NCBI GenBank assembly: GCA_976551045.1
Contig: CDPCPM010000013.1
Span: forward strand, 10,602,001-10,666,000
Source: Glaucostegus cemiculus
Lineage: Eukaryota
Length of the DNA: 64,000 nt
Reading direction: 5' to 3'
A program made the translations under genes and the position numbers. This document shows positions 1-64,000 of the stretch, piece after piece; the stretch's first letter is position 1, and each line of letters opens with the position of its first letter. The notes under the pieces are model-generated. The model saw only the letters and a program-made list of their open reading frames with translations. It was not told the origin of the DNA and made no database searches.

Positions 1-1289
1 CATTTACACTAACTGAACTTATGTTGGGGTAAAAATAAATAAATACCAACTGTAAAAACAAAACTAACAAATTTTCTCCATTTAATTTTTTTCAACTCAT
101 ATTTCTTGATGTATGTGCAGATAATGTGGCAGTTTTCTAAGTGCAGTAGTTCCATTTTGTTGTCTAATAGTTTCGACCCTCCCCCCCCCGGGTTTTTCAT
201 ACTATTTACCCTCAAGATGTCTGAAACAGGGCCAGCAAGTTTAAGTGAAAGTTGTAAGCCTAAACCTAGACTACTGTTATTTATTGTGAATTATATCATT
301 TAACTATCTTACCTATATTTGATATGAGTTTAAAAAGTGTATGTCTCCATTCAAACTGAAGGCAGGGAAGTGATGAGCACCTGCAGTTACTTGTGTCTCC
401 AAACACAGCTGCTGCCCATTTATGAGATTGCTTGCCAGTTTCCAAAGCAAATCTCTTAAGTACCCACCTGCTGTGAACCAGCAATTGTGGCACTCATCAT
501 TATTGTTGAAAGAAAAACATCCCGTAGTAATGCATCTCCGCTTATAATATGGCATCCAGTAAGAAATAGGGTTTTATGTTACAGAAAATCACAATATGGA
601 TGGTTTTCTCAGAGTGTAACCCCTCTGTAATGCAGGGGTCAGCTGTATGTATTGAGGTAGGTGCAGAAAATGATTTCCTAGGACCAGCACTCAAGGTCGG
701 GAGGACCTGGAAGGATCTTGTGTACATGGCCCCTTTCTCCTTAATTAGACAACCAAGCAACTGAAGTTAATACAATAACAATTGATGTTGAGTGCTCGTG
801 AACCCTGAAAATAAGATGTATAATTGAGATAATGGAGAGGAACAGATTCCTAGATGGAGGGGAAAAAACTGCTGCACATTACAGAGACCAAACTGTTCCA
901 CCCAGCCAACTATCAGTTCTATCCAAGGCAGGTAAGCCATTTCACCTATTGCAGGTTATATGTCCAACATGACTGACAGTAATGATTGCCACTTTTTAAT
1001 AAATCATTCGTTATTCCTCAATACTTTGAGAAATTTATGATCCTTGAGAAAAATCTTATATAGCCAAGTAATTTGTTTTAGTAATGTAGATCAAGACATA
1101 TTCATCAGCAGCTTTCCAAGTGGCCACCCTGAATTAGGCCTTCTGGAAGATTCTTTACACTAAAATCTCATCCTCACTCAGTTAGCCTGATGAGTGCAAT
1201 CACATTTAGCAACAACTCATCTCCTTCTGCTCACCCTTGACACTAAGTGTTAATTCTTATCTCTCTTTTAACGAGTTAGGAGAGTGATG

Positions 1290-1660
1290 AAGTACTTTCC
1301 ACTTGTCTGGATGAGTGCAGCTTCAATAAAACTCAAGAAGCTCAAAAATATCCAGCCCACTTGATAGGTACTCCAACCTAAACCCTAAACATTAACTGTA
1401 CTTGTAATACCATCAACAAAAAGCATTCTTTTATTCACCACAGAAACTTCACCAACAAATTCTGAAATCATACCTCTGTCATTAATAGGACAAGGGTAGC
1501 AGGCACATGGGAGCACCACCTTCCACAGGTTCCCCTTCATGTCACACAACATCCTGACTTGTAAATATTTCACTATTCCTTCACTTTCACTAGGTCTAAA
1601 CCCTGGAACTCCCACGCTAGAATCACCATTGGAGTAAGTTCACCAAAAGAAATTAAGTAG
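1290..1660 (+). mobile_element. Old CR1-like LINE 3' fragment
   Basis: Degenerate 'ccacttgtctggatgagtgcagc...actcaagaagctc' motif, shared with copies near 29400-30960, 43140-44320 and 59710-60610. Confidence 0.5.
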
Positions 1661-2335
1661 TTCAGAGAGTCCAGCTCTAGTTTGACACTCTAGAAGTGTC
1701 ATACAGCACAGCTTTCAGAACATGCAATTACAATACAATACTGCAGCAGGGCCCATGGTAATAGAGCTTCATGTCACAACACTGACAGCTTTTCAATAGC
1801 TTGGGTTTTTGCCATTGTTCTGGCAACCACTGGTTTTTGATTCACAAAGGAGAGGGGCTTGTGGAGCATCAGTGCACTCCTTCACAGAGCCGAGTCACTA
1901 ATCAGATAGTTGAGAGGGAAATGATCAGGTAGTTGAGAGCCTCAAGGAAAGTTTCATGCTATCTTCTCCAAAGAATATAACCTGCCCATACTCAAAAACT
2001 AAAGATGCTGGAAAACTGAAATAAAAACATACATTGCTGAATGCAAGAACATAACAATAGAAACAGAAGTGGCCATTTGCCCCTTGTGGCTGCACTACCA
2101 TGATAAATCATGGTTGGCCTTCTAATTCAGCGCTACTTTCCTGCACCAGGCCTTTATCCCTTGATTTCCTTAATATCAAAACAATTTATCAGTCTCTACC
2201 TTTAACGCACTCAATGCCTGAGCCTCCATCACCACCCTAGGCAGGGCATTCCAAAGGTTCACCGTGCTATGTGAAGAAATTTTGTCTCAGCTCTCCTTAT
2301 TTTGAGACTGTAACCCCTGATTCTAGACACTCCAA

Positions 2336-2632
2336 GATAAGATAGCATTTTTAGTCATGTATACATCAAAGCACACAGTGAAATGCATCTTTTGCACAGA
2401 CAGTTCTGGGGGCAGCCAGCAAGTGTCACCACACTTCCACTGCCAACATAGCATGCCCGCAACTTCCTAGCACATACGTCTTTGGAATGTGGGAGGAAAC
2501 CAGAGCATCCGGAGGAAACCCCAGGCAGACACGGGGAGAACATACAAACTCCTTACGTATAGCGACCGAATTGAACCCAGATCACTGGCGCTGTAACAGT
2601 GTTACGCTAACCGCTACACTACCGCGCCTGCC
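2336..2632 (-). mobile_element. tRNA-derived V-SINE with type-B (Rex1-like) tail
   Basis: Same head, V core and tail as the copy at 15993-16290. Confidence 0.85.
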
Positions 2633-2899
2633 CTATACGATCATGGTATCATCAGCAAGGTGTCTATCCTGTCAGCCCTCATCAGTTTTTTGCAACATTT
2701 CAATAAAATCACCTCTTTTTATAAGTTCAAGAGAGTCTGCCTAATCTCTTCTCATACAACAAACTCAAGAATCAATCTGGTGAACTTTCTTTGAAAGGGA
2801 AAACAGACTTTCCTGATAAGGTTTCACCAGGACCCAATAAAATTGGAGCAAGGTGCCCCAAGTGTTGTACTCAAATCTCCTGCAATGCATGCCAGCATA

Positions 2900-3218
2900 C
2901 AGGTCCTCCCCAGGTTATGAGAGGGTTCCAACCTGAAAATTGTTCATATCCCAAACAGTTTGCAAGTCGGAAATGCAGCCGTCTGGCAGTATATTTAAAT
3001 AAAAACATAGGCCAACCCAGAGCAATATGTAGTTAAACCAAGATGTTTAATTCAACCAAGTTTCTCTGCGAGATTAGCTGTGAACTGAGTTTCCCACAGG
3101 GCAGAAGATGCCTGCATCCCCACAACAGCTGGCAAATCCATCCCACCAGTCTCGCAAACTGTTGTTCGTATGTACGGGCTATACATAAGGCAAGCGTTCA
3201 TAATCTGGGGAGGGCCTG
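2900..3218. mobile_element. Tc1/mariner (Tigger/pogo-like) MITE
   Basis: Terminal inverted repeats CAGGTCCTCCCCAGGTTATGA and TCATAATCTGGGGAGGGCCTG (19/21 match), flanked by TA at 2898-2899 and 3219-3220. Confidence 0.8.
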
Positions 3219-3979
3219 TATTCTATGTCTTCATAATTGCTTGCTGTACCTGGATGTTAATTTTCAGAGACACCCAGGTCCCTCTGAATACTAATGCCTT
3301 TGAATCTCTCACCACTTTAAACAAATACATTGCCCTTCTATTTTTTATGCACAAGATTGTTCTATATTTTCCACAATATATTCCATCTCACATGTCCTTC
3401 CCCATTCATGTAACTGTCTATATCTCTTTGAAGACTCTTGCATCCTGCATAAAGTTCACACTGCCATCTAGCTTTGGTTCTTAAACTACAGTAGATTATG
3501 CTCAATCCCCATTCCCAAACCTCTGAGGTAGAATGTAAACAGCTGAAGCTGCAGCACCCATCTCTGAGGCACCTCACCAGTCACAGGTTCCCAAAATGAA
3601 AATGACCTGAGTGTTCTTAGTCAGTTCAGTCCATTAACTGAACCTCAATCCAAGCAAGTACATTATTCAAGTACAGTGTAATTTTGTTTAATAAGCTTCT
3701 GTCTGACGCATTATTGAAAGCTTTCTGAAAGTTCAAAAGTACCATATAAATTTGTTCACTCTTCACCATTCTGCTAGGTACAGCCTCAAGAGAACTTAGA
3801 ATCTGGCAATGTCAGTGGTGAAGGAAGCAAAGTTAATGTTGCAGGTTGATGACACATTTTCTGAAATTGCAGATGTATGTCACACACAGCAAAACACTTG
3901 AAATATGGAGAATAGCTCAAGGCTATACTGCAGAAATCCACAAGATTAATTCAGGCATCAGGATCTTTGTTTAAGAATG

Positions 3980-4088
3980 GAGACACAAAAGTCCTGAGGA
4001 AGGGTCTCGACCCGAAACGTCAACTGTCCATTTCCCTCCATAGATGCTGCCCAACCTGCTGAGTTCCTCCAGCATTTTGTGTGTTGCT
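3980..4088 (+). mobile_element. Penelope-like element terminal (pLTR) fragment
   Basis: Same terminal sequence as the element at 27588-28205. Imperfect 14-bp target duplication tttgtttaagaatg (3966-3979) / cttgcttaagaatg (4089-4102). Confidence 0.75.
3990..4025 (+). ncRNA. Minimal type I hammerhead ribozyme motif (Penelope-associated)
   Basis: AGTC-CTGAGGA-A-GGGT(CTCG)ACCC-GAAAC-GTC-AACT: CUGANGA and GAAA core, stem II, palindromic ACGT helix III and GUC site. Stem I has one mismatch. Confidence 0.65.
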
Positions 4089-4429
4089 CTTGCTTAAGAA
4101 TGTCTGGGGTTTTTCAGGTTTTTATGTGGTTTGCATTGCATCGGTGCTGCCTTGTGCACAACTATGAGATAGATATGACAAGCAAGGTGTAGATGCTGCC
4201 CTCATTCCTTCAATGAAATTATCACCAGGGATCCACTCACACGTACTCTCTCCTGTTTGTCATCACAAACCAGCTGAATATTCAGGAATTGCTTCTTGTT
4301 ATAACAAAAATTTTGCTCATTTCACTTCTGGCTCCTTTGTTAGTACCTTAAATCTGTATTATCTGGTTACTGGCTACTTGTCAATGGAAACAATTCTTTC
4401 TCATTTACTCCTGACTGCAGTCAACATCA

Positions 4430-5060
4430 CCTCAGGCAGACATCAAGCCAGCACTTGAGGAAGTAAGTGCTGTAGTTAACAGGAATGAAGCAGCACATCC
4501 AACACCTATCACATCATGGCGGGAGACTTTAATCAGGCCAGCTTGAAGAAGTCTCTGCCTAACTACTATCAACACATCACCTGCAATACTAGAGGACTCA
4601 ACACACTCGACCGCTGCTGCACCACCATCAAGAATGTCAACCGCTCCATCCCTTGCCCGCACTTTGGTAAATCCGACCACCTGGCTGTACTTCTGCCTGT
4701 GTACAGACAGAGACTGAAGAGCGCGGCACTGGTGAAGAGAATCACAAAGGGCTACAGAGGCAGAGGAGTGAATTCGGGATTGCTATAAGTCTTTGAACTG
4801 GACTGTGTTCAACGATTCATCAGCGACCTAAATGAATATACCACAGTCATCACAGACTTCACAAGGACATGAGTGGCCAAGCGTGTACCCACAAAAACAT
4901 TCCGAGTCTTCCCCAACCAGAAGCCCTGGATGAACCAGGAGATTCGTAATCTGCTGAGGGCTAGATCTGTGGCGTTTAGGGCTGGTGATCCAGACTCATA
5001 AAAGAAGTCCAAGTACGACCTCTGGAAGACCATTGCAAGCGTATAAAGGCAATTTTGGAC
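4430..5060 (+). mobile_element. Rex1/Babar-like LINE, APE endonuclease-to-linker fragment
   Basis: ORF 4516-4788 contains AGDFNQASLKK...TLDRC...HFGKSDHLAVLL (APE motifs GDFN and SDH). Stops follow downstream. Confidence 0.85.
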
Positions 5061-6553
5061 TTAGTGGAAGCATTAGTAGTGATCTTTAAAGAACCACTCG
5101 AGACAGGAATGGTTCTGGAGGACTGGAAAATCGTAAATGTCATTCCACTCTTCAAGAAGGGAGGGAGGCAAAAGACAGGAAATTAAAGGCCAGTAAGCCT
5201 GACTTCAGTGGTTGGTAAGATGGGGTTGCAGGGTACTTGGAAGCACATGATAAAATAGGCCGAAGTCAGCAATAGTTTCCTTAAGGGGCGATCTTGCCTG
5301 GCAAATCTGTTTGAATTCTTTGAGGAAGTAACAGGCAGGATAGATAAAGGAGAGTCAGTGGATGTTGTTCACTTACATTTTCAGAAAGCATTGGACAAGG
5401 CGCTGCACATGAGGCTGCTAAGCAAGATAGGAGCCCATGGTATTACAGGAAAGGTACTAGCATGGATAGATTAGCTGACTGGCAGAAGGCAAAGAGTGGG
5501 AATAAAGGGGGCTTTTTCTGGTTGGCTGCCGGTGACTGGTGGTGATCTGCAGTGGTTGGTGTTGGGGACACAACTTTATGTTAATGACCTGGATGACGGA
5601 ATTGATGGTTTTGTGGTCAAGTTTGCAGATGATCAAAGATAGGTGGAGGGGCAAGTAGTGTTGAGGAAGCAGGGAGTCTGCAGAAGGACTTGGACAGGTT
5701 AAGAGAATGGGTAAAGAAGTGGATGATGGAATGCAGCATAGGGAAGTGTATGCTCATGCATTTTGGTAGAAGGAATAAAGGTGTAGACTGTTTTCTAAAC
5801 GGAGAACAAATTCAGAAATTGGAGGTGCAAAGGGACTTGGGAGCCCTAGTGCAGGATTCCCTAAAGGTTAACTTGCATGTTGAGTCAGTAGTAAGGAAAG
5901 CAAATGCAATGTTAGCATTCATTTCAGAGGACAAGAGTATAAGAGCAAGGATGTAATGCTGAGGCTTTATAAGGCATTGGTCAGACCACATTTGGAGTAT
6001 TGTGAGCTGTTTTGGGCCCCATATCTAAGGAAGGATATGCTGGCATTGGAAAGGATCCATCGGAGGCTTCTGAGAATGATCCCAGGAATGAAACTGTTAA
6101 CGTATGAAGAACATTTGATGGCTCTGGGCCTGTTCTCACTGGAGTTCAGAAATGATGAGGGGGGAGCTCATTGAAACCTACTGAATATTGAAAGGCCTGG
6201 ATAGAGCAGACATGGGGAGGATGTTTCCAGTAGTGGGAGAGTCTGGGACGAGAGGGTATAGCTTCAAGAATAGAAAGATGTCCCTTTAGAACAGAGATGA
6301 GGAGGAATTTCTTTAGCCCAGAGGGTGATGAATCTGTGGAATTCATTGCCACAGACGGCTGTGGAGGCCAAGTCTTTGGGTATATTTAAGGCAGAGTTTG
6401 ATAGGTTCTTGATTAGTAAGGGCATCAAAGGTTACAGGGAGAAGTCAGGAGAATGGGGTTGAGAGGGAAAAATAAATCAGCCATGATTGAATTGCAGAGC
6501 AGACTCAAAGGGTCAAATGACCTGATTCTGCTCCTATGTCTTAATGGTCTTAA
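5060..6553 (+). mobile_element. CR1 (HER1-like) LINE, 5'-truncated, decayed RT
   Basis: ORFs 5690-5956 and 5956-6174 (KCMLMHFGRRN, RDLG, LYKALVRPHLEYC) and a CR1-type 3' tail. Confidence 0.88.
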
Positions 6554-6582
6554 ACTAGAATACAAAAGGCATCTATTGTACA

Positions 6583-6953
6583 GGTGACCTGATAGAGGTA
6601 TATAAGATGATGAGAGGTATTGATCCGGTAGATAGTCAGAGGCTTTTCCCCAGGGCTAATATGGTGGCCACAAGAGGACATAGGTTTAAGGTGCTGGGGA
6701 GTAGATATAGAGGAGATGTCAGGGGTAAGTTTTTTTACTCAGAGAGTGGTGAGTGCATGGAATGGGCTGCCAGAAAGGGTTGTGGAGGCAGATACGATAG
6801 GGTCTTTCAAGAGACTGTTGGACAGGTACATGGAGCAAAATAAGATAGAGGGCTATGGGTAAGCCTAGTAGTTTCTAGTGTAGGGACATGTTCGACACAG
6901 CTTTGTGGGCTGAAGGGCCTGAATTGTGCTGTAGGTGTTCTATATGTTCTATG
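6583..6953 (+). mobile_element. CR1 LINE 3' fragment
   Basis: RGIDPVDSQRLFP...TRGHRFKV and a tail with tgttcta repeats. Confidence 0.8.
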
Positions 6954-7174
6954 ACACTCAACAGCTGTGGCAGGAGTTGCACTACTAGGTAACTTCCTAA
7001 AAGGTTTGATTGGGTAGCATAAGTGACAATGACCCATCACTCCTAGATAAGCTCGATGCATTTTATGCACACTTTGATAGGGAGAACTATGATACAACCA
7101 CACGAGCTCCCACATCTCTGGATGACCCTGTAATCTTAGTCTCTGAGGCCAATGTCCAGGCATCCTTCCAGAGG

Positions 7175-8800
7175 GTGAATCCATGAAAGGCGTCTTCTCC
7201 AGGCAGTGTACCCGGCTGAGAACCAAAGATCTGTGCAGACCAATTGACTGGAGTATTTACAGAAGCAAGAGGTTCTGCGGTCTGAGCTTTAAAAAGACGT
7301 CTTTCTGAAAGACGTATGGGTAGGGGGTTTACAATGGGCGGTGCGGACTCGTTGGGCCGAAAGGGCCTGTTATCACGCTGTAAATAAAATTTTTTAAAAA
7401 AGGCATATATTATACAGGTGCCCAAGATGAGGGCGGCGACCTGCCTCAATAACTACCATCTGGTAGTGCTTACATCAACCATAATGAAGTCCTTCAAGAG
7501 GTTGGTTATAGCATGAATCAACTCTTGTCTCAGAGATGACCTGGATCTACTATCTGCCTACTGGCACAACAGCTCAAAAGCAGATGTGATTTCTCTGGCT
7601 CTTTGCTCTGGACCATCTAGACGACAGGAGCTCATACGTACATCAAGCTGCTGCTCATCAACTACAGCTCAGTGTTCAACACAATCATCCCATCCAAACT
7701 CATCATCAAGCTTCGAGATCTGAGCCTCTGTACCTCCCTCTGCAACTGGATACTCGACTTCCTCATTGGCAGACCTCAGTTGATGAGGATTGGTAGCAAC
7801 ATCTCCTCCTTGCAGATCATCAACACAGGTACACCTCAAGGCCGTGTGCTTAGCCCCTGCTCTACTCTCTGTACACACATGACTGTGTGGCTAAGTACAG
7901 CTCCAATGCCATCTTCAAATTTGCTGATGACACTGCTGTTGTTGGATGAAACACAGGTGGTGATGAGTCAGCTTGCTGGAGCGATATAGGACACCTAGTT
8001 GAGTGGAGCCAGAACAACAACCTCTTGCTCAACTTCAGCAAAACTGAAGAGCTGACTGTTGACTTCAGAAAGGGGGAAGGAGGGTGAATATGCACCAGTC
8101 TACATTGGGGGATCAGTGGTGGAGAGAGTCAGCAGCTTTAAATTCCTGGGCCTTAACATATTGGATGACCTGTCCTGGGTCCAGCACATAGATACGATTG
8201 TAAGGAAAGTGGGCCAGCATCTTTATTTTCTTAGGATCGGCTTGTCACCGAACATTCTAACGAACGTCTACAGATATACTGTCGGAAGTATTCTGACTGG
8301 TTACATCATGGTCTGGTATAGCAATTCAAATGTGCAGGAATGTAAGAAGCTGCAGAGAGTAGTGGACTCTGCCCAGTACGTCACAGGCACATCCCTCCCC
8401 ATCATCAGTAGTACTTACAGGAGGCGCTGCCTCAAGAAGGCAACATCCATCACAATGATTCCTACCAGCCGGACCATGCCATCTTTTCACAGCTACCCAT
8501 GGGCAGGAGGTACAGAAGTCTGAAATCCCACACCAATGTTGAAGAACAGCTACTTCCATTCAACCATTCAGTTCTTGAACCAACCAGCAAAACTCTACAG
8601 TTTAGCAACACTATGACCACCAAAATAGACATTTTTTATTGTTTTAATTGTGTTTTTTTTCTTGTAAAAATTGTGTATAATTCTTTTTCTTGTGAATGCT
8701 GCTTATATGATGCTATGTTCCAGTGATGCTGCTGCAAGTAGGCTTTTCATTGCACCTGTGTATACATGTACTTGAGCACATGACAATAAACTTGACTTTA
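7175..8800 (+). mobile_element. Rex1/Babar-like LINE (RT to 3' end) with a SINE tail inserted at about 7300-7390
   Basis: [30 protein letters not shown]-type segment, VERVSSFKFLG. Ends caataaacttgac. Confidence 0.87.
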
Positions 8801-8859
8801 ACCATGACTCTATCAAAACTCTTCATGATTTTGTATTCGTCGCTGCACACAAATCTGGT

Positions 8860-10755
8860 GATCTTGACCTGTACTAGAAATTGAGATATGACCCTCAGAA
8901 AGCTATCAGGAATGCCAAGAGACAATACCAACTCAGAATAGAGTCCCAGACCAGCTGTCAGTTATGGCAGGGTTTACATGCCATAACAGGCTACAAGATG
9001 AATGTGGGCTGCATAGATAACAACAGCACATCCCTTCCTGATGAGCTTAACACATTCCATGCGCATTTTGAACAGAAGGGAAGTGGATTGTCACCATCCA
9101 CCCTGACAGCCTCCAATGCAACTGAACCCATGGTCACCATCAAGGTCATAAGATCAGCTTTCCGGAGAGCAAACATGAGAAAAGCACCTGGCCCAGATGG
9201 TGCCCCTGGCCGTGTGCTCAGATCTTGTGCTGATCTGCTGGTGGGGGTACTTGCAGACATATTTAACCTCTCCCTGCTTCAATCTCAGGTTCCCACCTGT
9301 TTTAAGAAGACCACTATCATCCCGGTACCGAAGAAAAGCAAGGTAACATGCCTCAGTGACTACCAAACAGTGGCTCTGACATCCACCATCATGAAGCACT
9401 CTGAGAGGTTGGTCGTGGCATGCATCAACTCCAGCATCCCAGACAATCTCGACCCACTGCAGTTCACCTATCAACGAAACAGGTCTACAGTGGACGCCAT
9501 CTCTCTGGCCCTACACTCAGCTTTGGAGCATCTGTACAGTAAAGACACCTACCTACATTAGACTATTGTTTATTGACTACAGCTCTGCCTTCAACACTAT
9601 AATGCCAAGGAAACTCATCACCAAACTCCAAGACCTAGAACTTAACACCTCCATCTGTAACTGGATCCTTGACTTTCTAACAGGTAGACCACAATCAATG
9701 AGGATAGGCAGCAATACCTCTGGCACGATTATTCTCAACACTGGTGCCCACAAGGCTGCGTCCTCAGCCCTCTACTCTACTCCCTACGTACTCATGACTG
9801 TGTGGCCAGATTCTGCTCCAACTCCATCTACGAGTTTGCAGATGTTACCATTGTTGTAGGCCATATCTCAATCATCGATGAGTAGGGGTACAGGAAGGAG
9901 ATAGAGAGCTTAGTGGAATGGTGTCATGACAACAACCTTTCCCTCAATGTCAACAAAACGAAAGAGCTGGTCATTGACTTCAGGAAAGGGGGCAGTGAAA
10001 CATGCACCTGTCTACATCGATAGTGCTGAGGTCGAGAGGGTTGAGAGCTTCAAGTTCCTGGGAGTGAACATCACCAACAGCCTGTCCTGGTCAAATCACG
10101 TAGATGCCATGGCCAAGAAAGCTCACCAGCACCTCTACTTCCTCAGGAGACTAAAGAAATTTGGTATGTCCCCTTTGATATTCAGCAACTTTTATCAATG
10201 CACCACAGAAAGTATCCTATCTGGAAGCATCACGGCTTGGTACTGCAACTGCTCCGCCCAGGATCGCAAGAAACTGCAGAGAGTTGTGAACACAGCCCAG
10301 CGCATCATGGAAATGAGCCTCCCCTCCTTGGACTCTGTCTTTACCTCTCGCTGCCTTGGTGAAGCAGCCAGTATAATTAAGGACCCCACCCACCCAGGGC
10401 ATTCTCTCTTCTCTTCCATTGGGTAGAAGATACAGAGGCCTGAGGGCACGTACCACCAGGCTTAAGGACAACTTCTATGCCACTGTGATAAGACTATTGA
10501 ATGGTTCCCTTAGACAACGAGATGGACTCTGACCTCACGATCTACCTTGTTGTGACCTTGCACCTTATTGCACTGCACTTTCTCTGTAGCTGTGACACTT
10601 TACTCTGTATTGCTATTGTTTTTACCTGTACCACATCAATGCACTCTGTACTAACTCAATGTAACTGCACTGTGTAATGAATTGACCTGTATGATCAGTA
10701 TGCAAGACAAGTTTTTCACTGTACCTCGGCACAAGTGACTATAATAAACCAATAT
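8860..10755 (+). mobile_element. Rex1/Babar-like LINE, relatively young, frameshifted RT
   Basis: ORFs 8881-9561 (KAPGPDG, LDPLQF), 9566-9859 ([10 protein letters not shown]) and 9926-10426. The 3' UTR ends gtgactataataaaccaat. Confidence 0.9.
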
Positions 10756-11339
10756 GATCTCCTCAAACTTCACTGTTCCAAGGTGAACAATCCCAGTTTC
10801 TCCAGTCTTGCCATCCCTCAGCCCTGTTGCCATTTTAGAAAATTGATTCTCTGGCCTCTCCAAGGGCTTGGCATCCTTCCCAATATGCTCAGATATGGAT
10901 GTAAATCTTCAGCTGATGCCTAAGTAATTTTTAAGTATGTCTAGCATAACATCTTTGACTTTCAACTTCATGCTTGTATTTACAAAGGGTTCCTTATGCT
11001 TTTTTTAATAACCAACTTAAATTGCACTGCTACCTTCCTGTACTTCTGCACACAGCTTTGTTCACTCATCCCCTTTGAAGTGCTCTCTCTTGGCTAATAT
11101 TGCAGGTTCTCCTTCATCCTTCCAAATCGAAAACAGCAACATTTTATTTCAAGTAAATCAGTCTGCCCATTTCACCATCTGAAAAATATATCCTGAAGTC
11201 TGCTGATATCTCTGTTAACTGTTAACTACATTTTGAAGTTTTCTGTAAGTTTTGAAATTATACCCTGTATCGAAGCCCATCCTCAATACAAAATCAAAAG
11301 AATAATAGACTGAACACTAACTGCACAGGAAAAGAACAG

Positions 11340-12410
11340 ATGGAATTGGTGTAAAATACCAGCACGGATGGGAGATTGGCTAATTAACAGAAAACAGTGT
11401 CAGGGTGGATGTGTTATTTTTGGATTGGTAGTCAATAACTACTGGGTATCATAGGGATCGGTGCTGGAACCTCAGCTATTATACAGTTTAGAATAATAAA
11501 ATAATTATTAAAATAAAATAATGAAATAAAAGAGTGCACTATAGCCAAATGTGATGATGATAAAAAAGACAGATGTGTGAGCAAAGAACTTGCAAAAGGA
11601 TATGGATAAGTTAAATAAGTAGGCAAGAAGTTGGCAGATGGAGTATAATGTGGGAAAATATGAGGTTATCCATTTTGGAAGGGGATATAAAACATCAAAT
11701 TATTATATAAATGGAGTGAGACTACAAAATATTGTGGTACCTAGGAATCGGAGGATCATAGTAAGCTAGCACACAGATTCAGCAAATAATTAGGAAGGCT
11801 CATGGAATGTTGGCCTTTATTACAAGGGTAATGGAACATAAAAGTACTGGGGTTTTGATGCAACTTTGAAGGTTATTATTGAGACTGCACCTTGGAAAGT
11901 TATGGTCCCTATATTTATTGAAGGATATACTTGCATTGGAGCAGTGCAGAGAAGGTTTACTAGGTTTATTCCTGGGATCAGAGGTTGATACACAGGCTTA
12001 TGAAGTTTTAAAATGAAGTTTTTAAATAGAGTGGCAGGTTTACTTAAACATATACAATTCTGCGGGGATTGACGGGGTGGACGCTGAGAGGATGTTTCTC
12101 CTCGTAGGTGTATCTAGAACTAGGCGGCATAATTTCAGAATAAGGGTTTGTCCATTTAATGTGGTGATCAAGAGGAACTTTCTTAGAGGACTGTGATCCT
12201 TTACAATTTGTTTTTACCCCTGTGGAGACAGAGTTGTTGAATATAGAGATAAACAGACATTTGAATTACAAAGGAGCCAAGAGGTAAGGGTAGAGAGTGG
12301 GACAGTGATATGGAGGTCATGATTGAATCAACTTTGACCTTACTGAATTGGTGGAGCTGGCTGAAGGGGCTAATTAGCCTATTTCTGGTCCTGCTTCTAA
12401 TGTTCTAATG
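11340..12410 (+). mobile_element. Old CR1 LINE fragment
   Basis: Degenerate homology to the CR1 at 5060-6553, ending with a ttctaatgttctaatg tail. Confidence 0.65.
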
Positions 12411-14067
12411 TAGCTCTCAGAAGATGCCACTGGGTATTTCTCTCTTATCAGAGAATCTACATTCTATCTTCTACCCAATAGCAATTTTGTATCCATCCAC
12501 TTCTTCTTCCATCTAAGTGACTTCAAGTTTTGCTGCCACGATGTGAAACTTTATGAAATATTTTGGGAAGTCCTTGAATGCACCAAGTCAAGCATTCTCA
12601 TCAACCAGTAAATGGTGTAGACAGGGAAAAGTTGTTGCAAAGGACATTGATGGATTCAATAAATGGGTAAAACTGTTGCAAAACGAGGTTTTTGTGGGAT
12701 GTTGTGGACTTTGGATATAAGACAGAGTAGTTCCGAAACAGAAAGTTTAGAAAACAAATCAAGAGATACCATTTTCTCAGGTGATGGCTTTCAAAGAGGC
12801 CTTAAAATTAGAGTAAGACTATTCAAGAGTAATATCAGAAAATGTGTCTTCACATAAAGAGTAGAAACAATCTGAAACTCTTCCCCCAACATACTGGTTA
12901 AGCCAAGTCACATGAAAATTTCCAAAATGAGATTTGATCAGCTTTTCTTGGGCAAGGTTATGAAGGGTTACAGAACTCAGGATGCAAGATAAAATGGAGA
13001 GTAGAAAAGACTCGATGGCAAAATGATCTACTCCTTTTCTGTACTCTCTGCACACTAGTCCTGCAGAAAAAATAATCTGGAAGCATAATTTTTTCATATA
13101 TATGCAGTTTGTATCATGTGACAACAGTAGAATACAGAATCAAAGTTATGAACAGATTTCCAAGGTCAAACAGCAATTAAATACAACAGGAAATAAATGT
13201 GCCATATGTTAACTGAAATAAGGATTAACTCAATGGAAAGGAAGCTCATTAGCATCTGGGATCCAAGATTTGGCAAAGGAAAGGTGGGGAGTGGGTGGGG
13301 GAGTGAGATGGAAGCACTCTGATGGTTAAGTGAATTACAGAAAGAGCTCTTATGAGCTGCAGCTAATATTTTTAAAATTTCTGACATTCCATATATCCAA
13401 AGTATATTTGGTTTGATTTTAAATCAGCTAAGGCAGCAATGTAAGAACAAGCTGATTATTATTTTTTATTTATACAAATGTATAGGTTAAGGGAAAATTG
13501 TTGTGCCCATTCGAGCCAAGAAGGAGCTTTCTATCATAATCCACTTCTAAACTTTGTCCATGGTCTTGAAACTTAAAGGACATCAAGTGCTACTCAAAGT
13601 ACTTTTCTTTAAAGTAGCAGAAATAGAAGGGGCTAAAAGCATAATGAAATGTACCTAATTTTGAGGATACAATCTTATTGATGTTAAAATAGTACATGTT
13701 GCTGCTTAGGTTAAGGTAGAGTTATTCCTGATAGGCCATATACATTAAGCATAAAATTCTCAATAGGTGCCACCAATTTGCAAAGTCTGATATTGAATGA
13801 GAAAAGGCTATATAACAACGCCATATCAGATGTGCATTGCATGGTTCAGCAAACAAAATAAAGTAGAATATTTTTGACATATTAACGGAATCCATTGAAA
13901 TGCAATCAGTCTACATCAAGGTGAGATTCAATCTACTTTCTTCTTGTTGATCCACACATTGTGATGTATAGTAAGCTTTAAAGCAAACTACTTGATGACA
14001 GCCAAAAAGATTAAATGCTTCCTTGCTTTCCTGTTCTATTTAAGGTTGGAATGTGTGTGTGTTTTAC

Positions 14068-14203
14068 CTGAATTCTTCTCCAGCAGATGTTGCTTCTTTT
14101 TTTGTCTCTCCTGTTTTTCTTTCTCTGCCTTCTCTCTGGCCAGCCTGACGCGCCTCAGCTTTTCTTCTGCTTCTCGCTGCCTCATGTTTTCTTTAACAGC
14201 TTG
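14068..14203 (-). CDS. DIAPH3: DIAPH3 coding exon (end of FH2 and charged coil before the DAD), 136 bp
   Basis: ttttactaaag|CAA..., translating QAVKENMRQREAEEKLRRVRLAREKAEKEKQERQKKKQHLLEKNS plus one G, then CAG|GTAAAA donor. The next (DAD) exon was not found in 1-14067. Confidence 0.93.
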
Positions 14204-14713
14204 CTTTAGTAAAACAAAGGTAAAAGAATTGTTAAAGAAAAAAATAATTCAAAGTGTGCCAAAGATAAAGTGAGGAAGAATAATTAGAATAACATGCTTA
14301 ACGATTTCATTTAAGTGGCCATAAGCAGCTGTCTTAGTTATTGCTCTTAGTTTTCAATTTGATTACTTCTTGAAGGCAGGCATTATTTTATGCTCAAGTA
14401 AATACAATGGTGTAAACTACTCTTCTCAAACCTTTTGAAATATATTCTTACTGGTCTTTTAGCAATATATAATTACAATTGATGGCAAATTAAAAAGTGA
14501 AAATTAATCTGATAAATCTCTTTGGTAATAACATTGAAGTGTTATATTGGCAAAGTAAACATGCACTAATTAGTTTGTATGATCTTAACATTCCTCTACT
14601 TATTTAATTAATGTAGCATAACAAAAAATTTAATCAAAAAACAAAACTTCCAGCAAGCTAAATTTGAAATTCTTGTTTCTTCACTTCCAAAGTGTTTCAT
14701 CATAAGAACATAC

Positions 14714-14878
14714 CAAAAACATGGATTTGAAGTTACTGGTCTCATTAAAAACCTCCTCTATTGTAACCTTCTTTGGATTGATAACAAAATAGTGCATCAA
14801 ATCATGGTACAGCTTCTCCATGTTTTTGTGCATGTTGGCCAGTTTATGGTACTCTTCACGGGCATATCTAGCAAAACT
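14714..14878 (-). CDS. DIAPH3: DIAPH3 coding exon (FH2 C-terminal helix), 165 bp
   Basis: Preceded by TTCCTTAAC branch site and AC acceptor. Translates SFARYAREEYHKLANMHKNMEKLYHDLMHYFVINPKKVTIEEVFNETSNFKSMFL, then GTATGT donor. Confidence 0.93.
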
Positions 14879-15992
14879 GTGAGATACTGTTAAGGAAATG
14901 CAGAGCTGCTGTGCAAAGAGTAAACATGAGAAATAAACCAAATTATATGCTTGCATTTTTCATAGGTTTCATTTCACCCAGAATTGTTTCTTTCATTAAT
15001 TTTTACTTGATTAAAAGAAAACAAAATTACTAAATTAATAGCATTGATACTACAGGACGAGGTTAAGAGTACTTTCACATCTTGTAGGTGGAATGCTAGG
15101 CTTTAATAGCAGTGGTCACTCTTAATGACCTTTCACTTTTCCTCTTCTTCCTGTCAAATGTTCTGCACATTCCATATGGTGTCCTTTAGCCCAGCATCAA
15201 TAAAGCAAGAAAGCAAAAGGATCCGAGATGAATGGCAGTAAAACTACCTGTTGACCTCTATTGTACCCCTCAGTACAAATGCATTCCTATATATTGTTGC
15301 ATCTCCTACCTTCCACCTTGCTTTCATACAATGTTTGCTTACAGTGCAAGATTTGTGTTCCACTACTTTGAAGCATTTTGACCAACAAAATATGGATACC
15401 AGAGTCTCAAAGGATTCCTGCAACACCTGCATCTTTCAACCCTTCCAAGTGAACGGGCATTTGCTATTTGACATCTAGCTGTGGGGTGAACAGTGTTGGA
15501 ACCTGTGATCAAGAAATATTGAACCACTTATACGCACTGCAAGGAAAACAGGTGTCTGACAAGCTCAGAAACTCTTAATGAGAGCTTGAGCAACCGATGA
15601 GAACCTGCAGTCATGGATCATCACCAGATATGAAGCAGCCTGAGGTTCCCACACAGTGCAAGAATTGCAAGCTACAAGGAAGATTCCTCCCTCCAATATA
15701 ATTATGACTGGAAAAAAACACCTCAAACAGAAAATAATTACTTACATTATTACTATTAACTCATTATTTTTCTATTCAGCAGAGCAAACTAATCAAAGAT
15801 TTCACGCAGAGCAAACATGAAGAATGCCTCTGTCACAGAAAACTCCAATCAAAAAATCTGCTAAGAAAAGGCCATAAGGTACAAAACTGTTTTTCTAAGT
15901 GGTTTAACAGTAAATTCTGAGTTCACAAATGTGAAATGAAATAATAAATTTGTTGAATCTTGTTCTATGAAGGTTGTAATGTGGAAGAAGAA

Positions 15993-16290
15993 GGGACGGC
16001 ACGGTAGCATAGTGGTAGCACAATGCTTTACAGTGCCAGCAACCCAGGTTCAAATCCGGCCACTGCCTGTAAGGAGTTTGTACGTTCTCCCCGTGTCTGT
16101 GTGGGTGTCCTCCGGGTGCTCCAGTTTCCTCCCACATTCCACAGATGTACAGGTTAGGAAGTTATGGGCATGCTATGTTGGCGCCGGAAGCGTGGCAACA
16201 CTTGTGGGCTACCCCCAGAACTCTCTGTGCAAAAGATGTATTTCACTGTGTGTTTCGATGTACGTGTGACTAATAAAGATCTTATCTTAT
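15993..16290 (+). mobile_element. tRNA-derived V-SINE with type-B (Rex1-like) tail
   Basis: A/B-box-like head and V core ggagtttgtacgttctccccgtgtctgtgtggg...ttcctcccacattcc. Tail tttcactgtgtgtttcgatgtacgtgtgactaataaagatcttatcttat. Confidence 0.85.
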
Positions 16291-16389
16291 AAAAGGGTAG
16301 TTACATAAATCTTCTATTGACTGGTGGGCTGCTAATTACCAGCCCAAGAACCACATTGTTTCTTCCACTATGGTCCTGTGATAGTCTTC

Positions 16390-17370
16390 AAAGTCAACTA
16401 GAAAAAAACTCGAAGTCCATCGTAGTGCAAAGTGATCATAGTGTTGCTGCCTTAAGGTAGTGATTAGGGTTGTGCATGTTGGTTCGAGAACCAAATGGTT
16501 GAAGGGAAGTAACTGTTTTTGAACCTGGTGGTGTGGGACCTCAGGCTTCTGTACTTCCAGCCCGATGGCAACTGCAAGAAGATGGCATGGCCCAGATGGT
16601 GGGGATCTTTGATCACAGATGATGATGCAACCAATCAGGATACTTTCAAAGTACATCTGTAGAAGTTTCTTAGCATATTTGGTAACATGCCAGAAGTCCT
16701 GAACCTTCTAAGAGAGTAAAGATGCTGACACGTCTGCCTTGTGAACGCATCTATTTGCTGGACCCTGGACAGGTCATCTGATACGTTAACACTCAGGAAT
16801 TTAAAACAGCTGACTCTCTCCACTGCTGATTCCCCAATGTAGACTGGTGCATGTTCACCCTCCTTCTCCTTCCTTAAGTCAACAATCAGCATTTTAGTTT
16901 TACTGACGTTGAGCAAAAGGTTGTTGTCGTGGCACCACTGAACCAGGTCTCCTATTTTGCTTCTGTACACTGACTCATTACTACATGTGATTTGTCCAAC
17001 AATAGTGGCGTCATCGGCAAATTTGTATACATCTTTGGAATTGTGCTTAGCCACACAGTCATGTGTGTAAGGAGTAGAGCAGGGGGCTAAGCACACAGCC
17101 TTGAGGCGTACCCATGTTGATGGTCAGCGAAGAGAAGACATTGTCACCAATCCTCAATGACTGAGGTTTGCTGATGAGCAAGTCAAGGATCCAGTTGCAG
17201 AGGGAGGTACAGATGCTCAGGTCTTGAAGCTTGATAACGAGTTGGATGGGATGATTGTGCTGGACGCCAAGTTGTAGTTGATGAACAGCAGCCTGACGTC
17301 TGTGTTCCTGCTTTCCAAATGGTCCAGACTGGAGAAAGAGCCACAGAAATTGCACCTGCTGTTGACCTGT
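16390..17370 (-). mobile_element. Rex1/Babar-like LINE 3' part
   Basis: ORF 16635-17096 ([34 protein letters not shown]) and 17059-17523 ([18 protein letters not shown]). Confidence 0.88.
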
Positions 17371-19489
17371 TGTGGCGGTAGGGAGATTGAAGAATTTGCC
17401 TATGGCAGGCTGAGAAGCTGGTTCTCCATCTATCGTTGCAGCCCAGGGCCTCTCCAAGCATAAGTGGCCAGCCCTGAAAGGTTTTGACAGCCAGGGCAAT
17501 CTCACCTCCCCCTCCCAACTCACCAGCTGTCAAATGCAATAATTTTTTATAATATGGGAAATACTAAATGATAAAAAAGCTAAAATTAAAGTTAATATAT
17601 TTTTAAAAATTAAAACAACAAACAAAAACACTTTCAGACACATAACAACAATGAATTGCACTTAAACTAACCATTCACCTGGCAGATGTTTCTTCCCATT
17701 GATTTCAATAGGCCCTTTTGCCTATGTCTAATCTGATATGAGTCCAGTGAATAAACTTTCCAAGCCAAGAGCTGGCAAATCTAAGGAAAGTTGCAATTGC
17801 TCATTGGATTCTACTGGCACATTGCCGGTGTCACAGGTCCAGCAGTTAACTAGAGCATCAGACTGCACTGCTTGCGAGTCCTGAGCTACTGCCCAGTTTA
17901 GTGCATAAAAGTTGACAGATCCAAATGGAACAGCCAGCTTTTAAGCTGAAGATGTGCAAGGCCTGAAAATGTAAAATAATGTACAATTTTAAAATGTAAC
18001 ATTAAGACTGCGATTAAATTGTTTTTTTAAATAGCATCACCAAGATTACTTGTGATGTTAAATATTATGAGCACATGAATTTCATGTACAGTAGAACTAC
18101 CACAACAGTATGAATGGCACACTGCTAATAAAACATTCATTCCGTGTTGGAAGAAATAAAACAGTTCCACAATGTCAATGGTGAACCACAAACCTCTGAA
18201 TTAGTGGGGCCCACATTCCAATTCTACCTCCACTTGCAATCTAATTTTCCAATGACCTCTGGGCAAAATTCCATTAGATATTACCTGGATTGTTAAACAC
18301 AATCTCCTTAAGTAGCAGAGGGGCACTTTGTATATATGTATGCTGTATGGCAGATATTAATTATAGTGTTGACGGTGTTGTTCACAAAAAATATCTTCCC
18401 TTTTCAGTAGCACTGGGTTCAGAAGCTGCAGTTTATCTTCAAAAGAAAAAAAACCTGGTGGAAAGTATAAGACAGTATCATCAGGAATAGACGGAGCAAA
18501 TAACATAAGTTAATCAACACTCTTATACTGATTGCTTTTGAAAAAGATGTGACTATAAGATGTCCTTCTGCAAGGAAAACTCCAGAATATTCTACAAAGA
18601 TATCTTGTAACATCAAGAGGAAAGATCCCAAGTGAGAATGATCCAATAGATAAAAGACAGAAGACTAAATAATATGATGTCAAGTTTTATATGACGCACC
18701 TATGATCAAATTCTTTGCAGGAAATGGTTCATACTTGCAAATGGTTCTGAATGATAGGGGGGTTAAAATCATATCAAAGTACTGTCCATGTGCTTATTGG
18801 TGCTATAAATTATTTGAGATTTTTTTTTTACAAGCATAAAAGGGTAAAGATTTTTCTGCAAACTTTTGGCATTGCAGGACTCCAGGATAGAAATATATTG
18901 CTAGTTGCTTCCACTAGATATGCAACATAGCTTCAACTGTGCATGGTACATTGCTTCCAAAATTTGCTTCCATGATAATGGACTACATGGTATATTTAGC
19001 ATATGCAAGCAAGAATGAATTTCCACTCTCTGGTCTTCAGAAGAAAAACTAAATTTAAAAAAAAATCACCTTTTATAACCTAACATAACTAAGTTTACTT
19101 TGATAGTTAATTCATTAGCTTTAGGTGATCTGAACAATAAGATTTTACAGCATGTTACTGAAGTATATGGTTAAATGCTTAATAAAAAAAGATCAGATAA
19201 ATCACTGCATGCTTTTTCCCCCACAATTATCTGCTGTATCATATAGTCATTGGCTTTCAGCAGTGGGAATATCCTAGATGAAATGAAATGAATTTTTAAG
19301 AGCTGATAATGAATCAGGACTTAAAATTCTATAACTCATTATTTTAATTAAGAACTTCTTAATATTTAAGTATGCAAATCCATTTAAAATACATAAATGC
19401 AGGTGTTGATACATTACACATGACAATGTGAGGAAATATTGATCTAAACCTAGCTAAAACTTTTATTTTCCAATAGTTCCATAGTAGAT

Positions 19490-20872
19490 ACCAGATCAAC
19501 CTTCCCAAGGGTAAACCCACAGAAAGCAACTGGCCTGGAGGAAGTCCCTGGCCGTTTCCTCTGATCCTGCTCAGACCAGCTGGTGGGAACATTCACTGAC
19601 TTCTTTAACCTCTCCCTACTCCGAATAGAGGGTCCCACTTGCTTTAAGAAGACAACCATCAACCCAGTGCTAAAGAAAAATAAGATAACATGCTTTGATA
19701 AATATCGCTGGATAGCTCTGATATCCATCATTCTGAAGTACTTCAAAAGGCTAGTCATGACACACATCAATTCCGGCCTCCCAGACAACCTCGACCCATT
19801 GCAATTCACCTACCACCAAAACAGGACCTTGGCGGACACCAACTCCCTGGCCCTACGCTCATCTCTGAAGCATCTGGATAGCAAAAACTTCTAGACCTAG
19901 GACTCTGCACCCCCCTCTGCAACCGGATCCTTGGCTTTCTTACCAACAGACTGCAATCAGTGAAAACAGGTGACAATTCCTCCTCCATGATTAACCTCCA
20001 CGATCCACGTTTGTAGATGATGCCACCTGAGTGGACTGGATCTCAAACAATGACGAGACAGAGTACAGGAAGGAAACAATAAGCCAAGTGGCATGGTGTC
20101 AAAACAACAGCCTTTCCCTCAATGTCAGTAAAACGAAGGAGCTGTTCATTGACTTCAGGAAGTGGGGTAGAGTACACACCTCTGTCTATATCAATGGTGC
20201 TGAGGTGGAGATGGTTGAGAGCTTCAAGTTTCTAGTTGTAAATCTCACCAACAATTTCTCCTGGTCTAACTATATGGATGCTATGGCCAAGAAAGCACAC
20301 CAACACCTCTATTTCCTCTGAAGGCTCAGGAAATTTGGCATTTTTGATGACAGACCACCTTTTAGAGATGCATCATAGAAAGCATCCTATCCAGTTGCAT
20401 CAGAACTTGGGAAGGTAACTGCTCTGCCCAAGACTGCAAAAAACGGCAGAGAGTTGTAAATGCAGTCCAATCCATTACACAAACTAATCTCCCCTCCGTT
20501 GACTCTGTCTACACTTGCTGTCTTGGGGAAGCAGCCAACATAATCAACGACATTCTCTCTTCTTCGCTCTCCCATCAGCAAGAAGATAAAAAAGCCTGAA
20601 AGCAAGAACCACCAAACTCAAGGACAGCTTCTATCCCACTGTTATCAGACTTGTGAATGGACCTCTCATATGCTAAAAGATGAACTCTTAATCTCCCAAA
20701 CTACCTCATTGTGGACCTTGTACTTTATTCTTCTACCTGCAATGCACTCTCTGTAACCACAACACTGTATTCTGCATCCTGTTTTCTTTTTACTACCTCA
20801 ATGATGTAATCATGCAAAACAAAAGTTCTCCACGCTATCTTGGAACATGTGTTCATAATAAACCAATAATAA
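19490..20872 (+). mobile_element. Rex1/Babar-like LINE with internal deletions
   Basis: ORFs 19583-19894 ([10 protein letters not shown]) and 20031-20321 (LSLNVSKTKEL). Tail ataataaaccaata. Confidence 0.85.
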
Positions 20873-21059
20873 TGCACTGTTAAATCATGTATACAAAATA
20901 TATTATACTCTTCTGGCACTCTTTTTAATAAGCATATTCTCGTTTGTATATTTACTCAAGATTAGGTACGTTAGTACTAGGAAAAGAATACTTCCCATTT
21001 AAAATATCTGAGTTATAGGTGACAGGAGCAGACAGATGACCATCGCATAGTGTTTAAAA

Positions 21060-21306
21060 TTTTAAAAATTTATTTACAGCGTGGTAACAGGTCCTTTCGG
21101 CCCAACGAGTCCGCGCCGCCCATTTTAAACACCCAAGTTAACCTACCCGTACGTCTTTAGAATGTGGGAGGAAACCGGAGCACCCGGAGGAAACCCACGC
21201 AGACACGGGAGAACGTAGAAACTCCTTACAGTCAGCGACGGGAATTGAACCCCGATTGCTGGCGCTGTAACAGTGTTGCGCTAACCGCTACGCTATCGTG
21301 CCGCCC
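21060..21306 (-). mobile_element. V-SINE with type-A (CR1-like) tail
   Basis: Reverse complement of the copies at 47160 and 50531. Confidence 0.88.
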
Positions 21307-21309
21307 ATG

Positions 21310-21545
21310 TTGTGTAGCATGGTGGCTAGGTTACTGGAGAAATAGCCAGAGGCCTGGACTATTGATCTGGAGACAAGAGCTAAAATCCAACTATAGATGG
21401 GGAAGTTAAATTCAAACAAATAAAATAAACTGGTAAAAATCTGGAATAAAAACTATTATTAAAATAGCCATTTAAAAAAAGCTATTATTACAAATCCTTT
21501 CCTTTGGAAAAGTAAATCTGTCATCCTGACCTGGTCAGTCAGGAT
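21310..21545 (+). mobile_element. Degenerate older tRNA-derived SINE
   Basis: Resembles, from memory, a common shark SINE (actgga..ccagaggcc..aaatctggaat..gaaaagtaaatctgtcatcctgacctggtc). Heavily diverged. Confidence 0.4.
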
Positions 21546-24500
21546 GTACTGACTTATTTCTGGACACCAGGTTGTGGCCGTCAATGATGCAGTCTTTAAA
21601 ATCAGGGGAGTACAAGAGGCCAGAGCTGGAAAAGTGCAGAGGTCTCGCTTGCTGGGCTGGAGAAAATTACAAAGGTAGAGATGAGCAAAACCTCAGGGGA
21701 TTTATAAACAAGGCTGAGAGTTTTAAAGTAGTGGTGATGGTGGACCTAAAATATAAGTGCAATGTCTCTACATGCATGGATATGCTACACTCTGTGCTTC
21801 TATGTAAGTGGACATAAGATCCTGTTGGATGAGAGAGTCATACAGTCATATGATGTGCCTGCTTTGGAAACATATAATAAGAACACCAACTGGCAGTCTG
21901 GTAGGAACTTGAAGATTCAATAATGTATCTAGGTTAAAGGTTCTGCTAGCAAATAAACTACCATATCTTTTATGTGTACGTAAGGTGCCTTGATGAATGT
22001 GTGAAGACATTGCAGAAAGAGAATAACAAATAGAAGTAGGCATCCTCCATTATTCAATAAGGTCCTTGTTGATCAGATGCTTCAAATGTACTTTTCTTGA
22101 CAGATCTCCATATATTCCTTTAGTGTCTAGAAGTCAATTGATTTTAACCCTGAACATCGATCAAAGGAGTGATAAGTGATTGGCTTTTGAGGAGTCTTAA
22201 AATGCAGCAGCAGCTTCATGCAAAAGTACCCTCCCAAAATAAAAAAGGCTGATTTTCAAATAGCAACTATCACCAAGCGAAAAACAGGCAGAATGAACCT
22301 TTGGCCAGTCTGATGCAGGCTGGCCCAGGCAGTACAGCCCTCATTAGTTTTGTGTTACCAAGCTGTTCATGCTTTTAGCAATGCTTAGTGAATAGAGGGA
22401 GTAGGAATTCCAAATGCATAAAGTCCAGCTATTCCAATAGAAGTGGAAGATGGGAATTAATGAAAAACACTATGTTGTTGGAGAAACTTGGCAGGCCAGG
22501 CAACATTCAACATCCGCAGAGAAAAGCAGGTGCTCAGTGTTTCGGGTCAGGATTGGGCACGGGTGGGGGGGTGGGGGGGAGGCGGAGGGAGGGGAGAGTA
22601 TTGTTGAAAGGAGAATTCTAGACAAGGGCCACAAAGGATCAGGCATCAGTCTTTGTGGAGCAATTAATACTTTTCCTGCACCAAAAAAAAACATTCAAAG
22701 TGATTTCATGATTCATTTTTAAACTAGCCTGCAGCAGACTTCAAAGGACTGCTTACCAGATGAAGTAGAACAACATTTAGTGCTAACTACACACAGGGCA
22801 AGCTCTGTCCTCTGGTACCCCTAAACTGCATTGGACCCCTACTGATTTCAAAGGACTCAAATTTGAATGCAGTAGTTAAGCTGCTGTCTATTTTGGTTGA
22901 ATGCTTAGCCCATACATTTTAAGTTGTTAGCAAAATGGTCAAGGTCTGGATGTCAGTATGAATATGGTAGTATGTGTGCTGTACTCATTTTTTCAATGTG
23001 CTCCTGCACATTCTCACCTAATGGAGAGAATGAAATTGACTCTAATTGTCTGTAGTACTCTGGTTGTATCCTGAGATTGCCACAATTTACAGACAAATAC
23101 AGTCTAAAATGGACCCCTCACTTAACATATGTGCTAAAAGTAAACAATATACAGAGTTTGTGTTAAAAAACTATCCCTAAAGTCAGTTATTTGGCAACAA
23201 TGAAAAAAGATCATGAGATTTAATAAAAAAATTACTGCTACCTCTGGCTAAAATAAATTGGATATAGTATTATCAATAAGAAAAAACAGCAAGGTTAAGA
23301 CAGAATCGAGGAGACAATTCATATCACTCATTCTGCTTTCGGAAGATACCTAGCCACTGTTATTATCAACACTATGAATGCATAATCAGGTTAGACTCAT
23401 GTCCTAAGTTTATACCAATGAAAACTTACTGTTGCTCTTTTTTTCTTGTCCTCTGTCAAAGTTAATTAAAGCAAATAATTTTTTGCAGTTCTTAATAAAT
23501 GAAGTCAATTATATTTTAATTGATGTTTGATGTTGTTGCCTTGTATAAAATTAGCTAAGTATATGATCATATCACATTTAATATTTCCCAAAAAATTAAG
23601 TGTGACTACTTTATTACAGTATTTAATAAATAATAGTTAGCTAAGTTAAACTGCAGATTACATTACATTTCACGCCCACCCAATTTATAAATGCACTGTG
23701 ACAAAAGTAGCCAGGAATGATCATGGAAAGCTGCTGTTTAAAGGATGATGAATTGTTTCTACCAAAGGCATTTCCTTCTCGCATTCTGATTTCCCTTTGA
23801 CTTCCATCTATTGAGTCTCTCAACAAATACCTTTGCTGTAAGAGTTTAATTTATCTGCTTAAATGTTGCTAATAAATTGCTCACATCATATCGCTTCATC
23901 TTCTGAAAATTGATTCAGAAGTTTAATATTAATTTACCTCTTATTTAATGATTATTACTTAATTCCTGCAAAATGTTACCATCTGGAAGAGGTACAATCT
24001 TTTACAATATTTACTTGCAATACTTACTTCAACAATATTTTACCTTCTTGTTGCACAGAAAAAAATTCCTTAACATTTAAGAATTATCACAATTTTTTGC
24101 CTCTTTTCCAAAATGATTGTACATTGACAGAATGCAAACACTATTCAGTTCAGAAAAATATGTGCCTCCGTGAAGAGAAAAGGAAAACAGCTTTGCTAAG
24201 ATTTTGACAGTTTAGTCATTCTCCTTGTGCTGCACAAACCCAGACAGTCCAGACATCATTTAGCTACACAGAATAATGCAACACCATGAGTCATTAACAA
24301 TCTACCTTACACTTCTGAGGCATTTCTGCATCATATATAGTGTAAACTTTACGCAAACTTTAAGCATTAGCAATGCACTACATTTTCTTATGGATCATAT
24401 TCAGACCATTTTGAATAACTAGTATACTGTCAAATATATTTAAATTTTTTTTCAAAATAATCCTTCACTTACTTACACACTTTAACAGGGTCCCTCAGCA

Positions 24501-24622
24501 TTTGATGAAGATTAATATGAAACAATTGTTTTACCAATGCACTTTAAAAAAGTTTAGAAAATATATGTATATAGCTCAACTAAATGTCATTTTATGAGCT
24601 GTATAACTGTCAGAAAGGATAT

Positions 24623-24747
24623 GGACATCTTTGTCACAAACTTGTCATGCATGTCCTCTGCTGGAGGAAAAGTCTCCAAATCCTTTTCAAGCTGTTGAAG
24701 CTGTTTCTCCATCTGCTTAAGGCTCTTGTCCAAGTTTTCTGCACATA
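24623..24747 (-). CDS. DIAPH3: DIAPH3 coding exon (FH2), 125 bp
   Basis: ccttttatag|TA completes G+TA=Val, then CAENLDKSLKQMEKQLQQLEKDLETFPPAEDMHDKFVTKMS. Followed by the U12 donor ATATCCTTT. Confidence 0.95.
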
Positions 24748-27587
24748 CTATAAAAGGAAGACAATTAACAATATTAAAATGTTTAACCTACAGCATGAGT
24801 GAAAAACAGTCACTTTTTATCACAAAGATAAATTTAATTAAACTTTAAATATTGTTTATGTTCAATGACTTGCTTACAGATTGTGGAGAAAGTCATTTGT
24901 AAATTCCTGCTGTGCTGTGGTGTTATAATTTAACTCTTAGAATGCTGGCAATTTCAAACAAACTCTCATTTCCCTTAAACAATTGACTGCATTTGTTTAC
25001 AGCTCATATATCGAGGCACTGAACAAAACATTTCTGCCATATTAAAAGCATAAAACATCAAAGACAACTTACAGTCATAATAAATGAAATATAAAACTAT
25101 TACACAGCTAAAATATATGCATAAGGCATTTACACACTTCATATATGCTTCTATTCTTTATTCAACAATTTTAATTTAGGTTAATTGAGGTTAAAATGTA
25201 TTTCTACTATCTCATGCCTTTTTCAAATGTAAAGGTGAAAACTATTTTTATAACAATACAAAGCTTACATTACTGAGAAATATATTTGAGAGTTCATGAA
25301 TGAAAGGACTACATAATGAAGAATAAGTTAGCAATAAGATCAGGTCAAATCTTGAAAGGCAAATTTAGGAAACATTGGGCCAACTCATTGATGATTAAAT
25401 GCCATGTTCATTCCAGAATTACCCACAAATGGTCTATAAATGTAAAGAAAATTCTCAAACTTAGGATCTAGGGAAATCTATCTATAAAGGGAAAGTATTT
25501 ATGTGCAAGCTACAAATTAATAACATATCTCTTGTGCATATAATCCATCTCACAGTAGACACTTGAATATAACGCATACTTTCTTTCCTCAGTTATCTGC
25601 ATATAACAGAACTTTTTAGAAATACAAAGCAGAGTACAACAATAAAACTATAATGATTGAATGTCCATTTTCAAACAAAGGCTACACATTGCCACCTCCA
25701 GGAAATATTAACAGTTTCTCTGTGACATTAGCTGTATAACCAATACTCAAGTACAATAACAGCAAAAAAATCAAAATAAGAAATACAGAATGCAAATTGA
25801 CAACAATTATTTCAGGGGACTAGAAATGGTAAGCACCTTGGCCTTGAAACATGGCAATAAACCTATCCTCATTAGATAAAAGGTCTTTAATTACAGGTTT
25901 AAATGCATTTGAGAATTATTAGGGAAGTTGAAACACCTTACAGCTTGTGTTGTAGTTGTTTGCAAATCCATGCCATTAAATTTTTAGTAGGAAGAGCAGA
26001 ATCAGGGATTATTAGGAATGTGGAAGTGGACAGGTTTACATTACAGACTCTCCAGGTTTGGAAGCACAGACTTCAGTTAAGGGCACCACAGGGCCATGAT
26101 GAAGGTGAAAAATAAATTGTATGGATTCAAATTGGATGTTTTGGTAAAAATTTGGAAGCTTGGAAATGTAAAGAAGGTGGGTATAGGCTTATGGTTTGCA
26201 AGGGCAGAGGAGTCAATGGTGGATTTTTAAAGGGCTGATAGCAGTTTGAAGTAAAGCAGACAGTGATGTACTGAGGAAATTACTTACGGTGGCAGTCAGC
26301 ATAGGGGTAGCAAAAGAAACTGAGTGGATACACGAGTTCATGACAGAAGAAGATAAACCTCATGGATGAGATGGTATTGTGAGAAGTGGAAGGAAACATA
26401 ACATCAGAGTTCCACACCAGGATGGTGGAGGTTTTAATGGATAAGAAGAAGAGTGGCCATGTCTATGCCCTTCTTCACATGGTTAAAGGTAATATGAACT
26501 GCCTAATACATAGTACTAATATTTTGGGAATGATGCAATTCAAAAGTGAGGGTCATAAATATTTAATGCACCTTATTATTTTGTAGAAATACAATACTTA
26601 TCAATATAATGAACTGGATTGTATTGATGAATGGTCAGTGGTTCGATATGGAAACATCGGCCAGCTGCGGGAGCGAAGGTCTCCTGCAGCATCTCTGGAC
26701 TCGCCATCACAGCCGAGCAGAGTTCTCAAACAGTCTGAGCAGAGGGAAAAGTGGCTTGTTTTTTAAAGAAGAGTTTTAACAAATATTCATGTTTTTAATT
26801 TAGAAAAGTTAAAGGCACTTTGAATTTTTATTGATATTTTTAGAATTATTTACATGTATTTGAACTGTTTTGAAATGATGGAAAAAGCCTTCTAACAGCA
26901 TAATCTGTCAGCAGGCTGTCAGGCTGGTCATAGGGCAGGGCCTTAGTTTCCAGTACTGTGGCTTAGTCACTGCTTATGGACACAAAATTGTCATCGACCA
27001 CATTAACCAAATGGCCATGGGAACAAGGAAAGAGGTAATCGGGATCCACCGCAATATGATCATAGGCATCCTGTGAGTGCTGAACGCAAGGCGCAGGCTG
27101 GAACCGGTGCTATTTAGTCCATTAAAAACATCACACCAGCTGGCCTCAGGATAATTAATGGCATTTGGTCCCAATGTGAATTTTGCTATTGAAATAAAAC
27201 AGAAGAACAAGAAAGTAAAGCTGACGTATTGGAAATGAGCAGAAAAGCTGACTATTAAAGCTATTGGGATTGAAGATAAAATATAACCAAAAATGGATTT
27301 CTACAAATTCTGTTTTTGACAACTGCTAATGGATCACTTACAAATATTATTAAGGAATCCAAGAACATAAACTGATAATCTTCTGCAAATCTATCCATTG
27401 ATTTAAAAGTTTATATCAAATCCAAATCATATTTAATGATTTATACCAAATATTACAGCACAGCAGATGGTCTAATACAAAACCAAAAATTCATTGATTT
27501 AACCAGCATATTGATTACACAATTCAAAAAAGCAGAACCTTCTATACAAGTCTTTTAATTAAGTTCTGAACAACAACATATAAAAAA

Positions 27588-28205
27588 AGCAACAAACACA
27601 AAATGCTGGAGGAACTCAGCAGATCAGGCAGCATTTATGGAGGGAAATAAACAGTTGATGTTTTGGGTTGAGACTCTTCATCAGGATTGGAAAGGACGAA
27701 GGCAAAAGCCAGAAAAAAAAAGGTAGGGGAACGGGGAGGATCACAAGCTGGCAGGTGATAGGCGAGTCCAGGTGAGAGGGGTAAGGTAGAAGGGTGGGGG
27801 AGGGGGGATGAAAGGGAACGATGAGAGAAGCTAGGAAGTGACAAGTGGAAGAGGCAAAGGGCAGAAGAAGGAATCCAATAGGAGAGGATAGTAGACCATG
27901 GAATAAAGGAAAGGAGGTAGGGAGCCAGAGGGAGGAGATGGGCAGGTTGTGAGGATGGGGGAAGGAGAAAGAGAAGGGATGGGTGGCCACAAGAATAAGG
28001 GAAAACAAAAGGGGAGGAGGATGAGAAACAGAGGGGAATGGTTATCGGAAGTTTAAAAAAAATCGATGTTGATGCAGGCAGGTTGGAGACTGCCAAGTCA
28101 GAATAGGAGGTGTTGCTCCTCCAACCTACATCTGGCCTTAAAGTGGCAGTAGACGAGGTCATGGATTGACATGTCAGTACGGGAACGGGAAGCGGAATTG
28201 AAGTG
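27588..28205 (-). mobile_element. Penelope-like retroelement 3' end (GIY-YIG C-terminus, pyrimidine-rich UTR, pLTR with decayed hammerhead)
   Basis: A minus frame reads FNSASRSRTDMSIHDLVYCHFKARCRLEEQHLLF*LGSLQPACINIDF. Hammerhead-like CTGATGAAGAGTCTCAACCCAAAACATC at 27653-27688. Confidence 0.85.
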
Positions 28206-29130
28206 TCTCAAAAATTTTCTTCAGCCACATGGAATGAAAATACCTAGGGAACCATGAACAATCTAGGCAGCTTCTTCCACAGACAACAAACCTGAGACAA
28301 AGAGTAATAACCAGAAGGTAGTCCCAAAAGCAGCATCAAGAAAACATTAAGTAATGATTGACAACCTTGTCTCAAGCAAAGAGAATTACAAGATCTACCA
28401 GCTAACTTGACTCTGTGGCATTGCAATTTCAGATATCCTATAGGATAAAACAATCAACAGATCAAAATGAACAAGATTTGCACAGAAAATTAAATAACTG
28501 ATCTATGTAACTTTTCAATCATATTAATAACATGTTGGTGATTAGCAAGGGCAGGTAGATAATAATAATTTTTTAAATGTGGATTATCTTTGAGAAATAA
28601 ACCACAAAAAACATAATTTATTCTAACTTCTAAAGGGATTCTCATTTCCAATTTTGAACTGGTAAGGCTTTTGACAGTCTAACTATCACAGTGAAGACAA
28701 ATGCAGATCTCTTTATAAATCCTCTTCCCAAATAGTAGGAACCACTGTCAAATCATAGACATCAATAAAAAACACTGAAAGATACAACTCAAAGGCTGTG
28801 AGGTGAAAACAGTTCCTACAACACAAGTGAATAGAAGTGTGAAAGAAAACACATTTTATATATGTAGAGGATGAAAACAAAAGAACTAAATAATGTCAGT
28901 TGCCTTGAAGAAAGTCTGGAATGAAAAGTTACACTTATCTCGAGATGCTCAACCGACGATCAACACTGTGCTAGCTTTGAATGGTTGGAATACGAAGGTG
29001 ATATTTTCCTTCATCTGGAGATCGAAGAACATCTTTATATTCATGATAATTTGTGGGGAAAAAGTCACATTCAGTAACACAAAACTTCAAGTGTGAAGGT
29101 ACTAATGTTGAGAAGAGAAAGAATGAAAAA

Positions 29131-29350
29131 GTTGTAGCGACTCACGCTACCGGGGTCTGAAACGCTGTCGGCCATCGCGGGGAAGCGTGCGAGCTCTCGC
29201 GACAGTGCCGGAAGGCGGGACTTCCGGCAAGAGTATGATGTCACTTCCACCCGCCATGTTTTTTGTAGTTTGGGATATGCGCGGCTTTTTGGTGAGTTAT
29301 TAAAAGCGTGCTCGATCGAGTCTCTATGTCCTTGTGTTCTTCTAAGTCGC
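29131..29350. promoter_or_regulatory. Intronic CpG island, candidate bidirectional promoter
   Basis: About 21 CpGs in 220 bp against a CpG-depleted background. Motifs: TCTCGCGACA (29195-29204), CCGGAAG (29208-29214), GGCGGGAC, ACTTCCGG (29220-29227), ETS/CRE-like TGATGTCACTTCC, and YY1-type CCGCCATGTT (29251-29260). GTGAGT donors point outward on both strands. Confidence 0.7.
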
Positions 29351-29399
29351 ACCCTGCTGGCTGCTACAAAGTATTCTTTATTAAATTCCTTTTCAGGAT

Positions 29400-30960
29400 C
29401 AGGGTGGCAAGGGCAAGACCAACATTTACTGCTTATCCTTAATTGCTATTAAGAATATGATGGTGACCTTCTTAACTGTTGCAATCCTTCCAGTGAAGAG
29501 CTGTTGAAGGAGATCCAGGAATTAGACACAGGGACAATGATAAATGTCCAAGTCAGGATGGTGTGTGACCTTGATGGAAACCTGCAGGTGGTGATGTTTC
29601 CATGCACCTGCTGCCCTCATCCTGCTTTGTGGTAAAGTTCAAGGATTTGAGATGTGCTGTCACAGTAGCCTGGGCAAGTAACTGCAGTGCATTTTGTCGG
29701 TGGTGCACAGTGCAGCTACTGTGGACTGGTGGGTGAGGGAATAAATGTTTGGATAGTGGGTGAGGTGCCAATAGGGCCGTCTTGTCATGGACAATGCTCA
29801 GGTTTTTGAGAGCTCTTCAATGCATACTCTTTTAGAAAAGTAGAGTTTCTTCCTTTACACTCTTGATTGTACCATGCCAATGATGGACAGTGTCAGGAAG
29901 TGAGCTGTTTGCCACTGGTTACCCCAGCCTTTAATATGCATTTTTTAAAAATATATATTCAATGGTTATGCCATATGTCAAGGATAGATAGTTAAGAGTT
30001 TCTCTTACTTTATTCATTTGTTGAAGAGCTGAGAGTGGAATTGAATAGTATGCAATCATCAGTGTACACCCCCACTTCACAGCTTGTGATGAAGGATGAT
30101 AACTCATGAAGCAGCTGAAGATGGTTGGGCCCCTGACACTGGCATGAAGAACTCCCATGATGATGTCCTGGGTCTGGTATGACTGACCTCCAAAAACCAC
30201 AACAATCTTCCTTTGTGCAAGGTATGACTCCAAACACTGATGTCCATTGACTTCAATTTTTCCAGGCACCGTGATGCTGCCTTTATGTTAATGGCAGTCA
30301 CTTGCCTGTGAAATTCAGTTCTGTGAGCTACATTTGAACCAAGGTTGTGATGAGGCCTGGAATCAAGTAGTCCTGGTGAAACCCAATTAATTATAGGCAA
30401 GTTACTCATGACTATGAGCTGCTTGCTAGCTCTGGTGACAATAGCTTCCATCACTTTGTTGATTGGAAATTGAATGATTGTACAGTAACTAGCTGGATTG
30501 GACTTCCTTGCTTTTTGTGAACATTATCAACCTGGGAAATTTTCCCATTGTCTGGAAGATGCCAGTGTTGTCACTGCACTGGAAAAGCTTGGCTAAAAGA
30601 CACAGCTAATTTTGGAGCACAGATCTTCAGTATTGCTGGGATGCTGTCTGTTCCTGTAGCCTTTGCTGTCTCCAGTGCATTCAGCTACTTATTGATATCA
30701 TACAGAGTGCATCAAGTTGGCTCGAGACTGGCTTCTGTGACGTTGGGGATCTCAGGAGGAAGCCTCCTGAGAGATCATCCTCTGGCTGAATACAATTGTG
30801 GATGCTTCAGTGTTTTTCTTTAGAAATGACATGTTTATCCTTGCCTTCTTTCAGGAAATGTACTCCTCCTGTTGGCTGTTTAATTGTCTGCCACCATTCA
30901 TGATTAGATGTTGTGGGGCTGCAGAGCTTTGATTTGTTTCACTAGTTTGGAGATTTTTTA
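29400..30960 (-). mobile_element. Old CR1-like LINE remnant
   Basis: ORFs 29931-30269 and 30010-30237 carry decayed RT motifs (SVRGPTIFSCF, VYTDDC). Confidence 0.65.
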
Positions 30961-32299
30961 GCACTCAAGCAGTCCTGTAATTTCAGCTCTTAAAAAGAAC
31001 ACTTATGGAATTATTTTCCCCAATAGACATTTCCTATAATTTATTCTTTACAATATGCCTTGAAGAAAGTTCAGAATTTATAAATCGTCATAAATTAGAA
31101 ACTGAAAATGCATATATATCAATCCTAGGTAAATCATTTAAGTGAAAAAATTTCTAAATGTTCTCAGTTCCATATATATTAATTCCCTTTATTTGCAAAA
31201 GTTAGGAAGCAACTATGAAGATTGATTGACAAGTTGAATTCATCAACAATCACAACTGATTGGCCAAAACACAAAGTGCATGGTATATAAATGTGTATTT
31301 ATATTGTTACTGAGTTTTTAAGTATATTAAACTGCAACGGATTTTGGTGTCAAAACTACAAAATAAAAATCATGCTCGTTTAACCCATTATAGTTGTGAT
31401 GTTTTCTATTTAGGCAGAAAACAGTCCTCACATTGTATTAAGAAACTCGCACATTTTGCAACAGGTGGTACAGTATGCACGTCTGATCAGCAGTAAGACA
31501 CAAGTCTTGGATCTCTCACCAGCAATGATATTACTGGACCATAGCGTTTACACTTGTAACTGAATATAAATATGGATGCTTAGAAACAACCATTTTAGCC
31601 AAGACAATCTGCAAAAAGCTAGCAGTCTGTTAATGTTTCTTGGAATTTACAGCATTGTTGCACTACACGTTTATGAAAGTTCATACTATTGTGGTTTAAC
31701 TACAAAGTAATTCTCATCTTATCACCTGCTAATGAATAATGGAACACTATTATTCTGCAACCATCACCAGTTCAGTTCATGTACATTTAGTATATTTATT
31801 GTTTAGCATGTTTTTTGTTTTATTCAGGCCACTATACATATTTCAGAAAATTTGACTCACGATTGATTCATCTTTTAGATATTGATTACAAAGCAGTCTT
31901 AGATGTAGATCTTGTTACCCCAAGATCATTGTTTGACCTTGTATAGGTCAAACTTTGACTGAGTATAGCCTCACAAACCATATGAAGCATGCTCCCAACC
32001 AAAATAATATGGTGAAATACAGAAGGGGCTGGCTTATTGCGGGCAGCTGGCTGCATCCACAGAACAGCTTCTCCACTCCCAGCTCACCAGCTGTCAAAGA
32101 TGTCAGTGTTGTTGCATATTTATGAATGTCTTTCAAAATTACCTGGATACTACTAAAAACTAAAAATATTACAAAGTTTCTTTAATTAAAAGTAAAAAGT
32201 ATAAATAGAACATAAAATTGTAAAGTAACATTTAAACTAACCTTAATAATGACTACTGATTGGTCCCAGTCATTTGGATGGAGTATTGCTGTATTTCAT

Positions 32300-33200
32300 A
32301 CAGTCAAGGAACACAGAATCAGGCTCGTCACTACACCACCACCACTCTGCCACCACCGCCCCCCACACCCCCCCAACCATGTGCCTATCCATACCATTCT
32401 CATTTATCTCATTTACCAGCCCTTGTTCCATAGCCTTCTATAGATTGGCACTTCAAGTGCTCATCACGGTACTTCTTATATGTTGCGACATTACTGATCT
32501 TTACCACCCACTGAGGCAGGGTGTTGCAGCCTAAAAATGCCAACTGTATGAAAATGTTCTTCCTCAGATTCTTGCTAAATCTCTTGCCCTTACCTTAAAC
32601 CTATGACCCTCAGCTTTAGATGCCTCTGCTATGGAGAAAACGTTCCTCCTATCTACCCCATTACATCCCTCATAGTTCCCCTTCAGCCTCCTCCTAGAAA
32701 ACAAATCCAGATACTCCAGATAAATGAAACCATGAAACATTCATATGCTGGTAAATCTCCTCTGCACCCTCTCTTGTGCAACTGTGACCTTGTTACCACA
32801 CTGCAGGAAGAACTGCCCATAATACAAGTTGTGGCCTACCTAGTGTTTTATAAAACTATATTATAACCTCCTTACTCTTACACTCTTTACCCTGGATAAT
32901 GAAGATTAGTATCCAGTATTTCATCTTCATCACTTAAACTGTCTATGCTACCATATTAAGGGATCCTTGGCTTTGTACACCAAGGTCCCTCAGTTCCTCA
33001 ATACTCCTTTGAGGCCTACCATTCATTGTATATGTCCCATCCTTTCTCGTCAGCCCAAACTGCATCCACTTGCACTTATATCAGGATTAAATTCCATCTA
33101 TCATTGCTCTGCCACCTTACCAACTGAGCAATATCATCCTGCAGCCTATGGCTATTCTTCTCACTATCAACAGCACTATCGACTTCTATGTCATCTCAAA
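32300..33200 (-). mobile_element. Decayed CR1 LINE
   Basis: Similar to the minus-strand CR1 at 44335-45200. Confidence 0.6.
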
Positions 33201-33439
33201 ATACTGCTGTTTAAGTTGGAGTAGGCTCAATGGGCAGACATCCCCGCATAAGAGTTGAAAAATGGTTTGACTGGAACAGCTAAGAGACTATCAATGCTTC
33301 TTTTTATTAAAGCTAAACCAGCCAGTAAAGTATTGATTTACACATGGATTCACACATGCAACTAATTACTGAAACGTGAGTTTGCCCAGTTTTTACTGCT
33401 ATTCCACAAGCCTAACATCACTAATGCAGCATTTAAGTC

Positions 33440-33905
33440 GATGAAAGGTGTAAAGTTGAGGTACTTAATGGCACAATATGCCTTGACTGAAGTATGAAGA
33501 AACATTGGGTTGAATACTCTTATATTTGTTAGAGTTTAGAAGAATGAGAGGCAATCTCATAGAAATCAACAACATTTTAAAAGGATGGGACAAACTAGAT
33601 GCAGAGAACACGTTCCATACATCAGTCAGTCTAAAGATAAATGGTAAGCCATATAGCACTGAGATATGAAATTTCTTCACCCACAGAATGGTGAACTTGT
33701 GGAATTTTCTGTCAGAGAAAGCAGTTGAAGCTAACTCATTAAATGTACTTAAGAAGGAGTTGGATAGAATTCTAAGGGCTATGGGTTTTAGGAATATGGA
33801 GAGAAATCAAGAACAAGGTACTGAATCTGGATATTTAGCCATGATCATGTTGAATGGTGGAGCAGGCTTGAAGTGTTGAACCCTGCCCTTAACTTCTATA
33901 CTTCT
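33440..33905 (+). mobile_element. CR1 3' fragment
   Basis: ORF 33688-33879 (VNLWNFL..AVEA..KKELD) and a CR1 tail. Confidence 0.7.
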
Positions 33906-35734
33906 ACAATTGCTGTTGAACAACTTCCCAGTGCCTGAATATTTAACTTTTATGTTTTGCTGATCATTCATTCAGATATTAATTATTGCAGCTGATATTA
34001 TTAAAGGCTATTTAAAAAAAAATTCTCTCTCTTATTCCCTTCTTCCCTTCAACTGCATGATTCTGAATTGAATTAAACATCCCAGATTTAACATTCATAG
34101 TTTTGACTGTGTATTGCAGTGAGGATTCATCGATCTATTTGTTTAAAGAATATCCACATACAGCACAGACCACTGCAGGGAACAGCATGTTGAAAAGGAT
34201 CTCTGAACACTGTAAAACCATTGGAGGATCTAGGCAACTTTAAACTTAAAGATCAGTGAGCATTGTCTCTTGACCACTGACTGCTATTTTGGGCCAATGT
34301 TCTTATTTGTATGACATTAAAGTCAGTAGTTCAGTTAATTTACACATGATCCACAACACAAATATTAATAAAAAACACAATTCATAAAATGAAGAAATCT
34401 TTCATACCTTTTCCATTCTTTACTGTATTTGTACAAAGATGTAATTATTCTTCTCCCATCATTGCACTCTTCACTGTGTGTTTAGTCTTGTGCAAAACAT
34501 ATTACATTCAACCAAAAAATTGATGGGCATCTGTTGCTAAGCCTATCAATGGCACTAAATATTCCCTTAGTACGGATGAGTCAAACAACTTGACTCTCCT
34601 TTTATTGTTTCCTTTGCTGTGCAATGTCCTAGAGCAGCCAAGGATAGGAGCTTCCTATGGATGTACCATATATTCAAAGGCAACTTCTAGCAATGAAATT
34701 TAAACCATTTCACCCTGACATTTTAATTGTCAAGCATAAGTTGTTCCTAAACACAAATTGATATTTAGGTCACTTCCTGTGCTCCAAATGTAGACTAAAG
34801 AAGGAGAAGCTACAATTTAATTATACTTCAGTTTTTTTCATCAAGATGAACAGAAATTTCGCACAGAAATGTGCCCTACTTTGGAGCACAGGAAATCATT
34901 ACTAAAGTTCTTACATGTCAAACACAGAATATAGCTCCTTCTTTGAGGACACTATCATGCTTATAACCCACTGAATGAAAGTAGTAATCAGCAACAATGA
35001 CTCGCTATTATATATGAACTCAAACAGTCCTGCAAATTTAACTCTTCATGCCTTGCTCAGGATATTCACAAGATGAGGGATGCAGTAGAGAGGATTGATA
35101 TGAATAACAGAATATAATAAAGTCCATTCTCTTAATAAAAATCCATTACAATTAAACTTAAGGAACATTTGACAATGTGTGATATAGTCTCAAAAGTGCA
35201 CAAATTTAAAAAAAAAACAGAATCATCTCATACTCTATGTCCGATATGCATCTCTCTGGTATTTTGGAGAAAAGAAGGATCTTTCTCCCAAAATATGAGG
35301 TAAGGTACAAGAGTATCAACTTCATGACGGAAAAAGGTTAATGAATTTTTTGGAACTGAATATCCACTGTGGCTTTAACCAAGGCAAGCATTTTTTTTTA
35401 CATAGGTTCCTCAAATCTTTAAAATCAGAAATGATTACTGAACAATCACTTAAATATGAGGCTTCAAGATGATTAATTATGTAATAGGAGGTGTCTCGAG
35501 TGTTTAATTATAATTTGAAGAAGATAACCATAAACACATTCTAACATGAGCAAAACAATCTTTTAACTAAAAAGGTGAAACATTTCTGGCTTGGTTTGGG
35601 ACTCAATGCTCTTTTGAAGATATAGCTAAGAAACCTGTTTCATCAAAGAAGGTTATGAGGAAATCATTCCTTCCTGGCACCTACCTTATTTGCTGATTAT
35701 TTCGTATCACTTTTTCTTGAATATTCTTTTATTG

Positions 35735-36812
35735 GCAAATGGAATTTAATTCGGGTAAGTGCGAGGTGTTGCATTTTGGGAAAACAAGTCAAGGTAGAAC
35801 ATTCACAGTAAATGGTAGGGCCCTGGGGAGAGTCATAGAACAGAGGGACCTAGGAGTACAAATACAGTTACCTGAAAGTGGCAATGCAGTTAGACAGGGT
35901 AGTGAAGGCGGCCCTTGGCACGCTGGCCTTCATGAGTCAGGGCAGTGAGAAAAGAAGTTGGGATGTTATGTTGCAGTTGAATAAGATGTTGGTGAGGCTG
36001 CATTTGGAAGATTGTGTTCAGTTTTGATCACACTGCTTATAGGAAAGATTGGTATTGGTTTATTATTGTCACTTGTACCGAGGTACAGTGAAAAGCTTGT
36101 CTTACAAACCGATCATACAGGTCAATTCATTACACAGCACAGTTACATAGTTAGCACAGAGTGCATTGAAATAGTACAGTGAAAACAGTAACAGTACAGA
36201 ATAAAGTGTCACAGCTACAGCAAAAGTGCAGTGCAATAAGGTGCAAGGTCGCACAGGGTAGAATGTGAGATCACAGACCATCTCATTGTATGAAGGAACC
36301 GTATAAAGGAATCTCATTGTATAAAGATGCCATTAAGCTGGAAAGAGTTCAGAGGAGATTTACAAGAATGCTGTTGGGACTCGAGGGACTGAGTTATGGA
36401 GAGAGATTGAGCAGGTTAATACATTTTTCATTGAAGCATAGGGGAATGAGGGGTGATCTCATACAGATGTATAAAATCATGAAAACTATAGATAGGGTCA
36501 ATGCGCACAGTCTTTTTCTCAGGGTTGGTGAACGAAGAACCAGAGGGCATAGGTTTAAGGTGAGGGGGGGAGATTAAGTAGGAACCTGGAGGGGTAACTT
36601 TTTCACCCAAAGGGTGATTCATACATGGAATGACCTGCCAGAAGAATGGTTGAGGCAGATACATTAACAACTATTAAAAGGTACTTGGACAGGTGTATGA
36701 ATAGGAAAGATTTAGAGGGATATGGGCCATTCGCAGGCAAATGGGACGAGATGGAAATCTTAGTTGGCATGGACCAGTTGGGCCAAAGGGCCCGAATCCG
36801 TGCTGTATGACT
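35735..36812 (+). mobile_element. CR1 LINE 3' part carrying a nested Rex1 tail
   Basis: MEFNSGKCEVLHFG..EQRDLGV and LERVQRRFTRML..RGDLIQMYKI..TRGHRFKV. Tail gggccaaagggcccgaatccgtgctgtatgact. Confidence 0.87.
36049..36303 (-). mobile_element. Rex1-like LINE 3' UTR inserted in CR1
   Basis: Near-identical to 63232-63480 and to the reverse complement of 10500-10755. Confidence 0.85.
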
Positions 36813-38616
36813 GTAGTTTACCCTAACATGTTCTACTTCTGCTTGCTGCTGTGATGTCTGCCAAATGAAGACCCAGCAAAATTCATCAGTTTAGTAGTGT
36901 TCATATTTATTTTGAGATTCTTTCCAAAAATAAACTGCTTCTGCTTAACTGCTGTTTTAGCTTAGCTATCACGAGTTCAATTTCTTTGAACTATATAAAA
37001 AGCAGTGCACAAGTTTCTACTGTCTGCAACACAATATCTGAAGATCTATGATCTTCTCACAACTTCTGCCTTTAAAAAGAAACCTCAAGAATGGAAAGCT
37101 CATCTCACAGTGTAGAGCAAACCTGGTTTACTGATTCAGAATCAGGCCTCTGATGCCCTGAGAGAAGTGGTAGTTCAAGGTCAATTCTCTAACAAGGCTG
37201 AGGTGAAGTGAAGAAATTATCACTAGTACAGGCCACCCATTGCCACATGAAATGCAGAACAAAGTCAACAATTCTGAACTCTGGACTCTCACACTCCCAG
37301 CTCATCCAGTGTTGTCCAAAGTATCATCCAAGTAATTCTATATCTGACACCACAAACTTTATATTCTTAGATAAATTCTCAGTGCAATTGTAGTACAAGC
37401 ACCAGTTGCAAGGAAAATGATGGGTCAGAAATTCTCTCTTCCTTTCGAAATGCATTCCAAAATATCGCACAGAGGACCTGCATATCTTGGCCCAGGTGCT
37501 GTTGAAGCACAATTTTCTTCCAAGTTCCCCACTCAAGACTACAGAGGCATTCAAAACGCATAGAACCTTGATTTTTCTATTACTGTGTTAAGCACTTGTA
37601 ACTTCACAAATACCACACACCTGTGAAAATGAATCCACAGTAATTAGTGTCAGGGCACCACCTTAAAGGGGACGATCATTAATTAAGATCAGTGCTCCAA
37701 GGGAGGAGTACTGCAAATCCCTCAGCCTTTACAAATAGGTGCAAAGGATCGACAACAGGAGAGAATTAGAGGGAGGTGTTTAATGCTCAGGATTTCAGAG
37801 GACTTCACAAAGCTGAAATAAAGCACCAATGGGAATAGGTGGCAAGGGAGATCACAGCAGGGAAGGAGGTACTGTGAACTGGTCTCAAAGTGAGAAAAAA
37901 AATGCAATGAATTCATTATGTGACCAAAGTTAATAAAGACCCACAAATTCTGTTTGACAATGCACTACTTCAATCGCAGACTCTCCAACATTCCAACACA
38001 GACAAGGACGCACACATGCAAACAGCTATTTCACCATTCTGATATCTTAAAACCACACTCTCATGCAACATACGTTTTTCAGGAATTACCACCTGGAACA
38101 ACAAACTAGAGATAACTTTCCCAATCCCAGCAGTTGACTTGTTTGGAGAAGCATTTGCTAGTGAGCATGGCCTTTGCTACCATAGATCCAGTGAATGGAG
38201 CAAGTCTGAAATCACACATCCAATCAGTCTTTTCATAACTTATCTCCCTTCATCCCACTCTATTTATTGCCTCTGACTTTAACATGTCAAGCGTTTTTCC
38301 ACCTGTGCCTTCCCATGACCATTTTACTTCCCTCTGTCCTCATCCTGGAAGAATCATAAGAGATCCCACCTGCCTTGCCTTCTCTTTCCCTTCCACCCAA
38401 CTCTCTCAACAAGGAACATACTGCATCATTGAACCTGTCCACCAGCTCAGTTCCTGGGACTTTGCAAAATACAGAGGCTGGGATTTCATATATTTCAAGA
38501 CCAAGCCACCAGCGGATCGCTAACAAGTTAGGGAATTAAATAGCCAGTGTGGCAACTCTGGGTAGATTGCACACACTTCTGGCCCAGAATATTTAGATGG
38601 TGAATATGATAGGACA

Positions 38617-39441
38617 TGTTACAAAGTAGCCTGCTATGGGCAGATGTCCCTTTAAGATGGGACATTGTGTGTATGTGCAACGTATTACGTCAACAGAAGA
38701 TAAGACTAACGTGATGAGGTCATTACAAGAAAGAAAAAGATAGGAGAGAGAGGCAGACAGACAGAGAGAGAGAAGAAGGAGAGATGGCAGCCTGTTTTGT
38801 TTCTGTCGATGGATGAAGGACAGTAACTGTGTTTGTCACTAAAATCCGTGGATGGATTTCTGGAGTAGTCCAGTGGAGTTCACTTTGTCGGTAACTTGTA
38901 GAAGGATATAGGTGTTTGTGTGGACAACCACATTTTGGATGCTCTTCAGAGTGGCAGATACTGTGGAACAAAGTGACAGAATTCACTTCGCTGCTAACCT
39001 GTAGAAGAACAGGTATTTGCATGGATAGTCACGATTAAGGAGTTTTCGGGGTGAGAAAGTCACTACCGAGTAAGCCCTGAAGTGTCGTTTGAGTTTCAAG
39101 TGGAACATTCGGATTTCGTGATTCCTCTCTAATCTCTCTCTATATCTATGTTTTGTCTTCGGTGGACGGTGCTTGTGAAGAAGCCTTTATTCGTGTTTCA
39201 TCTTACGGCTTATTGAACTGAACTTTAAAAACTAATTCCTGGACTTGGAGTTTAGGAATTTGCCACACACACACGATGAGTAGTTTTTGGGGTTATAGTT
39301 TAAGATTCTAATATTTTGTTTTGTACTAATATACTAACTTTTTGTTCTTATTATACGTATTATCGGAAGTAGTTATTAATAAAGTAGTTTTAACACTGAA
39401 GTATGAGTTGGTGTGCTTCTTTTGTTGCTGGTTTCGTGACA
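38617..39441 (+). mobile_element. Solo LTR (probably Gypsy-type), 825 bp
   Basis: Begins TGTTACA and ends CGTGACA. The 4-bp target-site duplication GACA lies at 38613-38616 and 39442-39445. AATAAA near 39378; CpG content above the flanks. Confidence 0.8.
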
Positions 39442-40114
39442 GACAGCATAAAGGAAAAAAGAGCAGTTGAGACCGTTTTGCAAACACCACTCAGAACTGG
39501 CAAAATTATTATTTTCTTTATGCAGCCCATCATTGTGGATCTATACTGCATCCTTTCCAAGGTCTTGACATCTTTCCCAAATGAGTCCTGAAAACTAGAC
39601 CCATTGGTTTAATAGCTACCAAGCCAATCATCTGCAATGATTTAACATAACTTTTTCCTTGTACTCAATAACAACTATGACAGTACTTCAAAATACTTCA
39701 TTGACTGTGAAGCAATTTCAGACATCCCAAGGTTTCAGGAGTTACATGATTGTAAATTGTTTGCTGATGATTTCATGATTCCTGTATGTGCTTCTTCTTC
39801 CCAATCTACTGTGCACCAGGTTCTTCTATCATCACATTTAGTAAGTAGATTTTCTGCATTGTGAATAACCTTTGTAGTTACTACCACATACGATTATGGT
39901 GTTGCATTCCCATTGTTGCGAGAGAAACTAGTTATGCTTTAATTCACCTAAGCACTTGCAACTGACCTTGACTCGCCTTTAGTGTTGGATCCTGACTTAG
40001 GCTCTTTGATGGTTTATGGTTCTGGATAGTTGCCCTTCCTTTCTTGTAAATTACTTTTGACTTCCTAGCAATAGCTACAGTCACAGATACACAGACATCG
40101 GAAAGTGGTGGGCC

Positions 40115-40450
40115 AGAAAATACAATCCACAGATTATGCAAGGGTTCTGTTCCTATGAACTGCCCGTAACCAATTTCTCCATAATGTAGAAATGTTCATT
40201 TTCTATAGCTGCCCACTTTGTATTGCTCTACATGCACTTGTTATCATTCTTTCATTTAATCAAATAGTCACCATAACTCCACTCATAATTAAACTAAGAG
40301 AATATACTGTATCCAGTAATTAATGAATACTACAGGACATTATTACTTTTATTATTATTATTCTGAAAAATACTTCAAAACACATGGGAGAATTTTCATA
40401 AAGTTGGATTTCCGTAATTCAGGTCACCTGCAATATGGGAAGCCCCTGTA
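40115..40450. mobile_element. Degenerate Tigger-like MITE
   Basis: Right end ...gggaagcccctg|TA and left end acagattatgcaagggttc resemble the termini of the 2900-3218 element. Confidence 0.4.
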
Positions 40451-41824
40451 GTCCATCTAGGCTCCACACTTACATTAGATTGAAAATGTAGAAATTACTA
40501 ATATCCTAGGAAAGACAAAACAGCATGGAAAAATTCTGGGTCATTAAGGGAAAAACATAAGAAAAATCATTCCCAGGCTCCATGAAGTACTGAAACCAGT
40601 CATGGAAAAACACATTCATCCAGCACACACAGTCTGATAAATATACTGCTTGCAAATGTATTGAATTAATCAGAAACACTTTAAGACCTTGAAACAGTGC
40701 TTTCACACAATATACTAACAAATCCCCTTCTTCGACTGTATATTCACCATATACTCACCTGCACAGATTCATACTGCTTGACTGATATTCAGCCGTGAGT
40801 GAGCTAGAAGTTACCCTTCAATGAAGTTTTCAAAAAAGATTCAAGTCATTACTTCTGGCCTCTGGCAAAAAAAAATTCCTTTACAGTTCATCTGCCAGGC
40901 TGCTCTCTTAGACTGTGCGCAAGCTTAATTTTTGATTTGATCCCCAGTTGAGCCTCAAACCTCACATCCTATTCATCACAAAGACAGCTCATTTTCGGCT
41001 TTGTAATGTATCTTCTGACCAGTTACATACCATTAAAAACCTCATTCATGCCTTTATTGCCTCCAGCATGATTTTGCCAGTATCCTCCTTGACCTCCCAA
41101 ACTCAAGTCTTTGCAAATATCTAACTTTTTCAAAATTCACTCCAGATCCCACTCATTTTAAAGAGAAGGTTCATGTACAGCATAGCGTAACCAACCATTG
41201 CTGACTTAGGGGCATGGGAAAACTTGTTACGATTTACTGGCTGGCAATGTCAGTATTTGAATTTTGCCCTAGTTATATTCAATTAGTGAATTTAAGTTTA
41301 CTGAGAGCTGGGCTGATGAATGATAGAGGGACTAGGACAGAGGAAATGTTTAAGCACACAAATCTGACAAATAATTTGCTGACTGCAAGTTCCAGCAGTG
41401 AATGAAACAAAGGAAACATTTTACATTTGGTGTGGTTCCACCAGTATTAAGAATGTAGTAGCATTCCTGAGTCACTTCAAATTTGACGAATCCTGAGGAT
41501 GACATGCACACATTCCACCTGCTGTCAAGTTTTGTGTGCGTTATGTGGAAAAATGATACATTTATCAACTGTCTCCATTCTAAAGACTCCACACAAATAA
41601 CAAAACTTACATTTTGTGCAAAAACACCAATTCAGATTCCAGTGCAAAAATTCTACATTGTGTACAGTGATGAGCAATTTGAATAAGAACTCCTCTGAAA
41701 CTTTCCCCAATAAAACACAGGATGTTCATATTGTACAAAAATAACTGCAATTATGATATGTCCGATAACCTGCTGTTCAACTATTTGGAAATCCTGTTGG
41801 ATTAGCATTAGGCTTATTGGATGG

Positions 41825-42090
41825 TGATTCCCATGCTCTTTCTCACACACTCGGACCCAGGTTCCTGCACTCCCTTGCACACACCAGAGCCCTGCTTCCC
41901 TTTAATCAAGTCTCTGGGCTCCAAGTTCCCAAGCTCCCTTTAAACTCACCAGTGCTCTCGGTCCTGAGCGTGCTGTCAATGACTTAGTTCCATTTCCTGC
42001 ACTCCCTTGAACCTCACCTGCTTCTGTTTCCCACGATCACTTGAAACTTACTGGAGTCTTGATTTCCCATGCTCCCTTTAAACTTACCTA
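41825..42090. repeat. Degenerate minisatellite (unit about ttcccatgctccctttaaactcacc)
   Basis: Several imperfect units, e.g. ttcctgcactcccttg twice and ccctttaaact(c/t)acc twice. Confidence 0.55.
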
Positions 42091-42174
42091 TTTTACTGGA
42101 AAATTTACTCTTTGTGTAACATCTACAAAAAAGTAAATTAGAAGGATTTCGCAGTATTAATGGAATAACATCCC

Positions 42175-42780
42175 GGAATCAGAATCAGCTTGATTATCAC
42201 TGACACATGTCCTGAAATTTGTTGTTTTGTGGCAGAAGTACAGTGCAAGACATAAAATTTACTACAAGTTACAAAAATAACTAAATAGTACAAGAGAGGA
42301 ATAATGAGGCAGTGTTCAAGGACTGTTCAGAAATCTGATGGCATAGGGGAAGAAGCTGTTCCTGAAGTGTTGAGTGTGGGTCTTCAGACTCCTGTACCTC
42401 CTCCCTGATGGTAGTACTATGAAGAGGGCATATCCCAGATGGTGAGGGTCCTTAATGGTGGATGCCACCTTCCAGTTAGCCTGGTTGAAGACCTGCGATG
42501 ATTGGGAAGGCATCAGGGTGTGCTATCTCGCTACTGCTGATCAAGGAGATCAGCTCCTCCAGCGCCAGCTTGACATTTTCCAAAGGTGGAATGTACACCA
42601 TGACCAGGATGACGGCAGAGGACTCCTTCGGCAGATGAAACAGAGGATACTTGACCTCCAGATGGTCCAGGACTGAGACAGAGCTGGCACATCTGTGCAC
42701 CATCCATAAAATCCAGACTAACATCCAGAAAATCTACTGGCCTGGCACTATTAAGGTCCAGGGTTCTCAATGAACGGAGT
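42175..42780 (-). mobile_element. Internally deleted Rex1-like LINE (APE fused to C-terminus and 3' UTR)
   Basis: ORF 42476-42724 (LPKESSAVILVMVYIPP..AHPDAFPIIAG) abuts ORF 42316-42513 (..IKDPHH..LPSGRRYRSLK..NSFFP). (TCTGAT)n-type tail at about 42175. Confidence 0.75.
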
Positions 42781-43139
42781 TTTATTGTATTACCTCAAAA
42801 CAGGGAATCCAGAAAATACTGTGGGTCATCATCGGCAGCAGTGTTTATTCTACCACAATATGTAAAAGGATGTCTCAGCATATCCATTGTTTTACCATTA
42901 CTTTCAAGCTAAAAATTAACTGATTTAAAGTAGTATGTGGAGTGTTTTGAAGAGCAGAAGCATAAATGCCCCAACAAAAATGGGCACCAACCCACTGCTA
43001 CAACACAACATGGGTGCTAAACAACAAATGAAGAAAGTAACCCCACAACCAATGAATCAAAGCCCTGAAGTCCCACCACAACAAGGTCCTAAAGTGGGAG
43101 AGAATTTAACAATAAAAAGATGAGGTTCCATGAATATTA

Positions 43140-44320
43140 CCATCCTTGATGATGGTGGAGCACAGCATGCGAGCGCAAAAGTGAAGGGTGAAAAGATTCA
43201 ACCACAAGTGCCAAATGGATAATGCATTTCCGCCTCCTCATGAGGTCCCACCAATACAAGTACCAGCTTTCAGCTGATTCCATTCATTCCAATCAATAAA
43301 GGAAACAGTGAACCCACTGATTACGCGAAGAACTATGGGTCCCAACAACATGCTGGCTGTGGTGCTGAAGATCTGTGCTCCAGAACCAGGTGCGTCTTTA
43401 GCTAAGTTGTTCAAGTATAATAACAATTCCAGCATCCTCCTGGCAAAGTGGAAAACTGCTCAGTTATATCTTAATCAAACAAAGGATAAATCCAGTCCAG
43501 CTCCATTAATCTACTCTCAATTACCTTCAAAGTTTTGGAAGTTGTTGATAACAATACTATCAAGGGATGTTTATTCATTGGCAACTAATTCATTAATGCT
43601 TGGATTGGTTCCATCACACCACTTGATACTAAACCTTAGTTCAGCACAGTCTAAACATGAATGAAATAACTCATTTCCAAAGACAAAATGCTGAAGGCTG
43701 CACTGGTCATCAAGATGGCAACTGAATGAGTGCTGCATCAAGGGAAAGTTGCGACCAGCAAATTTAAGTCATTTTTAAAACAAAAATATCATTGCTGGCA
43801 GAAAATCAAACCAAGTGTAATGGTAATAGTTGGAGGGCAAACACCTCAGCCCTAGAACACTGCCTCAGTTGTTCTTCAGGGTACTGTGCTCAGTCAAATT
43901 ATCTTAAACAATGAACTTCTTTGAATTATGTCAGAAGTTAGGTAACTTGCTAATGACTACACTGTGTTTAGTTCTGCAGCCAACTCTATCGATATTGAAA
44001 AAATCCTTCCCTGCATGCAACAAGACTTGTGCTTATAAATGACAAGATAAGTGCCAGGCAATAACCATCTCCAACAAAGGTGTCTAACATTCTCCTGTGG
44101 ATATTCAGCAACATCACTACCCATGCCCCATCATTAGTGTCCTGGAGTTATTATGGCCAAAAACATAACAGGCAGAGCCATATATTTGCCTTTGTAGTGA
44201 ATGTGTATTCTGTGACCAAATATTCACCTTTTGATTTCCCAAAGACTTTTGCCCATCTACAATCAAGAGTGTGAACAAATATCAATTGCCTGTATAATTG
44301 CAACTCCTAAACAACTTGTT
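43140..44320 (+). mobile_element. Old CR1-like LINE remnant
   Basis: ORF 43308-43664 (GPNNMLAVVLKICAPE..LAKLF..WKTAQ); same family as 29400-30960. Confidence 0.65.
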
Positions 44321-44334
44321 AAAGCGTTTTTCAA

Positions 44335-45200
44335 AATCATAGAACATAAAAAAGTATAGCACAGGAACAGGCCAGTTGGCCCACCACATTTGTGCCAACC
44401 ATGATGTGACAAATCCCAGCTCCCTGAACAAAGACCATATCCCTCCATTCCCTGCCTGTTCATGTGTCTGTCTAAATGCCTCTTAAATGTTGCTATTGTG
44501 TCTGCTTCTAACACCTCTCCTGTCAGTGCATTCCAGGCACCAACCAACCTCTGCATAAAAAAACTTGGCTCGTAAATCTCCTTTAAACTTTCCTTAAATG
44601 ATAACATTTGAGAGTTTCAACCTGGGAAAAAGAATCTGCCTATCTACCAATCTCTGTCTCTCATAATTTTATACACTTCTATCAGATCTCCCCTGTGCCT
44701 CTACTGCTTCAGACAAAATAATCAAGTATGTCCAACCTCTCCTTTTAGCTCATACTCTCCAATCCGAGCAACATCCTGGTGAATCTCTCCTACACCCTCT
44801 CCAAAGCCCCCACATCCTTCCTACAGTATGGCGACCAGAACAGCACACAATACTCCAACTGTGGTCTAACCAAAGATTTATACAGCTGCGACATGACTTG
44901 CCAACTTTTATACTCAACAATCTAACCAATGAAGGCAAGCATGCCATTTGCCTTCTTTACCACCCTATACACTTGCCACTTTCAGGGAGCTATGGACTTG
45001 TACCCCGAGGTCCCTTGGTACATCAATAAGTCCCAAGGATCCTGCCATTTACTGTACAAGTTCTTTTTTGCATTTGACCTTCAAAAATGCAACAACTCAC
45101 ACTTTTCCAGATTAAATTCCATCTGCTATTTCTCTGCCTAACTTTCAAAATGATCTATCTCCTATTGTATTCTTTGACAACTTTCCTCACAATCATACTT
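44335..45200 (-). mobile_element. CR1 LINE 3' part
   Basis: ORF 44263-44607 (FFMQRLVGAWNAL..FKRHLDRHM) and 44750-44947; tail at about 44340. Confidence 0.85.
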
Positions 45201-45282
45201 CCTAACCTGTGGCATCTATTGTACAGATGAACAAAGTCATCAAATGTATAGGAACGCCAGTACTTCCAAGTCACCCTTCAAG

Positions 45283-45536
45283 TGCGGCACAATAGCATAG
45301 CGTTTAGCACAACACTGTTACAGCGCCAGTGATCGGAGTTTGATTCCCGTCGCTGACTGTAAGGAGTTTGTACATTCTCCCGTGCCTGCGTGGGTTTCCT
45401 CCGGGTGCTCCGGTTTCCTCCCACATTCTAAAAAGACGTACAGGTAGGTTAATTTGGGGATTTAAAATGGGTGGCGCGAACTCGTTGGACCAAAAGGGCC
45501 TGTTACCACACTGTAATAAAATAAAATAAATAAAAA
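45283..45536 (+). mobile_element. V-SINE with type-A tail
   Basis: Same head, core and tail as the 50531 copy; (TAAAA)n end. Confidence 0.88.
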
Positions 45537-47159
45537 GTCACACAATGCTGATATCAAATTTTATCACCGATCCTTCATCATTCCCAAGTCATAGTCCTGC
45601 AACTCTCTTCTAGGTTTAAGGTGAGAGAGGGAATGTTTAAAGGAAATTTGCTTGCCATTTTTTTTTTTTTTTTTTTTTTACAGAGAGTGGTACGTGCCTA
45701 GAATACTCTGCAAGGAGGGGTGATAGAAGGAGATACAATGGGAACTTTTAAGATTATCTTTGACAAGCTGACTGTAGCAGTTGAGGATGGCAGCTTATCA
45801 TCATGTCCACTTCAGAGGGGGTACCCATATATTGAGCTTGCCAAATATCAACTGAGTATATCTCTGTTTTCTAGATATTCCAGAGCCTTCAAAATCATGC
45901 AATTCTTTAAATGGAGAAACTATTTCCACGTAGTTGAGTCCAAAAAAAAGTCACAAACAGACCAGAATTCTCTTTGCAGGAAATGATGAAAACATACACT
46001 TGGGGTAGTCCTGAGTGATTGAAATAAATAGCACCAATCTTTTTAAAGTAAAGTTAAATGCACATGATGAATAAGAAGGATGCAGAAGCAAAATGGCAAG
46101 GTGTCATTTGATTGTGAGAAGAACAAATGAAGCCGAGGGCATTTTATTATAAGTTGGAATAGATGATACCAAACCAATGTCTTTTTTTCTTTACTAGATA
46201 AACTACCTATGCTTAAAGAAAAACAAGACAGGGAGAAAAGCTATGTGCAAAACATCAGCTTCAAGGTGCTGAGTCACTTCAGTTATTGTTACAGCAGGAG
46301 TCACTATTATTGATATTTATGTCCTTTGGAACAGAGAAGCAAATCTAATTAGAAAATCATTTCCAGGTATTTTCCAAATACAGAATAAAAATTTATGTCT
46401 AAAGATATACCTGTAGAGCTTTCAAAATATCTGAAATAACATAATTAAAAAAATCATATAAATTATTAATGCAAGACTTTAAGTTTAAACAACACAAAAT
46501 GTGAAATGCATCTTTGGGCAAGGTTTACAATGTACACAGCTTCTCCTTCAATTGAAGTAAACAAATACCAGAGTTCACAAAATTTTTTTACTAAAAAGCA
46601 TTTCTTGGGAAAAGTAACAACTTTCTTCTAATGGAGCATATAGTAATAGTGAAATTACATTCTGTGAACAATGCAAGGCTATTTTCCTTGTCCACTGAAG
46701 GAAATGAAAAAATCAATAAAACTCAGGAGTCAGGTTGGTATGAGTAATCAAAACTAACAGATGGGAGACCATCTTCACAACATGATATCTCACTACCTTG
46801 AAGCAGCATCATGTGCAATTGTAGATTGGGACAATTGTAGATTGCTCCACTAGTCCACCTAGTAACATAACAAATGTAGGTTTTGAAGCAGTTCCAAGTT
46901 GGTAAAATGTGGCCTCTCTTGCCTAACATTAAAACTTTGTTGGTTGAGAAGCACAGCTCTGCTTACATATCCAGTCTTGCATACATGCAGATCTGAAACC
47001 ATGGCCCAGATGTTGATGAACAAACTATTGACTTGCCAATTCTATCAGCTGCAAGTAAAACCCCCATCTCCCACTGTGGTCCTGATGGGAATATGATCAA
47101 TTTTGAATTCAGAGCCTCAATTGCATATTTGTTGGGCTGCAGACAGAAAATAGGCACCC

Positions 47160-47395
47160 TAATAGCGTAGCGGTTAGCGCGACGCTGTTACAGCGCCAGC
47201 GATCGGGGTCCGATTCCCGTCGCTGACTGTAAGGAGTTTGTACGTTCTCCCGTGTCTGCGTGGGTTTCCTCCGGGTGCTCCGGTCTCCTCCCACAATCTA
47301 AAGACGTGCGGGTAGGTTAATTTGGGGGGTTTAAAATGGGCGGCGTGGACTCGTTGGGCCGAAAGGGCCTGTTACCACGCTGTAAATAAAAATTT
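47160..47395 (+). mobile_element. V-SINE with type-A tail
   Basis: CpG-rich copy; tail gggccgaaagggcctgttaccacgctgtaaataaaa. Confidence 0.88.
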
Positions 47396-47899
47396 AAATT
47401 TTTTTTTTAATTAAAAATTAATATTACCCACCAACTCTTAAGTGTGGCATGGGGGTTTGAAGAGAAACTGGTTCAACTTCTCCTGTACCCAAAAGTAAAC
47501 AAAAATCATTTTTGGCTATTCTGTAAGATGAAACTGGTACATTCTGTGAAGTTTATCCATCTTAAAGTGGTAATCAAGATCTATTCTGGAGCATCTGCAT
47601 TATAAAAATATAGACATAAAGCTATATTTTTAAATGAAAAATTCTCTTAATTACTTCTGTGCAACACTAAATACCGTTTGCTAGTTAAAGCAACTTTTTG
47701 TTCACTCGAGCCCTGCCAAATTCTGATCAGCAAGACTAATAGATGTAAAGTAGCTTCCATAATATAGGCAATGGAAATGGGCCACTTTCTTTTCTGATCC
47801 TTTGCAGAAACTGAAATCTTTCCCATTAGCTTCTAAATGCAGTGAATAACCACATAGTCCACAGGCTTGCTTTTTACTTTAGTGGAATTAAGATACAAG

Positions 47900-48880
47900 C
47901 ACATGGACATGCAACAATAGTTATCATGCAGGTATACATGAAATGATTAGCAAGGCAAATGGTACATTGACCTCTACTGCAAAGGGATAGAGTATGAAAA
48001 TAAAAAAGTCCCGTTTCAATAGTTTGCCGCTTTGGAAGGATACATTGCCTTGGTGTAACAAATATTCACAAGATTAATTCAAATAATAATCTCTTGTGAG
48101 GATAATTGACTAAGACGACTATTCTCACTGGATTTTTGAAGAATGAGATGTGATCTCATTAAAGTGTACAGGATTCTGAAAAGGGATTGACAGAGGAGAT
48201 AATGGAACACTGTTTCGTCTGGCTGGAGAGGTTAGAACAAGAGGCGTGGCTTCAGGATAAAGAGTTGTTCATTTTGAATAGAGATAATAACAACTTGTTT
48301 CACTCAAAGTGTTAGGAATATTTGGATTTAACCACAAGGGCTGTGGGTGCTTAGCTGTTAAATAGATTTATAGGTACTAAGAGAATCAAGAGACATGGAG
48401 ATCAAATGAACTTGGAGGTAAAAGATCAACCACAATCTTAGTGAATGGGATGGAACAATTCAGTTATAAGGAGTGACTGGAGGAGCTGGGTATATTGTCC
48501 TTAGAGCAGGGGAGGATAAGAGGAGACATGACTGAGATATATAAAATAAAGAGGGGTATAGATGGGGCAGACTGCAAGAAACTCTTCCCCATATCAGAGG
48601 TAGATAAAACTAAAGGGCTTAGAATTAGGATAAGGGGGATATGAGGGGGAACTTCTTCAGCCAAAGAGCAGCAAATACATGGAGTGCTCTGCCTGAGAGG
48701 GTGGTTGAAGCTGGATCACCAACATCCTTGAAGAAGTGTCCAGATGAACACTTGAATTGCTCAGGCATTGAGGACTATGGACCAAGTGTCTGAGTGATGG
48801 AGTTAATATAGTAGGGTGCTCACTGGTCGGTGTGGATGAGTTGGGCCATTTAGCCTGTTTCCACGCTGTATGATTCCATG
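47900..48880 (+). mobile_element. Two adjacent CR1 3' fragments (junction at about 48460)
   Basis: Two successive RGD(L/M)..YKI-type segments, each followed by a CR1 tail. Confidence 0.6.
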
Positions 48881-50530
48881 ATCCTGTGAACAGCAAAGCA
48901 AGCTTGAGCAATTGAAACAGTTCCTGGCATTCTTGATCCTATTGCATGTGTTTTTGCACATGCAGTAAATTAAGAGCATGTGACAGAAAGTGTTTGTTTT
49001 GAAGCTGTCCTGGTGAAAACTCAGACTTGGCTTTAACAAATGACATTTGTTTTGGGTCCTGGACAAAGAATATCACTTACTAAAATTCCTAACCTGTCAA
49101 ATTTTACCTAAAACACTTTGTATAGCCTGTGCTAGCCCAAAAATTTCAGTACTAAGAACTAATGCCAAATCACTCAGAGAGGGCAACTGACTTTTTACTT
49201 GGAGATTTTATTGATAATTGATTCTTTCCCCATGAGACAAATACAGCACTATTGGATATGCAATCTGCATAGCAGTGCACAGTTCCCCCTGTTGATATGT
49301 GTGGATTAGTGCAACCTACAGCACTATACAAGATTTGTTGGATTAAGTTTTAAAATTGTTGCCATAGGTGCATCTATTGAAGAATTACTGTAAGGGTTCA
49401 AAAAGGTGGTTCCGAATGGTTTAGATAATTCACAGAAACACCCATGTATCCAATAAGATACAGCTTGGTAACTTTTGTCATTGTCTCTAGAGTGTATGAG
49501 CTGACAGCAAAAATGCTTGTATTCATTGCATGAGCTGTAGATCCATTTAGTGGATCCTTTCAAATTCCAGAAATTGACTTAATGGCAGTAAAAAAAAAAT
49601 GCCTGAACATTGCAATGGTTCACAGAGTGTTTACATTCTGCAATGTGACTATTAGCCTTGGCCTGCCCCATTCCCCACTGGAGTTTCCACAGAACATCTG
49701 GTATCATGTCAGCACCATGAAGAGAACAGTAATTTTGAGATTAATCACTTCTGTTGCTTCGGTTTGACTGACTTGTTTGATACTATAGGCAACAAGACAT
49801 CTGATTGGAGCACTGTCATTGTGGACAAAATAAGCACATTAATGCTGGTTGTCTTTCCAAAGCTCAAGCAACTCACATGAGCATCAAATCAACAATCGTT
49901 ATGGAAGAAGCACAGCACAGATCAGAGATTAAATAACAGACTTCGTTATGATTAGTAGTAGTTTTGGTTCATGTGAAAAGTAATTAGGAACTACAAAATA
50001 ATTGAACAATGTAAATTTCCACCAATTCATGCGAGAGTCTAATTTGAGGCCTAACAATAAATATGTAATCATTTGGACGCGGTCAAGTGTATGCTGAGCA
50101 TCATATATGAATGAAGATTCTAATCTAACAAAAAGAAAATTGATTGCTTAGGCAGGGAGGATAATAGAGGGATGGTATCCCCCATGGTAAATGTAAATAG
50201 TGCTCTTACCAATCTTGTTAGTACTTTACAGGAGGAGACACAAGAGAATTGTCATAAGTGCAACAAAAAAAACAAGTGGAATAACTCAGCCAGTCAAGGA
50301 GCATTTTGGAAAGAGAAACCAGTCAACATTTTGCGTCAAGAATCCTTCCCTTTGTCATATGTGCAGTTCATCAGCTCCAGTAAACATTTCATGCATGATA
50401 TGTTAAAATAAGACTAATGATCAATTAACTGATAATTGAAATGATAATTCTGAACTGGGAAATTTGCTTCCAGTCACGTCTGGGCCTTTGCTCACATCGG
50501 TGGCATTGAGTTTATTATGATCCTATGATT

Positions 50531-50770
50531 GGGCGGCACGATAGTGTAGTGGTTAGCGTGACGCTGTTACAGCGCCAGCGATCGGGGTTCGATTCCCGTC
50601 GCTGTCTGTAAGGAGTTTGTACGTTCTCCCGCGTCTGCATGGGTTTCCTCCGGGTGCTCCGGTTTCCTCCCACATTCTGAAAGACATACGGGTAGGTTAA
50701 TTTGGGGGTTAAAAATGGGCGGCATGGACTCACAGGGACGAAAGGGCCTGTTACCACATTGTAAATAAAG
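50531..50770 (+). mobile_element. V-SINE with type-A tail
   Basis: Pol III A box TAGTGTAGTGG (50542-50552), B box GGTTCGATTCC (50586-50596), V core and CR1-like tail. Flanked by atgatcct on both sides. Confidence 0.9.
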
Positions 50771-51499
50771 AAAAATGATCCTGATGTTTTGTGTCACTCA
50801 TCATAAAATGACAAAGCAAAACATTGCAAACACCAGTCTGGTAAATACAATAAATCTCATTGCAATTCTGGCTAATTGTAAGTTGAACAACAGAGTTACA
50901 TGAATGTAGATTGCAGAAACTGGAAATGAGATAGGAAAAATGGACCGTACATATTTGTACTTTGTAGCTGACAATATGTGAGAGTATATGGATTAAAGGG
51001 AGGAATGGATCACTGCATTTTCTTAAAGTAAAACAGAATATCAAAGGACCTAGCAATATAACTAATTAAATAAAAGAACAGTACAAAATATTAAAGTTGA
51101 AGTAAAACAGTCATTTTCCATAAAATAAGGGAGCCAGAATATTGTGGTCTACTTATTTTTATTCTGAAAGAGAGAATGCAATTTTTGCAGCAATATAGTA
51201 TGTTCTAAACTTTTACAAATACTGTATTTGGTTGTGGCAGAATTTTATTCAGTTGTTATTTTGCCTGCAGTGTTGCCTGCAGCAACAGGATATTACTGAA
51301 AAGCCATACAGCACATATTCAGCCAGTTTAAATTAATCAGACTTATTGGAAGTAAACAGGATTTAATTGCAGTACTTTGGTTTGTTTTTGGTCACACACT
51401 GGCTTGGATAAGCAAGATTCATATCACTCTAATATTTCCACTGGCAGAAAGGATAAAGGAGATTTCACATGATTTATTCCTCAACTTTGTGTGTATTGC

Positions 51500-52680
51500 A
51501 CAGAAAGACCATTTTGGATGGAATGGCATAAGGAAGACCATAAGATGGAAAAAGTGAATGAAGGTTGAAAGAATGCAAGGTTAAGGTTCCAGAATAAAAC
51601 AGATGAGAAAAGGGCACTTATGATACAGAGAAAATGCAAAAAAAAAATCAAAATTTAAGCATGGAAGCAGGGAGTATCGGAGAGGAAAATGCCTCACAAA
51701 TGGGAGGAAGAGAATGAGCTGCTGATCTCAAGGGACAGAATGAGGTTTGAGATTTTAAAGAAGTATGCCATTGGACAAAGCAACACTTCGGACGAGGAGT
51801 AGAAAAGGGGTGGCAAAAAGGGTCAATGAGAAGATAGGAGTTGCAGAAGAGATGGGTGAACATATGGGGAAAGACAAAATGAGGCAAAGATAAAGAGGGA
51901 TGGGGAGGATCGATAAATGTTTAGGATGATGAGGAGAATGGAATGATAGGAGGGCTCAAGGATGGGTGGGCATAAGGATCAGTTTGGAACGATGAAGTGG
52001 GATTGTACAGAAAGAGTAAGAAAGGATCGAGGAGGAGTATGGGAAATGGATGAGGAGGGCAATGGGCAGAGGGAAAGTGGGAATGAATGACAAGAAAAAG
52101 TGAGAATGAGTGATAAGGGAAAGAAAAGAGGGAAAGACCAGGGTGGATGGAAGAAGAGGAGAGGAAGAGGGTGGTAGTAGTACTGGGGTGGAGGATAGGA
52201 GGGAAAAATAGAAAGAGGACAGGAAACAAAAGGAGAAATTAGAGAGGGAGGAGGAATGGGGAAAGAGAACAGAAAGGAGTAAAGGACTAGAGGGCAGGGA
52301 AGAAATAAAGGGCAGCAAGGAGAATAAAGGGGAAGAAGTAGTTTGAAAGTAGAACTGAACAAGGGAGGACAAAGGGGGAATCAGTGAGGGGTAAAAGTAT
52401 TCAGGGGAGGGAGCCAGGAGGTTAGGGTAGTGGGAAGGAGGTTCCAAAGGGCAAGTCAGTGAATGTTGAGAGATGGGATTCATTAATTAAATGGACAGAA
52501 CAATGTATCAGTGGAATGGATCAGGATGGAATGATAAGGAATGAAGAAGAGAATGAGAGGGGAAGAAAAGGAAGAAAGGGGAAAGATGGGAGAAGAGGAC
52601 AAGGGAGGAGGAAAGAGGTCAGGGGCAGAGGAGAGCAGGCAGGGGTGAAGGTAGGAAAATGGGAAGAGTATTTTTGAAAT
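51500..52680 (+). repeat. Long purine-rich (G/A) low-complexity tract
   Basis: Plus strand strongly enriched in G and A over about 1.2 kb, with no fixed period. Confidence 0.85.
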
Positions 52681-53179
52681 AAACATTGAGTTACAGGAGC
52701 ACACGTCAGCGAAACCTCAGTAAACCAAGAATGGGGCAAACTCAAGAAATTGCCTGAGATAACCCCCAGTTTTGTTTCTCTACTGCAAGCTACAGGCTCC
52801 CTCCTGTCTCATTCACCCTTACTTCCAATAAAATTGTAAAAAGTTCTTCGATAATGTTGTTACTTTGATTGAGTCTATCCATTCTGCTGCCTCTGATATC
52901 CTTTGTTATTGAAGATGATAAATTTCTCCTTGTCGTTCCCAGCCTTTGACAGGGTTCTCCACATCCTCCCTCTCCACCATCAAACTGCGTGCTGGGACTG
53001 CACTAACTTGGTTCCATACATATCTAACCAACTGTGGCACAGCATCCCATCATGCAGCTTGTTCACCCCTCACCTGTGCTTGCTGATTTATGCTGGCCCT
53101 CATTTAAGCACTGCCTTAATTTTTGGTTTTAGTTCTCCCTATCACTGAAATTGCTCCGAGCCATATATCTTTCTAATAT

Positions 53180-53440
53180 CTCCCAATTCTGGACTCTTGC
53201 TAATCCCTGAACTTAATTGCTCCATCATTTATTATTACGCATTCAGTGACAAGCCCCTAAACTCTTGAATTCTCACCCATATCTCCCCAGCTCTTTCCTT
53301 CTTTAAAACATTCCTTAAAATCTAACTTTTTGGGCAAACTTTTGTTCTTGTGTCCTAACGTTTCCCTTTCTGGAACATTATCATTTTTTGAAAACTCTCC
53401 TGTTGCACTATTTTGATATGGTAAAGGCACTATATGGGAT
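53180..53440 (+). mobile_element. Old L2-like 3' remnant
   Basis: Degenerate ...tccttaaaatctaacttttt...taaaggcactata tail; a similar minus-strand piece lies near 21570-21760. Confidence 0.35.
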
Positions 53441-54399
53441 GGCTTTTGGTTGCTTTACTTCAAGGTGTAATGGATATATCTTTACCAAGATGTCTGCTTT
53501 TCTTTGGAAATGTACTGCTGCAGTGCCAGCTTTTGGCCAATGCTAAGTACTTCACATAAAAACAGAGAGGGGGCCTTAGCTCAGTAGTAGGTAAATCATT
53601 TAACAATAGGTTGCATGATGATCCACTCATAGCACTGCCAACCAGCACAATGGTGTTGTGTCTGTTAGCAGTGCTGTGAATGGATTATCATGTGACCTAT
53701 TATTAAATGACTTTCCTTCTACTAGCTAAAATGGTTGAAAACAAGTTGTAAAATATAATACACTGATGCAGTTTCAAGGGAATAAGTGTAAAATACAGGG
53801 TGGGGAATATTCTCGCGAAACTCCAGGTGTAAGTGGGAAGATTGCAAGCTACACATTCAGATAATTTGACAGCACCTAATTCTACTAAGATTATATTCCA
53901 TTTATGGCATACAAAAAATTACAGAGTAGAGGGAAATTCGTACCTAAAAGCAGTGGTCCTTGGGAAATTATTATCCAAGCTCTAATGTGCAGTTCTTTCT
54001 ACCCATAAAGGAGGTGAAGGAGAATTCTTTTACAAAACAAACTGTTGTGATCTGGAATAAACTACCTGAAAGGATGGTGGAAGCAAATCCAATACTAACT
54101 TTCAAAAGGGAACTGCACATATCCGTAAAATGGGCATATTGGGAGGCTGTGAATTGGATATCCGTTTCAAGTAGTAAGCAGAAGCACAATGTATGAAACA
54201 GCCTCCCCCTGTACTGTAACATTCCATGGGTCCCAAATGGAGCCATTTGATTTAAATGGAACCAGTTGAAAATTAAGAGATCTGTGAGCAATTTTTGTGT
54301 TCAAATCGTTAAAAAAAAACCTGAGATTTTGTAATAATCTGGTGAGTTGTTGAAAGCGGGATGTAACTGTCTCATAACCTGTATTCAAGGTTATGATAA

Positions 54400-54583
54400 A
54401 TGATAAGATCTTTATTAGTCACATGTACATTGAAACACATAGTGAAATACATCTTTTCGCGTAGTGATTTGGGGGGCAGCACGCAAGTGTCGCTATGCTT
54501 CCGGCGCCAACATAGCATGCCCATAATTTCCTAACCCGTATGTCTTTAGAATGTGGGAGGAAACTGGAGCATCCGGAGGAAAG
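54400..54583 (-). mobile_element. 5'-truncated V-SINE with type-B tail
   Basis: Matches the tail and part of the core of 15993-16290. Confidence 0.8.
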
Positions 54584-54585
54584 TG

Positions 54586-54689
54586 GAGCAATACACAAAA
54601 AGTGCTGAAGGAACTCAGCAGGTCAGGCAGCATCTATGGAGGGAAATAAACAGTTGACGTTTTGGGCTGAGATCCTTCATCAGGACTGA
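54586..54689 (-). mobile_element. Penelope pLTR fragment with decayed hammerhead
   Basis: Minus strand AGTC-CTGATGA-A-GGATCTCAGCCC-AAAAC-GTC-AACT at 54652-54687. Confidence 0.75.
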
Positions 54690-55891
54690 TAAATGGAATT
54701 TGATTTTCTCATTTTTAATTCAGAGTATTTGAGGATACTCCTTGTTTGGTTCTCTCCTCTTCCTTGCTTTCATTAGTAATCAGAAATAATTTTTATTTCA
54801 TTAATTATTTTTTTCATGGTGTCTAAGGCCTCGCCTGTAAAATAGAGAACTGATGAATCATTACAAGCTAATATTGATACACCTGGATGACGGGTGGATT
54901 ATATTTTAGCACCAAGGTGTCAAGACTGTCAAGAAAGTATGGCATTTTTATTGGATATCCATCCAAAAGTTTTTCTGCCCCCCATAAGAATTGGTGTAAA
55001 ATCAAGATATAAAAATGGAAAAAGTTAGTACTAAATTGAAGTTTAAGGTTTGCCTGTTAGAAGTCCATACAAACTTGTGACAAAAGAAGAAAAATCAACT
55101 GTAAAATTAGCTGTTGCTCATGGAACCAGGATTTTTGAAACAGACATTAATTTATAGGAGCATGTGACAGCATCCCTGTGAAATTTCTCCATGTCTTTCC
55201 ATGCTCTGAAAAATAAATGGTCCCAAATCACATAATAACAGTCCTAATTTCAATTGCCTCCCAGTAAACCTTACTATTGTATCTTCTAATAAAAAGATGA
55301 TGCATCAAAGAATGAGCATTGTCCATTCTTCAAGTCAAACAACCTGGAAATGAGCAAAAATGCTTCACAAAAAAAAAAAATCAATGGAGGAAAAACCAAC
55401 TTTTTCTCTTTTTTTTTTACAAAGATATTGCACACTTAAAAAAGTACATGACAGTTTATTATGATATAAAAGTAAGTAAACTGCCATGTACTTCAGATTT
55501 CAGGTCTTACAGAATGCATGTCAACAAACAAACCATGCTGAAAATGACATTTCAATTCACAATGCAGCATTTGGGAGCAGTATGTATTCTGAAGTTTCAC
55601 TGCTATAAAATGAAAAGTACCTTAATTCACTTAATATTTCAGCCACAGGAGTTAAGATTAAAATTGTACTAACAGACTTGAATTGCAGTAGGAAATAAGC
55701 ATTGTGAGCATTGAAGTACTCAGCATTTTTCAATTTTACTGAACTAAGCTTACTATTTAGTGTCGCCAGATGACATAAATCATTATGATCTCATTGTTCA
55801 AACAAACCGGTTCATAAAAATACATATTTAACAACCATACAATATCTTGAAGATTTAAAATATAATATTTGAAATGTGCATTCCATCTTTA

Positions 55892-56101
<210 letters not shown>

Positions 56102-56437
56102 TTAAGAATACTTCAATCATGTGGCATTTAGTTGTAATAAATTATTTTCAATGCATTAACATTTTTATGCTTACACTCTTTACATCAATTACATTTGAGG
56201 AAGGAAGATTAGCTCCGATCCAAAACTTCACATTAATTTACAGGGCATATTTTAAATTTTCACCTCTCTTAGCTTTTCCTATCAGGGTTAGATTTTTCAC
56301 TTTGCGGTCAGAATTACTGCTGTACATTCCTGGTTTTATTGACTCAGCAATTATTAGAATGAGAAATAATGTTAAACATTTTGTCTGTTGTGGTTACCGT
56401 ACAAATTTTTATTAAAACAATTATTTAACTAGTATAA

Positions 56438-56614
56438 CACACAAAATGCTGGAGGAACTCAGGGGGTCATGCAGTACCTATTGAGGGAAATGGGCAGTTG
56501 ATGTTTTAGGTCGAGACCCTTCATCAGGACCAGATGCTACCAGAGCTGCTGAGTTCCTCCAGCATTTTGTGTGTTGCTCCAGATTCCAGCATCTGTGGTC
56601 TTTCTTGTTTCTCC
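56438..56614. mobile_element. Penelope inverted-pLTR insertion
   Basis: Perfect 27-bp inverted repeat (56436-56462 / 56549-56575). Exact 15-bp target duplication ATTTAACTAGTATAA (56423-56437 / 56615-56629). Decayed hammerhead at 56496-56531. Confidence 0.85.
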
Positions 56615-56859
56615 ATTTAACTAGTATAAACCACATAACCTGCTCTGAGATGAATTCAATTGTGCACATAAAAGGATATTGTTGACAAACAAGTATTCAT
56701 TAGACACGCATCTGGAACTTATGGAACCAGCATCTACAGAGGGTGACTTTAAAAAGTAAACTTTATTCAAACAAAAATCATCTCAGTCACTATTTTCATC
56801 CAGTAACTTGTTCCACAGCTTTGTAAATGTGAACCCATTACCCCAATGTGAAAACAAGA

Positions 56860-56945
56860 GAAGGATTGCATTATGTAGATGTCCCAAAGCCCTTTCAAGT
56901 TATCACAGTGGCAGCCAATTTATACACAGCAAGATTAACCCAAGC
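56860..56945 (-). mobile_element. DeuSINE (SacSINE1-like) 3' remnant
   Basis: Minus strand atcttgctgtgtataaattggctgcc...ctttgggacatc, recalled as a SacSINE1-type tail. A related piece lies near 39675-39735. Confidence 0.35.
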
Positions 56946-59709
56946 AGATATTTTGATCAGGGAATCCGATGAAAGGCCATTAACCTGAAACATTGTGCCA
57001 AATCTTTCTGGACTTGACCTTGGCACCCATGACCCCTGTCTACTTGACTCTCTTGGTCCAGAAGCAGATGGCCTTTCTGACTGTCCTCTGCACCTTGGAG
57101 ATTCATAGTGAGGTCTCAGGCAGCATTGTACTAATGCCCTACCAAGGAACATTCCTGACAGGTTTTAACAGAAGGCAGAGCTGGAGCTTTAACATTGATT
57201 AAATGCCTCCGACATTTCTTTGCTTATTTCTAGGATGCATCCTCAAATCCTCTCCGGGGCTTTGCATCTTTCCTAGGTTAAAAACAAATAGAAACTGGCC
57301 TTATGGTGCCTGAAAAATGCACTGGAGTTTTTCTTCATGAGTTTCTACCTTAATCCCATTGGCCTGTTTACTTCCCATATCCTTTAATCTTAACTAACTC
57401 CTTGTAGTTTATTGACTCTGCTTCAGCAACAACAGCTAGTGCTTTGCAAAATCTAACCACCTTCCACTTAAAGATCTCCTTTCTCTTAGATTGATTATCC
57501 TATTAGCTCAAACATGTTGTAGACTGGTGGAAGCAAATCATTCCCTAGTTACCTTGTCATAACATTTTATCACTTTTAAGAACTCTACCAGATCATCCCC
57601 TTAACTCTTATTAAGTTTGGTGTTAGAAATATAATTAAAAATGTAGTAAATTATTCAAAGACCCTCTGAAGATCGCAACTGTGGGACATGGAAAACACGT
57701 AGTGGAATTCTTCTGACCTTCTTCATGGGCACGCCTGATCTCCTGGTACATGGACAGTTCAAAGTGAATTCTCTGTAAGAAAGCTTGTCCAATTTACAGA
57801 TTCAGATGAGGAAAAATGAATAAGTTCCTTTACAAACATATGCTCCACCTGTCTGATGTTCCAACATTCAGTGTACCCTATTGTGCCAGCAGATTAAGGA
57901 AGAAACAGGAAAATCTCCCAATGCCGATGAAATAAAATATGTTCACTGAGCCTGAATTTAAGTCATACCGGAAGATAGACTAAAGATTAAATAACTATTC
58001 ACAGTAACATATTCCACCCTCTTTCAGATGAAATATTAAAATGATAGCCTATTTCTTTTCAAAAGAATGCATAAAAGTTCATTGGAAAAGTAAGAAATTT
58101 TCTGTCCTCTTGCTTCCATTGACGTGCCATTCCTACTTATTTTATGTGCTGAAGGCAAAGATTAATCACTGCAAAATAAGCCTTCCTCCCAAAACGAAGC
58201 AAACAAAAACTTCCCACATTCTACTAATCAATGACATATCTATTGTGTTGAAAAATGTATCACCAAACAACTGCACTCTTGCAAGACAAGAATCATTGAG
58301 TGATTTGACTGCCTCAGTAAGCCTGAGCCTGCAGAGACATCACTCCTCGGAGAGATTGAGGTAGGTGGACGTGCCCATGTAGACAGTGGGGCTAGGTCTT
58401 CACATGCCTGCACTTCCTGCCCTTTTCCCATGGGGTCCCCGTGTCCTGCACTTGCAATTTCTGGTTAAAGCTCCCCCTAGAAAGTACTGCCCAGCAGGAT
58501 TATCACTGGGATAGCTCTGATAAATAGTCTGCAGGTGCCCAGTGTAACGTCTGTGGTGATAACAAATACTTTACAGCATGTGAAAACGGCCTCCAGGAAG
58601 CTCTATGGTAGTCTAGTTACCCATACTGGTAGGAGTCGCCTTTTAAATGGTGTTCCAATAGAACATGCAAAATTATAGTTTTACTCCCTTGACTGCCAAA
58701 CAACAGTTGTCACTTGCAGGTAGATGGTTCAGGTTATGTTGGAAATGGTGAGAAACACTGACATAAGTGACATGATAATTGTGCAATGGTCTGATGCTGG
58801 AAGTATGTGCATTGGGATTTGAAATAGCTGGTTAAAATGTTGTTGTGGTACAATATAAGCTGCACGCGGGACAATGACATTTCACTCCTCAATAAAACTA
58901 TTTCCTATCACATAATCCTGAAAAAACACAGCACTTTTTAAATCAAATTTTCTAGTCAATCATCATTTGCAATAGCCAAGAGAATGTGGAGTGCTGTGAG
59001 ACAAGTGATTGGACTGATGATCAGTAAATTCAGTTCTTAGTTCTTAATAAAAGACCAACCTAATCTTTTTTTTAAAGAATCAAGTAAAAGATCATTATTC
59101 AGGGCTCTTAAAAATTGTTGTCTCAAGAAAAAAAAGCATGGGCTGCAATGTCAGCATTGTCACTTAACAGGAAGGCATTCACTGTGATTTTTGTGAGTGG
59201 ATGGCTCAGCATGCCAAAAAATAAGACATTCTTTTTCTGATATTCTCTGGAACAGAATGCTGCACATTTTAGCATGTAACATAGATCTCATGATCATATA
59301 TGTAAAGAAAACTAGAAAACAACATAGAAGGGATATAAGGGCCATTATTTATCTTATGATGATGCATATCCCTTAACACTAAAACAAATTTGAGAAATGG
59401 TTCCACAAAATTTAATGATATAGTTAATTAATCAGGGATGTAAGGTTCTTACAAGTAGATATTCAGAGCAATCTGTGCTAGATGACCATTATAGCAGGGT
59501 GCCAATGACCGCTAAAGGTACAAATTTCAGTAGTATCTGAGGTGCAAGACAAAAAGGGCATTGCCTACTTTCATAGATGAATATGTGCCACACTGGTCTG
59601 TTGCCTTGTAAGAGGCTCAAGTTGGGGAGAGGAGGTCATTGGTTAAACACAGAATTACACCTGATAGGTCATCAACTAAGGTATGTGGCTTACCTGCTGC
59701 ATCTCAATG

Positions 59710-60610
59710 TTTTTCATTTTTCAGGACTTGGGGCATTGGTGGCAATGCCAGCATTTATTGCCCATCTCTAATTGTCCTTGAATTCCTGCAGAGCTGTTGC
59801 TGAGGGTGTTCTAGGATTCAAAATCCAGTGATGAAAGATGAGCCATCTATTTCCAACTAATACGGTGTGTGCCTTGGATGGAAAGCTGCAGATCATGATG
59901 CACCCTTGCATCTGCTGCCCTTATCCTTCTTGCTGGTAGAGTTCACAGGCTTGGGAAGTGCTATTAGAATAGCAGGAGTAACTTTGGTGCATTCTGTGAA
60001 TGCAATATACTGCAGTCACTGTGCACCAATGGTGAAAGGAATGAACATTTTGGTGTGAATGTTAGGATGCTCTTCAACCAGTTTGCTTTGTTTTAATAGT
60101 TACTAGCACTGCATTCATCCAGGCAAATGGATACCATTCCATGATATTCCTGACTTGTGCCTAACAGATGGTTATCATGAGTTGAGTCACTCATCGAAGG
60201 ATACCCAGCTTCTGTCCTGCTCTTGCAACCATAGCTTTTACATGTCTGGCCAATGGTGAGCCCAACGATGTTGATGGTGGGAGACTCGGCAATGGTAATG
60301 CCATTGAATGTCAAGGGTCGATAGATTCTCTCTTGTAGGAAACTGTCATTGCCTGGTACATTAGTGGCACTAATGTTATTTGTCATTTATCAGTCCATGC
60401 CAAAATGTTGTCTAGGTCATGCTGCATGCAAGCACTGGCTGCACTGCCTAAAGAACGGTGAATGGAATTGAACACAGTGCAATTAGCAGCCAATATGCCC
60501 ATTTTTGATCTTGTGATGAAAGAAAGGTCATCAATGAAGCAGTAAAAGGTGGTTGTGTGTAGGGCACTGCCCTGAGGAACTCCTGCAGTGATATCTTAGA
60601 ATTGGAATGA
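59710..60610 (-). mobile_element. Old CR1-like LINE remnant
   Basis: ORF 60093-60386 (PLTFNGITIAESPTINIVG); same family as 29400-30960. Confidence 0.65.
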
Positions 60611-61589
60611 TTGGTAAAAACTGAAAACCAAAACATGGCAATGCTGGAAATCTGATATAAAACAGAAACTTCTAGATGCACTCACCAGAGCAGTAGCATC
60701 TGTGGAGATTACCTTTCCTTAGAAATGCTAAGGTTATGAAAAACTGCCTCAATTTTTTAAAAATAGTTATAAAGTGTAAATTGCCCAGAAACTTGTGGTG
60801 TGGAAGAGATATCACATGAGTTAATGAATTACTACAAGTTGTTAAATATTTATTTTATTCCATCAGCTTCCCAAAAAGCCATCTACATCATCCTGTAGAG
60901 TCAATATGCTGCATTGTGCAGTAAATTCACTGCAGAACGTTAAATCCAGTAATTAGTGGTATATGTACCTTTTTAATGGCATACTAACTGTTGATGATAG
61001 CTGATTAACCTCTCCAGCTCAGTGGTGAAATTCCTCTTATCAGGGCGCAGGTTATAGATAGAGATGTTAAAAAGTTAAATCTTACATTTAATTCTTATTT
61101 CCTTGGTCTCTTCCTTTCTCTCAATCAAATCTTACTTTCCTGTTTCTGAAGCTCCCCTTACAATGAATTCACCTATACACATTCATACCTGATCTTAGTC
61201 CCACAGGTTTGTATCTCAATCACTTCATCTCACTAGATCGCAAGTGCCCTATTGATTTTAATACACCAGTATCAGTTCGCACTACCAACAAGGGTGGACA
61301 TTTCTGAGAGACAAGTGCATGTAGAAGTCCAGTGTGCTATGCCCCGTTTACACATTAATCATTTTTGTAAACATGCACACCTGTAAACATACTTTTAAAA
61401 GGAATTATTTAGGCAGCACAGAATAAGATGATAATTTTTTTCATATTTTGCAACATTAAGCTTATGCCTGCTCTCAGAGCAAATAGTATCATAATCCGAC
61501 TTATTTTCCTGCAACCTATTCTTTCGTACTTTGCTGTAAACCCAATGTTCCTGCAACCCCCATCCCTCCACCACAATTTTCTTACCATC

Positions 61590-61770
61590 CATTTACACTA
61601 GAGGCAATTTTACTGTAGCAATTAACCTACCAGTACGTCTTTGGGATGCGAGTGGAAACTAGAGCAGTTGGACAGAACCCATATGATCACAGGGAGAACA
61701 CGCAAACTCCACACAGACAGGACTGGAAGTGAAGCAGCAATGCTACCTGCTGTGCCACTATGCCAGCCCC
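61590..61770 (-). mobile_element. Older V-SINE (HE1-like)
   Basis: cacagggagaacacgcaaactccacacagac is the reverse complement of the V-domain core. Lies about 60 bp from the exon donor at 61833. Confidence 0.65.
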
Positions 61771-61806
61771 TTATCTTACTAAACTGATACACTTATATGT
61801 TGTTCA

Positions 61807-62103
<297 letters not shown>

Positions 62104-63231
62104 TTACTGATTATGCTCCAGAACAAATGTATCTATTCGGAGTTAATCCACTCGTGTTACCAATCTACTACATAAACTTATATTTTAAATATGAGAAAAA
62201 ATGGATGTAAGAGTAGAAGACACTTGGGGAAGCAATTGGAATTCAATTTGTGGTTGCAAATACCAACTGCTTATTTTACAATAACTCATGTTTAAGTAAT
62301 AAAGGAAACAGTCCAACTATACATCAATTCAGTCAGCCTAAACACTAAATCATACAAAAGTAATATGTGCTTATGACCCACAGTAACAAAGCAATCAAAA
62401 AAGGGCAACGTGGTAAACCTACTGGGTTATAACGGGATATTGCTTAGTTGGGCAAGAAAGGTTTTTATTGATTGGATATAACTAAACAGGACATTGCTAA
62501 TATACAAAGAATAAAGTCAATTATTTCAAATCAGAGAAAATTTGAGCCTAAACTTAAATTTATAGCCTTCATCAAGAAAAGCTGGAGGGTCATACTAGAA
62601 TAACCCAAACAATTAAGTATATAGTCACAGTCAACCAAAATGAATGCAGATGCTTAATTTCCTTTAGCTTAGTTAAAATAAGGCAATCATGGGTTTATTA
62701 TTAGTTATGCTAGGCCTATTCTTATCCTATGTTGAGTTCTGCCCCTTGTTGCGTTCTCCCACATTAATTGCATTTCTTTTCAAGCTATGGCTATTAGAGG
62801 CACTTGGAAATAATGCCTCATACTTCCCATTAAAAGCTCATCATTCTTCAGGTTGGTTGCAAAGTTAGTTGAAGTTCAATACACTTCATCAAAAGGGTAG
62901 CAGATTACATACAAAACTCAATCCTAGAGTTTAGATAAGTACCTGGGTCAATTTAAGCTTTTTTCATTGATCCAAATGACACTTTAGCAGTGGTTCTGTT
63001 GGGTTTCCAAGTTAACATGAGCTGGAAGATAGGGCCGGAAGCCAAAGATGAGCCTTTAATGCAAAGAATTAAGCATGATTTCCAACTGGGATTTCCAAAT
63101 GTGAGACCACCCCGTTTGTTCCTTCTAGATTTTGAATGGTCATAACTCATGACCATGAATCAAAAGGGATGCTACATATTTTTCAAGGAAGCTTCAAGAA
63201 AATCTTTGAATCATTTCCTTTGTCCACTTAA

Positions 63232-64000
63232 TATTGGTATTGGTTTATTATTGTCTCTTGTGAAAAGCTTGTCTTATAAACCGATCGTACAGGTCAATTC
63301 ATTACACTGTGCAGTTACACAGTTAGTACATAGTGCATTGAAGTAGTACAGTAAAAATAGTAACAGTACAGAATAAAGTGTCACTGCTACAGAGAAAGTG
63401 CAATGCAATAAGGTGCAAGGTCACACAAGGTAGAATGCGGGGTCACAGACCATCTCATTGTTCAAGGGAACCGTTCAATAGTCTTAACACAGTGGGGAAG
63501 AAGCTGTCCTTAAGTCTGGTGGTGCGTGCCCTCAGGCACCTGTATCTTCTGCCCGATGGAAAAGGAGAGAAGAGAGAATGTCCCGGATGAGCGGGGTCTT
63601 TGATTATGCTGGCTGATACACCAAGACAACAAGAGGTAAAGGAGTCCAAGGAGGGAAGGCTGATGTCCATGATGCGCTGGGCTGTGTCCACAACTCTCTG
63701 CAGCTTCTTGCGGTCCTGGACAGAGCAGTTGCCATACCAAGCCGTGATACAACCAGATAGGATGCTTTCTATGGTGCATCGGTAAAAGCTGGTGAAAGTT
63801 GAAGGGGACATACCAAATTTCTACAGCCTCCTGAGGAAGTAGAGGTGCTGTTGAGCTTTCTTGGCTGTGGCATCTACCTGGTTAGACCAGGACAGGCTGT
63901 TGGTGATGTTCACACCCAGGAACTTGAAGCTCTCCACCCTCTCGACCTCAGCACCGTTGATGTTGACAGGTGCATGTAAACTGCCCCCTTTCCTGAAGTT
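63232..64000 (-). mobile_element. Rex1/Babar-like LINE 3' part (runs off the window)
   Basis: ORF 63455-63811 (FYRCTIESILSGCITAWYGNC..LKDSFFP); highly similar to 10000-10755. Confidence 0.9.

Follow-up and report, generated by a model that had tools for sequence, protein, structure and literature searches.

We conclude that the CpG-rich patch at 29131-29350 of our window, by which we mean the whole 64,000-nt stretch of Glaucostegus cemiculus DNA analysed here, is probably a young solo LTR lying antisense to DIAPH3, and that the promoter motifs within it would be the element's own. The first-pass annotation of this DNA had described the patch as a housekeeping-type bidirectional promoter driving a nested sense transcript and an antisense transcript. 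By its sequence the patch is promoter-type DNA that may fire, but its ends have the form of those of an integrase-made insertion, and two nested coding transcripts found no support. With such ends the patch comes close to the very case, origin from a transposon, that the annotation had named as refuting its own reading. The element would be Gypsy-like or class I retroviral, one LTR being unable to separate Gypsy from ERV, and because ERVs are scarce in the elephant shark (PMC4977317; papers are cited by PMC number, and for the portions of their text that were available) the assignment leans to Gypsy.

The host gene

The patch lies within DIAPH3, on the minus strand, as judged from the protein matches to the exon at 24747: 96 of 102 are named DIAPH3, three are hypothetical, three are unnamed and none is named DIAPH1 or DIAPH2. 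As the closest named relatives of this exon are chondrichthyan (Callorhinchus, 93%; Heptranchias, 90%), the host is chondrichthyan DIAPH3. Five minus-strand formin exons (62073-61834, 56068-55939, 24747-24623, 14878-14714 and about 14203-14068) code for the late FH2 region and the tail of the formin; no further DIAPH3 exon was found in 1-14067 of the window, and the DAD-coding exons lie past its left edge. These exons bear out the placement of the patch within a 31-kb DIAPH3 intron, which runs from 55938 to 24748 (Table 1).

Table 1. Coordinates of the patch, the unit that encloses it and related features of the window
Feature	Position	Strand	Remarks
DIAPH3 intron hosting the patch	24748..55938	-	31,191 nt, phase 1
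Next DIAPH3 exon downstream of the host intron	24623..24747	-	Late FH2, 125 nt
Left copy of AAGT direct repeat (putative target-site duplication)	29129..29132	.	
236-bp unit, putative solo LTR	29133..29368	+	All 21 CpGs inside; GC 55%; antisense to DIAPH3
Left terminus TGTAGC, inverted-repeat arm	29133..29138	+	TGTNR pattern (PMC2836005)
Donor-like GTGAGT	29140..29145	-	Unit positions 8-13; ranks in the top 5.5% of GT sites (approximate matrix)
10-codon frame, ATG at 29175 to donor	29146..29175	-	Phase 0
BANP-type motif TCTCGCGACA	29195..29204	+	9/10 to TCTCGCGAGA; motif from PMC9363121
Two opposed ETS cores flanking GGCGGG	29208..29227	.	CCGGAAG on plus, CCGGAAGT on minus
GGAAGTGACATCA, ETS core and degenerate CRE-like half	29236..29248	-	Without TGACG
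YY1-type motif CCGCCATGTT	29251..29260	+	Motif from PMC3491394
12-codon frame to the plus donor	29256..29291	+	Phase 0; no relative found
Donor-like GTGAGT	29292..29297	+	Ranks in the top 1% of GT sites (approximate matrix); ATTAAA 7 nt after
ATTAAA poly(A) hexamer	29299..29304	+	70 nt from right end of the unit
GU/U-rich run past the hexamer (putative U5 downstream element)	29320..29341	+	Assigned by sequence match
Right terminus GCTACA, other inverted-repeat arm	29363..29368	+	
Right copy of AAGT direct repeat (4 bp)	29369..29372	.	
Second unit of the same build	38617..39441	+	825 bp, TGTTAC...GTGACA, GACA repeat

Ends and anatomy of the unit

Starting from an imperfect inverted pair around the patch, we arrived at a 236-bp unit whose terminal inverted repeat is perfect over 6 bp (6/6), with pairing ending there. 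GC content steps from 31 to 66% at its left end and from 48 to 36% at its right end, and there are zero CpGs in the 109 nt to the left (29024-29132) or in the 322 nt to the right (29369-29690). Neither strand of the unit has a poly(A) hexamer other than this ATTAAA, and no PBS-type TGG stands behind the right end. The unit thus resembles the solo LTRs of Gypsy elements and class I ERVs in its TG...CA and TGTNR ends, its short inverted repeat and 4-bp flanking repeat, and also in the order of promoter sites, poly(A) hexamer and GU-rich run, the lack of a PBS or any inside, and the antisense position in an intron. In vertebrates, insertion of Gypsy and ERV1 elements duplicates 4 bp of the target. 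TGTNR ends are described for Gypsy elements (PMC2836005), target-site duplications are of 4-6 bp and solo LTRs form by LTR-LTR recombination (PMC10886601, PMC4977317), LTRs hold a promoter (PMC4977317), and intronic LTR elements are biased to antisense, the orientation that survives in introns (PMC1794541); the available portion of PMC5753468 held no statement on duplication lengths.

Unlike Gypsy and ERV solo LTRs, the unit has no TATA box, carries a dense housekeeping-type kit of BANP, ETS and YY1 sites and has no paired copy in the window. We found neither a coding relative of it nor a second copy in the 64 kb, a length that would reveal only very abundant families. There is, in the same intron, a second unit of the same build (38617-39441), which like the 236-bp unit faces the plus strand, antisense to DIAPH3. 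Its AATAAA stands 64 nt from its right end and its CpG O/E is 0.70, with 21 CpG inside against 2 and 1 in the 300-nt flanks. Compared at their 3′ ends, the two units show no significant likeness (rank 184 of 6350; 174/3000 shuffles).

Could the unit be an integrase-made insertion of some other kind, either a short non-autonomous DNA element of Ginger-like type or a 3′ LTR left by a decayed element with its internal region on the left? We regard this as very unlikely. Duplications of 4 bp are also found with Helenus/TRIM elements (PMC10886601) and Ginger elements (PMC2836005), and its TGTNR ends are shared with Ginger1, but an inverted repeat of 6 bp is far from the 40-270 bp of Ginger1 or the 50-180 bp of Ginger2 (PMC2836005) and the duplicated site is not CCGG or CCGT, so that Ginger was rejected. 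Helenus TRIM, which has two tRNA-derived LTRs with a GGTTC box B and both PBS and PPT, was likewise rejected: GGTTC is absent from both strands, nothing matched tRNA or Rfam, and there is no second LTR or PBS. A 3′ LTR would find a polypurine tract in the run directly left of the unit (21/23 purines at 29109-29131), and the plus strand to the left is A-rich and holds five CpGs; against this, a duplication at the left end is not expected of a 3′ LTR, the window contains no partner LTR, and the frames to the left matched nothing in Pfam and gave Atlas leads that all score below 0.9 (at 28925-29074).

Two further origins were discarded. A MITE bounded by the 20-nt, 75% inverted pair fails since the true match is the inner 6 bp. 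An old repeat found by self-BLAST at 29383-30820 on the minus strand, which we take to be LINE-like, has a tail ending about 10 nt from the right AAGT; 3′ transduction by it was rejected, the repeat having a CpG O/E of 0.07 against 1.3 for the unit, and the unit having its own duplication. Nor is the patch a recognisable structured RNA: Rfam gave 0 matches at gathering score, its matches elsewhere all being sub-threshold, ARAGORN gave 0, and the predicted fold is unremarkable (z -0.44; 68/200 shuffles as good).

How often would such ends arise by chance?

The bracket formed by the ends of the 236-bp unit was identified post hoc, after looking, and brackets as such are not rare. In the window 17 TG...CA pairs combine an inverted repeat perfect over 6 bp with a duplication of 4-6 bp, so there are 16 others; the 236-bp unit has 8.9 CpG per 100 nt and the other 16 have 2.2 or fewer. 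Pairs of the form TGTNR...YNACA with a 4-bp repeat number 35, among which the unit is top in CpG density and stands alone in having its inverted repeat perfect over 6 bp; the 825-bp unit ranks second. A bracket falls within 30 nt of a 211-nt patch by chance at 25/63,300 positions if perfect 6-bp ends are asked for and at 17/21,100 with the looser published end pattern, the corresponding figures for 100 nt being 92/63,300 and 111/21,100, and 1/20,000 flank shuffles gave such a bracket. The chance of a bracket this near the patch is therefore about 4e-4 to 8e-4, and in our judgement the bracket favours insertion by a factor of some hundreds.

A coincidence of that size at the island edges is what is required if the patch is instead a native orphan CpG-island promoter, bidirectional and giving rise to non-coding or short-ORF RNAs (nested sense and antisense), its terminal repeats being coincidental. 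We consider this reading quite unlikely, and the evidence that bears on it from the motifs, the CpGs and the splice donors is weighed in the sections below.

Promoter-type motifs

The patch holds 21 CpG in 220 nt (GC 54.5%, CpG O/E 1.30, as against 0.24 for the window), in agreement with the roughly 21 per 220 bp reported earlier, and nothing else in the window is similar to it, so the earlier remark that it is unlike any repeat there also held. The lenient rule for CpG islands asks for at least 200 bp, GC 50% and O/E 0.6, and the strict rule for at least 500 bp and GC 55%: by the former the longest island stretch is 330 bp (29091-29420), and by the latter there is no island, the best 500-bp window having 48.8% GC.

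BANP, ETS and YY1 motif types all occur inside the patch, in a stretch of 66 nt. The annotation had placed its BANP-, GABP/ETS- and YY1-type sites correctly, but its details of the GC box, the CRE and the second ETS site needed correcting. For instance, GGGCGG is absent and GGCGGG is present twice instead, and GGAAGTGACATCA, offered as an ETS/CRE-like site, has the ETS core but a CRE-like part that lacks TGACG. Similarly, two opposed CCGGAAG cores are present, at 29208 (plus) and 29227 (minus), but only one ETS site reads CCGGAAGT, and the BANP-type site is there but matches TCTCGCGAGA at 9/10 positions. The YY1-type motif provides both the plus ATG (29256) and a minus ATG (29257). Our motif scan found no ZNF143/M4, NRF1 or CCAAT motif in the patch.

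In its motif types the patch is like the bidirectional housekeeping promoters in which GABP, YY1 and BANP act (PMC2077898, PMC3491394, PMC9363121). BANP acts via TCTCGCGAGA in fish, depending on methylation state, with a reported TSS spacing of 20-70 nt (PMC9363121), and the BANP-type site of the patch stands about 20-60 nt from either ATG. A single GABP site raised reverse activity in 4/6 promoters (PMC2077898), and that one such site can confer bidirectionality favours a native promoter. Unlike those promoters, the patch has no strict GABP site (CCGGAAGTG, PMC2077898) at its CCGG cores, a BANP site at 9/10 and no head-to-head gene pair that we could find.

A native promoter is also favoured by a motif cluster that exceeds shuffles, the significance of which varies with the counting scheme. 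All three core motifs together were found in 0/20,000 dinucleotide shuffles, the three having been chosen after being seen; with a fixed panel of eight promoter motifs, of which three are present in the patch, 291/20,000 shuffles attain three. A second BANP-type 10-mer, TCTCGCGAAA, lies at 53811-53820, alone in CpG-poor intron, so this motif arises outside islands too.

CpG retention

Does the CpG density of the patch mean that it is unmethylated? The other five densest 220-nt CpG windows are all copies of one SINE family, a point against a native promoter; the copies at 47161, 21091 and 50531 have 23, 21 and 18 CpG per 220 nt. Four near-full SINE-like copies (21056-21307, 45284-45526, 47161-47403 and 50528-50774) are 85-94% identical and keep 13-23 CpG (O/E 0.96-1.28), each having lost between 1 and 10 of the 23 CpG sites common to them, and the family is young and CpG-rich. 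Because young SINEs keep as many CpGs, the density of the patch does not indicate hypomethylation. In the elephant shark transposons are methylated (PMC5437953), so that in the present genome retained CpGs agree with a young copy no less than with a hypomethylated one; the same species has hypomethylated DNA at expressed TSSs (PMC5437953), as a native promoter would have it.

Five CpGs at 28941-29023 fall outside the 236-bp unit, as a hypomethylated shore of a native promoter would give. A two-boundary fit places the best left CpG edge at 28941, with 2-unit support from 28909 to 29138, so that 29138 is only just inside, and at least five CpG were found in 8/233 control windows. Amid these CpGs is a good minus-strand acceptor at 29014, 131 nt from the donor, and further along the minus strand, at 28622, is an AATAAA with a GU-rich run, both of which would suit a native transcript. 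So would the T excess of the minus strand at 28210-28929 (skew 0.23, matched by 10/296 overlapping windows, all ten in purine-rich stretches near 27.7 and 51-52 kb), but minus-strand transcription of DIAPH3 could itself produce this skew.

It can be added for a native promoter that orphan islands are common, 42-44% of them with initiation (PMC2944787). The patch is like the orphan intragenic islands of Illingworth et al. (2010; PMC2944787) in being CpG-rich, TATA-less, in a gene body and off an annotated start, and if unmethylated it would, by analogy, work like an orphan island promoter. It is short for one, at 330 bp or less by the lenient rule, and bounded by insertion-type ends. Orphan and non-methylated islands (PMC2944787; Long et al., 2013, PMC3583005) are defined by measured non-methylation, and in cold-blooded vertebrates island prediction from sequence performs poorly at picking out unmethylated DNA (PMC3583005); we therefore do not class the patch as an orphan island.

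Mini-exons and splice donors

Each strand of the patch has an ATG, a short open frame and an outward GTGAGT, just as the annotation had it (Table 1). It had left out further ATGs, at 29257 on the minus strand, where a 36-codon frame opens and stops just before the donor, and at 29235 and 29238 on the plus strand. GTGAGT faces outward on both sides in 11/20,000 shuffles, and an ATG with a purine at -3 that is open to GTGAGT occurs on one strand in 355/20,000 and on both strands in 0/20,000. Paired outward donors with open ATG frames are thus rare in shuffles, and they are not predicted by an LTR. In our judgement native bidirectional promoters, too, seldom have two exact GTGAGT donors spaced by no more than 146 nt, and so the donors favour a native promoter only modestly. 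YY1 sites frequently overlap start codons (PMC3491394), which explains one of the two ATGs. Antisense solitary ERV9 LTRs contain splice sites (PMC1794541), and the foamy-virus LTR has a donor 5′ of its poly(A) signal (PMC3694450), the arrangement seen on the plus strand here; the latter is an analogy only, for that layout is called unique to foamy viruses (PMC3694450) and nothing else in the patch suggests them.

The frames open to a donor on both strands might speak for head-to-head small coding genes, or for an alternative first exon of a short DIAPH3 isoform, but we hold either to be extremely improbable. One ATG comes free with the YY1 motif, and neither mini-exon has a relative. The plus mini-exon frame drew 19 candidates, none at E 10. 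The minus mini-exon was compared with proteins within the 124-aa frame that holds it, and the three matches of that frame (32-39% identity) were rejected as tandem-repeat proteins. Word, full-library, exact and Atlas comparisons covering the island and adjacent frames brought up no relative (exact look-up, 0/6), either mini-exon peptide occurred in 0/100 DIAPH3 matches, and none of four matches was a short DIAPH3 isoform.

Spliced directly, the minus mini-exon (phase 0) does not keep the frame of the DIAPH3 exon that follows (phase 1). The result would be a 47-codon ORF with its stop 114 nt inside that 125-nt exon, overlapping two of three in-frame ATGs, at offsets 36 and 96. A stop far upstream of later junctions normally invites nonsense-mediated decay. 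In favour of an alternative first exon, the DIAPH3 frame would be regained through any of three candidate bridging exons, but this is at chance level, at least one such candidate being found in 22/28 control blocks.

Protein domains in the surrounding DNA gave the same picture. Pfam scans, from which frames mostly within self-repeats were left out, covered 118 frames of at least 33 aa on both strands of 24.7-32.6 kb (three sub-threshold matches, the DIAPH3 exon alone being above cut-off), 155 plus-strand frames of at least 40 aa beyond 32.6 kb (two sub-threshold, none above cut-off) and 136 minus-strand frames of at least 35 aa below 24.6 kb (nothing apart from DIAPH3); as a positive control, FH2 was recovered in 4/5 DIAPH3 frames. 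These searches address nested genes within the window and are weak for exons under about 33-40 codons. Atlas had nothing usable for 26977-27300. An exon scan with approximate splice matrices gave no candidate above background; the scan is a weak test, true exons having ranked only 37th and 240th of 354. In the literature we found nothing on a nested gene in a DIAPH3 intron or on DIAPH3 with LTRs and sharks, and, judging by titles and opening lines of abstracts, nothing relevant on an alternative DIAPH3 promoter.

Origin and significance of the patch

Several points count against a solo LTR, namely the post hoc bracket, the lack of a second copy in the window, the outside CpGs, the paired donors and the missing TATA box. 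If we nevertheless take the patch to be one, how might it have come to look like a housekeeping promoter? An integrase would have put a full element into an AAGT site beside the tail of the older repeat (29383 onward), and LTR-LTR recombination would then have deleted the inside, leaving one LTR. The BANP-, ETS- and YY1-type sites would be the TATA-less U3 promoter of the element, with its RNA start on the plus strand. The youth of the copy would explain the survival of its CpGs, as with the nearby SINEs, and the LTR would owe its persistence to a sense poly(A) signal that points away from DIAPH3. Whether the copy is transcribed today is a matter of judgement, and we think it rather unlikely; if it is, the products are most likely non-coding or out of frame.

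As a solo LTR the patch would be ordinary, such pieces being frequent in vertebrate genomes (PMC4977317). It would also be a caution for shark and ray genomes: what looks like a unique CpG patch rich in motifs can turn out to be an LTR of low copy number, and the ends of such a patch should be read before an orphan promoter is called. A larger possibility, and one we consider unlikely, is that a shark/ray LTR family carries a ready bidirectional CpG-island promoter of BANP, GABP and YY1 sites, stays unmethylated and seeds promoters. The patch would matter more if the family does stay unmethylated and start transcripts, since a slowly evolving lineage would then have a direct supply of new housekeeping-type promoters.

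Highly improbable is a combination of such seeding with splicing from the minus donor through a bridging exon into DIAPH3, which would give a C-terminal product of about 300 residues; for the bridging step (27185-27137 being one candidate) the evidence is frame arithmetic. The product would keep the autoregulatory DAD and lack most of FH2, and it could thereby act as a competitor for the inhibitory DID in full-length formins. A DAD can act in trans. Autoinhibition in formins works through DID and DAD (PMC7311390, the available text of which held no passage on DAD acting in trans). If a DAD-only DIAPH3 product is made, it would matter more still.

Other features of the DIAPH3 region

To the left of the patch, self-BLAST also identified a repeat remnant at 27590-28210 on the minus strand, presumably Penelope-like. 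The unique stretches 26550-26800 and 26800-27200 hold six CpG each in CpG-poor intron; they have no Pfam or Atlas match and could be old repeats or conserved non-coding DNA.

Minor introns occur in DIAPH genes, and the DIAPH3 intron at 24622-14879 on the minus strand is a minor-spliceosome AT-AC intron, with donor ATATCCTTT, branch site TTCCTTAAC and a CAC end. One supplementary file of PMC7367187 contained no DIAPH entry in its available part. A gar protein, P0005, terminates in the same read-through residues as the AT-AC donor, which looks conserved.
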